This document shows, piece by piece, positions 1 to 64,000 of a stretch of 64,000 nt of DNA. The stretch comes from Heteronotia binoei (Eukaryota), in the NCBI RefSeq assembly GCF_032191835.1, contig NC_083237.1, positions 24,552,001 through 24,616,000 on the forward strand, given 5' to 3'. Made by a program: the position numbers and the translations under genes. Within the stretch, counting starts at the first letter, position 1; each line of letters begins with the position of its first letter. The notes beneath the pieces were generated by a model. It searched no databases. It had not been told where the DNA came from and saw only the letters and a program-made list of their open reading frames with translations.

Positions 1-667
1 TGCTCCAACGGGTGCCCCAGGGGCTGCAGGCTCCCTGCTCCACTCTCAAGCACCACACAGGGCAGGCGCCATCTTCAATTCTGGAGTCCAGCACGCACTG
101 TCTGGGGCTTCTGTGTGTGCTGTGACTTAGTCCAGCGATGACTGCGCAAGGATTTCCCGTGCCTCTGGTCATTCACACACAGGAGGTGCGGCAGGAAAAG
201 GAGATGGCAGGAGGGGGGGCAGGAAACTGGCTGGGAAGTAGGGCCTCTCCCAAGAACTAGGGAGTGGAACAGGCTGGTTCGTGCCTCTCAGCTAGCAAGG
301 GCAGGAAAACCAAGGCAGTAAAATAAAGGGGTGGACAATCAGAGAGTATCCCATGCCACCCCACCCCACGGATTCATCCCCCATGCTCAGTGATGGTTGC
401 CAAAGAGCAAAGCCCACAGATGGGATAGTGATTTGATGTGGACAGGAGACAAGCCAGCCTTCCTTCCATAGGAAATAATGAAGGATAGGGGCACCTTCTT
501 TTGGGGCTCATAGAATTGGACCCCCTGGTCCAATCTTTTTGAAACTTGAGAGGTATTTTGGGGAGAGGCACTGGATGCTATACTAAAAATTTGGTGCCTC
601 TACCTCAAACACCAGCCCCCACCCCAGATAATGAGCCACCGCCTTGTATAGGATTCAGCATTTTGGG

Positions 668-770
668 TTTGTGTGACTAGTTATGGGGAGAGGAAGGGAA
701 AGGAGATTGTAAGCCGCTTTGACTCTTTTGGGTAGTGAAGGGCAGATATAAATCCAATCCCTTCTTCTTC
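668..770 (+). mobile_element. tRNA-derived SINE 3' fragment (Squam3-like)
   Basis: gggaaaggagattgtaagccgctttga..ataaatccaat..(tct)n tail shared with 35186-35460 and 38580-38860. Confidence 0.6.
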
Positions 771-994
771 TCGGATGACTAGCTTTTTATACAGCCACCA
801 TAACCATGAGCATGGGTTGCAAACATTAGTCAATGATCATGCTTATACTGGATGATTTCTATTGGCCAGGCTGCCATTAAAGACACAGAAGTGGGCCAGG
901 GCATTTCTTTTGTCAGACGCCAGCTTGAATGCTTCTTCAAACACTCCACAAACTGGATTTGCGATGATGTGCCTACAGCTGCACAGTGTTCAAG

Positions 995-1644
995 TGAAAA
1001 TGGCTGCTTTGAAGGGTGGACTCTATGGCACTATACAATGCTGAGGTAGGGATGTCAAGTCCAATTCAAGAAATATCTGGGGACTTTGGGGGTGGAGCCA
1101 GGAGGCATTGGGGGTGGAGCCAGGAGCAAGGGTGTGATAAGCATAACTGAACTCCAAAGAGAGTTCTGGCCATCACATTTAAAGGGACTGCACACCTTTT
1201 AAATGCCTTCCTTCCATAGGAAATAATGGATAGGGGCGCCTTCTCTTGGGGCTCATAGAATTGGACCCCCTGGCCCAATCATTTTGAAACTTGGGAGGTA
1301 TTTTGGGGAGAGGCACTGGATGCTATACTAAAAATTTGGTGCCTCTACCTCAAACACCAGCCCCTGCCCCAGAGCCCTAGATACCTACAGATGAATTCTC
1401 TATTATTTTCTATGGGAATAAGTATCCATAGGGAATAATAGAGTTCCCATCAGACATTTCCCTCCCCCCCACCACTTTCTGATTACTTTGAAGGAAGGGA
1501 GGGCCTCCAAACTAGGGGATCCCCTGCCCCCAACTGGGGATTGGCAACCCTATGCTGAGGCGCCTCCCCTCTCCAAACCCCACGCTCTCCTATATCCACC
1601 CCCAAAGTCTCCAGGTTTTTTCCAACACGGACTTGGCAACCCTA
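995..1644 (+). mobile_element. hAT (Blackjack-like) MITE containing a nested second MITE
   Basis: 3' end ...acttggcaacccta; internal gaagggtggactctatggc...ccacccccaaagtctccagg as in other copies; interrupted at 1047-1552. Confidence 0.7.
1047..1552 (+). mobile_element. hAT (Blackjack-like) MITE, about 500-bp family
   Basis: TIRs tagggatgtca/tggcaacccta; 8-bp TSD tgctgagg (1039-1046 and 1553-1560). Confidence 0.85.
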
Positions 1645-1891
1645 GTGGGCCTGGTTCAGAGAAAAATGTCCTATCCCTTTAACAGAGACTTAACAAAATG
1701 TTATGTCTCAGGTGATGTTATGAAAAGCTTCAACTGCCCATTTCCACCCAGTAAATCTCTCTTAAAGGGACAGAATGCTTTTCTCCAGGTCAGAGGACAA
1801 CCCTAAAATGTGGAATAGAGGAAGAAGTCAGCACATGTCTGCAACCAGCATAACAATATACTTTTAAAAAAGCAACAGTTTGAAAACGACA

Positions 1892-2105
1892 ATCAGCGTG
1901 GTGCAGTGGTTAGTGTCTGACCAGTATTTGCGAGACCCAGGTTCAAATTCCCACTCTGCCATGGAAGCTCGCTAGGTAACCTTGATCCAGTTTAACCTAC
2001 CTCACAGGGTTGTTGTGAGGATGAAATGGAGGGGAACAGAATCATATAAGCTGGTTTGGGTCCTACTGGAGAGAAAGGCAGAGTATAAAGGAATTAAATA
2101 ATAGT
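1892..2105 (+). mobile_element. tRNA-derived SINE
   Basis: A box tggtgcagtggttag, B box ggttcaaattccc, core aacctacctcacagggttgttgtgagga. Confidence 0.7.
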
Positions 2106-2289
2106 GACTTGTTGCCCCCTTCCCCAATGGACAATAACCAGGGGGGTCAGTTTTAATATTTAAATAAAAATATCTGCAAGGAGTTTGCACAAACCACATT
2201 GGACTGAGTAGGGCTTGTGCAGGAATTGTGCTCCAGTTTAATTGCACCTCTTGTAGCTGATTAATTGCACTGATTTCATCCAGTAAAAC

Positions 2290-2456
2290 CAAGGGTTTTT
2301 TTCTGGGGGAACACAGCAGAACAGAGTTCTGGAATCTCTTTGTGGAAACAAAATTCTCAAAAAGTGTTTAAAAGCTCATGAGGGGCTGCAGTGCCTTTCT
2401 CCTTCATTTCCCTCTTGAGAGTTCCAGCACCTCTTTTTGCAGGAAAAAAAGCCCTG
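2290..2456. mobile_element. hAT MITE (cagggcttttt-type TIR)
   Basis: Ends caagggttttttt / aaaaaaagccctg; near-perfect TSD agtaaaac/agtaaagc. Confidence 0.65.
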
Positions 2457-2699
2457 AGTAAAGCTATTTATTAATTCATAGGGTGACCACAACTCCAAAG
2501 CAATTTGATGGCATTTAACACACATTCAGCTGAACAGATGAAGATATAAGAATGACCATTATCTGCAGTTCACTACTTGCAATTCACTACTTGCAGTTCC
2601 TACTCAACAGGATTTGTGTAAAAGTACTTTCCAGGGGATGGTCCCACTACTTAATTGATGGCATTGCTTAATTGATTGCACCTTAATCAAAGAGAACTT

Positions 2700-2985
2700 T
2701 TTCTCCCTTTCCCATCATTAAAACTTGGGTTCACGCAATGAAGCTGATGGGCAGTCAATTCAAGAAAGTGTAAAGGAAGGACTTATTCATAAAAATGTAA
2801 GATTAATTTACGGGATTCAGTGCCATGAGATTGGGGGAGGGGCAAAAGCTCGCAGAGGCAGTTTCCTTCATTCCCTGCTTGGTGGGCTTTCTGGCTATGC
2901 CGGACTGGCCATTGTGGGAAACAGGATGCTGGATTTGTAAGGGTCTTTTGGTGTGATCCAGTGGGATTTTTCTTATGTTCTATAG
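2700..2985 (+). mobile_element. CR1 LINE 3' fragment
   Basis: Degenerate TRGHxMKL..FR..KRK..F ORF2 C-terminus and ttcttatgttct tail. Confidence 0.55.
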
Positions 2986-3114
2986 CTTGCAGCCCAAGGT
3001 TTAGATTTACTATTTATTACACTTACTCTACATTTGTTTTATCATAATGGTTGGCTTCATTACATTTTTATTTTGAGGGTGGATTTTTTTTTTGTATTGT
3101 ATATGTGTGTGTGT

Positions 3115-3305
3115 GTGTGTCTGCACTTGGAAGTCATGGTGCCCTCTGGTCGCTGACTTCTACTGGGGGCCTGGAGGATAGTCAGAGAGGTGGCTGAATA
3201 AAGCCTGCCCCTGTTCTCCTGACTGCTGGTATTTCAAGAAGGTCTCCCATCCAAGTATTTGTTGGGGTCGACCTTGAGATTTGGCTTACCTGGGCTATCC
3301 CAGGT
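3115..3305 (-). mobile_element. 5S rRNA-headed SINE
   Basis: ggtctcccatccaagta = reverse complement of the 5S box C region. Confidence 0.65.
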
Positions 3306-3664
3306 AAATAGATTGCTACTAGCTCTGAATGCTCAGACTGGAGCAACTTCCCAACCTCCCCTCCTAAAAAAAATTGCATAGTCTAGAAAATATTAATGAG
3401 CATATTTAGAGTGACCTAAAGTGTTCCAAATGCTTCATATATACTCAGTAATCCTTCTGATGACCTTGTAAGGTAGGCCAGTGGTATTATCTCCCCACCC
3501 CTACCAGTACAGGAGGCAAGCAGAGATAGTAGCTGTTGTGGCACACTTTGGGATGTGTGTCAAAATTTGTAAAATACGGTGCTGATGATATACTGTGGTT
3601 TCCTTTCATTATATGGGATGTTTTACTTTTTGTAGTTTGAGGGGTGCTAATTCCATTGCGCCTT

Positions 3665-3865
3665 GACCTAGATGGTCCAGTCTAGCCTGATCTCCTCAGA
3701 TGTTAAGCAGGTTCAGCCCTGGTTAAAACTTGGATGGGAGACCACCAAGGAAGTCCAGAGTTGCTACACAGAGGCAGGCAATGGCAAGCCACCTCCATTC
3801 TTGTCTTACCTCAAAAACCCCAGAGTATTGCCATAAGTCAGCTGTGACTTGACCACATTTTCCAT
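3665..3865 (+). mobile_element. 5S rRNA-headed SINE with Sauria-like tail
   Basis: cctgatctc..aagcaggttcagccctggtta..cttggatgggagacc then gcaggcaatggcaagccacc..gccataagtcagctgtgacttg. Confidence 0.8.
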
Positions 3866-5337
3866 TGCCACTTTCATTGTTTGTGCACTTATTGTAAGCT
3901 GCCTTCAGGACTGGAGCTGTCAAAAAGGCAGGTCTCCATAAATGCAAAAGCTGGGAGGCAGGAACACACTGTCAGCATTCAGAGCTTGTGCCTGGCCTGG
4001 GATGCATACGCCTTTGGCAGGCAACACACTTGTGCCTCTTTGGCAGGGTGACTGCGTGCAACAGCCCAGTGTGGGTGAAGTGCAGCTGAAGAGTAGCCAG
4101 AAGGATGCAGCCAGGCCCCTGAATGTTACATGCCCGCCTATGTACGCTTCCTACACCTGTTTCCTTAGTCATTATTTTGGGCGGATGCTTGTTGTCCCTG
4201 TGCCATATTCCCTTTCGCAGGCAGTTTTTTGGGTTTCCTTGGCAGGGTGTGTATAATCTGATCCACCTTTTCATCACTTTGGGTGTGAGCTCGCTCAGTA
4301 TGTGAACCTGTACTTCCCCTACACCCTTTCCCCTCACTTAGCTTTGCCTGGGTGTGGGTGTGTAAAGTAGCGGCATCTACACCTTGACTCCACACCTCCC
4401 TCACTAATTATTTCCAGTGCCTGCTAGGTATGCATTCAGCACATGCCTATAGGATCCATTCTTAAAACAAAGAACTAGCTGATCTTTGAACGTTGTGATT
4501 CTACAAGTCCAGTATGTTCCACATGATGAATAATGCATCCCATATGGGGCGGGATCTTCCCTGTGCCACAAGACCTAATTAAGAACTTTAATCTCATTGA
4601 TCTCCTTGGAAATGATCTTACCTACCTTTGAGAGAGGTGTGAGTAATTTATATCACATTTTTATACAAACTTTTATCCTAAAAGCAGCTGACAATGCAAA
4701 ACGAAAGCCCTAACACAGAGAACCCTGCCCTTTCTGAGCCTGCAAGCACCTTTGGAATTCTTGCACAGCATGGCGGGTGTAGCACAAAATGGCTGCCAGG
4801 GAAGGTGGAGCCAGCTGTAGATCTTTTTTGTGCTGACAGCTGCTGCCGATGCAACATTAAAAAACCACATTTAAAAAAAACTTCAATGGCCAATCAGAAG
4901 CCTTGCTGGGCAAAAGCCCCACTTGGTCCACCGACTTTCTAAAAACACTTGGCAGATGCCAGGAAAGATGTCAGTGGGCACCATGTTGGGGATCCCAACC
5001 CTAAAACAACATTTTCTAAAGCCTCCTGCAAATATGATCAGTCAGCATACTTTTGAAACAGATCTAAGGTCTCATATCAAATGTGAGGGACAGAAGAAAG
5101 TCTTTGCCTGCCTTGGGGTCTAGAGACAAAGGAAAGCATACCTTTAAGAGAAATCATGTTGGGGCAACAAGTGAAAAGGCCCTGCTCTTCATATGCATCA
5201 TCCAGCATCCACTTGAGACAGGATCTGAACATGTCCTCACTGGCAGATATATTAAAGAATGGGAGAGTTCAGATGGGGAGTTCTGTTTTTATGTGTTTAG
5301 ACTCAGAGGAGGGTGGGAAATGAGAGCCAGCATGAAT

Positions 5338-5553
5338 ATGGTTGTCAAACTACAGATGGTGGCTGCAGATCTCCTGGGATTACATCTGATCTCCAGGCAA
5401 GAGAGCAGTTCACCTGGTGAAAATGGCCCCTTTTGGAAGGTAGGCTCCATGGCATTATACCCCATTGAAGTCCCTCCCCTCCCCAAACCCTGCCTTCATT
5501 AGGCTGCACCCCCAAAATCTCCAGGTATTTCACAACCCGGAGTTGGCAGCCCT
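5338..5553 (+). mobile_element. hAT (Blackjack-like) MITE, about 220-bp family
   Basis: TIR-like ggttgtca/ttggcagcccta; family internal sequence. Confidence 0.7.
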
Positions 5554-5941
5554 AAGCAGGAATTAACTGTAAGAGTGCCATGCTAGTACTTGAAGACCAG
5601 GGATTCCCCCTCCCCACATGAATCTCACCGTGTGCTATGAACCTGTTGCTGCCTCCCACCCTAATTTTACTCTGAGGGTGAGGATAAAATGTAGGGGAAC
5701 ACCTTGTTTCCCGCTCTGAGATCCTTGGACGGAGGGTAAGTTAAAAATGTAGTAGGGGAAACAAAGGGGGGAGGATTTTCAAAAGCTGGTGGGAAATAAT
5801 CGGACAGATCTCATCTTATGGCACAGGACTGCTGTTTAGATCAGTGAACATTCTGAATTTTTAAAAATTCAATGGAAATTAACAAGCACTGGCCCAACCA
5901 GTAAAGAAAAACGAGACAATGATTTCTGTTTCCAGGAAAAA

Positions 5942-5947
5942 TTTATT
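5942..5947 (-). terminator. Poly(A) signal AATAAA of the COX6B gene
   Basis: tttatt on + strand about 180 nt past the stop codon. Confidence 0.6.
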
Positions 5948-6124
5948 AGGAAACATTTTCCTTTTTAGAAAGAATTAACTTCCCCGCCCTGCAATTTGTA
6001 AACACACAACAACTGAATAATTCAAAGTTACACCTGCTGAAGTATCCAGCAATGGATCTGGCTGACTTGGGATGGGCTGGAAAAGCTGTGCGGGGGGTCT
6101 TTTCATGTAAGCCAAAGTAGAAGC

Positions 6125-6178
6125 TCATATCTTGCCAGGAAAAGTTCCATCTGCTCGCTGATCATCCCAGCGCTTAAT
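6125..6178 (-). CDS. COX6B2: COX6B last coding exon ([17 protein letters not shown])
   Basis: ctcctcag acceptor, TGA at 6125-6127. Confidence 0.95.
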   Translation of the reverse strand: MKRWDDQRADGTFPGKI

Positions 6179-9100
6179 CTGAGGAGGGGAGAGTAAGAAG
6201 GACATTCAGAGAAGGTTCTTGAAACAACACATCTAAGTGAACCCTCCCCACAAACAATTAACTGGATGTTGCTCTCTTCCAGTTATGCTCTTGGGACCAT
6301 CTCTTGCCACCAAAATATCTTTTGTGATGAATATTATGGAGGAGTGGAGCCTAGAAGAGGCCAGGCTATGGGGAGGGACCTTGGTGTGGTATAACACCAC
6401 AGAGTCCACCCTCCAAAACAGCCACTCTCTCAAGAAGAACTGAATTCAGTTGCCTGGAAATGAGTTGTAATTCTGGGTGATCTCCAGGCCTCACCTGGAT
6501 GCTGGCAACCCTATTTGGCAGACGGGACTGGTGCAGATTACATTCTGCTGGTATGACACCAATATGTACTACAGGATTCCAAAATGGGTCTCAGACATAA
6601 AGGGAACAGTCCCCTGAGGGAGGCACTGGAAAGAAGCAAGGTGTTGGCTGTGGTTAGGATCATGACAAAATGTTGTGGTTTCCAGTCCTGCCTGTAACTT
6701 TGAACAGCTGCTGGCTAGAATAGAATAGAATAGAATAGAATAGAATAGAATAGAATAGAATAGAATAGAATAGAATAGAATAGAATAGAGGTGAAAGGGA
6801 CCTCCAGGCTCACCTAGTCCAAACCTCTGCACAATGCAGGAGCTTCACAAATTCCTCCCCCTACCCACCCACACATCCCCAGTGACCCCTGCTTCATGCC
6901 CAGAAGATGACAAAAACCTCCAGGATCTAGGGTTGCCAAGTCCAATTCAAGAAATATCTGGGAACTTTGGGGATGGAGCCAGAAGACTTTAGGGGTGGAG
7001 CCAGGAGACATTGGGGCGGAGTCAGGAGCAAGGGTGTGACAAGCATAACTGAACTCCAAGGGAGTTCTGGCCATCACATTTAAAGGGACAGCACACCCTT
7101 TTAAATGCCTTTCTTTCATAGGAAATAATGAAGGATAGGGGCACCTTCTTTTGGGGCTCATAGAATTGGACCCCCTGGTTCAATCATTTTGAAACTTGGG
7201 GGGTACTTTGGGGAGAGGCACTAGATACTATACTGAAAATTTGGTACCTCTCCCCAGAGCTCCCGATACCTCCCCCAGAGCCCCCGATACCTCCAGATCA
7301 ATTCCCCACTATACCCTATAAGAATCGATCTCCACATAGGGAATAATGAAGTGCCCAGCAGACATTTCCCTTCCTTCCCCGCCCTCCGTTTCTGGTGACT
7401 CTGAAGTGGCATCTCTACTCATGAGTTGCTGCCTACTACTTTAAAGTAACACAGACACACTATCCCAAGAGGAAGCCTCCGGAGGTGGAAAGGCACATGG
7501 GGGCTGTGGGGGCGGGGCTTCCCCCCGCTGGCCACCTGACTGAGGGTGGGAAGGAGCCTGGGAAAGCAGGACAACCCCCACTGGGACCTGGGGATTGGCA
7601 AGCCTACCAGGATCCCTTGCCAAACTGGCCTGGAGAAAAATTGTTTCCTGACCCCAAAGTGGCGATCAGCATTTCCCTGGGCATGAAAGAAAGGGCTACG
7701 AGAACTAAGCAGGAGAACTTATTCCCCCTGAGGGTTATTTCTGAAGGTAGAGGAAGAAAGGTTCAAACGAAAGGCAAAAAAGCAGGAAAAGAGCCCATGT
7801 TCAAAAAAGCAAAATTAAAATGGAAACCACAAAGTTCATTGTCTGCCGTCTGAAGGGAACATGTGCAGCAGGCCAGCTGGGTTTGCCCGGCAAACCTGAT
7901 GCTTACACTCACCCAGGAAACAGGACACAGGGATGTGAAAACCCTGCGGTACCACTCACACAGCTTGGGGTCCTTGCCTTTGGCTGACAGGATCTTGGTG
8001 CAGCGGTAGTAGTCTGCAGGGAAGAAGGAGAAACAACAGCTCAACTTCTCCTCGCCCTTCCCAGTAACTTCACAGAAATTACCAGTTTGGGCACACCTTG
8101 GGGGTTCAGCATCTTCTAAGCCAGGGGTGTTTTGAGGGCTGGATCTGACATAAATGAGACCTTGTTGGGCCGGACAATGTGTGTACCTATTTAAGATTAG
8201 GTAGCAGAGATATAAACTTTATCAAGGACACAGACAAACACAAAGGTTTTTTTGTTTTGTTTTTTTAAACCCTTAAAATAAAACATGCTTAAAACATTAG
8301 CACTCGTTGGTCTTAAAGGCGCTTTCTTTGTATCTCTCCCATGGGATCCAGGGAACTGGATAAAAGAAGTTCTGGCTCTTTCCTTCCTTCCAGAAGGGGG
8401 AGAGTCTCAGCCAATAGAAGGGAGAGATGCTTGGTTCAGTAGTTCTGTTGTGCAATTGAGAGAGCCTGGCAAAGCAAGCTCTCCCTCTCCCTCCTTCCTC
8501 CCCAAGGGAGGAGCCTCAGCCAGCGGAGAAAATAGAGACTTTGCTCTGTAGCTTCTGTGCTATTGAGCAAGCCTGGCAAAGCAAGCTGTAATGCAGAAGA
8601 AAGTGAGAGAGGGAGAAGGAAGCAGATGACAGCCAGTTGCTTGGGAGCCTGATAGGAGCCCTCTGAGGGCCTGATTCAGCCCCCGGGCTGCATGTTTGAC
8701 ACCCTTGTTCTAAGCTATCCCTCTACTGCAGGGTTTCCCAAACTTTTCTTTCCCATGGCCCGGTTATTTTTACACTTCTCCTTTGTGACCCACTAACATT
8801 TGGGAGTGGAGCTAGGAGACAGGAATTATGTCATTTCCTGTGGTGTCAAGGACCAAGTGATGTCACTTCCGGGGCACACTGAACCAAAACTCCACCTTTT
8901 CCTGTGATGTCACTTCCAGGGCACTCCCCCAAACCTGCCTCTTCTTCGGAAGTAAATTCATTTTCAGAAAAATCTCTCTGAAACTCATGCTGAGCCAAAA
9001 TGGGGGTGGAGAGTGGGCAGTCCTCTCTTTTCACCCCCACACCTGCAGGCACCTATCTGTGTATTCTTTTCCAGTTTGCAAGCACTCCTAATGCCCATGT

Positions 9101-12042
9101 TCAATTGCCTGCACCACCTACACATCCTTTCCTCAACAGCACTGGCCAATGTATGCAGTTGGAAGTGCTGTTGCCATTGCCATCAGGAATGCCAGCACTG
9201 TGTACCACCCACACTGGGCCCTGGCAGTTGCTCTACCTCAAAATATGCTGACACATTTAGTAGGCCCTTCCTTCAGCTGCTACTACTGGAAGCCTGCCTC
9301 GAGCTACAACCAAGCTTGCTTGGTTTCAAGAAAATCTTTTGACAGCTATTTTTCATGCTTTTCTTTGGTTGAAACACTGGGAAATTGCTGTGAAAGGTAG
9401 CACAGAATTGTATGCAACAAATGAATTAATTTCAAGTTACATGAAGTTCATACAAGCTTTTCTGCAGTTATCCCAAAAAGGATATTTATGAGGGGCTTGC
9501 AGCTTTTTACTGGCTGTGTTTCCCATGCCTTTAAAAGCAACCTGTTGTGCAGATACTTAGCCAGTGAACTAGTTTCATCCTTTTTAATATCTACAGGAGG
9601 TGTTTAGTTTTGGTGTCAGACAGCTGTTAAAAGCAGGACCAGTAAAATGGTACCAAATTCATAGTACCATCTCTTCCAGTGCTGTTGAGATATACCACAG
9701 TAATCTCCAATAATCTCTTTCTGCCCCACACCTCTTACTCTCACTCACTCACACAGAAATCTCATAGAAGGCCACCTGGCTACAGCTGGGGGTGCCAGCT
9801 TTTCATTGGCAGAGCTCCTATGTCTGCAACAACAGTATGATGAACAGAAAAGTTTCATCCAGCAAAAATGGAAGGAAAGAAAGAAAGAGAAAGGGAAAGA
9901 AAGGGAAATAATGAAATGGAAGGTAAGGAAAAGAAAAGAAAGACATGGAAAGAGAGAACATAAACATAATAGGAGCCATGTTGGATCAGACCAGTGGACT
10001 ATCCAGTCCAAAATTCCCTCATACAATGCCCAAAAAGCACCAGAATGTCCAGCAGTGGGGCCAGGGCACTAGGAGCTCTCCCACTGTTGCTTCCCCCCCA
10101 CCCCCCAGCACCAAGAATACAGACAGAGCATCACTTGCAGGGAAAGAAAGAAAGAAGGGGGGGGGCAAAGGAAAAAAAAAGCCTTCCTCACCATCAGATG
10201 ACCCCAGCCAGCAAAAATTCTGCCCAGGGGTCATTTGGTAAAAAAACCCAGCTATTGGAATGCCCACTCCCTGCCCCTCCCAACTGAAAAAAAACATACA
10301 CACCCTTCTTTGCCGCCCAGGCCTCCCGGGGAAATCTCCCCAAAAGAACATACTACAAGGCACATGAAAGCTCATACCTTGAAGAACACTTCATGAGTCT
10401 AAAGTGCCAGTGGATGCCAGCTTTTCTGTCAAACACTGGGAGCGGAAGAGAAGGAAGGAGAGGCAGCCCAGCTCCTCTCTGCACAATACAGAAATGGGGC
10501 GGGGCTAGCTTTGCTGGGGGCAGGGCTAGCTTTGGCTTTTCTTGTGATCTGGTAGTGAGGCTTCCGTGGCCTGGTATCGGGTCATGACCCTGCAAACGGG
10601 AAGCACTGCTCTACTGTCATGGCATAACCTTCAGACAGGGATCAGAAACAAGGGCAAAATTTTCATTCCAGTTACCTGCTGCAGCAGTTTCATCTTCTGC
10701 TGCTGCTCTGTATTTATTCTTTCCTTTTTATTCAAAGGATGTCAAAGTGAAGCACCCGAGGGAGCATTTTTTTAAACTGGTTCACACTCACAGCAATTCC
10801 TCCTCCCCTTTATTCATAGAGTAACAGAGCTTATTTATATAAAACATTTTAATGCTGCCTTTCTACCAAAATAGGGTCTCCAAGGCAGTAAACACTGAAA
10901 CATCTGAACGTTTAAAAAACCCATTTAAAATAATAGTTCTAATGGCTTTTAAGACAATGTTTTAATTTGTATCTTTCATTAGCCAACTTGATGACCCTAT
11001 AGAGGCAGAAAAGCCAGGTAAAAATCTAGTTAATATATAATTTTATTAACTAGATTTTATTAAGTAGATATATATAATTTTATTAACTAGATTTATTAAC
11101 TANNNNNNNNNNNNNNNNNNNNNNNNNNNNNNNNNNNNNNNNNNNNNNNNNNNNNNNNNNNNNNNNNNNNNNNNNNNNNNNNNNNNNNNNNNNNNNNNNN
11201 NNNNNNNNNNNNNNNNNNNNNNNNNNNNNNNNNNNNNNNNNNAGTACCGCAGTCTGAACTCTCTGCTCACGACCTGAGTTCAATCCTGGCGGAAGCTGGT
11301 TTCAGGTAGCCAGCTCAGGTTGACTCAGCCTTCCATCCTTCTGAGGTCGGTAAAATGAGTACCCAGCTTGCTGGGGGGAAAGTGTAGATGACTGGGGAAG
11401 GCAATGGCAAACCACCCCATAAAAAAGTCTGCTGTGAAAACATTGTGAAAGCAACGTCACCCCAGAGTCGGAAATGACTGGTGCTTGCACAGGGGACTAC
11501 CTTTACACTATATATATAATGTGCAGAAGTTTAAAAAGAAAATAAACTTATATTTTTGGCCTCCCACACCTTACAGTACTTCAGGAGTATGGATGCCACC
11601 TCCAGGATGGGAGATTCCTGGAGATTTGGGGGTAGGGCCAGGGGAAGCTGGAATCTGAGGAGGCCAGGGAGCTCAGCTGGGACATGAAGCCATCCAGTCC
11701 ATCCTTCAAAGCTGCCAGTTTCTCCAGGGAAACTGATCTCTGTAGTTGGGACTCTGGAGGTCAGCTGTAATTCTGGAAGATCTCCAGCCACCACCTGGAG
11801 ATTGGCAATCCCACTCAGGAGCAATTCAACAGCAAATAAGAACCAACCCAAACTCTCTCTGCCCCCACCCCCATGGAACTGCATGCTCTCCTTCACCAAC
11901 CCAAGTAATTCTGGTAGCAGTTGCGGGTCTGGTTGGCATTTGGGAAGCGTGGGTCAAATGGGGCTGTGACATAATTGTCTCCCTTTTGTCTCCTGGTCTT
12001 GCTGAACTCCTCCAACGACGAGGCAGCTGAAAAATTCTGCAT
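6125..12042 (-). CDS. COX6B2: Cytochrome c oxidase subunit 6B (COX6B2 by synteny), 3 coding exons, 98 aa
   Basis: Exons 11901-12042, 7913-8013 and 6125-6178 join by GT-AG in frame (297 nt): [101 protein letters not shown]6B Cx9C/Cx10C pattern and PFDxRFP motif. Family assignment is certain; COX6B2 versus COX6B1 rests on adjacency to GARIN5B. Confidence 0.9.
6290..6513 (-). mobile_element. hAT (Blackjack-like) MITE
   Basis: cacagagtccaccctccaaa..tgatctccagg..ctggcaacccta, reverse of the 220-bp family. Confidence 0.65.
6715..6788. repeat. (AGAAT)n pentanucleotide microsatellite, expanded CR1 tail
   Basis: About 14 perfect units directly adjoining the CR1 3' end gaaagggacctccaggctcacctagtcca. 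Confidence 0.95.
6928..7606 (+). mobile_element. hAT (Blackjack-like) MITE, 679 bp
   Basis: TIRs tagggttgcca/tggcaagccta; 8-bp TSD ccaggatc (6920-6927 and 7607-7614). Confidence 0.88.
7913..8013 (-). CDS. COX6B2: COX6B coding exon 2 (DYYRC...LCPVSW)
   Basis: cctgcag acceptor, GTGAGT donor, 101 nt. Confidence 0.95.
8122..8707 (+). mobile_element. hAT (Charlie-like) MITE
   Basis: caggggtgt...gtttgacacccttg termini; TSD ttctaagc (8114-8121 and 8708-8715). Confidence 0.85.
11103..11242. other. Assembly gap (140 N)
   Basis: Run of N in COX6B intron. Confidence 1.
11243..11510 (+). mobile_element. Sauria SINE (5' end lost in gap)
   Basis: gactcagccttccatccttctgaggtcggtaaaatgagtacc..gcaatggcaaaccacccc..gcacaggggactaccttta. 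Confidence 0.9.
11590..11812 (-). mobile_element. hAT (Blackjack-like) MITE
   Basis: ctccagggaaactgatctctgtag..cacctggagattggcaatccc. Confidence 0.65.
11901..12042 (-). CDS. COX6B2: COX6B coding exon 1 (MQNF...QNYL)
   Basis: Acceptor ctttcag at 12045-12046, ATG 12042, donor GTTGGT, phase 1. Confidence 0.88.
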
Positions 12043-12489
12043 TTCTGAAAGGGAGGAATAAGTGCGGAAAGGTGACCTGCCGTACTCCAGCACAAACACC
12101 CACCCCAGCCTCCAGCTTTCTTCCGAGGGGTCATGGGGGTGCTAGCTCATACAGAATCACCACCCCAAGAGCTTCTATCCCAGTTCCGGTTTCTCAATGG
12201 CCCAAGAGACTCTGCAAAGCTAATAAATCTTTGCTCTTGCTTCAGCCTTGCCATCCACCCAATCCAACCTTTACCTTTAACCTTGTGGAGGTGATCTTTG
12301 TATCAGGACAAGATGGAAGAAAGCTGCCCAGAAGTAAGCGGAAGCTGAGTAACCCCCTGCAATGCTGGCAGGGACTGCTCTGCTTGCAATGGACAATGAT
12401 GACCCCCACCCACCCACTCACCCTCCTAGCATAGGCTCACCCATCACCTCCCTGGGTGCTCCTGGTGCCTTTGGATCCAGCTGGTGGTA

Positions 12490-13140
12490 GCATGCAGGCT
12501 TGGGAAATCCTGGAGATTTGGGAGGGGGGAGCATTGAAAGGGCAGGAGTTAAGAAGGGGATGGAGCTCAGCAGCAATTTGATGTCACAGAGTCCACCCTC
12601 CAAAGCGGTCATGTTTTCAGGGAACTGATCACTGTAACTCTGGGAGATTTCCAGGTTCCATATGAACGCTGGCAACCCTAGTTTGGTCACAGTCAAGGCT
12701 TCCCCTTCAGTCTTTCATGGCTGCCTGCCAACCTCATAACTCTCAGATAGGATTGCCTGCCCTCTCCAGGCTCTATTACCAAATCTCCAGGAATTTCCCA
12801 ATCTGGAGTTGGGGATCCTATTGGGTGGCTAAACTAGCACTAACAACTGACTGGAAAACGTAACCTGGCCTGCTCTAGCACTTGATATGCAGAAATAATC
12901 AGGTGTTTAGGGTTGCAAGGTTCCCCTGTCCACTGACGGGGGATGGGGGTGTAGGGAAAACAGATTCAGGCTGGGAAAACCCTGAAGATTTGGGGATGCA
13001 GCTAGGGACCTCAGAAGGGTACAATGGCATAGAGTCCACCCTCCAAAGCATCCATCTCCTCCAGGGAAACTGATCACTGTAGTCTGGAGTTAAGCTGTAA
13101 ACCTGGGGGATCCCCAGGTCCCACCTGGAAGCTGGCATCT
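12490..13140. mobile_element. Cluster of Blackjack-like MITE copies (about 12490-12682, 12750-12822, 12906-13140)
   Basis: Repeated agggttgc/ggcaacccta termini and cagagtccaccctccaaagc core. Confidence 0.6.
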
Positions 13141-13258
13141 TCTCTACTCTAAGGACTTTTGATGCAGCATGGAGATACACATACTCCCCCCATCCATTAA
13201 TTCCTGTAGGCTAAATGCCTGTTAAAGACCCTAAAGAGCCCAGTTCAAATGTTGGCAA

Positions 13259-13734
13259 TAGGGTTGCCAAGTCCAATTCAAGAAATACCTGGGGACTTTG
13301 GGGATGGAGCCAGGAGACATTGGGGGTGGAGCCAAGAGCAAGGGTATTACAAGCATAATTGAACTCCAAGGGAGTTCTGGCCATCACATTTAAAGGGACA
13401 GCACACCTTTTAAAATCCTTCCATAGGAAATAATGAAGGATAGGGGCATCTTCTTTTGGGGTTCATAGAATTGGACCCCCTGGTCCAATCATTTTGAAAC
13501 TTGGGGGGTATTTTGGGGAGAGGCACCAGATCTTTGCCCCAAATTTGGTTCCTCTACCTCAAAAAAGAGCCCCGCCCCAGAGCCCCCGATACCTGCGGAT
13601 CAATTCCCCATTATTTCCTATGGGAATTGTTCTCCATAGGGAATAATTTCCCAGTAGACTTTTCCCTCCCTCCCCTGCTTTCTGATGACCCTAAAGCAGC
13701 GGGAGGGCCTCCAAACCTGGGGATTGGCAACCCT
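13259..13734 (+). mobile_element. hAT (Blackjack-like) MITE, about 500-bp family
   Basis: tagggttgccaagtccaattcaagaaat start, ggattggcaaccct end; highly similar to 1047 and 6928 copies. Confidence 0.85.
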
Positions 13735-14106
13735 CTCTTTCACACACACACACTTACTGGATCTGGTTCCTCCACAACGACATATGAAAAGAACAGGGGC
13801 TAAGCTGCTCTCTCTCTCTCACACACACACACACACTTAGTTGCTCTTAAACAAAAGCAAAACAAATGGAGGGACTGTGTTGCTGACCCTTCCCATGAAG
13901 TACTTTCTGCTCAGTTTTAAAGGCACACACACACATTTTGAAACGGACCTGTTTGCAGGTTTCTAAACCTGCCAGAGCTCTAGAGCTGCATGGTGGCTGT
14001 GGGGGCGGGGTTTTCCCCAACGGCCAGTTGGCTGGGGCAGGGGAAGCCTGTAAAACCAGGGAATCCTCTGCTGGGACCTGGGGATTGGGAAGCCTAGTTG
14101 GCAACC

Positions 14107-14790
14107 TAGGTTTGCCAATTGTAGATTGAAAATGCTTGGATTTGGGGGTGGAGCCTGTGGAGGGCATAATTTTGGGAGAGGAAAGGCTTTAGCAGGGAAT
14201 CATCATCAGACTCACCCCCCTCACCACACCCCCCCCCTCTCAAGGTCATTACTTTTGTCACTCAGTTGGTCTGACTGGATCCCAAAAGCCACTTCAGAGG
14301 AGGAGGAGGAGGATGGGGGCAGGGAAATGTGGCACTTCCTCAGCCTCTGATTGGGTGAACAGTCACTAGAGTAAACTGCCAGCCAATGAACTTCGAGATG
14401 AACTGTCACAGATTTTTCTAGGCAGGGGGTTAGTGCTGGCATTTCCCCTTCCTGCTTGGAAGAATTGCCCTTCAGCCAATCAGCTTGCAGATACAACCCT
14501 GGCGCTTAAGTGCTGGGAATAACTGCCTTGGAATTTTCTGGAGAGGTCAGGGAGGGAAGGGTCTATAGTTGCCAGCCTCCAGGTGGGGCCTGGAGATCTC
14601 CCGCTTATGCAACTGATCACCAGCTGGCAGAGAGCAGCTCCCCTGAAGAAAATGTCTGTTTTGAAGGGTGGACTCTGTGGCATTGTACCATGCTGAGGCC
14701 CCTCCCCTCTGCTCCCCCAAACCCCCTCCCCCTCCTATCTCCACACCCAAAGTCTCCAGGTATTTTCCAACACAGACCTGGCAACCCTAG
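14107..14790 (+). mobile_element. Composite Blackjack-like MITE
   Basis: taggtttgcca start, cctggcaacccta end, 220-bp family core at 14560-14790. Confidence 0.6.
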
Positions 14791-15806
14791 AAGGGGCTGT
14801 TTGAAACCATGAGCCAATCAGGACCAGGAGTTTCTACCTCTTCCAGGGTAACAGAGAAAACAGGTCAGTGTGCATTTCCACATGTATTCTGTTATTTATT
14901 CTATTTCTCTGTGTGTAAATTATATCTATCAACAAAACAACCAAAGAAAATACTACCGCTGACAAGAAGGGGGGAAGGGGTTGTGTGCATTTTTTCCCCT
15001 TTCTTCATCAGGCTGTGGGTTCCCTCCCCCCCCCCCCCAACATTCCCAGTAACAGATATTGCTGATCCAAGATACGTAAAACAGTAAATCTGGCTCATTG
15101 ATACTTAATATTATTGTCTAATAAATCATGAGTAAGGCATAATAGCTAAACTGCATATTTTATGGAACCTATGGAGGATACCTGACTGGATATCACAATG
15201 TATTTCCGACTGAAAATGTGTCTCATTGTGAATATATAGATCTTACCTTATACTGGATGAGGCTGTTGGGCTATCTATTTTGTCAGAGAAAGGTCTTTCC
15301 TAAACTAGCTAGCCCTGATGCATTAACTGGAGGTGGAGAGATAAAACTAGGGATCTTTTCACATAAACCTGTATAAATTGTAGCTGGGCCTCACAGAATG
15401 CAACACTGAGAGGAAAAGAATGTAATTCTTCCACTACTCCGTTTTCACCACCTCCCAAGCTGATAGTTCACCTACAGGGTGTGAAGGGAGAGCCAGTAAA
15501 GCCAACAAGAGCTGTGAATGGAAATTTCATAGGCAAAATGGCACAACACCCTCTCTCTCTCACAGCTCCACTGTTCCCATTCAGTCTAGGGTTGCTAGCT
15601 CCAAACTGGAAAATTCCTGGAAATTGGGACTGGATCCAGGGAAGGGGAGGGACCTCTATGTTTCCATGTCCTCAAAATATGGCTGTTGGCTCCATTGTAA
15701 AAATAACAGAAGGACTTGTACACATGTTCACCTACTGGAGGGATCCCCATCTTCAAGGCTGTGCTGATGCTATCTAAAGACATCACAGACTGCACGTCAG
15801 CTAGCC

Positions 15807-16195
15807 CAGGGGTTGCCAAACTGTGGCTCAGGAGCCATGCCACATGTGGCTCTTTCACACATATTGTGTGGCTCTCAAAGCCTCCACTGCCCAGTTGGCT
15901 GTCTTGAAGAAGGCATTTGTCTCTTTAAATCACTTCTCCAAGCCAAACCAGCTTGGAGAATGCATTTGAAGTTGCTTTCTTTTCACCTCTCCCCATCTGT
16001 TTTCTTTCCATCTTTCTTCCCACCCACCCACAAATCCACCCACCCTCCTTTTTTCCTTTCTTCCTTCCTTCCCTCCCTCTCTCCTTCCTTTCTGTCTTGC
16101 AGCTGTCAAACATGTGACATTCATGACTTGCGGCTCTCAAACATCTGACGTTTATTCTAAGTGGCTCTTACTTTAAGCAAGTTTGGCCACCCCTG
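15807..16195 (+). mobile_element. hAT (Charlie-like) MITE
   Basis: caggggttgccaaact / agtttggccacccctg; TSD agctagcc on both sides. Confidence 0.85.
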
Positions 16196-16974
16196 AGCTA
16201 GCCTGTAAGGTTAAAGTGTGGAAGCAGAAACATCCAGCCCAAAGTCACAGGTATAAAAGCCTTCTGCCAACAATCTGTGTTTTCTGATTATTATGTTTGG
16301 CCCAGCCAGAGAAGACAAAAAAGAGACACTATTTTAGTGAAATTTTTTTTATTAAGAATGCCCTTTGATCCTCCACATATCCAAACCATCCATTTGCTCC
16401 TATTCCTCTCAACATGCGATTCCTGGTTATTTTGAAACTTGGCTTGCTTCACAACACGGGCTGTGAATTAACTGCAAGCAAAAGTGGTGCAGACTTCATC
16501 TAGACAGGGTCCTTTCAAATCTGGCTCAGTTGTAACTTCTAAAAACAAAAGCAAAAAAAAAGGTATTTTACAGTGTAGAGGAGAAAGTCCTTTAAACATA
16601 ATCCAGATACAGTAAAACCACCACCGTGAGGCTTTCGGATTACTGGGCATCTTGAAATCCCTTCAGATGCAGGCTTGTGTTTTGTAGCTCTGTCCTATTA
16701 CTTCCCTTGCCCTGGGACCTAAGCTGCCCATCATCCCAACAGGATATGGATGTAGGGCACATTCCAGCACAATCTCATTTCCCATTGAAAGACAAATGAG
16801 CTGCATATGAACCTGGTTGTGTATTCCACTTCACTGTTCCCTTAGGACTTTCTAACCCAATTTTTCTCCCAAAGAGTAAGTAACAACAACAACCGCACAA
16901 GTCCTTGATTCTGCTACCTCTGAGAAAATAACTTGCCAGTCTACCACCATCTGCCTATGAAGTTTGTCCAGAAG

Positions 16975-17420
16975 TTACAGTCAGTACAAAATGTGGCTGC
17001 CAGAAAGTTGGCTGAAGTGGGTCATAGAGACCATCATATCACTCCACTCTTGTTCCATCTACTCTGACTCCCAGGTTGCTTCTGAACCTAATTCCTGGTG
17101 CTGATATTGACCTTTAAACTACACAGCTTGGGGCCAGCATACCTGAAGGACCACCCACTCCCATATGAACCTACCCATCTACACTGGCCATCTTCAGAAG
17201 CCCTGCTTTAGGTGCCTGTAACGTACCTCTTCCATCTGAGGCTGTGGCAACTCAAGAAAGGGCCTTCTTGGTTGTGGCACCAAAACTCTGGCATTCTCCC
17301 CTCTCCCCGGGGCATTCATTAGTTTCCTTATTAGTCTCCCTCTGTCACTGTCTTTCATCAGCTGATGAAGACTTTTTTGTTTTGTCTGATGTTCCCCCAG
17401 TAATTGCTACTTCCCTCCTC
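16975..17420 (+). mobile_element. L2 LINE 3' fragment
   Basis: Degenerate VQNVAAR..DHITP..LGPAYLKD..ERAFLVVAPKLW L2 ORF2 C-terminus. Confidence 0.75.
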
Positions 17421-17481
17421 ACTGCTGTCTCGTGTGTGTGTGTGTGTTTTACCGAATTATTTAAATATTTTGTATATATTA

Positions 17482-17610
17482 AGGTAAAGGTAGTCCCCTG
17501 TGTAAGTACCAGTCATTTCTGACTTTGGGGTGATGTTGCATCACAACATTTTCATGGCAGACTTTCTATGGGGTGGTTTGCCATTGCCTTCCCCAGTCAT
17601 CTACACTTGG
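17482..17610 (-). mobile_element. Sauria SINE 3' fragment
   Basis: aaggtaaaggtagtcccctgtg..gtggtttgccattgccttccccag. Confidence 0.85.
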
Positions 17611-18782
17611 ACTGCAGTTGCAGCTTTATCACTCTGTGCCATGGGGCTCTTCAATTTTGTATATACTTTATTTTAAACAATATTTTAATGCCTCAGATAT
17701 TTTAATGTTTGCCATCTTGGGAACCCTTTTTTGGTGCAAAGGTGGCAGAGAAATATGTTAAACAAACATTCCCAGCTGCAGTTCAATAGATTTCCCTCCA
17801 TTCCACTACAATCAAGCCAGAAGTTTTGGTTCTTAACTTGATGAAATTAGTCTTCTCAAAAGAGCTCGGGATTTCCAGCAGCTGACATCTACAGTTTTAA
17901 CCTAATAGGGTTAGATGATATGTGAAATCTGTCTGATGGGAGGTCAGGACTACTTTCATTTTCGGAACAAGAGAGATGGAGACCACCTTTCAGCTGGATA
18001 TGGAATGCCATTGATTATCCTTGGCCTTCCAAGAGGTGCTGTAGTCACAGCCATTATGGAAGAGATGACTGCTTAGCAAGAATCCCCCTGGATCCTGTGT
18101 CCTTCTGCTATTCAGTGCTTGGTCTCGGATTCGTTCCTTTCTAGATAATATTTTCCCTCCCAGCACTACATCCCCCCTTCCCCACATTCTTGCCCTCTTT
18201 CATATCTCTGTGTACAGACACATCACAATCAGGGATTCTTGATTCTGCAGTTCCAAGCAAGTGCAGGTTTCCCATGCGGGATACAGAATTAAGCAGCCAA
18301 AAACTCTTAAATCTCAGTTCTCGGGCTTTAACTTTCCTATAACTGATCTTCTGATCACTTCTGTTTGCCTCCTGCCATCTCTACATTCATATACCTGGAA
18401 AGATAGAGTTGTGTAGAGTTCAAATGGTGTTTTGTTTTTTTGAAGAGGACAGAGAATCTTGAGCTTGTAAACTCAAATTTGCTTGTAAAAACTGCAAATG
18501 TATATTTTCCATATTTTTACATTGGGTTTAGCGTTTTTCTTTTAAGCTTCTGACAAAAAAGATACTGCATTTTGACAAGTTCATAGTTAACATTATTGCT
18601 GTAATGTTCAGCAGCTCCGTTTGCAATTTAGGGTTTATTGGTTATTTTTGTTTTTAACACACCCCTCAAAAATGACATTCGAAAAGGTTTCCAATTCAGA
18701 TATATTGGTGCCTCTCAAACACAGGCAAATTTCATGTCACCCCTAGTGTTAGTCTGTCTTCCCCTTGCCCTCTCCAAGTCTC

Positions 18783-20203
18783 CTATAATTCAAACCTGGC
18801 TGAGGCATCTTTGGTTACCTGACTGCCATATCCACCAGAAGGTGTTGTAACTCTGGATGCACGATTGCTGGGACCAGGAGTGGTAGCAGCAGTTGTCCTT
18901 AATGCAGGTGTATCTTCTATCTCCACAGTACCAAGCCATCCCTGTGGCTGGAATATATCATGCTCCTGTAATCTTGTGTCTGGTTCTCGGGAATTTCTTG
19001 CAGTGATTTTGCTGCCTGGTATTGAAGGACCAATGCCTTCAGAAACTGTTTTCCTCTGTGAGCGTCCCACACCTACCGATTTGGTTGAGCAACCCACACC
19101 CACTGATTTACAGAATTTGTCAGGTGGTCCAGGTGGTGAAAAGGGGCTTGAACACACTCTCCAGTTGTCATCCATTTGACTCTGTGGTTGGGAATGCAGT
19201 TTGCATCCCCTTTGCTCCTTCCAGCCACCTGTGACCGAGGGGCCAACAGCTGCCGATCTAGTTTCTACTGCAGAATGACCCACCCCTATGGAATTGCGGG
19301 ATCTGTCAGGTTGCCTGGTTAGTGCAGAGGGCATGGAACTTGGCCTCGAGGCATCCCCCCATTGACTCTGTGGTTGGGAATGCAGTTTGCATCCCCTTTG
19401 CTCCTTCCAGCCACCTATGACTGAGGGGCCAACAGCTGCCGATCTAGTTTCTACTGCAGAATGACCCACCCCTATGGAATTGCGGGATCTGTCAGGTGGC
19501 CTGGTTAGTGCAGAGGGCATGGAACTTGGCCTCGAGGCATCCCCCATTTTGCTCTGTTGCCGGGATTGGATGCGGGATTCCCCTTGCTGCTTCAAGTTGC
19601 CTGTGGCGGAGGGACCTGCCGCTGCATCCCTCAAGCTGCCTCTGACAGAGGGACCAACTGCTTCAGATTTAACGTCTGCTATAGCACTTCCCACCCCTAC
19701 TGAAACTTGGGATCTGTCTGGAGGTCCGGCTGTTGCAGAAGGCTGGGGATTTGGAATCCAGCCATCCTGCATTTTGCTCTGTTGCTGGGATTGCACACTG
19801 GGTTGCCCTTGCTCTCTCCAGTTGGGTGAAGTGGAGGAACCAGCAAGTGTAGGTTTTGCATCTGCTGTTGAAGTCCCCATGCCTATAGATTTGTTGGATT
19901 CGGGGCGAAGCACCTCGTTGCCTACAGGAGCTTCTTTGCTAAATGCAGATTTTTCAGAGAGTCCAGAACTAGGCGGTATCTGACTGGATGTGGGCCTGTC
20001 TAAATTAGAAGGAGAAGCAGAGTATTCCATATTGCTGGCAACTACAGTCGGCTGAGAGGTTCCTGTGTAGGAATGTGGAGTTGATAGGCTTCCTGGTTCC
20101 GACCCCAGTGTAGCTGTGGTACTGAAGGCTCCATCTGCCATCATCTCAGAAGAGAAGAAGGGCTCATCTGTCTGGAAACTTTTCCCAGAGGGTCCAATCA
20201 CTC
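18783..20203 (-). CDS. GARIN5B: GARIN5B-like giant exon 8 (62-aa repeats)
   Basis: 472-codon ORF, atttcag acceptor phase 1; ends at TAG 18783, or may splice at CAG|GTAACC (18819) to a further exon. Confidence 0.75.
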
Positions 20204-23200
20204 CTGAAATAGTTACACGTTTGGAGGGCTTTGGAGTTATATTTTCCAGCTGCTCTTCTTGGAGCTGAGGGGGCAGGGAAGAGAGAGAAAGAAGGACTCA
20301 GACAAGAGGCCTAGCCCAGAAGCCTGTACTGGTTTGCCACTCATGCAGAAATGCAGGAAGAAACTCCTGGAAAATGTCTTCTTGTGATGTGACTGGAGTG
20401 GGTTGTAGGAACATTATCACTCCGTTCTTGGCCTATCTCTACATTGGCTCCCACTTTGTTTATAGACCCAATTTATGGTGCTGCCTTTGACACTTAATAG
20501 CCCAGTACTGTCTAGACCAGCATAACGTAAGGACTGCCTACTCTCATACGTACCTACCTGACCAATATGGTCATCTTCTGTGGCCTTGCTTTGGGTGCCT
20601 CCCTTGTCTTCTGAGGTTAGACAGGTGGCAACCCAAGATTGGTCCTTCTTAGTTATGGTGCCAAAGTTGTGGAACTCCCTCCCCATGGATATTTGCCTGT
20701 CCTCTTCAATAGCTGTCTTCTACAAGCTGGTGATGACTTTTCTGTTTTGTCTGCCATTCCCTCCACAATCCCTCCTTAATGCCTTATGCTTTAATTGATG
20801 GTTCTACAAAAGCTAGGATTTTAACTTGTTTTATGATATGTTTTTATACTCTTTGTTTTTATTTATTAGCTGCCAAACTGGGACAAAAGTTGGAATATAA
20901 ATCTTGTGAATAAATAAATAAGGAGTCCTATTCCAAGTTCATATATGACCACAGCATTGAATTGCACACATACATGGGCCACAGATCTCACAACAAAGGC
21001 AGAAATTCCATGGCCCCAGCATCCCCTCAAAGATACATGTTCAGCCATTGTTCATCAAGTGATAGTCATTAGTACTAGTGATAGCAATTAGGCTAGCTCT
21101 GATTTCACTCTGTCTTATACCTTAGCATCTTCCTTGCTTTTTGAGTGTCTCATTCTCTCCATGGATGAGGACAGAACACTATAGATGGTGACAAAAGTCA
21201 GGCTGCTCCTTTGTTTGGCTGTAAGATAAATGGAGAAATTGTAAGGCACATGGTTCCCAACAAAGCTAGCACCAGCAGGAGGCATTTGGGGAATATTTGA
21301 CTGATACATTAAAATACCTCTAGACCAGGAGTGTTGAACTCCTTTGTTATGAGGGACAGATCTGACATAAATGAGACCTTGTTGGGCCGGGCCATGTGTT
21401 TAAGACAAGGTAGCAGAGATACAAATTTTATAAAGAACACAAAACACAAATACATTTTTTAAAAACTTAAAACATGCTTACAACGTTATTACTCATTGGT
21501 CTTTCTTTGTATTTCTTCCTTCTTTGTATTTCTCCCATGGGATCCAGGGAACTGGGCAAAGGAAGTTCTGACTTTTTCCTTCCTTCTCCAGGGGACTGGG
21601 AGGGGGGGGGGAGCCTTAGCCAATAAAAGGAAGGGAGGCTTGGCTCAGTAGCTCCACTGTGCAATTGAAAGAGCCTAGCAAAGCAAGCTATTCCTCCCCC
21701 CGTTCCTCCCCAAGGGAGGAGCCTCAGCCAATGGAGAAAATAGAGGTTTTGCTCTGTAGCTCCCATACAGTTGAGCAAGCCTTGCAAAGCAAGCTGTTAT
21801 GCAGAAGGAAGCAAGATATAGGGTGAAGGAAGTAGATGACAGCCAGTTGCTCAGGGGCCTGATAGCCCTCCGGGGGCCTCTGGTACCACAGATCCATGAA
21901 TCTTAGAAGTGAGATGGGGCTTTTCTGTGCCAAGTTTCCGCTGCAGTTTAGCTTCTTAGCTGAATTGTTCTTCCCCTCCCTAATACACTGGGCCATTTGC
22001 TGGTTGTTGCTCTCCTTCTCCCATCTCAAGTTTTTTCTGTGTTTTATCAGACCACTGCAAAGCTGTTCAGGTTCATAGCTACAGTGAGGCCCAGGGGGGC
22101 AAACCACTCCATTCAAACCCCCCTTCCATCTGTATGGCCTGCAATCTGCCCCCTTTGCTCATCGCCAGTCACCACTGCTCAGGATAAGTGTAGCTTTGCT
22201 ACTGTAGCATTGCTGCCGGTCTCCTTTCTGCCGCTGCTACTACTGCTCTGATCAAAAAGCACTTTCTTCCTGGCTTGCACTCTGGACATGCTCCGACCAG
22301 GCCACTGCATCTGTTGTGGCTGCTATGGCAGCTGGCCCTCCCCAGTGCTCATGCCCCAGGGTCAGGACTCACTCCTGGGATCACCATGCCATGCTGATGC
22401 AGAAGAATGCCAGGAAAGAGAGACCCTCCAAGTGCTGGGGAAGGAAGCCTTCCTGTTGGCTGGATCCTCGGTGGCCAGAGGCAGTGGGGGCCTTGGAATC
22501 CGAGAGGGGTCAGTTCCTTCCAGGAGGGTGGGGAAAAGGCTTCGCTTTTGCCTGGCCAGAGAAACCAGCAGGGAGGGGCTTCAGATCAGCATGGGGTAGA
22601 GAGAGAAGCCTACTTGCAGCCGGATCCCGCCCCCTCCGAGTCCGGAAGGTTTAGTTAGGCAAATGGGGGAGGGGGGCTGTCACTTTACTTGAGAAGCAGA
22701 GAAATGGTTTAAGGCCAAAGTGAGTGGCTCCTTGCCCCCCTCCCAATAATAAATGCTGCTGTGCCCCCCCCCACCAAACAAAACATTAAATCCTGGCTAT
22801 CACCCTGAAGCTGCTTCAAAAAATGGGGAAACATCAAAGACAAAATGGGTGAGCAATGAGAGGAGTACAGTTCATAAGAAATGCAGTTAAGAAGCCAAGC
22901 TGCATCAAAAACCTGGTGCAGAAAGCCTTTATGCACTGGAACAGAGTATTTAGCAATAGCACCAACCTTCCTTTCCATCAGCAGAGTTAGATTCATAAGC
23001 GGAGCCAGGGGATGTCATAGTTGTATACTGTGTGTCCGTAGCTGTGCTGCTTTTGAAATGTCTGACACTGCTCTGATTTTTTAAAATGTATTTTGATATA
23101 ATATGGTTGGGTTGGAAGCTTGTTTTATAAACTGCTTTAGATCGCCATACCCCCATACCAAACATAACAGTTGCAATTGAATACACAGAATATACAAATT

Positions 23201-26200
23201 TAAACAATAGATAGAGACCAACTATGGATTAAGCTAGTAAACCTGGGAATGGACCCTTGTTTGCTGTTTCTCTTGAAGAAACTTCATTCCAATACTTTTT
23301 GCAAATTTTTTCTAGTGGTGACCTGACTAGTAAAATCCCAGTGTTAAAGGGGGTTAAACAAGGTTGCGTGCTGGCCCTGCATCTTTTAAATTTATTTTTA
23401 ACTGATCTGGCACAATTTTTTAACCCTATTAATGGTCATCCGCCTAAACTAGCAGGCCGAGAGGTCCCCTTATTACTTTATGCCAGCCGATGACACTACC
23501 ATCCTCTCTTGTACAAGGCCTGCAAAGGTATCTGAATGCCTTCTAGGACTACTGTAACTGTAATTCACTCTCTATTAATTATGCCAAATCTAAAGTAGTT
23601 GTCTTTTCAAGTTGCTGGCGCCCACAGAGATGGTTTATTGGCAACTCAACAATTGAGCAAACAATTTTTTTTTAAATACTTGGGGATCACTTTTAACCAC
23701 AAGCTAAGATGGGTATCACATCGTAACAAGACCATCAACTTGGCTAAATGTTCGGTTGCTCAAATCAAACAATTTTTCTTTGCAGGGGGCAACTAATTAG
23801 TCCCAGCAGCAATTAAAGTATTCAGATCTAAAACGCTAGCCCAAATTCTCTATGGTATCCCTATATTGATCTCAGCATTTACTAGGAAAGTGGAGGACAT
23901 TCAAGCCTCATTCTTTAGACAAATTCTTGGTATTCCAAAATATGTGTCCTACTTGCTTTCTGCTCTGAAGTGGGCCTTAGATCCTGAGAACAAGGCAAGT
24001 TAAAAGTCTTTCAATAAATAGATGAAATATTCTGCCAATGTAGAGCAACCCCATCCAAAGCTAGCTGTAAAAGCCTCTCCACACCATTAACCTTTCCGAC
24101 CAGCATCACCTCTATTTTATCTGTATTGAGCTTGTTTATTCTCCCCTAGCCAGCTGACCATGGCATCCAAGGAATGGCCTGAGACAGAGATGGCTGCTTC
24201 TAGAGGCTTTGTTAATTAAATATAGACCTGGGGGGGCGGTCATCAGTGTATTGATGGCACCTAACCACAAAGCTAGTGATAATCTCATTTAGTAGTCTCA
24301 TGTAAATATTAAGCAACGTAGGTGAGAGGACCAAAGCCTCAAGACATCTTTCAACTCATTTTCCAGGAAGCTCAAAGCTCATTGGTTTCTCTGATGACAG
24401 CTCTTTGAGTCCAACAGACAAAACTGCTGAAGCTATCAAAGTATCACTTCTATCACCCTTATCTCCTCCAACAGTTTAATAAAGCAACACATCATGTCAA
24501 AAGCCACCCATTAGCTCTAACAAAATCAGCAGAGAGGCACCACGTCTGTTTACCTATAAAAATAGATTGTATGACATTGACTATAGTTGAGGTATACATC
24601 AAGAGAGGGAGTGTTATAATTTTGGATCCAGGCTTGGGGGGGGGGAGGGCTTTTGACCATGATTGCTTATCTTTAGGTAGGATCTTACTGGCTCAGGACT
24701 AAAATCCATGCGGTTTTTCAGGTTCCATAGTTCAGGACCATTGTTTTCAATGGGGAATGTGTATGAAGTTCCAAGGCATCTGTTTATAAATGTGGCACCA
24801 GGTTTGCGTAGAACACAGCTCTCCCTCTAATCTAAAACCCCCTAAATTTCAAACAAATCAAACAAAGAGGCTTGATTTTATAGACCCCCCCCCCAAGTAA
24901 GTGACCTTCTGTGTAGCTTCACTTCTTTCTACTGATTCCTAAGGTGATGGTCAAGCAGCGGCCTAGCAGGAGTGGTCTAGCTGACCACCACAGCATTAAA
25001 AACAAAACAACAAAACCCTGACTGCATTCATTTCATCTTCCTACTCTTGCGGTGACTAATGTATAATTTTAAAAAATTACCTGCTGTTGTCATTCCTTGT
25101 TGTAGCCTGTTTGTGTCCCTTCACAAAGTAAAAGTAGCTTCCTTTGCTCAGTCCCCAGTCCCTTCCCATTGGTCTGTCATTATTCATTGGGGGCATTCTT
25201 GTGGGACTGGTGTGGCTGTTTTTTAACCAAACTGACACCAAAATTGTAGCAGGAGGACTTCTACCTGTCCGTTAATGAACCTCCAGGTTTCAAACAAAAT
25301 TGAACCAAGGGGTAAATTCTACAGGCCCCTAAACAAACTGCGTGCCCCTCCTCTGCTCTCTTATTTTCCCGGCCTTAGTACTTGCAAAGAACAAAAGGGC
25401 TCCATCCCCACAAAGTAGGGATGGAAAGAGCCCTGGCTTGTTTTAAATTATGTATTGCAAGCTGCCTTGAGTCATCAAGAAGGAAGAGATACAAATATTT
25501 TCATTAATAAGTAAAAAATAGAAACTAGAATATCCCTCCCCCTACCCCCCGGCATGGTAAGTTTGATATTGACCTAATAAGGTAGGATTTTAACAAAGGT
25601 CTAATATCCCCAAGACATTCTCAAAATCATTTCAGAGAATCAGTCTGAATCTATCCTTATCAACACCTCTACACTCAGATAACTTCCAAGTCAGATCAGA
25701 GAGGGATTTCTGTTTAAAACTGCAGATAACCTTGCAAAAATGTCAGTGTTTTGTCAAATCACTGCCTCCAGGTAATTCCATCCTAGTTGTCAATAAACAG
25801 TGCACCATCCTGCTCTGACCTGAATAGCCCAGGCAAGCCAGATTTCGGTAGCTGAGCAGGGTCAAACCTGGCAAGAACTTGGATGGGAGACCTCTAAGGA
25901 ATACCAAGGCCAGGATTTGGGGCAGGCAGTAGCATGCCACCCCTCTGAAATGTACAAGCCCCACTAGGGATCACTAGAAGTCAACCATGCACACACTCCC
26001 ACACACACACACACACACACACACAATACTCAACAAAACAAAAAATAATAAACTGTGCAATTCTGAATGATTTAATTACAGCAGTTTCTGCAGTTGTAGT
26101 GGTAAAGGAGGGGGGAGGGATTCTTCACTGCTTTCAAATCCACCCTTATAAGTTTTCCAACGAACTCTCTGGCATTGTCTGATCTGGTTTGAGTCATCTG

Positions 26201-29200
26201 TTAGTAGCACTTACAATGTCTCCTCACCCTCTTTAGTTCCCTCAGCAAACCGGTTGGTCACAGGTTGCTTGAAGGGAGAGGGGATGTTTGAGGAGTGATG
26301 TTATAAATGGCTGCCATTATAACCTGGAACAATCCCTGAGTTGCCATGCCAGGTATGAACAGCTGAACTTGGCCAGACAAGGGGCCTCCACATGAATGAT
26401 AAATTCCTCCAAGATAATCATCCTAGCAGACCACTATCTAGAGACCACCATTTCCAATTTAGCTAGTAAACTAAGTACATAGCAAGTGAACAGAAGTCCT
26501 AGCTTGTCCCAGGCACCTAACACAAGGTACATACAGTTGGTGCCAACTACTGCTGGCACCAGAAATCTGCACAGGGAATTCAAGGAGTGAGCAATTACAT
26601 AAATAACATAGCCTGAATCTTCCCTTACCTGAGCTCAGTGCGTTTTTCAGTCGACTTTTGGACTTGGACGTCTGATCCCTGAAAAGATACAGTTTAATTC
26701 AGTCTGATTTCTTCAAGGAGGTTCAAATTAAAAATGTAAATCTTAACTGCAGTCGCTCCACACCACTGATTGCCTGTGCCCTGCAGTGCAACATGAGAGC
26801 CACATTCTGATGGTCCAGTTCCACACTACTCCCATTTGCGTTGGATCGAGGATCAACGTGTGTGTATGTAAAGTTCCATCAAATCACAGCTGACTTATGG
26901 TGACCCATAGGGTTTTCAGGGCAGGCTCCATTCCACAAAAGCCCCCACCATCCAGGAAGGGGGTACTGACATTAGAAGGAATTAAGTCATGTGCACTGTC
27001 CACATGGTTCTTCTACCAAACCACAGTGGTGTGCTTAGGGTTGCTAGCTTCCCAGAATTACAGCTCGTCTCCAGAGTACAGAGATCTGTCCCCCTGGAGA
27101 AAATAGCCATTTTGGAAGATGGATTTTATGGCATTATACCCCACTGAGGTCCTTCCCCTCTCCAACCTCCCCAGGGTCCATCCCCAAATTGCCAGGAATT
27201 TCCCATCCTGGAGTTGCCAATCCTTGGTGAAGGACAGTGATAGGGAAGTAGCTCTCAGGTTAAATCAGACCTGTGTCATCTGCTTCCCTTGCTTTGCTCA
27301 CTCCAAACTGTTTAGATCATTCTTACCTGGACAGCTGATTTTTCCAACATACCTGACTGGCTGCTGTTTTTGCGTGGCACTGCTTGGCTGCGTCTTGTCC
27401 CCGCTCTTGCTCTTCTTTCTGCTGAATATTGTTTTCACTTTGACTGGCTTAGATGCATCCGGTGATCGACTCTGGGGCCTGCTTTGACCCCCTGTGAATG
27501 GCTGGGAGGTCCCCGCAGCCACAGATTTCAGACCAGGTTCAGAAGGCCCTGCTCCTACTGACACAAATTTCCTGCCAAATTGTGACCAACCTTTTTTGGT
27601 CCTCCCTAGTGGACTTGGCTCTTGAGAGGGACTTGGCTTGCTGCTCTTTGTCTTGCTAAGCTTCTGGGTTTCCATCCCTCCCACCTGTGAATATGGAGCT
27701 CTAGTCCTACCTGGACTCTGTAGCCTAGAAGGAGCAGCAGAGGTCCCCTGTTTCCCAGAAGGTTTTGATTTTACTGACATCTCTCTAGAAATGGGTCTGG
27801 TGCCAGGCACTTCATCCATGCCAGCCATTTGTGAATAGGGGACGCTGGTCCTGCCCGGACTCTGTAGCCTAGAAGGAGCAGCAGAGGTTCCCTGTTTCCC
27901 AGAAGGTTTTGATTTTACTGACATCTCTCTAGAAATGGGTCTGCTCCTCATATCTCCCTTTGCCTCAGCATTCACAGTTTCCAAAATCCTAGCACTAGCA
28001 TTATCAGAAACTTTGCTTTTTGCTGGTGTCACTTTAGATTCATGACTGACTGTCTGAAGGACAGGAAATGGTAATGTCTGTGAGGCTTTTGACCTAGTAG
28101 TTGCCACTCTGGATGTCTTACTTGCTGGCTGGGATGGGCCAGCTGCCACTGACACGGCACCCACCTCTGAAGGCCCAGCAGCCACCGATTTAGTAAACGC
28201 AAATGAAGAACCCGCAGCCTCTGATTTACGGGACCTTGCAACGACATTGGCTGAAGGTGCTCTTGTTGAAGCCGTTCTGGATGCCATCTGACTCTGCTTT
28301 CTTGATGTACGCTGGGAGGTTAAGCCACCTCCTTCTCCTTGGTTTAGAGGCCTGGCTGACCTTGATGAGCCCTGGCTTGTGACCTGGGCTTTTGTGGCAG
28401 ACTTCTCTGTCAAGCTTAAGGCATTGCTACGGCTCTGGGAGGTTTTCTGTTGATTGTCTTGAGACATGGTCGTTTCCACCAAAGACCTGGATTTTTTGCT
28501 CCTTTCGAGTTTAATAGGGACCTCTCCAGATGCCCAAGATTCTCTTTCTGTGATTATACTGGCTTTGGCCATGACAGCTTCATGCTCTGCTGTGGCACTA
28601 GGCTGTTCAATGCTCCTCTTCTGACTGGATGCCAAGGGGCTGAGTTGACTGTCTGGTTGAGAGGGACCAATGGCCTCGGAGACGGTAAACGGCACAGAAG
28701 GCCCAGTACCCACAGACATAGTGTCATATCCTGAAGTCTCTACCGCCACTGAGTAATGGGATGGTGGGGGAGAATGAGCACATGGCTTGCAAGTACTAAA
28801 ACGTCGAAGCTGGGAGCCCATTTGCTGCTCGCTCTGCTTAGTTGCACTCCCACTTTTCAGCTTTGATAGATCCTTGGAAACTGAATCCTGGGGCTGCTCT
28901 CTAGAAGTATGTGCCTATACAGAAGAAATATACAGTGTCGTTGCATATATAGGCCGTTTTCCCACTCACGTTTTACTGGCGCCACGACCATCCTGACGCC
29001 GGCGAATCTGCCTGGATTTCGCATCAGAAGCTCCGGCGCTCCCAGAAGCGCCGGCTACTTCCGTCGCTAAGCCAGCGCAAACGGAAATCGCAAAGATGCA
29101 GGAAAACGTTTGCGCTGGCTTAGCGACGGAAAGCGCCGGCGCTTCTGGGAGCGCCGGAGCTTCTGATGCGAAATCCAGGCAGATTCGCCGGCGTCAGGAT

Positions 29201-32200
29201 GGTCGTGGCGCCAGTAAAACGTGAGTGGGAAAACGGCCATAGAGTATGGATTCTCAGAAGACAATTGAAGATACGGTAAATGCAACTGCTTCCTAGCAAG
29301 TTACTTTCTTGACCCACCCATCTTCCTGATCAGTTACCCAAAGCTCCTCCTTTTTGATGGGCTGCTCTTAATTTCTTGCATTGAACAGAATTTGAGCTCT
29401 GTTTTTGGTGCTAGACTATCAGACCACTATGAACAAAAGCAAAAGAACACTAAAAGCATGTTTGTATTACAAAACTGCAGAGCTTTTTTTTAGCAGGAGC
29501 ACACAGAAATGCAGTTCTGGCTGGCTTGACATCAGGGGTGTGGCCTAATATGCAAATGAGTTCCTGTTGGACTTTTCCTACAGAAATCCTGTGCAAAACA
29601 ATGGTGATGTCTGGGATGTGGCCTAATATGCAAATGAGTTCTTGCTGGGCTTTTTCTACAAAAAAAAGCCCTGAAAAACTGTCCGTTCTAAATCTATCTA
29701 ACATGGCTTCCCTCAAAGAATCCCAGGAGTCGTATTTTGCTGAATGTGAGGAGAATTTTCTGTTTGAGATTCTTAAAGCTTCTCACAGAAGCTGCCAGGA
29801 AGGAATAACTATTAAACCAGTTTTCATGGTGTAGATATGGCCTAAGAGAATGTGGGCATGTTCAAAACAGTTTGACAGAATTTGAAGGACTGAAACTGAA
29901 TACCTACAATGAGAGAGCTGGACCCTGGAAGTGTTTTGGCTGAGTTGCCATCTAGCCCCAAATCACTTAAGCTGTTATTTGTAACTCCCTCCACACCTGA
30001 AAATAACTGAGTTTTCATTCTAAGATTATTGAGTTGTCTCCTTTAACTACAGGAACAATGGGGATAGATGAAAAGTTTGACTTCACGAGGAGACACCTTT
30101 CCAGGGAATGGCATAGAGGAGTATTGCCCATGTTGCTTTGTAATGCACTGTTTAGAGGTCTAAGAGAGAAATGCAGGTGGAAAAGGAGGGCTAGTAGTCC
30201 CTGCTTGAGGCTTACTGGAGCCCAAGATGAGAACCTGCTTGTATATCCCTTCCTGATCCTCTTCCTGTGTTTTTTTTCTTTTTCCACTCACAAACACACA
30301 TTCTGTAACCCTATCAGATCCTGCTCTCTAATAGTTTTACTTCCTTTCCTCTGTCTGTCATTCTTCTTCCATCCTTACCTCTTCTCTCATCAAAATAGCC
30401 AACCATGACCAAAAATGGTGGGTGAAGGCCAACAGCTTGGGCAAATGTCCCAGTAACGCTTAAGGCAGGGGTATCAAACTCATTTGTTATGAGGGCCACA
30501 TTTGACCTTGTTGGGCCCTGCTGGGCCATGTTGACCGGGCCATGTGTGTACCTATTTAAGATGAGGTAGCAGAGATATAAACTTTTTAAAGGACACAGAC
30601 AAACACGACTAAAGATTTTTTTTTTAACTTTAAATAAAACCTGCTTAAAAATTAGCACTTGTTGGTCTTAAAGGTGCTTTCTTTGTATTTCTCCCATGGG
30701 ACCCAGGGAACTGGGCAAAGGAAGCACTGGCTTTTTCCCTCCCTCCCCAGGGAACCAGGAAGGGGAGGAGCCACAACCAATGGAGAAAATCAAGATTTTG
30801 CTCTGTAGCTCCTGTATGATAGAGCAAGCAGAAGAAAGCAAGAGAGAGGGAGAAGGAAGCATACAAGAGCCAATTGCTCGGGAGCCTGATAGGAGCCCTC
30901 TGCCACATGTTTGACACCCCTGGCTTAAGGCATGCCAGCCTACAGTCACTGCATCCTCTAGGAGGCAATAGGATCTACAAAATCTGGGGAAGGAGCATCT
31001 TAGACTCTTATGACCTTACCTGAGGTTGTGCAGTTCCAGACAGCTGTTGAGAAGAGGGTTGCAAAGCACCTTTGGAAATAAAAGGAGAAAGAGGGGTGGA
31101 GGAGAGCAACAAAGGCAACAGGGCCCCCCAAAAGACATGTTGGTGTAGGGCATGGTGAAGGGATATTGTTTCTGGAGGATATACATCCCCAGGGGCCCAG
31201 CAGTGTGATTTTCTCACAGCAGCTTCACCCCAGCAGCAGGTGGTATAGAGCAGCATGCTGGCTGTGGAGGCTTTTCATCCTACCTGCCTCAGTCACAACT
31301 AGAAATGGGACAAAGGTTTTGCCTGCTCATTGCTCTGCTTTCAGCACTTCCATCCATACCTGATTTTGGGGGGCTCTGCTTTGAAGCGATGGCACTTTGC
31401 CTGCAACAGAAAAATTTTGGTGAAAACATCACCAAGCAACTGCCTCCGTTCCCTATACACTGGTCAAATCACATAACCTGAGGACAGCTGAGATGGGCTA
31501 TTTTGATGGACCTTATGTTTTTTTTTTTATTCCTTGTAAATCAGGAAATGTTTTTCCTGATTTGGAAAGAAAATGTATTTAAGAGTTTTCCCATCAACTA
31601 AAGAAAAAGAGAGTATGTGGGTGGTTGCTAGGTAACCATCAAGCACTTCCTTCAAAAACTGCCCAGATGCAAAGTCATGGTGGAAAACTTTACCTCAGAG
31701 TTATTGACCTCAGGCAGTTCACCCTGCCCCATGATTCCCTCTCCCAAATAGCCACACACACATATTAGCATAATATATAGGGAGGATGCTTTCTCCATTT
31801 TCAAGTCAGCGCTTCCTCAGCCAGTGTTAATTGTTTTTGTTTTTAGGAAAACTGAAGAACTATGGCAGAGGCATTGTTGCCTGTAGTTTATATGGTGACT
31901 TACGGGCACTTTCAATCCACTTTGACCATTTGCAAGTGGATTTTGCCATTTCACATACAGTAAAATGGCAAAATCCACTTGGATCGAAACTGCATTATTT
32001 AGCAAGTGTGCACCTGAATACCCCCCATCAGATGTGACATCTACAATACCTGCAAATCCTATTTGTCAGAGGGAAGGAAGATACCTTACCTGTAATTTCT
32101 GAGTTGGTTTTCCCCGAGGGCTCTATTTTTTAATGAGAAACATCAGCTGGTAGTGGCTTCAGACAGAGAGGAACCTGAATCTTCTGTCTCAGAGAGAACT

Positions 32201-35200
32201 TGGGGGGGGGGGGATTATGAGTAGACAACAGGAAAGAAAGGATTAAAATCTCCTTTCCCTCCCACCACTCCTGTACCTGAGTTGAAGCCACTGCAGCCTC
32301 TTTACCAGATAAAAAAGCTACACCGGAACTTCTTTAGCCTTGTGACCACATTCCCTAGGGTGAACCCAGATGAGATGCTAGGAAATCTGTGAACAGCTCT
32401 CCAGCACATTTTAAATTGTTAAAACAAGAGCCATGTGCAAGAGGGGGATTCATATAGGGAACCTAATGTGGAAGGAGGGGTTTAATCCTTTCCCCCTGCT
32501 CTGTATTCTTATCCTTAGTTGTCCGTTCACAACTGCTGTGTGTTCCCACTGGGGGAAACATAAAGACAACATATGTTTTTATCAGTGGGGCAAAGAATAG
32601 ATCCAGGAATCTGACTGAGGTCAAGAAAATGGTGCACTGAAAAGGATGAAACTCCTCCTGCCCTGCCAGGGCTCTGTGGTTGCTATTTAACAATTTTTTG
32701 AAACTATGCCAGAGATCCATGCATGGAACTTCCAGCCTCTGTCTAGTTTGCCTGTGAGATCAATGGATGCACTCTAGGTACAGCAGCAATGCCTCTTTCC
32801 TACAAGCTATTGTCTGTCACCGGCCTCAGATTTTGCAGCTTCATGGCATCCAGGGCAGGTGTGTTGGCTGAATAATAGGCAAGTCAAGGAGACTAGGAAT
32901 TCTAAATATACATAGCCTAGAATTTGATGTATTCTTGTTCCTGCAGGTTATGGGATTTCTGCTTTATCTCATGAATTGGAGAGTCTTTGTCCACCCGTTT
33001 AAAAATACATACTGGGAAGCAGATGAGACCAGCCTTAAGTGGCATTGGACCATTTCATCCCTACAGTCTCTTACAGGTACGTACTTAGATTTTTGTTCTG
33101 TCTTGGTGGAACTTGCATGGGAAGACCACTTCTTCAGCTCTTCCAAAGACCCTTTATCCATGATGACTGGGAGCCAGTGCTGTTGGAGGAACACAGAACA
33201 ACGTCACCTGCAGATGGAAGAGCATGACAGGGATGGGCAGAGGCATGTAGAATAGAGAGAGCCCAGCTGGTGGATTGATGGGTTAGAGCCTTTCCCAGAA
33301 CAATACTATTTGACCCTACAAAAACACACATGTACAAGGAAGTATATTTGAAAAATCAGGGTGTATTGAAACTACAAAAATTGAGAACACCACCTGAACC
33401 CACAATATGAAAAAATGTGACACACATACAATTGCAAATGATATTCAATATAGCAACATCAAGTGTGCATGTACACACACACAAAAAAAAATAGAAATAG
33501 CAAAATCAAATGTAGAAATAGCAACATCAAAAGGGAGCTAACCAACATGGCAAACTACAGATTGCCAGCCTTTTGAGTAGATTTTCATCAGGCTGTTTCT
33601 GTGATACCCCATTTATTCAATTTCAAAACAGCTACCTAAAGTCAGTGGCAAAACACCTGTCTTCATTTGCAAAAATAGGTGGGTCTGGGTAGGCTGGTGT
33701 GGAGATGGCTGAAGAAGCAAAAGATGCTTTTTTGATTTTGTCATTCTCTTTCTTTGAGGATTCAGGTGGTGGTGTTGGGATCGGCCTTATTCAGACAGCT
33801 CTTTCTGGCAAATGGTTGCTTACATCCTGATGCTCACCTGTGTTTCAGAAGGCATGCTAGCAGTCTTCCATATCGTGTGTAGCCCAGCATCCTGGGAAGG
33901 GACGTTAGAAGGAGGCTTGGCCTTACCAGCAGCCACGTGCAACAGATATATCAGGCGCATCCAGCGTTCAAATTGGAAACCCTCCTCCCCATCAGGGGCA
34001 CAGAGCTGCAGGTAGTAGTTCCTTCCTGTTGCCATGTGTATTTTCAGGCGTCGCTCTTTCAAGTTGTGAACATAAATCTCCACCAGCTCCAAAGGGATCA
34101 ACCTGTGGGGAAGGAAGAAGTTCTTAGTTTGTGAGTCTCAGGTTCTTTGAGAATTTGGGAGTTGCAATGACAAGGAGTAGTGGAGGGAGCATCAGTCGCA
34201 CCGAGCAATTTCCAGTTTTCTGGACTTGGAATTTCCTTCTTTTTTATCCCGGGCAATGATCATCAAGTCGGGCAGCAGCATAGTGGGCGTGCTAGCCAAA
34301 ATACCCAAGATGACTATGTTGGGGTGGTTGAGGATGCCAATGAATTCACCCCTCTTGGTCACCTGTGGGTGGAGGAAAGGAGAGAAGCTGTCATGAATGC
34401 AAGCCAAAGGGTGTTGGCATCCAGCCATAGTAGATGCAGAGTACAAGGATCAAGATGATGCCCTTTCTGTGCCTTTGAAGGTGATCACTGGGCCATGTCT
34501 GGCTTGGCCTCTCTCCAGTCAGCCTTCTACATATGAAGAGACTTAGACAATGTCAGACGCCTGGTTCGTCTAGTGTGCAGTAGCATCGACTTTGACTGGC
34601 AGCAGCTCTCCAGGACACGGAAAAGCTTATCCATATCCAAACCTTAGATCCTTTAAAGTGAGCCACTGGAGAGAGGAAAAGCACAAACTGTAACCCTGCA
34701 CCACAGCTCTGACCTGTGTGACCCTCCACTCTCTAGTCTATTGCCTTTATCCTTTTCTCTGCTGTAGGCTGCCAACATTACAGTTTTGGCCTCTTTGTTC
34801 CTTTACATGCAACACACACAGAGGGTATCCTGAGAAAATGTGGCAACCTAACCAGGGCTGCAGGGGGGCTGCAGGCAACAGAGTTGAAACCATTTGTATG
34901 CTTCAGAGCTGGCTTATTCAATGCACATCCTTGCCCATTTGTGTAGGATCTGCAACAACAGATAAAGGTGTGGCAGTCTCTCCTTGCCACAGCGACAGCA
35001 GAGGGCAGTGCACACAAAGCTGCCTTATACTGAATCAAACCCTTGATCCATCAAGGTCAGTATTGTCTACTCAGGAGGCTCTCCGGAGTTTAAGGCAGAG
35101 GTCTGTCAGATCATTGCCTGCCTGTGCTCCTTTTAACTGAGGAACTGAACCTGGGACCTTCTGCATGCCAAGCAGGTGTTCTAGCACCAGTTTGATGTAA

Positions 35201-36230
35201 TGGTTAAGTGTGCGAACTCTTATCTGGGAGAACCAGGTTTGATTCCCCACTCCTCCACTTGCAGCTGGTGGAATGGCCTTGGGTCGGCTATCGCTCTCGC
35301 AGAGCTGTCCTTGAAAGGGCAGCTTCTGGGAGAGCTCTCTCAGCCTCACCTACCTTGCAGAGTGTCTGTTGTGGGGGAGGAAGGGAAAGGAGACTGTTAG
35401 CTGTTCTGAGATTCAGAGTGAAGGGTGGGGTATAAATCCAATATCAACATCATCTTCTTCTAAGCCACAGCCCCTCCCCTCAGTGCTTAGTCACCTGCAC
35501 AAAAGTGCCTTCAAAAATGGGTGCATCTCCTATCAGGTTGTATTCGCCCCTCTGCAGCAACTTATGCAGTTCGCCTTTTGTTGGAAGCCACCCGCCAAAG
35601 GCATGTTCACTGACACACTCAGGAAAGATGTGCTGGCCCCTCCGTATGTTCCCTAAGAGAGAAAACACAGAGGATGCTTATGGGAAAGTGAGAAAAGGCT
35701 TCTGAGGCCTTTAGCTGCATTGTCAGGGCCACCCATCGTTAGCACAGGATTCAGGAGTTATAGATCAGAACACAAATCCTTAATGCCGCTAGGATCGTCT
35801 CCCTTAGCCCCGTAACGTTACAGAGCTGAGCAACATTAACTGGCTGTCTACCGCCATCTCCAGAGCACCTCTCACCAACTCTCCCCAAACTATTGGCTTA
35901 TATGAGAGTCCAGACCACAGAAAGTGCGCTTCAAGTACTGGCTCTAGAGAACTCAAGCAAGCAAGCTAGAGCAAAGAGCACCATGCAATAGGACTACTCG
36001 TTTCCTTTTCCCAGGCATACTAGCCAATCTGATATATGGAAAAACTCCTTTCTGCATGGTCATCATCAGCTCCTGAGCACAAAGAAAACCCATCAGTCCA
36101 GGTTTTTTCCCTATTAGGCCACAATTTCATGACAACTTCCAGCATCCTCTCAGCTGTTCCTGCTCTCTAATGTACTGGGTCCTTCAGCCTCCCCACTCAA
36201 GAAGCTCCTACCTGGAGGATACGTGATCAT
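18783..36230 (-). CDS. GARIN5B: Golgi-associated RAB2 interactor (GARIN/FAM71 family), most like GARIN5B/FAM71E2; 8-exon model, about 1246 aa
   Basis: Exons 36212-36230, 35495-35652, 34202-34362, 33838-34102, 33075-33179, 27353-28914, 26629-26678 and 18783-20203 are phase-compatible (3741 nt). N-terminal FAM71 domain: WLPTKGELHKLLQRGEY..APIFEGTFVQVTKRGE..ILGILASTPTMLLPDLMIIAR..LIPLELVEIYVHNLKERRLKIHMATGRNYYLQL. Long Ser/Thr/Pro/Gly-rich tail. The middle and 3' exon choices are less certain. Confidence 0.8.
20430..20800 (+). mobile_element. L2 LINE 3' fragment
   Basis: RQVATQDWSFLVMVPKLWNSLP L2 ORF2 end. Confidence 0.7.
21325..21890 (+). mobile_element. hAT (Charlie-like) MITE, same family as 8122 and 30466
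   Basis: ccaggagtgttgaactc..gatctgacataaatgagaccttgttgggccgg shared internal sequence; right end eroded. Confidence 0.75.
22850..24010 (+). mobile_element. Degenerate non-LTR retrotransposon reverse-transcriptase fragment (clade not determined)
   Basis: GVKQGCVLA..LLNLFLTDL, LLYA-DD, INYAKSKVVVF, FKYLGITF RT motifs with frameshifts and stops. Confidence 0.8.
25815..25990 (+). mobile_element. 5S rRNA-headed SINE
   Basis: agctgagcagggtcaaacctgg..acttggatgggagacc..ggaatacca. Confidence 0.75.
26629..26678 (-). CDS. GARIN5B: GARIN5B-like 50-nt exon 7 (DQTSKSKSRLKNALSS)
   Basis: tatcttttcag acceptor, G|GTAAGG donor; phases 2/1 bridge exons 6 and 8. Confidence 0.6.
27036..27225 (+). mobile_element. 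hAT (Blackjack-like) MITE
   Basis: tagggttgcta start; family core; ggagttgccaatcct end. Confidence 0.65.
27353..28914 (-). CDS. GARIN5B: GARIN5B-like giant exon 6 (low-complexity, 48-aa duplication)
   Basis: More than 500 open codons; acceptor ttcttctgtatag; donors at 27353 (AG|GTATGT) or 27327 (G|GTAAGA). Confidence 0.8.
28952..29238. mobile_element. Palindromic PIF/Harbinger-like MITE (132-bp arms)
   Basis: Arms 28952-29083 and 29107-29238 are reverse complements with 3 mismatches; ggcc termini; 3-bp TSD ata. Confidence 0.85.
29478..29673. mobile_element. hAT MITE (cagggcttttt-type) with duplicated octamer unit
   Basis: cagagcttttttt / aaaaaaagccctg; TSD caaaactg/aaaaactg; two gtggcctaatatgcaaatgagttc units. 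Confidence 0.75.
30466..30922 (+). mobile_element. hAT (Charlie-like) MITE
   Basis: caggggtatcaaac / gtttgacacccctg; perfect TSD gcttaagg. Confidence 0.9.
33075..33179 (-). CDS. GARIN5B: GARIN5B-like exon 5 (HWLPVIMDK...KYVP)
   Basis: ttcctccaacag acceptor, GTAAGA donor, phase 0/0, open frame; no homology support. Confidence 0.55.
33838..34102 (-). CDS. GARIN5B: GARIN5B-like exon 4
   Basis: LIPLELVEIYVH..MATGRNYYLQL..WMRLIYLL; CAG|GTGAG donor. Confidence 0.9.
34202..34362 (-). CDS. GARIN5B: GARIN5B-like exon 3
   Basis: VTKRGEFIGILNHPNIVILGILASTPTMLLPDLMIIAR; AG/GT boundaries. Confidence 0.9.
35040..35460. mobile_element. Two back-to-back tRNA-derived SINEs (about 35040-35185 minus; 35186-35460 plus, Squam3-like)
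   Basis: gaacctgggaccttctgcatg (reverse B box); gtaatggttaag..ggtttgattcccc head and (tct)n tail. Confidence 0.7.
35495..35652 (-). CDS. GARIN5B: GARIN5B-like exon 2
   Basis: GELHKLLQRGEY..FEGTFVQ FAM71 motif; AG/GT boundaries. Confidence 0.9.
36212..36230 (-). CDS. GARIN5B: GARIN5B-like exon 1 (MITYPP G)
   Basis: gcagccATG Kozak context, G|GTAGGA donor, phase 1 matching the next acceptor. Confidence 0.6.
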
Positions 36231-36934
36231 GGCTGCAAGTAAGTGGAGCTCAGAGGCAACTTATAGGGCCTTGTGGATTATTGTGGCACAACAACAGGGG
36301 TGTTCCTTGGGCCACAGAGTACTGATTTCATTATTCTAGGTGGGGCTAGGCCCCCCATGTCCCCACAGGATCCCTGACTCCACCCATAGAGGCCTCTCTT
36401 CTTTGCAAGTGACTGAACGGTGTCCTCGCCCCAGCGGAATCTTTGCCTGCAAGCCTGCACATTGTGACATCAGCAGAGACCCAGGAGCTGAACTGCTACA
36501 TGTGCATTTTCTGTTGTGGGCCCCACCTTATGGAACGGCCTGCCTGCCTGATGAGGTCAGGAAGGCTCCCACCCTCTTGGCTTTCTGCAAGCTCTGAAAA
36601 CCTGAATTGTTCAAGAGGGCTTTTTTAGACAGGTAATGGGGCTCCACTGTAACAAAATAATTCTGAAACGTGGTTCAGTAAAGAGTAAGGAACAGTGGAC
36701 TATGCTCTACATATTGTTCATGCTGCCTATTGCTGTAAGTAGGATCCTTGTAACTCATTTTTAGCGTCATCCTGTTTTGTTTCAGCTCTTCTTTAGATTT
36801 CTGGTTGGTTCCAGATTTCTATCATCCAAATCCTGTTGCATTGTTTATTGGATGTCCCATCCTGTTGATACGAAGGATCATGCCTCAGGTCAGGAGCTGA
36901 AATTCCGATGGTTTTCAGCCTCCCTTTGCCAGCA

Positions 36935-37375
36935 GTTAGGGCTACCAACTCCAGCTTGGGAAATTCCTGGAGAGTTGGGGTCAGAGCCCGTGGAGGGTAG
37001 AATTCACTTTGAATCTGTGGCATTTTACAGATTCTGCCTTCTGAATCCGCTATTTGCTCCAGAGGAACTGATCTTTGTAGTCTGGAAATCAGTTGTAATT
37101 CTGAGAGTTCCAGGGCCCACCTGGAGATTGGCAACCCTACCAGCAGTTGATTTCTGTGAGTAGAATTGCTGCCTCTCCCCCAGCCAGATCCAGGGATGCC
37201 AGATCCAGGCTGGGAAACTCCTGGAAATTTGGGGATGGAGCCTGATGCACCTCAGTGAAGTGCAATACCATAGACTCCATGCTCCAAAGCATCCTCTTTC
37301 TCCAGGGGAAAATATCTCTGTAATCTGGAAATGAGCTGTAATTCTGGAGGATCCCTAAGTCCCACCTGGAGACTG
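36935..37375 (-). mobile_element. Two Blackjack-like MITE copies
   Basis: tagggctacca..ggcaacccta (36935-37140) and a related copy at 37185-37375. Confidence 0.65.
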
Positions 37376-37411
37376 GTATCAAGCAGGACTCATGTCTCCA
37401 TGCATACCTGG

Positions 37412-37712
37412 GGACAGGGCCTTTTTTTTTAAATAATAATAATAATAATAAATTTTATTTCTATCCCGCCCTCCCCACCTCGGCAGGCTCAGGGCGGCTA
37501 ACAACATTTCGGGCGGCTAACAACATTTCCAACATTTTTTAGCAGAAACGCAGTTCCAGCTGGCTTGGAGTCAGGGGTTGTTTATGGCCTAATACTCAAT
37601 TGAGTTCCTGCTGGGCTTTTTCTACAAAAAAAAGGCCTTGCGCTAAACAATGGTGACATCAGGGGTGTGGCCTAATATGCAAATGAATTCCTGCTGGGCT
37701 TTTAAGCCCTGC
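37412..37712. mobile_element. hAT MITE (cagggcttttt-type) fragments
   Basis: agcagaaacgcagttccagctggc..gtggcctaatatgcaaatga..aagccctg as at 29478. Confidence 0.6.
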
Positions 37713-38579
37713 CTGGGGACATACTTTTTAGGATGATTGTGTTATATTCCAAGGCTAAACTACAATGGGTTCAAACCAAACCTTGATTCTAGCCCCTGTT
37801 TCTCTCCTGGCATTGACCCGGACTCCTTCACAAGAACCTGCATGTAATGCAGCAAGCTGGGCAGAATAAACAAGCAAGTTTTCTTGTGTTAGCAATATGA
37901 AAAAGTCCCAAGGCTCCATTGGCGTTGTAGAAAATCCAGATGCTTTAAAAAAAATGTTGGCAACCCTCTCTTCCTGCAGAGCAGAATACATAGCTCTTCC
38001 CCACCCATGCCCCTTTTATTCCCACAAGAAGTCTTTTGCAGGGCACCACAAGTTGGGCTGCAAGCAATGGTGGTTCAAATCTCCATTTCAGCAAGTCTCT
38101 GTTTTGAGCTTAACGCCTCAGCTCCCAGGGATTGTAAGGCTAAGCCAGCAGCTAGTATGCTTCATGGTATGGAAAGTGCTTACAGAAGTGCGGATGGTGA
38201 CAGATCATTACAGCACTGGCCAGAGAGCTAACAAGACAGTGGATCCCAGAGATCCAAAGGCCTTTCCCGTCTGCACACATGCTTCCACTAATGGCTGGCT
38301 GATCCTGAGCAACCCAAAAGGTGCACTGCCAGGCATGGATATGACAGCAACACCGGTGTGTAGCTTCAGTGTCCTTAACACCTTGTCACCACTTGTGCCT
38401 TCAGGCAGCTAGAGTAGGCAGTGACCAGAGCCCATATCTCTTTAGTTTCAGTGCTGCTATTGGATGAAATATTCCCAGACATTATGTTTTCTAAATGTTA
38501 CTAGGGGTGTGCAAATACGTCATTTTCACATATATTAAGGGGTCTCTGCCACTGAGCCACAGTCCCTGAGCCACATCCA

Positions 38580-38860
38580 GAGAGCCAGTTTAGTGTAGTG
38601 GTTAAGTGTGTGGACTCTTATATAGGAGAACTGGATTTCATTCCCTACTCCTGCACATGCACCTGCTGTGACCTTGAGTCACAAGTTCTCACAGAGCTGT
38701 TCTTCTCAAGAGCAGTTTCTATCAGAGCTCTCTCAGCTCCACCTCACAGGATGTCTATCATGGGGAGGGGAAGGAAAAGGAGATTGTAAGCTGCTCTGAG
38801 ACTGCTTTGGGTAGTAAAGGACGAGGAATAAATACATTCTCTTCTTCTTTCTTCTTCTTT
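38580..38860 (+). mobile_element. tRNA-derived SINE (Squam3-like)
   Basis: tagtgtagtggttaagtg head; gggaaggaaaaggagattgtaag; (tct)n tail. Confidence 0.75.
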
Positions 38861-40311
38861 GCAGCAGTATTCTCAGCCATTCCCTGCAGCTGCTGTGGGG
38901 AACCCAGAGCCAACTTATCAAAAACCCTGCAGGATTCCTTAGTTAGGAGAAACCATGTGGGCTGACTAGTAGTTTTCTCTAGTCAGCTTTCATACTAAAA
39001 CGACTAAGTGTAAAAATGCTGCTTCTGTAGTTGCTAAGTGCTAAAAGGCATACAGGCACCATCACAGTGGCCTCAACATTCAGATCTTCTTCATGGTCTC
39101 TGTGCATCACACCTATGGGACACAGTGCACCTGCACTGACCCTGATTGGTACTTAACAACCCAAAGGATCTTCACGCCCAGATTCCAGTGGTGAGTGCAA
39201 AACCCCCACCATGCATGCTCATTGGAGTGGGTGCGAACATCCAGCCAGTTCTCTTCTGACTGCCACGCTGATCAGTCATTCTCACTCCAGTCAGTATTTT
39301 TGTTAAATTTCCCTTTTTCCTTAGCCATTTCTTTTCTGTTTCTTATGACATGTATGCTATCATTTTCTAACTGGAGGCACTGAGACTCTCCTGTGACAAT
39401 AGTTGCACCGGACATGCTTCATCCTTCCTGGATCATGACCTGTTTGAAAAAGTGGTTTATTTCTTCCCCACAGCCTGAAGCAAAAGCTAGTGATGCATTA
39501 CCCATTTCTGACCTGTCTTTGCCTATACAGCCTGGCTTTGAAAGCCTGCATTGTCATCACCCTTTATGAGTAGCTTATCCACCACTCTTAGAAAGCATCT
39601 GGATCCAGTTTGTGTGAAACCAAAAAGCAGACAAAAGAAATTAATAGCTTTATTGAGAAGCTATCCCACAAAATAATAAATTCTGAGAGGGTGCCAGAGG
39701 CCCTACCCTTCTTGAGGCAAACAAAACAGCAACCCTGAGAAACCAACAGCGAGTCAGGAGCCTGGCCAAGCATCACACCAGAGCTCCAGGGAGGACTTGG
39801 TTAACTCCACAGCACCAGGAACTAGCCAATTCCTGCTCCCCGCCAACAGCAAGGCAACACAGCAGGGCAAAGCAACTCCCCCTTGAGGTTATGCGGAGTA
39901 ATGCTGCAGGGTCAAGTCGACGCCACATTTCAGCTCTCCACTCCAGTTTAGTTCCAGATTCACCAGTCTTGCCCCTCTATCCCAACCCGTGGAATCAAAA
40001 GTGCATCAGAATCACAGTCAAAAATAGGAGCCAGAAGGGAACACAAGAGTTCTTGCTCTAATGCCCTGCTTGTTCTCCTCCAGATACCTCCGGAATCCTG
40101 GTTCTCAGCCTCCTTTGCTGCAACTTATTTAGGCACGTTTGCTTCTTTCCCAGCTTGAACTAGACCTCCTTCTGCTCTGCTGGAAGATGTGGGCTTCCTA
40201 ACTCTCAGCTCCTAACCACCTAAATGATAACAGATGAGATAGGCGACATGGGAGCAGGGAGCAAAAGTATCAAGATTGGATGGGGGTGGCATCTGTATAT
40301 GGGCAGGGAAC

Positions 40312-40317
40312 TTTATT
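40312..40317 (-). terminator. Poly(A) signal AATAAA of the JIP3/4-like gene
   Basis: tttatt on + strand about 285 nt after the stop. Confidence 0.55.
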
Positions 40318-40602
40318 GCACAATGATGCATTGTTCCAGTTGGAAGGCACTGCAGATGGTCAAGAAGGTGGTAGGAAGAACAACCAGCTGCAGCTGCCCT
40401 CTCTGAGCATTTTCAGGAAACAGATCCTGATGTGCGCATGGCGTTTTCACATCACCGGCCCTGTAGACCTTAGACGCTTAATTCCCAAACGAAGAGGCTG
40501 GGAGAGCGAGGGCACCACCACCACCCAGCAGCTGTGCCATTTCATCCTAACTGGGAGCCCAGGACACGACACCTGAGCAGTGTCATGCCGATCACTGCAG
40601 CC

Positions 40603-40703
40603 TTAGGCCTGCACCTGCCAGACAATCAGGTGACTCCGCTCAGCACGACGTAAGCGCGGGTTGGGGAGAAGCAGGTCACCGTAGCGTTCATCAGTGTCAT
40701 CTC
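40603..40703 (-). CDS. JIP3/4-like last exon
   Basis: [32 protein letters not shown]. Confidence 0.93.
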
Positions 40704-43700
40704 CTGGGATTGTGGAGAAACGGGAGAGAAGAGGTGAGCTGTGGTGCTGAAATAACCAAGTAGGATGTCCTCTTCATGCAAGCATCTTGGATCCCGTTCC
40801 CACCCCCAGACTTCTAGGGAACGTGCTCACCTATCCGGAGATTAATGTAGCCTTCCCCTCCACTTAGCACCAAAGTGCAAGGCTTCCTTGGCCTCTCTTT
40901 GTGGGACTCCTTGGGATTCTCCAAAGGGGACAGATCTTTACATCCTAAAATGAACACGGCAGACAGACAGCTTACAAAAAAAAAATACCCCTAGATGAGG
41001 GCTGAAGGCATTCCAAGATTCTACAATCATGTCGCATAGTTGGATGCTGGGCCCAGAATCCCACACCCTGATAGTTTCAGCATTCAGTTCTTTTATGTGA
41101 AGCATTATCTCAGAGTTGGGAACAGAGGGCTTATTCTCCCACCCCCAAGCTTCCAGGTGGGCTGCTGTCTAACAAATTTCTAGTCTTCAAAAATTTCAGA
41201 GACAAGACTTGGATTGTGGACGATGGCTGGCGAAGTCTCAACAGAAAGGAAGAAAGCTGAATTATACTGCTGGAGAGGAAAAGGGAGCTGGGTCTCAAAT
41301 CCTGCACAATCAGGATTGTACACAATCAGAAAGCAAGCGAAGATGGGTCAGAGAATCCAGTGTTTCTTGGTGCAGAGTAAACAAGTCCAGCTTCAGCCCT
41401 GATTTACAGCGAAGTCCTAAAAGAACACCTTCCTGGAAGTAAGCTCCTTTGAAAAGATCTGCGTAGACCTGCTTAGCATTGCTCCAATGATCACCTGGCT
41501 GGGAGCATTTCCTGCTCTGCTGAACCTCGGTTTGCAGTCCATGGCTGCTTCATACAACAAAATAATTTTCACACAGGTCCTGTCCAAAGTCCCCACCCCA
41601 CCCACTGGACCACTCCTCCCTTCCACATACCCAAACCAGCTCCCAGTTTCTCACTGCTCGTACAACTGGGTGGCTTTTCCCCAAACAACCTCGTACTCTT
41701 GCATCATCCCTTGCTTCAACCAACTTCAGACCATCTCATTTTCTCATATCTGACCCAAGAGACCAAGACAGAGAGAGAGCTGCAATACTCCCTCTAAGCT
41801 GTGGCGTCTTGTGAGCAAAAATTCTACTTTGTGAGCTACTGGCACTAAAGTTGTGAACTACTGCATAAATTAATTTGCTCTGGGGCCATGCCTCCTGAGC
41901 TAAGGCAAAAATGTGTGAACTGGAGGCTAAAGAACTGAGCTAGCTCACACTAACTCAGATTAGATTAAACGCTGGAGAGCTGAACACCAAAATACTAAAA
42001 TGCCATGAGTTCACCCAAATAAACAGGCTCTCTTCCATCAAAAATGAAGCTCTCCCACTTTTTCGTCTCACATTTTAATTCATTCAGCTCCATTCCTCTC
42101 CCAAAGAATTCATGGACAATTTATCCCCCTTTTGCCACCTGGTTACCTGGGACAGAAACAAAGAAGCGAACAGCATCACGGTGCCCATGATAGCTGATCT
42201 GGGCTTGCTCCATGGCACAGTAAGGGATCACAGCTGGCATGGGAGATTCCGAGCTTCCTGCAGCTTCTACAGAGAAAGAGAAATCAGAAGTTCATGGAAA
42301 CAGCCACCAGAGGGCAGTGCTATGCCTGTCATCCTCTGAAAGCTCCACAGGGTGACCCATCCTCTTATTTTACACGTGCTTACCAGAGATGAAGGGCAAA
42401 GAGATGATGGGACCTCCGGACATGCCGACCCACAGCCGCTTCCCAAAAGTACCAAGTGCTGTGATGTTCAGGGCTAAACTAAGGCTGTTGGGCCCTAAAA
42501 TGGAAGGAGAAAGAAAGGGCCATGAATGAGCTTCAGGCATGGCCATTCAAAACCAAAGCCAACACCAGGTATTAACACACTCAAGTTATTTCTGTCCAGG
42601 AGGCAACACCCTCAATAGCATTGCTGGGAGCAGCAGAATCTCGAAGAATTATCTTGGGCTCTAAGTGGCTCAGTGTCTTGCCCTTAGAGAAGGGCAGCCA
42701 GTCCTGGAATTTTTACCAGAAGTGGGCCAATTGCTCAGAGGTGGTGATCCCAAATTTAGTCCCCAGCACTTTCAGTTAAAGGATCTTCAATCACAGCTAG
42801 CGGGAAAGATTTTTCTGCCCGAGACCCTGGTGAGTCATTGCCAGACAGAGCAGACAATGCTGAACTCAATGCACACCTCCCCCCCTACACATACAGGGTT
42901 TTTAAAAAAAATCTTTCTGCAGTTAGGACAGGGAAGAGCGATTCAGGACTGAGCGGGGACTTTGAAACCAAGTCCCCCTATTCCAAGACCAATTTTCTCT
43001 GACCAGTACACTATCCTTATTCATCCCTCTGCTAGTCACAGGGCAGCAGAGGTCTGCCTGAATGTCCCCCACCCCATGTCAAAATTCTTATTCTGCCACC
43101 CCGTTGACTTCTGAGTGTTGCCTGCATTCTTGACCTCACTCTGAGGGTTGGTACGAACCAAGCTCTGCCGCGGCTGCTCACCAAGCATGCGGCTGATATA
43201 AGGCCCCAACTCCACTTCCTGCAAGGGCTGCCCGGTCTCCGCGTGAAGCAAGCGCAGAGTGGAGTCCAGCCGAACAGAGACCCATATGCCATTGCCAGCA
43301 GCCACCATATGCCGCACTTGGCTTTCAGGATGCGAAGTCACCTCAAAGTACCGCTGGGAGAAGAAGGGCAATGCAAGTTATAACAGGCAGCCGATTCACA
43401 GAATTCCTCCCTCCACCACCACTATCAGTCTGGTTATTGGACCTTAGATCTTATGGCTGAAGAACTGGTCTTTTTACACTCTGATAAACTACTCCTTGGG
43501 ATCTCCCAATTTCACTACAAATGGCTGACACAAATTTACTGCTTAGTCCCTGTCTCCTACATTTAAGTATCTTGTTCTGATATCAGTTGAGTGGATCATA
43601 CAAGATCCAGCCATCTCAAACAGCCATATAAGGAATTTAAATCTCCCACTTCGGCTCCACAAGTGCCCCATCTCCCACAAGTCCCTGAGATGACCTGGAT

Positions 43701-46700
43701 ACGAGCAGTGCGTGGATCCAGCACGTAGATTCGATTCCCGTATCCGCACCACAGCCGATCCAGGACAGGGATGGCACAACGAATGGAGCGCCGTGGCCTT
43801 CCCAAATCAACCAGGCGTGGAGAACGCAGGTCCCACTTCCGGGCTGAGGGAAAACAGGATTAGATGGAGGACCTGCAGCATGGAAGGCAGGAGGGGGAAG
43901 AATCAGAGGAGCAAAATTTACCTGGATTCCGATGGAAAATGGCTACAGATCCATCCCCTAGTGTAGCTGCGACACGACCCTGGAAGTGGCTGAAATGGAA
44001 ATGATCAAGATAGATAAGGTTCGTATGGCACCACTGAACAGCTTGTGCAAGGGATACACAGTGGGGGCCCTCCCAGGCCTTTCAAGAAAGTAGTGGAGGG
44101 TCACAGACTCACACGATACAGTGAATTGCATCCTTTAGCTGGGCTTTTCCCTGACAGCGCCGCCAGTCTCTCTCAGCACAGTGAACACAGATGCTACAAG
44201 AAAAGAGAAAAGGCAGCCAATTAAACCTTCCTGGCTTAACCCCTGAACACCGCACATCTTTGCTGTTTTCAGTGGCAACCATAATTTCAATAGTTTCCGC
44301 AAGTTTCCTAGCATGCTGGGCATGCTGAGTCTAAATAAATATGGCGGTATCCCTGGATACCTCCATGTGGTGGGTTAGCGTACTGACTGCAGGCTGTCAG
44401 GCGCGAAAGAGAAAGGTACAATGAGGTGTCGGTGGGTGAAGATGGGAAGATGCAGCAGCTGGCTGGAGAACTGCAGTGTGTCTGACGGTCTCCACTGAGA
44501 AATGGGCTTCCAGAGCAAAGCCTTCCCCCATGTCACTTCTTCCCCTGCAACCCTTGCCAATTACCATCCCTCCTGAGTTCCCAGCCACACGGTGGGTTCC
44601 GTGCCAGCCGCCTCAATTTCCAGTGTTTCATCGTCACTGTCAGATCCAGGTGCCAGGGGGTCTTCGAGGATCTCTGGCTCCAGCTCAGGGCTCTCCCTGC
44701 CAGGCACTGTAAGGCCTATGGCGACAAGAAGAAACAGCAACAAATTCCAGTCACACCCCCCATCCAGAAATCCCAGAAGGCCCCAAATGGTACCGCTCCA
44801 ATCCAAACTGTATCATGAGCAAGTGATTCTCAACCCCCCCCAACCCACTTTCCAGCCATTGTAGGGGTTTTTTTTAAAGAAGCTTAAAAACAGAAATTGT
44901 GTGTAACAGATATTTATTTCAGTACTAAAATTCATTAGTATTTTGGTACTTAATAGTTCAGAAAACATTTTCTGCAAGTGCTCAAAGCGCTTCACATTTG
45001 AGATCTCATAATGATAACCATAAAATGGGGGAGCGCTATGCAGTTAAACATTTCAGTGAACTACATTTTCAAATACTTACAGTCAGTTGTAGACATTTAT
45101 AGACCAAAGCTATTAGCAATAAATATAAGGACAAATGGATGCAAGTGCATTACAGTCATTGCAGCAGCTACAGACAGGTGCTAAAACCCCACCTGCTAGT
45201 CAGTGGTTCTGGAACACCCACCTCTAGACACCCCGTGGAGAATGGGAGTCTAGAGATGAGGCAGAGACTGAGCGAGGGTGTGCCTGGCCTGAGGCAGAGG
45301 CAAGGATTTGAACTCCCAGTTTTCTGCCACCAGATTGTGCAACAATAAAACCACAAACAGGCAACCACACATTATTAATGTTCACAATTCTGGCACACAA
45401 TGCAGCAATGGCCATTGATTTAGATAACTCAGACCAGGGGTATCAAACTCATTTGTTATGATGGCCGGATTTGACATAAATGAGACCTTGTCAGGCTGGG
45501 CCATGTGTGTTGTAAAATGTAATGCCAGGTAGCAAAGATAGAAACTTTATTAAGGACACAGGCAAACACAAAGATTTTTTTAAAACTTAAAACATGCTTG
45601 AAACATTTAGCACTCTTGCAATATTTTGTTTATTTAACAGTCTCTGATAACTGACACCTCTTTTTTTGAAATATTGCATAAAAACTGGGAGACAATGCCT
45701 ATGTTGTAACAATCTTGAGAGTGCTGTTCAGGTTTTATCTGTGAGTTGCAAAGTTACTTTTTATTTATTGACATTACAGAAACCTCATGGTCAATGCTCT
45801 GAGCCATTACCAGGAGGGAAACAGGAAATGGCTGGACATTGTGAGCCTTTGTACACAAGTTACTTCATGTGCTGGTCAAGAACATGTGAAGATACCATGA
45901 CACAGACTGAGAGCTATGTGTTTGTCTACCAAAATATAGTCTTCCTCAGAGAAATAACTACAACTTCTATGTGACGGTGCAAGAAGAGACAGCAAAGTAT
46001 GGTGGTCAGTATCAGCCTACTATCTAGGAAGTCTAAGTTCAGATTCCTCAATCTACAAAGGAATTGTGCTGGGTGAACTTTAGACACTCAGCCTAATCCA
46101 CCTAACTGGCTTGTTATTTCTCATCTAAATAGTTCACATTGCTTTCCTACTGAGAAAGACTAGATCGTGAAGGATATTTGTCTCTCTCCTTCTCCGAAAA
46201 GCTCATCCCTTAAATAAAACTTTGTTGATCCTAAAGGAACATTGTATCTCTCCCATGTGACTGAAAGAACTGGGCAAAGTAAGCTCTCTTCCCCTCCCTT
46301 ACCCTGTTCCTCCTCAGGGGATGGGGTGGGGGGGAGCCTCAGCAATGGAGAGCCTTGGCTCAGTAGCTCTGCTTTGTGATTGAGAAACCCTGGCAAAACA
46401 AGCTCTTGCTCTTTCCCTCCCTCCATAAGAAAGGAGCCTCAGCCAATGGAGAGAAGAGAACCTTTGCTCTGTAGCTCCTGTGCTTGATAGAGTTTGGCAA
46501 AGCAAGCTGCAATGAAGAAGGAAGCAAAAGAGGTAGAAGGAAGCAGACAGCAGCCAGTTGCTTGCAGGATGAATAGGCGCCCTATGGGGGCCGAGTGCTG
46601 CCCACAGGCTGCATGTTTGACTTAGACAAATTGAAAGATGAGGAGCGGTCTATTAATGCCAATTACATGTGACAGTTAAATGGAACAGCCATGGCTCAGT

Positions 46701-49700
46701 GGTAAGAGTATCTGCTTGGAGTACAGAATGTCTCAGGTTCAATCCCTGGAATCTCCAGTTAAAAGCACCTGGTGGTAAGTGTTGTGAAAGAATTGTGCCT
46801 TAGAACCTGGAGAGCCGCTGCCAGTACTGACCTTGATAAAGGTGTGATATTTATATTGAGCCCTGTGGTGCAGAGTGGTAAAGCTGCAGTACTGCAGTCA
46901 AACACTCTGCTCACAACCTGAGTTCAATCCTGGCGGAAGCTGGGTCAGGTAGCCAGCTCCAGGTTGACTCAGCCTTCCATCCTTCCAAGGTCGGTAAAAT
47001 GAGTAGCCAGCTTGCTGAAGGGAAAGTGTAGATGACTGGGGAAGGCAATGGCAAACCACCTCATAAAAAAAAAGTCTGCTGTGAAAACGTGAAAGCAGTG
47101 TCGCTCCAGAGTTGGAAACGACTGGTGCTTGCACAGGGGACTACCTTTACCTTTATTTATACTGATTGAAAAACCAGTGGTCTTAACTCGATATAAGGCA
47201 GCTTCATGGAACCTCCATGTTCACTGGCAGTGTATTTCTAGCACCAGTGTTGGCCAAGTTGGGAGGGGGGATAGAAGACAACCATGAGCTATTGCTTTCA
47301 TGTTCTGCTTGGGGGTTTCTCCAGAGGCATCTGGTTGGCCATTGTAGGAACAGAATGCTGAAGCAGATGGACCTTTGGTCCAACCCAGCAGGGATTTTCC
47401 TTCACAATAGAGATATTCAGTGTACAGACAACCCACACAATTGTTTATGGTACCATTTGTGCAAATCTACAGTATTTTATCTGAACAGCTGTATTTATTA
47501 AAAAAAGAATGAAGTATTTGTCAATTATCTATAAAACATGAAGACACTTAGAAATCTTTTCCCACCTACCCTCTGAGAACTACACAATCTCACCCCCTCC
47601 CTCAGTTCCTGATTCGCACATGCCCTTCCTTTCTTCCTCCCAGAGTTCCGCTCCCTCACACTTACCAGGTACGCATGCAAGAGAGAGGATGTGAATTCCA
47701 GGTAACACAAAGTGTTCCAGTAGCTGGTTTGGGTTCTGAGCATCCAAAAGCATCACTTCGCTTGCTGAGTGGGTCCCTGAGGCCACCCACAGCCGAGAGT
47801 TGCCTCCAAGGCATTGATCAGGCATACCCTATGGGAAGTGGGGAGAAGAAAGAGAGGCATCAGCAAGACACTGAGCCTCCCCACCCACCCACACTTGTTT
47901 TCAGGATCCCATTACCACTCACATTTATCCTTTCTAAATGGCCTGGCAGCAGCCAGAATAAGCCCAACTGTAGCCACAGTCAATACTCCCTCTAAGCTGA
48001 GGAGTCTTGTGAGCAAAAATTCTACTTCATGAGCTACTGGCATTAAAGTTGTGAGCTACTGCTTAAATTAGTTGGCTCTGGGGCCATTTTTCCTGAGCTG
48101 AGACAAAAATGTGTGAGCCGGAAGCTACAAAACTGAGCTAGCTCACACTCAGCTTAGAGGGAACACTGGCCACAATACAAGATAAAATTGTAGAACTTAA
48201 ACAAAAGAAATCTAATGCATACATTGAATGATTTTATCTGTTCTTAAGTTATCCTGTAATAAATACAGGTATTTTTGATAGTTTTATGTTGTTTTACAAT
48301 TATTGTTTTTAGGAATTGGCCATGAGATTTCTATTTATTTAACCTTCCAGGTTCTTAATGCAACTGTTTGGGTTCAATTTTACTTCTCCTCCTTTCTCTT
48401 CTTTCAGCAGCCGGAATAGCCCTGACCAGCCAGGTCTTGGAAGCTAAGCAGGGCTGGTCATGGTCTGTTCTTGAATGGGAGACCAGGACTGCTATGCAGA
48501 GGCAGGCAATGGCACACCCCTTCTGATCCTCTCTTGCTTGGAAAACCCCATGAGGGGCTGCCACATTTCGGCTGTGACTTGACAGCTCAGTGCTTAATAT
48601 TATTATTTATAAATAGCTTGGCAAAGAAAGTTCTGCAAACTAAAAAAGACTTTGGTCTTTCAGAACAGAGAGGACCTGCTGAGTGTTCTGCTCAAGAGAC
48701 CCTCAAACAGCAACTGCTGCTGGTTTCTCAAAGTACTTACAGTCTCTGGTGTCCCTTGAGGTTCCAGCCCGACAGATGCTGCAGCGCACCACAGCTGCAG
48801 TGGGAGAGATACAAGCGTTACCTGGCGATCATTACTGAGAGGAACAGCACAGGAATTGCAGCCTCCTGGGCTCACCTGGAGCCAGAAGACTTTGCGACAA
48901 TAAATTCCTGGATTTTGTACAAGCGTGCACAAGTGTGGCATGAGGGAACAGCCAGCATGTCATAAGAAATTAAACATTTCTGGGAGCCTGACACATATAC
49001 ATATCTGCATAGATGGTGCCCAGTTTGTCTCTGGGTGATTTACTGCTCAGGTGTCTCCTTTCAGTCAGCTTTCATTGAGCCTGGAAAGCCCAGTTCTTTT
49101 TAAAGCTGCTTTCTCACCTTGGTACTAGGGTCCTTCTGATCCAGCATCCGTAACTGCACAAGCACAGGCACGTCAGCAGCGCATGAAGGTGGATCGTGGC
49201 CCTGAAGTGGAATAAACAGCTATGTTTTTCACACATGGAAACTCCCCTAGCAGAGTTATATGTTCCTAACCAAGGATGGATCCATTTCCTCGGATAAAGG
49301 AAAATGCTGAATGTTTCAAATTACTGTACTATTGGGCATCTCACAGGGTATGTTCACATATTATATGGACATCATATTTCCATGAGGAAAAGCTGCCTGT
49401 ACAAAGACAAGACCTATGAGTGTACACAGAGCTGCAAGCCAGCAGTTTTATTACACAGATCTATTGTCAGTGCTGAATATAATCAGTCCACAAGACAGAG
49501 ACCCTCTGCATATGAGACCTACAGATGCCTGAGATACAGGTGAGTGCAGAACATTCACCTGAAGTGCAGGTGGCTGGCTCCACCCATGGATCTGCGCCCG
49601 ACCATGCTCCTGCCAGATGTGTGAGTGAATATCACGGTACAGCTCACGCCGCTTCTGTTGCGGGGAAGAGTCGCCCCTGCAGATACAAATGACAGACAAT

Positions 49701-52700
49701 AGTGGGCAGCAGAGAGACTCCAGCCACCACACTATATATGGCTCCACTGCCCTCAGCGGTATTAACCTAAGTGCAGCATCTCAGCCATGCAAGGGTCATT
49801 CAAGGACAAAATAAGATGGACAAAGCTTGGAAGGCCACAGTTCTTTATCCTCATGGCACCTTCTGCTTTTGCTGGCAGGTCTAAATAAAGTCTGCCGTGA
49901 AAACGTGAAAGCAACGTCACCCCAGAGCTGGAAACGACTGGTGCTTGTACAGGGGACTACCTTTACCCTTTTTATACGAAGAATCCAAAATCTGAACCTG
50001 GGAAAGTAGAAATTCTACCAACAGTATATATTGTGCAGATTAAGAAGGAGGTGCTTTATCCTGCATTTTTTGAGTGTCAGTAGATTTGCACATATGCACT
50101 GTTCCAGAGAAGACAGAACCATGAAGTCCATGTGACTATTTGCCCCACCCCCAGAAGGAGCCACAGAACTTACTCAGTGGGCGAGGTTGCTCGTGGGATG
50201 TACCTCAAAGCTGGAGACACCTGCCCCCCATTTCGTCCCAATTCATTATAGATGCTGGGGCTAGATCGGGCCCGCCCTCCCAGCTGGGGGGATGCAGGCA
50301 TTTTCTCTGGAGAGTCTGAGGGACTAAATAAGCGATCAAAGCTGCAAGAGGAAATCCAGTATGGTTACTTAAAAACTGGATGGGGAAGGGAATGTCATCA
50401 AAAGTCAATTCTAAAAATAAAGCCAGATACAATGTGAAGGGAAGCACCATTTCTACATCATGAGGGTTAACAGTGAAAGAGCTTTCTGGCTATTCATAAT
50501 CAAAGAGGGATGGAAGTGGAGTCAAGTCACAGCTGACTTATGGTAGACCTTGTAGGGTTTTCAAGGCAAGAGATGCACAGAGGTGGTTGGCCATTGGATG
50601 CCTCTGTATAGCAACCTTGCCCTTCCTATGTTGTCTCCCATCCAAGATACTAGCCAGGGCCAACCCTGCATAGGTTTCTAGATCTAGTGAGATCAAGCTA
50701 TCCTGGACCATCCATGTCAGGGCATATCTAGAACATAAATTGTACGGTAAACTTAAAAGTCTGCCATGAAAATGATGTGATGCGACATCATCCCAGAGTT
50801 GAAAAACTACTGGTGCTTGCACAGGGGACTACCTTTACCTTTTTAAACTTAAAGACAACACTTACATTTTCCAGAAAGATGATTTTTTCATCTGAACTGC
50901 CTGTTCTTCCCGCGAAGCCCTGCAAAGAGAGAAATCGTCCTTCAGCAGCTGCCCTGGCACAGCACAGAGACTTGAAGTATCTTTTCTTCATGGTTTTAAG
51001 AAGCAGCAGCAATTGGATTTGTACTTCACTCAGAGTGGCTTACAGTCTCCTTCCCTTCCTCTCCCCACAACAAAGGAAACTAGTCCTCAAACTGAGACAC
51101 TTCAGAGAGAGAGGGATGCCATTGCAGCAGATTCACTGATGCCCTCTCTTTCAGCCTCTTGCATGCAGAGCTGGTACAGTCCAGCAGTCCTACACATGGG
51201 CATTGCGCCAAGGGTGAATTCTCACCTCAGCCACAAACTCACCAGGGAAGTTTAGGAAGTTCTCTCTCCCCGTCTCCCACCATACACATTTGACCAAGTG
51301 TCTTGTTCCTTCTGTGAGCCTGAGAGGGGAAAAGCTCCACTATGCCTGGTAGCAAAGGCTGGCCTTCCAGATGGCAAGGTGGTGCCATGACACCAGGGGC
51401 CTGATGGTAAGGACAAGGACAGAGCCCATAGGAGCTCCCTTTTTCCTTTTACGCCCTTCCTGCCAATCGAGCACTGTGCCCATCAACCTCAACACGTCTG
51501 ACCTGAGGAGCTCAGTGCGTCTAACAGCTTCTTGCAACTCCATCAGCCTTTCCTTGTAGAGGTTGCGTTCCATCACCACACGCGCCATCTCAGCCCGGGT
51601 GAACCGCTGAGGCCTGGATGGGCCCCCTTCAGCCTGTAGAGGAAAAAAAAGGATCCTTTCTCAACACACAACCTGCTCACAAGAAGATTGGGGTTCTTCC
51701 TCCCATTTTCGTCTTGCCTTGACCCTCAAAGCCATGCCCAGACAACTGGTCTTCCACAGAACCCAACAGCCCACCAAACTCTCCAAACACCAGCAGAAAG
51801 TACTCCTCCAGTTACCTCCCCATCATCACTTGGACGCTTTGTTTCCTCCAACTCCTGTCGGATCCTGGAATGAGAAAGGTAATGCAAGTAGCTGAAATAT
51901 GAGCTCACATTATTACTATAAAAAAAGTTGTTGGAAAAATCACTGAAGGTTGATGACCCAGGAAGAGAGAATGTTGTCTTTCCATGTTAAGTACACATGG
52001 CAGGCCTTTTCAAATAATTTAAGTAGAGAACACCAACATCATATGATTGCCATTTGGCACACACTGGAAATTGTTGACTCACAGTCTAAACAATAGATCA
52101 GAAACAGCCATGACAAACCAGAACTTGAAAAGCATTCTGGGGGTTCTTAAACACATCCCTAACGCATTCTGAACAAGTATTTTTCGGTATTTTTATTCAG
52201 AAGAATACGCTAATGTAGAAAGACCAACATTAGTTATTTTGAACATTTATATGCCACCTCTTCAAAGGTCTGCTCAAGGCAGCTCGCTCATCAATGCAAA
52301 AGTTCAAATAATAAAATCATTCAAAATAAGAATCTGTACATTCCAAAAGCGTAAAAGCCCGTAAATTGCATGAAGGATTAGCAAGATTTCGGCAGAAGTA
52401 TCCAAACCCACAGTCTCTCTCTCTTTTGAACTTCAGCTGACTCTCCCAAAGAACAGCACCTAAAACTGTCCTGTGCTGAACCAGACCCTGGGTCCCTTCA
52501 AGGTCCATCTTGTCAACTCAGACTGGCAGCGGCTCTCCAGGGTCTCAGGCAGAGGTCTATTCACATCACTTCCAGCCTGGTCCCTTTAAACTGGAGTTGC
52601 CTTTGATGGAACCCGGGACTTTCTGCGTGCAAAGCTGAGGCTCCACCACTGAGCCACTGCCCTGCCCCAACTAAGATGCGCTAGCGGCTCTACACCTGCA

Positions 52701-55700
52701 GCAAAATTAGTTGGAAGAGCTCAAAGGTCATAGACTGGACTGCACCACTTCAGGCTGCCAGAGGAGGGAGTGGAAATAATATTTTTGAACGATCTATGAA
52801 AAAAATTTCCCTAGAAAACTAGCACAAGAAGGAGGAACCTGGGCTGCAAACTTTCTCCTTGGTGGGTTGGCTTTTTTTATTTGTGTGAAGCTTTCACACT
52901 AAGAACCATTCCAAGGCGGCAATACCCACCTGTAGTCTGTAGTAGTACAGTCCACTCAGTCCTATAAAGATTCTCTCAGCTCCTGTTGCAGGTGTAGACC
53001 GGGCCTTACTCCAAAGATACCTGTCATCCAACAGACCCTAGTGTGCCATACATGTCTCTGACACCTTAAGAACATTATCTGTAGGTACCACCTTTATCTG
53101 CAGGGGAAAGTGCCCAGGTCCCTCTCAAACTTCAGAGAGATCATTCAATGATCCAGTTTGCACATTGCTTTACCCAGCCACCTTCTAGCATGGGACCAGT
53201 TCTTCCTGTTTCACTGGCAGGATGACTAAAAAGCTAGGACTCAAACAAGCCTGCAATACTAAGTCCACTGGGAGCCAAAGTCCAACTCCTTGCCTCCTGG
53301 ACAACATTGGCTCTGGTAAAGCAAGACGCCAGAGGCAAATCCTGACAGGCACTTTGCGGCAGGGGGAGTGGTTCCCAGGTCATACCGATTCAGCTCCAGC
53401 TCAGCCTCCTTCAGCTGTGCTTGGCAGCGGCTCAGGGTGCCAGCCACTGCATCACGCTCCAACCTCAGTGACTCGCGCTCCTCACCAAGCTCCTCCACGC
53501 GGGCAATCAGATGGCGGCGGGCAGTATCCAGAGTGATCCTGGAGACAGGAGGGCAAGAGATACAGCTTTAATCTGGGGCCTTCCATGAAGAGATTTTCAG
53601 GATGGTAGCCATAGTAGAAGAACAAGATTTGAGTCCAGTAGAGACCAACAGATTTTGGGGATTTAAGCTTTCATCAGACAGGTATACTACAAAAATCTTG
53701 TTGGTCTATAAAGCACAGGGCTATATCTAGGGAGAAGCAGAGGCCCCTTGCCCCAGGCATCGCCAGAGGGGGCACCAAATTGGGTATGGAGTCCATTCTA
53801 TTCTATGGGCCCATAAAATAGAATAAGCCCATAAGGGGGCATCATTTTTTAATTTTGCACCCCCCCTCCCTCAAAAACCATGTAGATCTGGTCCTGATAA
53901 AGCATTATGTAGCATATATACAAATGAGGCAGGTCTGGGTTAAGGTTCATCTAGTAATCTGCCAAGAAAAGCAGAATACAGAGAAAGAATCAAGAGGTGG
54001 TTGAGTGGACTTCAGGCAGCAGGCAGGATATACCATTTTTTTATCCCCCCCCCCCCAAAAAAAAAAGATTTAAAAAGTCTCTACAAGTAAAAGAAACAAC
54101 TAGTTCATCAGTGGAAAAAAGGCCCAGTTCAGCCCACTCCCAGCTGCATCGATTTTCTTCTTGCAGCTTGCATTTTATTCAGTGGAATTAAAATGTGCAC
54201 TCCCCTGCAATCTGGTGGTACATCTCGTTCCCGCATATACAGGCCAGGCCTTGGTTGAGGTCATAAGCAAACCTTTCCCTCCCAGGAACCCAAATTTCCT
54301 TCACTTTAGGGTGGGATAAAGAGGGTCCTCCTCCTCACCGTGCCTCTTGTAGTTGCATGTTTTCCGTCATTAGGGTTTCTAAGACATCTCCTGCAATGAT
54401 TGTAAAAACATGGATATTACTGAAGTGTGCTGTAGGTTCAAACACTAATTCCTCACAGGGGCTCTGGGAGCCCAGGTGTTCCAGGAGTAGCACCAGTTGG
54501 TTCATAACATAAGCTGAGTTCTCTGGAAGAGGGGGAATTGGGAGGTCCAGCAGAAAGGACAAAGCAGATACGCTTACCCTGCAGATCAGCACCGTCGTCC
54601 ATATCGCTGAGAATTTCTGGGCTGAGGCCCGAGACCTCGGCGAAAAGTGAGACCGTGTTGCGCTCGAGGGTGGTACTCAGGGGGCTGAGAGACAGACAGA
54701 CAGACAAATAGACAGAGTACCCACCCACCTTCATCCTGGGAACACACACCCACAGGTGACACCACAGTAGACAGAAACCAGTGTGAACATGAACTGGGTC
54801 TGTGAGGAAGGTGGGGGGCATTAAGGTGTCCTTCACAAAAAACATCACCTTTCTGGCACTCTCCTCCCTCCTGTGACTACAGTGCTTTCAAAACAACAGC
54901 AGCAGAAAGGTATGAGGGAAGAAAAGTTTCCTGTCTGGCCATCAGACTCATTGGTTGTTTCCTCCAACACAGGAAATATGACAGCTAAAAGGCAAATGTG
55001 GCTCAAGTGCAAACACTAACAAGGTAAAGGGAAAAGTGGGGGCGGGGGGTGAAGGGAGCAGCACAGCCACACTGAGGATGAAGGGGCAGGGAGGAAGAGC
55101 CTAGCAGTTGCCTTCCACCAGTGGAGGCCAGCACAGTCTGTGTTTGGGCACTGGCCAAACAGGATTACCCTATCCATGTGCTTTCTGCTTAGACCAGGAA
55201 GTTTAGGAAGCAGACACGTCCCTTTTACCTGCTTGGTGGCTGTGGGGCAGGTGCCAGTTCTGGAGTAGAGCTGAGAAGTTCGTCCAGGTCAAAGCGCTCC
55301 TCTTGGGCAGGAGAAGCTGAAGGAAAACAAAAGGGAGTGCCAGTGTTATTTTTATATTTAGCCCATCTATAATAGCAGCATAACATATTTATATGGTGCC
55401 ATCAACAGGCTTTGAAAGCCAAACCAGATGCGGAGGGGATGACAAGTCCCTGCCCCCAAAGGAGTTTCTTATCTGCATTTTGACAGAGGAGACAACAAAG
55501 GAAAACAGAGTGGGGTGGGGGGAGACATACTGGATAGATTTATTAAATGAGTGAAACATCATCCAGAACAATAACATTCCGAAGCCAGCACTGCATTGAC
55601 TTACTAGGGTCTCAATCCAAATTTACTTGGGAGTAGGTCCTACTGAGCCCTGACCTGGATAGCTCTGGCTAGTCCAATCTCAGAAGCTAGGCAGGGCCAG

Positions 55701-58700
55701 CCTTGGCTAGTATCTGGATGGGAGACATTCAAGGAGTACCAGCGTTGTGATGCGGAAGCAGGCCATGACAAACCGCCTCTGAGCATCTCTTGCCTTGAGA
55801 ACCCTGCAGGGTTGCCATAAGTCGGCTGTGATTTGACAGCAGCAACAACAAATACCTTACTGAATTTGTGGGACTCAGGATCTGATTTTGTGTCACTTAA
55901 GATTCAAGCCCAGTCTTCTCCCTATGGTGCTAACTTCTTCTACATTTTAAAAATGCAATCCCTTTCTGCCATCCAAAGAGATACGGCTACCACTTCAAGA
56001 TGTTAACACTCACATTCTGCGTGGCATATGTAAATGCATCCCTTCCAGGCTGGGAGAGCTACCCTTTCTCACTTCTACCCATATAGTTAAGCCTAGTGAT
56101 AGAGGTCACACTTGATATATAGGTGTCTGAGACTGTGTCTCCTACTTACAAGGGTCTCAGGATGGGGAAAGACCGCTTTTGATGCGCATTAACCAAAGGA
56201 ATATGTACTAGACCAGGTGGGCAAATGGCCTGGCTTGGCATAAAGAGGAAAAGGTCACTGAGTCCACTCCATACCATCTTTCTCCAGCTGCACCATCTCT
56301 TGGGCCAAAGGACAGCCGTTCCTTCCTGCTTCTTTCTGGGGAGTCTTCTCTGAGCAGGGTGGGTCTTGAATCTCACCAGGCTCCTGAAATATGAAAGAAA
56401 CCACTGAAGGGGATAAACTGTGGGGTTGCCTTCTCAACCAACCACTCCTTTCTTGACAAACTCTCCAATGACCCCATCACCAAGAGCTGCTTACCTCTAG
56501 GAGACGTGGTGATTTGGGCGATCCAGGGTCTGAAGTGCTTGGCAGAAACTGGGGGGCCTTCCAGATGGGCGGGGGCTTCAACCTAACCATGTGAAAAAAG
56601 ATAAATTTTGACAGCCCTCTTCCTGCCTCCAACTGTTTAGCTGTCCCAGAAACAACCAGAACCCTTAAACTCCTCTGCAGGTCCAAACACACCACTCTTC
56701 TCTGCTGCATTTGTCTCATAGGCCCATGTCACTATCCATTCCCACCAGGCTGACTGTAGAGCAGCTTTGCTTTGTTCCTGTCTTTCCTGCTCCACTTCAT
56801 CAAACCCTGTCTACTATTTGCCAAGAAGGCAACCCAGAGCAACCACATGGCAGTCTCAGCCACTTCTGCACTGGAAGAGGTGGTGAAACACCAGGCCCCA
56901 AAGTTGCTAAGCAACCACAATGGGCTTCTCCCCATTCTCCTGAAATGGATCCTGATTGAATGATAGCTGCAGCAGGGACTGAAGAAGCTGGATGCTCAGC
57001 ATCTGGACCATAGAGCACCCCCCACAGCCTCAGCACTATGGAGAAATATCCCATCTAATTCAAAATCGGGGCCTCTACCTAGGAATTCACAGAACAGTGA
57101 CACCCCCCCCCCAGGACTTTGCCTCTCCTGACCTTTTTGTCTCTGCAGAGGGAGATCCAATTTGGCTTGTGCCAGCCAGTGCTATCCGCTGTGCTTTCAG
57201 TTCCCTGTAACTTTGCATCATCTGTAAAACACAGAGTATGAGGTGAAAATGTAGGGAGGGTGAGGAAAGAAAAGAACAGGCCGGTCTAGGCCGCAACTGA
57301 CTGCAGGTACCTTGGTGTGGGTCTGATTGAGAGCGGAGAGCTCCTTCAAGAGCAAAGACTTCTGTTCTTCCAGGCTGGCCACTGTGAAGAGAACACCAAC
57401 AAAAGGACACTGGGTGCATTTAGGCAGGCACTATCCACACAAACATCAGGTTTAAAACTAGCATTAATGGGCTCTTCACAGTCTCAGCTGAATCCTGTAG
57501 ACCTGCAATGCTATCCTAAGCATGCTTGGCTGGAAATTACATCTTTCTGAGTTCAGTGTGACTTTTCCATGCATCCAATTGCAACCAAAATAGTGAATTT
57601 CAACAGAATTCAGACGAGACTAATTTTTGCTGGATTGTCCCTACACCTTCCTGATGGAAGTCAGTTCACTGAGTTCAGAGGGGCCTGTTTCTATGGGATT
57701 GCACGGAAACTGACAGGCTCAGGCAAACACAGACAATGTATTCACGCTAGCAAATTTTTACAGAAGCACTGGAATTCCCTTGCTATGGTCAAGGTCATAA
57801 AGTTCTGAAGATAACAGTGTTAACGCACTAGGAGCCTTGAAAGGACTGCGTAACTAGCACACCACTTGCAAGCAAAGAGAACTGAATCAAACACCTTTTC
57901 CAAAAGCAGGTTTGTCGTAGCCCTTGCAAAGGAGAATGGAATGGCTATTCCCAGGCCAAAAGCGAGAGAAGGAAAGAAACTGGTGCTGCTATGAATGCAG
58001 GTGGGTGATGGTGGTATGTGTATACACACAGACATACAAAACACCAACAGGGCTGACAGCTATCCAAGTTTGTGACGAACCTAAGAAAGCATGCTAGAAA
58101 GGTTATGCTGCTCCCTCTTATACCGACACCCTACAGTCTTGGGAAACCAGATATACTGGCCCAGCAGAGCGCTGGAAGAGGTGCAGGACTGGGCACGCGT
58201 GTTAGTGGGAAGGGCATAGGCGGGCACTGAGCCACCTTGCAAGTAAAAGAGGCCCCAGCTGGAAGATCACTGTTTGAATCCATTCAGTTCTGCATTTGGA
58301 CAGGATGCCCGTCTCCACTGCTGGTACAGTACACATGTTACCAAGTTTGGAAAGGCTGGTCCATTCACATACCCTGATCAGCATAGCTCCGTGCTTTGCC
58401 CTCCAGGACACGGCTTTGCCCCTCCAGCCGAGTCATGGTGGTGGCGTTTGCCTTGCGCTCCTGCTCCATCACATCCTCCAGTTCCATGAACCGCTGCAAG
58501 GAAGGGAACCCAAAGGTCCAGGCAGTTGCTCCCACCTCCGAATGCTCATCCTTGAAGCTCAAGGCTGTGTTTTTAGGGTTCCCAGGTGGTTCCCCATCCA
58601 CAGCTTTACCAAGGAGGGCTGTGTCATGTGCCTCCAAGGACATTAGCACAATTCTACATGTCCCCACATCACATGCTCCCCGATTCCTTGCACCGATAGG

Positions 58701-59479
58701 CAGCCTTTGAGCCCAGGCACTCATCACTCCTTCTCAGCTCCCTCTTTCCGCCTTCTACACTAGCTGTACTGTCACCTGGCCCCCACCCCAGATCCCAATG
58801 GACTGTGGCTTTTTAATCACCCCAACATCACTCTCAGCCTTGACCTGGATGGCCCAGGCTAGCCTGATCTCATCAGATCTTAGAAGCAAGGCAGGATCAG
58901 CCCTGGTTAGTACTTGGGTGGGAGACCACCAAGGAAGCTCATGGTTGCCTCACAGAGGCAGGCCACGGCAAACCACCTCTTCATCTCTTAGCTTGAAAAC
59001 CACCTGGTTGCCATGAATCATCTGCCACTTGTTTTACCACCGCTGGGCCCACCAGGGAGTCCTGGTTGCCAGCCTCCAGGCCAGGGTCCGCAGCCCTTCC
59101 GTCGCCGGCCCCCGGGAGACTGGAGTCAAATCTCTGCACCGGGCAGCGCTACAGGTGGACGGCGGGCCACACTTACCTCCTCGGCCCGCTTGCGGCCGGC
59201 TCGCTCCCGCTCGTATTGCTCCAGCAGGCGCAGCCGGTCATCGCGCAGCCGTTCCAGGGACTGGTCCCGCTCCCGCACCTGCCCGCAAGCCCTCTGCAGC
59301 GACTCCAGGACAGAGACGAGCTGCGGCAGGAGCCCCGACACCGCCCCGGGCCCGTGGGCCCCGACCAGCCGCTCCAGCTCCCCGTACAGGCCGCCGGCCA
59401 TGGCAGACACCAGTTCCTCGTAAGGCGCGGCGGAGCCCACATCGCCATCGCCCCCAAAGGTCTCCTCGGGGTCATCCAT
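40603..59479 (-). CDS. JIP3/JIP4 (MAPK8IP3/SPAG9)-family motor-adaptor protein, divergent paralogue; 27 coding exons, 1019 aa
   Basis: 27 GT-AG exons sum to 3060 nt with no internal stop. RH1 ([26 protein letters not shown]), LZI, LZII ([20 protein letters not shown]), RH2 ([29 protein letters not shown]) and the C-terminal propeller ([74 protein letters not shown]) all match JIP3/4 hallmarks. Confidence 0.93.
40831..40944 (-). CDS. JIP3/4-like exon 26
   Basis: [15 protein letters not shown]. Confidence 0.92.
41780..41955 (+). mobile_element. hAT (Tip100-like) MITE
   Basis: caatactccctctaagctg start; near-identical to 47981 copy. Confidence 0.7.
42147..42266 (-). CDS. JIP3/4-like exon 25
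   Basis: [27 protein letters not shown]. Confidence 0.95.
42384..42494 (-). CDS. JIP3/4-like exon 24
   Basis: [26 protein letters not shown]. Confidence 0.92.
43182..43353 (-). CDS. JIP3/4-like exon 23
   Basis: [39 protein letters not shown]. Confidence 0.95.
43695..43843 (-). CDS. JIP3/4-like exon 22
   Basis: [30 protein letters not shown]. Confidence 0.93.
43922..43989 (-). CDS. JIP3/4-like exon 21
   Basis: [22 protein letters not shown]. Confidence 0.9.
44113..44193 (-). CDS. JIP3/4-like exon 20
   Basis: [27 protein letters not shown]. Confidence 0.88.
44565..44706 (-). CDS. JIP3/4-like exon 19
   Basis: Acidic linker then [10 protein letters not shown]. Confidence 0.88.
45435..46622 (+). 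mobile_element. hAT (Charlie-like) element, longer internal version
   Basis: caggggtatcaaactcatttg left end; gctgcatgtttgac right end; family internal blocks at both ends. Confidence 0.6.
46685..46845 (+). mobile_element. tRNA-derived SINE
   Basis: tggctcagtggtaagag A box; ggttcaatccctgg B box. Confidence 0.7.
46858..47154 (+). mobile_element. Full-length Sauria SINE
   Basis: gagccctgtggtgcagagtggtaaagctgcag head to gggactacctttaccttt tail; TSD atttatatt/atttatact. Confidence 0.92.
47666..47828 (-). CDS. JIP3/4-like exon 18
   Basis: [31 protein letters not shown]. Confidence 0.92.
47981..48168 (+). mobile_element. hAT (Tip100-like) MITE
   Basis: caatactccctctaagctg / cagcttagagggaacactg TIRs; TSD gccacagt/gccacaat. 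Confidence 0.8.
48400..48590 (+). mobile_element. 5S rRNA-headed SINE
   Basis: ggaagctaagcagggctgg..cttgaatgggagacc + Sauria-like tail. Confidence 0.75.
48741..48794 (-). CDS. JIP3/4-like exon 17
   Basis: [18 protein letters not shown]; GTAAGT donor. Confidence 0.85.
49118..49201 (-). CDS. JIP3/4-like exon 16
   Basis: [18 protein letters not shown], matching JIP PVPVYLRPLDEKD..K. Confidence 0.9.
49559..49676 (-). CDS. JIP3/4-like exon 15
   Basis: [28 protein letters not shown], matching JIP KREQYRQV..GRVQAxGWSLP. Confidence 0.9.
49885..49972 (+). mobile_element. Sauria SINE 3' fragment
   Basis: aagtctgccgtgaaaacg..gggactacctttacc. Confidence 0.85.
50174..50341 (-). CDS. JIP3/4-like exon 14
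   Basis: [13 protein letters not shown]..; AG/GTAAGT. Confidence 0.82.
50535..50845. mobile_element. 5S-headed SINE (minus, about 50535-50725) plus Sauria SINE tail (plus, about 50755-50845)
   Basis: gtctcccatccaagatact; gcacaggggactacctttacc. Confidence 0.7.
50866..50919 (-). CDS. JIP3/4-like exon 13
   Basis: [17 protein letters not shown], matching JIP ASRE..KKxSSIWQ. Confidence 0.88.
51503..51633 (-). CDS. JIP3/4-like exon 12 (RH2 domain)
   Basis: [35 protein letters not shown]. Confidence 0.95.
51816..51864 (-). CDS. JIP3/4-like exon 11
   Basis: [16 protein letters not shown]; phase 2/0. Confidence 0.8.
52480..52665 (-). mobile_element. tRNA-derived SINE
   Basis: gaacccgggactttctgcgtgcaaag..ccactgagcca (reverse tRNA head). 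Confidence 0.7.
53386..53538 (-). CDS. JIP3/4-like exon 10 (LZII)
   Basis: [34 protein letters not shown]. Confidence 0.9.
53716..53895. mobile_element. hAT MITE
   Basis: cagggctatatcta / tagatctggtcctg termini. Confidence 0.5.
54339..54390 (-). CDS. JIP3/4-like exon 9 (LZII start)
   Basis: [18 protein letters not shown]; AG/GT. Confidence 0.88.
54578..54684 (-). CDS. JIP3/4-like exon 8
   Basis: [24 protein letters not shown], matching JIP NTDSL..DVDEGADL. Confidence 0.9.
55229..55316 (-). CDS. JIP3/4-like exon 7
   Basis: [13 protein letters not shown], matching the JIP4 IIESTPEL motif. Confidence 0.85.
55645..55845 (+). mobile_element. 5S rRNA-headed SINE
   Basis: cagaagctaggcagggcc..agtatctggatgggagac + ttgccataagtcggctgtg tail. 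Confidence 0.75.
56275..56383 (-). CDS. JIP3/4-like exon 6
   Basis: [18 protein letters not shown]; phase 0/1. Confidence 0.7.
56495..56582 (-). CDS. JIP3/4-like exon 5
   Basis: [29 protein letters not shown]; phase 2/0, GTAAGC donor. Confidence 0.75.
57133..57221 (-). CDS. JIP3/4-like exon 4
   Basis: [30 protein letters not shown]; AG/GT. Confidence 0.8.
57311..57381 (-). CDS. JIP3/4-like exon 3
   Basis: [24 protein letters not shown]; AG/GT. Confidence 0.9.
58373..58493 (-). CDS. JIP3/4-like exon 2
   Basis: [25 protein letters not shown]; AG/GT. Confidence 0.92.
58835..59035 (+). mobile_element. 5S rRNA-headed SINE in JIP3/4-like intron 1
   Basis: cctgatctcatcagatcttagaagcaaggcaggatcagccctggttagtacttgggtgggagacc closely follows 5S. 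Confidence 0.8.
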
Positions 59480-60130
59480 CCTCGGGGCCGCCGCTCTAAC
59501 CCCTGCGCCGTCCAGTCTCTCCCCGCAGATCACTTCTTGGCTGCTTAGCCGGCTGGCCCCAACGACCCCCGCGTGCTCCCCTCGAGCCTCTTGCGCTGCC
59601 TCCGCTGTCCTCGCCTTTAACTACTTCCTGCCCTCTAAGGAGGCCGGGAGCTTGACTTCTCCTGCCTCAGCACGCATCCGAGTCTTGGTCTCCGCAGACG
59701 ATTTCACCCTCGGCCGGGTTCCTTTGCTTTCTAAGCGCCGCCGGACAACACCCCACCCCCCGGGCTCTAACCACTAGACACCACTCCCCTCTCGCAGCCC
59801 TTCGTAAATGCAAGGTCTCCCTCTCCTCCCGGCATCTTTCGCTTCCAGGCTGTAACCACAAAGCTCTTTCTGAAAGGATCCCGGATCCTTGGAACCCGCA
59901 CCGTCTACCTAGAAAAATCCTCAGGCTGGGACTCTACCCACTAAGCCCGGCTCTCGCCCTCTCTTCCCCCAGATCCTAACTTCATGTCACTTTGCAAGTG
60001 GAAAGATAGGCGGAGCCGGAGCCTCCAAGGACAGCCAATGGCGCATGAAGAAAGTGTCAAGAGTAACCAATTGCGCGTTGCGATGCGCCTGGATGGCCAA
60101 TAGTGCGTGGAGGAAGGAGGCTTCCTCCAA
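59050..60130. promoter_or_regulatory. CpG island/promoter of the JIP3/4-like gene with three CCAAT boxes
   Basis: Very high GC and CpG density over exon 1 and upstream; CCAAT at 60035, 60067 and 60097; GC box taggcggag near 60007. Confidence 0.8.
59177..59479 (-). CDS. JIP3/4-like exon 1 (RH1 domain)
   Basis: ATG 59479; GAG|GTAAGT donor; 303 nt. Confidence 0.93.
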
Positions 60131-61014
60131 AGGGCCGGCAGCGGGGAGGGGGGGGGGAGGGGGACAGTGGTAGTATTAACTTTCAGCAATCACATGATCT
60201 TGGGTCATATGATCTAAAAAGCTGGTTGGTGCCTCGGCGGGTTTCACGTCTGAACGCCTCAGTTGTGAGAAGTTTGGCTCTGGAGTTTGCTAGTTGCCGG
60301 AACTGGCAACTTCAAGGCCACTTGTTGCTGCGTCGTTTTTACAGAGCAGGAGCTACCAAGGAAGTTGATTTTAGTGCTGCTGCTTTTTGTTTTTTTTGTA
60401 ACAATGAAATAAAAATGCTGTACAGTTTTTATCCCTGTCGTGATAGGATCTGAAAGGTGGGATTTCCAGCCAACTCCTGTTCAACTTTTACTGAACTAAA
60501 TAGGATATGCCCCCCCCCCAAAAAAAAAAACCCACGTTGCTGATATTTAACTTCTGGATAACCGTCAGGCTGGAAGTTGGTGCACTTTTTTGCTGGATTG
60601 TAGCCCATGAATTTTATACTGTTGTTCTGTCATGATAACACTTAACAGGCAGCTTTTGTGCAGAGTGCTACACGTGCATTCTGTTGTAATCCTTACAACC
60701 GTTGTGCAAGGTAGGTCTTTAAAGTACACAAAGATGTACTTGGCTAGTTTCAGAGGACAGCCTTGGTTTGCAGAGGGAGAGCCAAATTCGAATCCAGGAG
60801 CACTTTCGGGACCAACACGAGTTTCAGAGTAGGCACCTTCGAGAGTCAAAGGAGGCTTTCTCTTTGACAGACGCCGGTAGAAATTGTGATCTCTGAGCCC
60901 TTTTATCCCAATCAGAAGGTAGGCGGGGTGTTGTGATGCAAAAGTACAATGTAGATTGCAGCCAGCTTGATTAGAGTGGAGGGGAAATGCTTGGGGGCAG
61001 GAAATTAGCATCTG

Positions 61015-61290
61015 TAGCACAGAGTGGTAAAGCTGCAGTATGCAATCTGAGCTCTCTGCTCACAACCTGATTTGATCCTGGCTGAAGCTGTGTACAGGTA
61101 GCCAGCTCAAGGTTGACTCAGCCTTCCATCCTTTCAAGGTCAGTAAAATGAGTACCCAGCTTGCTGGGGGGAAAGTGTAGATGACTGGGGAAGGCAATGT
61201 CAAACTACCCCATAAAAAAATTCTGCTGTGAAAATGTCATCCCAGAGTCATAAACAACTGGTTACTTGCACAGCTGACTTTTACTTTTTA
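61015..61290 (+). mobile_element. Sauria SINE
   Basis: gcacagagtggtaaagctgcag head; diagnostic core and tail. Confidence 0.88.
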
Positions 61291-61334
61291 ATGAGATAAG
61301 AATCCTATGTCCCTTTGCAGTCCTAGGGGGACTC

Positions 61335-61745
61335 ATTCTGAACTTGTGAAGTAACTCAAATTCGTGATCTCTCCTTGTTTGAGGGCTGCCACTTTTAGGC
61401 CAGTAATGGAATTACCTGGAAAATTAAAATGTTTTCCCACTGGTTTTTGAGCACTGTTTTTAATGTCGGATTTATGTCTGTTTGTTCTTTTGCATAAAGA
61501 CTGACCTGTGTGTCTGATGTAAAGTGTTGGAAGGGCATTGGTGACATTTGATGGCATTTGTGCTTGCAGCCTTTCCAACTAAACCTGTGTGTCCCCCATA
61601 TGTACCACTGGAAGATAAAAAAGTGAATGAGTCTGAGATGGTGCAGCAGGTGTTATTAGGTCCAGTTATTGCATTGCCAGAGTGGATATGGAGACAGAGT
61701 TGGCATCTTGGGTTTTTGCACATCCTGATCCCAGAAGCCCTGGCT
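61335..61745 (-). mobile_element. Penelope-like element GIY-YIG endonuclease fragment (degenerate)
   Basis: CKNPRCQLCLHIHSGNAITGPN..NAIKCHQCP..YIRHTGQSLCKRTNRHKSDI..KPVGKHFN..LKVAAL, with frameshift. Confidence 0.85.
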
Positions 61746-61747
61746 TT

Positions 61748-61880
61748 ATAGACTCATAGAGTTGGAAGGAACCTCCCGGGTCACCTAGTCCAAACGCCTG
61801 CACAATGCAGAAAATTCACAAATACCTCCCTCTAAGTTCACAAGATCAGCATTGCTGTCAGATGGCCATCTAGCCTCTGT
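61748..61880 (-). mobile_element. CR1 LINE 3' end
   Basis: catagagttggaaggaacctcccgggtcacctagtccaa. Confidence 0.7.
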
Positions 61881-62059
61881 TGACCCAGTTTGAGCTGAGA
61901 GCTTTATGAACACCAGTGGAGTTCTGCGTTGTTCTGTTTGGGCCTGTCTTGTAGCAGGTTATTTATTCCTTGGTATCCTTCTGGCTTTGTTGATTTGTTT
62001 CCCATCCTACATCAGGTGGTAAGTGTAATACGTTTCACAATCAGTAGTTTTCTGGGATA

Positions 62060-62225
62060 AGGTGTATGATCCTGTAGGGTTTTCAAGGGAAGAGACAACA
62101 GAGGTGGATTGCTGTGGCCTGCCCCTGTGAAGCAACTCTGGACTTCCTGGGAGGCCTCCCAGCCAAGTAGTAATCAGACCTGACCCTGCTTAGATTCTGA
62201 GACCCCTGGGCCACCCAGCTCAGAG
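62060..62225 (-). mobile_element. 5S rRNA-headed SINE
   Basis: ggcctcccagccaagtagtaatcagacctgaccctgcttag = reverse 5S internal promoter. Confidence 0.7.
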
Positions 62226-64000
62226 CAATGCCTTCTATTAACCAACCAAATAATATGAACAGAATGTATACACTTCTTCTTCCATTAAAAGGGGGGGGGA
62301 TCATGTCTCAGTTCACAGTGTGAGATATTTTATTCTCTACACACACACCCTTTCTCTCCCCCACTCCACATCTAGTCTGATGAAGAGTTATGGAGAGCGC
62401 AAAAGCCTACATCTCATTTTGTGTCATTTGGGTTGAGTCTAATAGAAAGTGTTATGTGGGGTTTTGTACAATCCAGGCTTAGTTTCAGCAGGGGAGGAGA
62501 ACAGAAAGGTTGTGGCACAGACTTCACAGAACGGGGGGGGGGGGGGTTGAAGTAAGGATTTAAAGCGGGGACTGAAGCAGGGAGTGAGGTGGCATCAGAT
62601 CATGCAGATGCTCTGAGAGGCAGTTCCAGGCATCAAGAGCAGCAAAGGTGAGAGGGTGGAGTTCTTAGAAGCAGCAAGAGGCCTTTGGAGTGTAGAGGGT
62701 GTGGCAAACAGAAACAGCAAAGGTCAGAGACAAGATTGTCTCAGGATATAAGAACAGAGAGGCCATGGCTCATGCAGAGCTTGTCAATCGGGGTGCTGTG
62801 CTGGGTTCAAGAGAAGGAAAGAAGGATTGAAGGACGGCATCACAAAACACACACTAAGGATCAGGGCACACGTGACACATGGTGTACTGGCTCCCTGAGA
62901 AAAGTATTGTGTGTCATTTCCTGCAGAGTGGAACAACCACTTCCCCAGCCAGCACCAATTCACTGTGGTTTTTAGGAGGGTCAAAGATTCTTCTGCAGGT
63001 TGGAAACAGCAACTCTGAAATAGGAACTGGGCAGTGGAAAGATGTTCAGTGTAATCCTAAGCAGAAAGCCCCACTCAGGTCACAGTGCCACTAGGTAGTC
63101 AAAATCTTGGGGCCTCCCTCACAAATTATCTCAGAGTCGGAGCACCCACCCTGCCACCCACTGCAGCCTGCAGGCACCTTCTTAAAAGCCCATTTACTAA
63201 GCTGCAGGGGAGAGGCAGAGAGAGGCAAACTTGGCGACAACACCAGCAGCAGCTGCCCCATGCAAGTTGGGCAATGAATGGTTCAGTTGCTGGATGCACA
63301 TGCAGGCTGGGAGGGCTGAAAGCGGGGCGGGGGGGGCAGCCCGGGGCCCCTATAGGTGTGGGGGCCCATAGGCCAGTGCCTAGTTAGCCTAATTCTTAAT
63401 CCAGCGGTCAGGTCAATAGAATTTAGTCCCTGGGGATTGTGATTTAGGGTAGAAAGCTTGCTGGAAGTATGGCTGCACAGCCAGAGGCACAGCATTTGTA
63501 CAAGCTGCTTTAAAACACACACATGCAGTGCATTCCTGCACACCAGGTGCTGTAAACAGCCATAACTCACCAGTGTCATCAGTACCACACCCCTTCCAAC
63601 TTTTTCCTGGCCTCTGATTGGCTGATCACACAAAGGTAAGCAGGAAGCGTTTTTTTTTTTTTTTTTGTTACTGTGCCATACTGATTGGATAAATGCACCC
63701 TTGAAGTATGTGTGGGAGACCAAGTTCTCAAAAGGGTGAGGCTCTTTTTTATGACTGTGCTGGTTAGGAAGGGAGGGGAAAGGAGAGGCGTAGGACTCCA
63801 AGGTTTCCTCTGGGGAAAACAAAGCGCACAGCCTCCTGTGCCTTCTTTGAAGCAAGAACAAGTTGTGCTAACCAAGGTAGAGCTGAAGGGACGAAGCAAC
63901 CAAGACTTCCAAACGATGGAGGGATTTTGTGGCAGCTCAAAGATGAACACTTTTGAAACTCCAGCATAGAGAGACCGCTTAGATCGATCTGACATCTGAC

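Follow-up and report, generated by a model that had tools for sequence, protein, structure and literature searches.

An intact gecko gene of a probable third JIP3/JIP4 paralogue, with dynein and Rab determinants retained, an altered KLC/ARF6 surface and no JNK docking motif

JIP3 and JIP4, the products of MAPK8IP3 and SPAG9, are central to the transport of lysosomes, endosomes and autophagosomes, to LRRK2 and phospho-Rab biology and, for MAPK8IP3, to neurodevelopmental disease, and the field counts two members of this family in vertebrates. Ohnologues that have been lost in mammals are common. The surfaces through which these adaptors and their relatives engage partners have been mapped to individual residues: P57 and V60 in the RH1 domain of human JIP3 are required for binding of the dynein light intermediate chain (DLIC), the X-cap residues R132 and F133 and the switch-1 residue K149 in the RH2 domain of RILPL2 contact phospho-Rab, and the KLC2 interface on mouse JIP3 (residues 433-450) comprises 13 contacts in LZII. 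RILP, RILPL1 and RILPL2 are short and have neither LZII nor a propeller; the gecko gene described here shares with them RH1 and RH2, together with the X-cap Arg-Phe and the Lys that make phospho-Rab contacts in RILPL2, and is clearly a long adaptor of the JIP3/JIP4 type. We consider it likely to represent, in the gecko, a third JIP3/JIP4 (MAPK8IP3/SPAG9) paralogue of gnathostomes, acting by a mechanism whose binding partners and cellular role we infer.

The gene lies on the minus strand of the window, the whole 64,000-nucleotide stretch of Heteronotia binoei DNA that was analysed, with its ATG at 59479 and the end of its stop codon at 40603 (Table 1). The model consists of 27 coding exons with GT..AG at every intron and encodes 1022 aa. 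Gekko kuhli and Eublepharis macularius have annotated orthologues whose full-length proteins are 92.5% and 88.8% identical to that of the window gene and whose 27 exons have the same lengths, save for an exon 1 that is one codon shorter. A reading made from the sequence alone had described an intact 27-exon open reading frame with canonical splice sites, a CpG-island promoter and a poly(A) signal, all of which stand; its protein length of 1019 aa does not, and the three-residue gap probably reflects a different choice among adjacent acceptor sites. Whole-protein Pfam searches, folding and dimer prediction used the G. kuhli orthologue.

Table 1. Features of the third JIP3/JIP4-family gene in the window
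Feature	Coordinates	Strand	Evidence
CpG island over promoter, 5' end and exon 1	59000..60000	-	GC 0.65-0.71, CpG o/e 0.76-0.88
Coding exon 1, aa 1-101, start codon and RH1	59177..59479	-	Pfam RH1 1.6e-16; PDB 8pr2; donor gag/GTAAGT
Coding exon 2, LZI coiled coil	58373..58493	-	spliced alignment to orthologues, AG/GT; present in two geckos
Coding exon 3, LZI	57311..57381	-	spliced alignment; present in two geckos
Coding exon 4, LZI end and linker start	57133..57221	-	spliced alignment; present in two geckos
Coding exon 5, linker at JNK-docking-motif position, motif not conserved	56495..56582	-	spliced alignment; two geckos; site table
Coding exon 6, linker	56275..56383	-	spliced alignment; present in two geckos
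Coding exon 7, linker with STPEL motif	55229..55316	-	spliced alignment; two geckos; protein alignment
Coding exon 8, conserved pre-LZII box	54578..54684	-	spliced alignment; two geckos; protein alignment
Coding exon 9, LZII start	54339..54390	-	spliced alignment; present in two geckos
Coding exon 10, LZII including remodelled KLC/ARF6 surface	53386..53538	-	partial Pfam JIP_LZII match; site table
Coding exon 11	51816..51864	-	spliced alignment; present in two geckos
Coding exon 12, RH2 domain	51503..51633	-	alignment; Rab-contact residues retained
Coding exon 13	50866..50919	-	spliced alignment; present in two geckos
Coding exon 14	50174..50341	-	spliced alignment; present in two geckos
Coding exon 15, conserved box ahead of propeller	49559..49676	-	spliced alignment; two geckos; protein alignment
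Coding exon 16	49118..49201	-	spliced alignment; present in two geckos
Coding exon 17	48741..48794	-	spliced alignment; present in two geckos
Coding exon 18, propeller	47666..47828	-	spliced alignment; present in two geckos
Coding exon 19, propeller	44565..44715	-	spliced alignment; exon 19-20 junction in RNA contigs
Coding exon 20	44113..44193	-	RNA joints 44193/44565, 43989/44113
Coding exon 21	43922..43989	-	RNA joints
Coding exon 22	43695..43843	-	RNA joints 43843/43922, 43353/43695
Coding exon 23, propeller	43182..43353	-	Pfam WD40_2 3.7e-13; RNA joints
Coding exon 24	42384..42494	-	RNA joints
Coding exon 25	42147..42266	-	RNA joints
Coding exon 26	40831..40944	-	RNA joints in contigs and raw reads
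Coding exon 27 and stop codon end (40603)	40603..40703	-	spliced alignment; RNA joint 40702/40830, read with the cut at +1
3' UTR, at least about 940 nt, probable end past AATAAA at 39654	39649..40602	-	RNA contig X2; AATAAA positions

The gecko gene has an intact reading frame, gives a correctly spliced transcript and evolves under purifying selection. One study supplied RNA contigs of 1117 and 3140 nt over its 3' part and a second supplied raw reads; together they show that each of the eight introns from exon 19 to exon 27, the span of direct junction support, is spliced exactly as modelled. The transcript reads through the first AATAAA (40317), and the contig that covers the 3' UTR extends 334 nt beyond 40000, which suggests that the AATAAA at 39654 is the signal in use. 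Rfam gives no match for an element of very high coverage in intron 25. Among the three geckos, NG86 gives a dN/dS of 0.13-0.15 and YN00 one of 0.20-0.22, with a drop to 0.02-0.10 within RH1 and RH2. The high divergence from JIP3 and JIP4, the shorter protein and the loss of two canonical motifs might suggest a young duplicate confined to one lineage, or a silent copy in decay, but the 27 conserved exons and intact frame in three geckos, the dN/dS of 0.13-0.22, the spliced RNA in two studies, the trees and the range of orthologues from a stingray to snakes rule this out, and we assign it next to no probability.

RH1, LZI, LZII, RH2 and a WD40 propeller follow one another in the order common to JIP3 and JIP4, as Pfam and alignment both confirm. 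In the G. kuhli protein, Pfam places RH1, JIP_LZII (1.6e-18, 67 bits), WD40_2 (8.7e-44) and Beta-prop_LRRK2 in succession, and in the window the single exon that carries half of LZII reaches 22.6 bits with JIP_LZII, which is under the cut-off. The RH1 of exon 1 matches that of human JIP3 (PDB 8pr2) at 5.9e-14, LZI follows it as an ungapped alignment of 86 aa with 47-48% identity to JIP3 and JIP4, and RH2 is 68-70% identical to both. The protein as a whole is as heavily substituted as had been claimed: it shares 39% identity with JIP4 and 38.5% with JIP3, against 51% between sheep JIP4 and its sea-anemone homologue. It is also about 300 aa shorter than SPAG9/JIP4, as both the linker between LZI and LZII and the propeller loops are reduced. 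The propeller fold is complete: an AF2 model of the G. kuhli domain (pTM 0.80) is matched by Foldseek to predicted JIP3 and JIP4 propellers with TM 0.77-0.80 over residues 2-446 of 447.

The G. kuhli LZII-RH2 region is predicted to homodimerise with a score of 0.51 against 0.00 for the best control, a value that may echo the model's memory of solved relatives. The score passes a mark that 21 of 30 known pairs of one chain attain, against none of 23 proteins solved as single chains, and the coiled coil is predicted to pair in register, with at least 76% contact agreement between runs and pLDDT of at least 74. The solved relatives that the dimer model may have remembered are the JIP3/JIP4 and RILP coiled coils. 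The heptad leucines of both zippers are shared with JIP3 and JIP4, and together with the predicted in-register pairing this would also suit a protein that mainly heterodimerises with JIP3 or JIP4 through its leucine zippers and serves as a modulator rather than a cargo carrier. We regard that reading as improbable, as the gene's own RH1, RH2 and propeller are under strong constraint and would be needless for a pure modulator.

Our trees recover a third clade (100/100), which includes the window gene, apart from JIP4 (100/99) and JIP3 (100/100), in agreement with the proposal of a third, separate paralogue, and lamprey, Ciona and Nematostella fall outside. The third clade and JIP4 are sisters with moderate support (95/89 and 90/89 in two trees). 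The JIP3 rows are all mammalian, because the homologue search from Pongo JIP3 gave almost only primate isoforms; the stem of the third clade is long, at about 1.0, and the stingray and sturgeon rows are truncated gene models on long branches. Since the clade holds stingray, gar, sturgeon, many teleosts, lungfish, amphibians, turtles, alligator and squamates, snakes among them, it does not stem from a recent duplication. No bird or mammal member was found in the protein databases and sets. The sequence-only reading had supposed retention in squamates and loss in mammals; the mammalian absence holds in protein sets, the retention is nearly gnathostome-wide rather than confined to squamates, and the gene appears to have been lost in both mammals and birds. 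For matched species pairs, Kimura distances within the third clade are 2.6-2.9 times those of JIP4; a roughly ninefold acceleration taken from tree branch lengths was rejected as too high by these same-species-pair distances.

That RefSeq calls some copies plain 'JIP4' or 'JIP3' (alligator, Pogona and many teleosts), and that the JIP3 rows are mammalian only, might favour a fast-evolving reptile orthologue of SPAG9/JIP4 or MAPK8IP3/JIP3. Against this stand the separate clade, the presence of a canonical JIP4 of about 1300 aa alongside a third-clade protein in Carettochelys, Bufo bufo and Anabas, and a set of neighbours (TMEM238, IL11, CCDC106, GARIN and COX6B) that differs from those of SPAG9 or MAPK8IP3; zebrafish, too, has mapk8ip3 and spag9a/b. 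We therefore hold such an orthologue to be very improbable. TMEM238 adjoins the gene in two geckos, gar and stickleback, with GARIN as a further neighbour in geckos, CCDC106 and a U2AF2-like RRM gene in gar and stickleback, and IL11 and an isochorismatase gene in turtle. COX6B and GARIN are present in the window, and the flank upstream of the gene stays collinear with that of G. kuhli until some 0.7 kb before TMEM238 would be reached. The upstream neighbour in geckos, TMEM238, lies just past the window end. IL11 was not found in the window by tblastx with the turtle IL11 region or by Pfam on the open reading frames of 60-64 kb. We take this neighbourhood to correspond to human 19q13.42 and the JIP-family loci to belong to a 16p/17q/19q paralogy, in which EPN1/EPN3 and PRKCG/PRKCA/PRKCB would be companion genes. 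Within our joint explanation, the split from JIP4 would fall after the divergence of tunicates and before that of cartilaginous and bony fishes, a timing that fits an origin in early vertebrate genome duplication.

The gene is already in databases under automatic and inconsistent names, as the earlier reading had allowed: RefSeq uses 'JIP4-like' or 'JIP3-like', and names taken from Ensembl lead to si:dkey-17m8.1 of zebrafish. These automatically named genes are orthologues of the gecko gene in the one 100/100 clade and do not differ from it in kind. Supplementary tables and subscription journals aside, no study of the group was found under its automatic names, si:dkey-17m8.1 or SPAG9/MAPK8IP3 ohnologues; the mentions encountered were two incidental entries in gene-list tables, and no paper treats the group as a family.

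Residues mapped in the described systems provide the closest view of what this protein may do. Equivalents of P57 and V60 are present in 50/50 and 49/50 third-clade proteins, the window gene included, and those of RILPL2 R132, F133 and K149 in 47/50, 50/50 and 50/50; where the RH2 X-cap has R130, squamates, the window gene among them, have Pro. The DLIC and Rab determinants are retained in the third clade, with binding itself putative; these residues are necessary for DLIC and phospho-Rab binding in JIP3, JIP4 and RILPL2 but not known to suffice. The gecko gene resembles SPAG9/JIP4 in these DLIC residues, in the Arg and Lys of the Rab contact in RH2 and in its full propeller. Unlike SPAG9/JIP4, it has no JNK/p38 docking motif and is changed at 6 of the 13 contacts that make up the bilaterian signature for KLC-TPR1/ARF6, with 4 identical and 3 conservative (K435R, K442R and D450E), whereas JIP4 and lamprey are essentially unchanged there, lamprey having Glu for D450. 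The third clade has a signature of its own here: V441A and K442R occur in all 50 of its proteins, N439D occurs in 45, and position 444 is never Asp; in the window gene it is His, and V441A, D444H and N439D together affect two hydrogen-bond partners and part of a hydrophobic patch. In the site alignment, the JNK docking motif RKERPxSLxxFPL that follows LZI is absent from the window gene; it is deleted in third-clade members of turtles and ray-finned fishes and degenerate in those of amphibians and lungfish. The same departures set the gene apart from MAPK8IP3/JIP3 (Sunday driver, UNC-16), to which it is alike in architecture and in P57 and V60, in that it lacks the RKERPTSLNVFPL docking site and has a remodelled KLC2 interface.

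Taken as a mechanism, these features would describe a parallel coiled-coil dimer in which the N-terminal RH1 contacts DLIC and perhaps the kinesin heavy-chain tail as well, RH2 binds a Rab GTPase on the organelle, and the compact C-terminal beta-propeller binds cargo or regulators. With the JNK docking motif lost and the LZII surface for KLC and ARF6 replaced by a different, clade-conserved surface, the gecko protein probably does not serve as a JNK scaffold, and the KLC/ARF6 switch of JIP3 and JIP4 probably does not apply to it. A gene of the same history might still encode a bidirectional kinesin-1/dynein adaptor whose LZII binds KLC and ARF6: L438, L445 and I446, which form the hydrophobic core there, are retained, three changes are conservative, Pfam recognises JIP_LZII in the orthologue, and the RH1 region that binds the kinesin heavy-chain tail in JIP3 is conserved. 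We think this rather unlikely given the six changed contacts, V441A, D444H and N439D among them. The most specific form of our own reading, a third JIP adaptor uncoupled from KLC, ARF6 and JNK and dedicated to dynein and Rab (possibly phospho-Rab) on organelles, with an LZII partner of its own, is put forward tentatively, as less likely than not.

The gene is predicted in many genome annotations already, and the role proposed for it here is putative. It represents a natural variant of the JIP3/JIP4 design in which the dynein-LIC and Rab determinants are retained, the KLC/ARF6 surface is changed and JNK docking is lost. The main non-mammalian models carry this third member too, as si:dkey-17m8.1 in zebrafish and LOC100493724 in Xenopus, which bears on the interpretation of knockouts there. 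Should the dedicated dynein-Rab adaptor prove true, the jip3 and spag9 phenotypes of zebrafish and Xenopus would be buffered or modified by a gene that is missing from mouse and human.

Our findings place the gene on the minus strand of the window, very probably, as a third paralogue in the JIP3/JIP4 (MAPK8IP3/SPAG9) family. JIP3/JIP4 peptides are recognisable in minus-strand open reading frames at 59.5-40.6 kb, and Pfam assigns RH1 to exon 1 (1.6e-16), half of JIP_LZII to one window exon and WD40_2 to another (3.7e-13); exon 1 also matches human JIP3 RH1 in PDB 8pr2 (5.9e-14). Using two full-length relatives from an exhaustive HMMER search as guides, exons were mapped by tblastn and junctions fixed by scoring every in-frame GT/AG pair, which gave 27 coding exons, all AG/GT, from an ATG at 59479 to a stop ending at 40603. 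The coordinates and exon count of the sequence-only reading were thus exact, and a CpG island was found as it had proposed for the promoter; its intact 27-exon frame stands at 1022 rather than 1019 aa. Among database proteins the Gekko kuhli orthologue is closest (92.5% identity over 1021 aa), followed by that of Eublepharis (88.8%), which marks the window as gecko DNA. Both annotated proteins, threaded through their own loci, return the same 27 exons of the same lengths, differing only in an exon 1 that is shorter by one codon.

Features of the window
Feature	Position	Strand	Details
CpG island	59000-60000		GC 0.65-0.71, CpG o/e 0.76-0.88
Second repeat copy, intron 17	47981-48169		85% identity
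Interspersed repeat, intron 25	41771-42092		~200-320 bp
3' UTR	39649-40602	minus	~0.95 kb, from RNA contig and AATAAA positions
GARIN Rab2-binding exon	33820-34101	minus	Pfam 7.3e-17
Ser/Pro-rich open exon	27298-28821	minus	507 aa, no Pfam domain, downstream of GARIN exon
Ser/Pro-rich open exon	18783-20201	minus	472 aa, no Pfam domain, downstream of GARIN exon
Run of 140 N	11103-11242		assembly gap or masked stretch
COX6B-family exon	7763-8044	minus	Pfam 2e-07; consistent with COX6B2 next beyond the GARIN gene

The gene is expressed and constrained. Sampled words of a 4.5-kb stretch, of which exons and UTR make up ~30%, were present at 17-24% in three RNA runs of one study. Sequences from two of these runs and from two runs of raw reads produced by another study, aligned to 40000-44800, skip each of the eight introns from exon 19 to exon 27 precisely at the modelled junctions, this being the part of the gene with direct RNA support; the intron ends read CT..AC on the plus strand, equivalent to GT..AG on the minus strand. 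An RNA contig of 3140 nt (~99% identical) extends 334 nt beyond 40000, and the 3' UTR is therefore at least ~940 nt, with the AATAAA at 39654 probably serving as the signal. A poly(A) signal exists as previously claimed, but transcription does not end at the first AATAAA (40317), leaving a 3' UTR roughly three times the length implied by that nearest signal. The intron 25 repeat reaches a summed RNA depth of 35,000-42,000 against ~10 for the exons of the gene, with many loose ends; Rfam has no match for it, and a transcribed, abundant SINE-like element is the probable explanation. Related pieces occur in the G. kuhli flank. Among three geckos dN/dS is 0.13-0.15 (NG86) or 0.20-0.22 (YN00). Constraint is tightest in RH1 (dN/dS 0.03-0.10) and RH2 (0.02-0.10) and loosest in the LZI-LZII linker, where values climb to as much as 0.43.

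In two maximum-likelihood trees (LG+C20), in which every JIP3 sequence is mammalian, the proposed third paralogue forms its own clade (support 100/100, stem ~1.0) apart from JIP3 (100/100) and JIP4 (100/99); it groups with JIP4 at 95/89 and 90/89, and none of the three clades includes lamprey, Ciona or Nematostella. Canonical JIP4 occurs beside a third-clade protein in Carettochelys, Bufo bufo and Anabas testudineus; together with the separate clade, this rules out a rapidly evolving SPAG9 or MAPK8IP3 orthologue, and a recent duplicate is likewise ruled out, the clade spanning stingray to squamates. The heavy substitution noticed earlier is borne out by identities of 39% to JIP4 and 38.5% to JIP3, compared with 51% between sheep JIP4 and its sea-anemone homologue, and divergence is 2.6-2.9 times that of JIP4 for the same species pairs. 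A protein search with the turtle orthologue returned third-clade proteins of ~1000-1080 aa, named "JIP4-like", "JIP3-like" or at times plain JIP4 or JIP3, from turtles, squamates, alligator, salamanders, frogs, caecilians and a lungfish, with canonical JIP4 (~1300 aa) ranking below at much lower scores; birds and mammals gave none, though many of their JIP4 entries were listed. Cluster look-ups and a second protein search added alligator gar, spotted gar, sturgeon, stingray and ~100 teleost entries of ~990 aa, some named si:dkey-17m8.1 after Ensembl. Retention in squamates and absence of mammals from the protein matches therefore agree with the sequence-only reading, but the gene extends from fishes to turtles as well.

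The GARIN and COX6B exons of the window follow downstream of the gene, on the same strand. The upstream flank of the gene runs collinear with that of G. kuhli until ~0.7 kb short of TMEM238, the gecko upstream neighbour, expected to start ~0.7 kb beyond the window. In the turtle Carettochelys the orthologue has IL11 immediately upstream and an isochorismatase-domain gene as another neighbour, but no IL11 was detectable at 59500-64000 in the window. TMEM238 sits beside the gene in two geckos, in gar and in stickleback, followed in the fishes by CCDC106 and a U2AF2-like RRM gene; it lies downstream of the gene in these fishes and upstream in the geckos, which points to a local inversion or rearrangement inside a conserved block. 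We take all these neighbours to lie in human 19q13.42, and that region to be paralogous to those of 16p (MAPK8IP3) and 17q (SPAG9), for example through PRKCG/PRKCA/PRKCB and EPN1/EPN3, which would fit a 2R origin. The two Ser/Pro-rich exons, both with near-identical peptides repeated internally, such as a block of ~80 aa in two copies in one (18783-20201) and the peptide RPISREMSVKSKPSGKQGTSAAPSRLQSPGRT twice in the other, are presumably the repetitive tail of the GARIN5B-like gene.

The protein lacks ~300 aa relative to JIP3/JIP4, from the LZI-LZII linker (112 vs 176-186 aa) and the trimmed propeller loops (422 vs 611-621 aa). The C-terminus of the G. kuhli orthologue, modelled with AF2 (pTM 0.80), matches predicted JIP3/JIP4 propellers end to end (TM 0.77-0.80) and solved LRRK2 WD40 domains at TM 0.55-0.58. 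LZII-RH2 is predicted to form a parallel, in-register homodimer (agreement between runs in at least 76% of contacts, pLDDT at least 74), scoring 0.51 against 0.00 for the best control. Among proteins of solved structure, 21 of 30 that pair two copies of one chain reach this mark, and 0 of 23 single-chain ones do; the result for LZII-RH2 may reflect solved relatives known to the prediction model. DLIC binding is abolished by JIP3 V60Q and JIP4 V55Q and weakened by RILP P56F, and across 50 third-clade proteins the V60 equivalent is kept in 49 and that of P57 in all. In RILPL2 an RH2 X-cap Arg-Phe and a Lys contact phospho-Rab8a; their equivalents are kept in 47 (Arg), 50 (Phe) and 50 (Lys), the second X-cap Arg being Pro in squamates. 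Within the 13 KLC2 contacts mapped on LZII of mouse JIP3 (433-450), the gene has 4 identical, 3 conservatively changed and 6 changed, and the clade conserves its own signature (V441A, K442R, N439D, Asp never at 444). The JNK docking motif RKERPxSLxxFPL is absent. We propose, at even odds for the mechanism as a whole, that the product would be a dimeric adaptor joining Rab-marked membranes to dynein, perhaps also to kinesin heavy chain, with LZII offering a new partner surface and without a JNK scaffold role.

The sequence is already predicted in many genome annotations and is not new to databases. The literature searched held no paper treating the gene and nothing for si:dkey-17m8.1, its only mentions being one Xenopus and one turtle gonad gene list, and a published JIP3/JIP4 phylogeny gives vertebrates JIP3 and JIP4 only, with no mention of a third member. 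We regard the gene as a new, unnamed member of a known family, unstudied in the literature searched. Its presence in zebrafish and Xenopus, against its absence from mouse and human by protein listings, gives it moderate interest.
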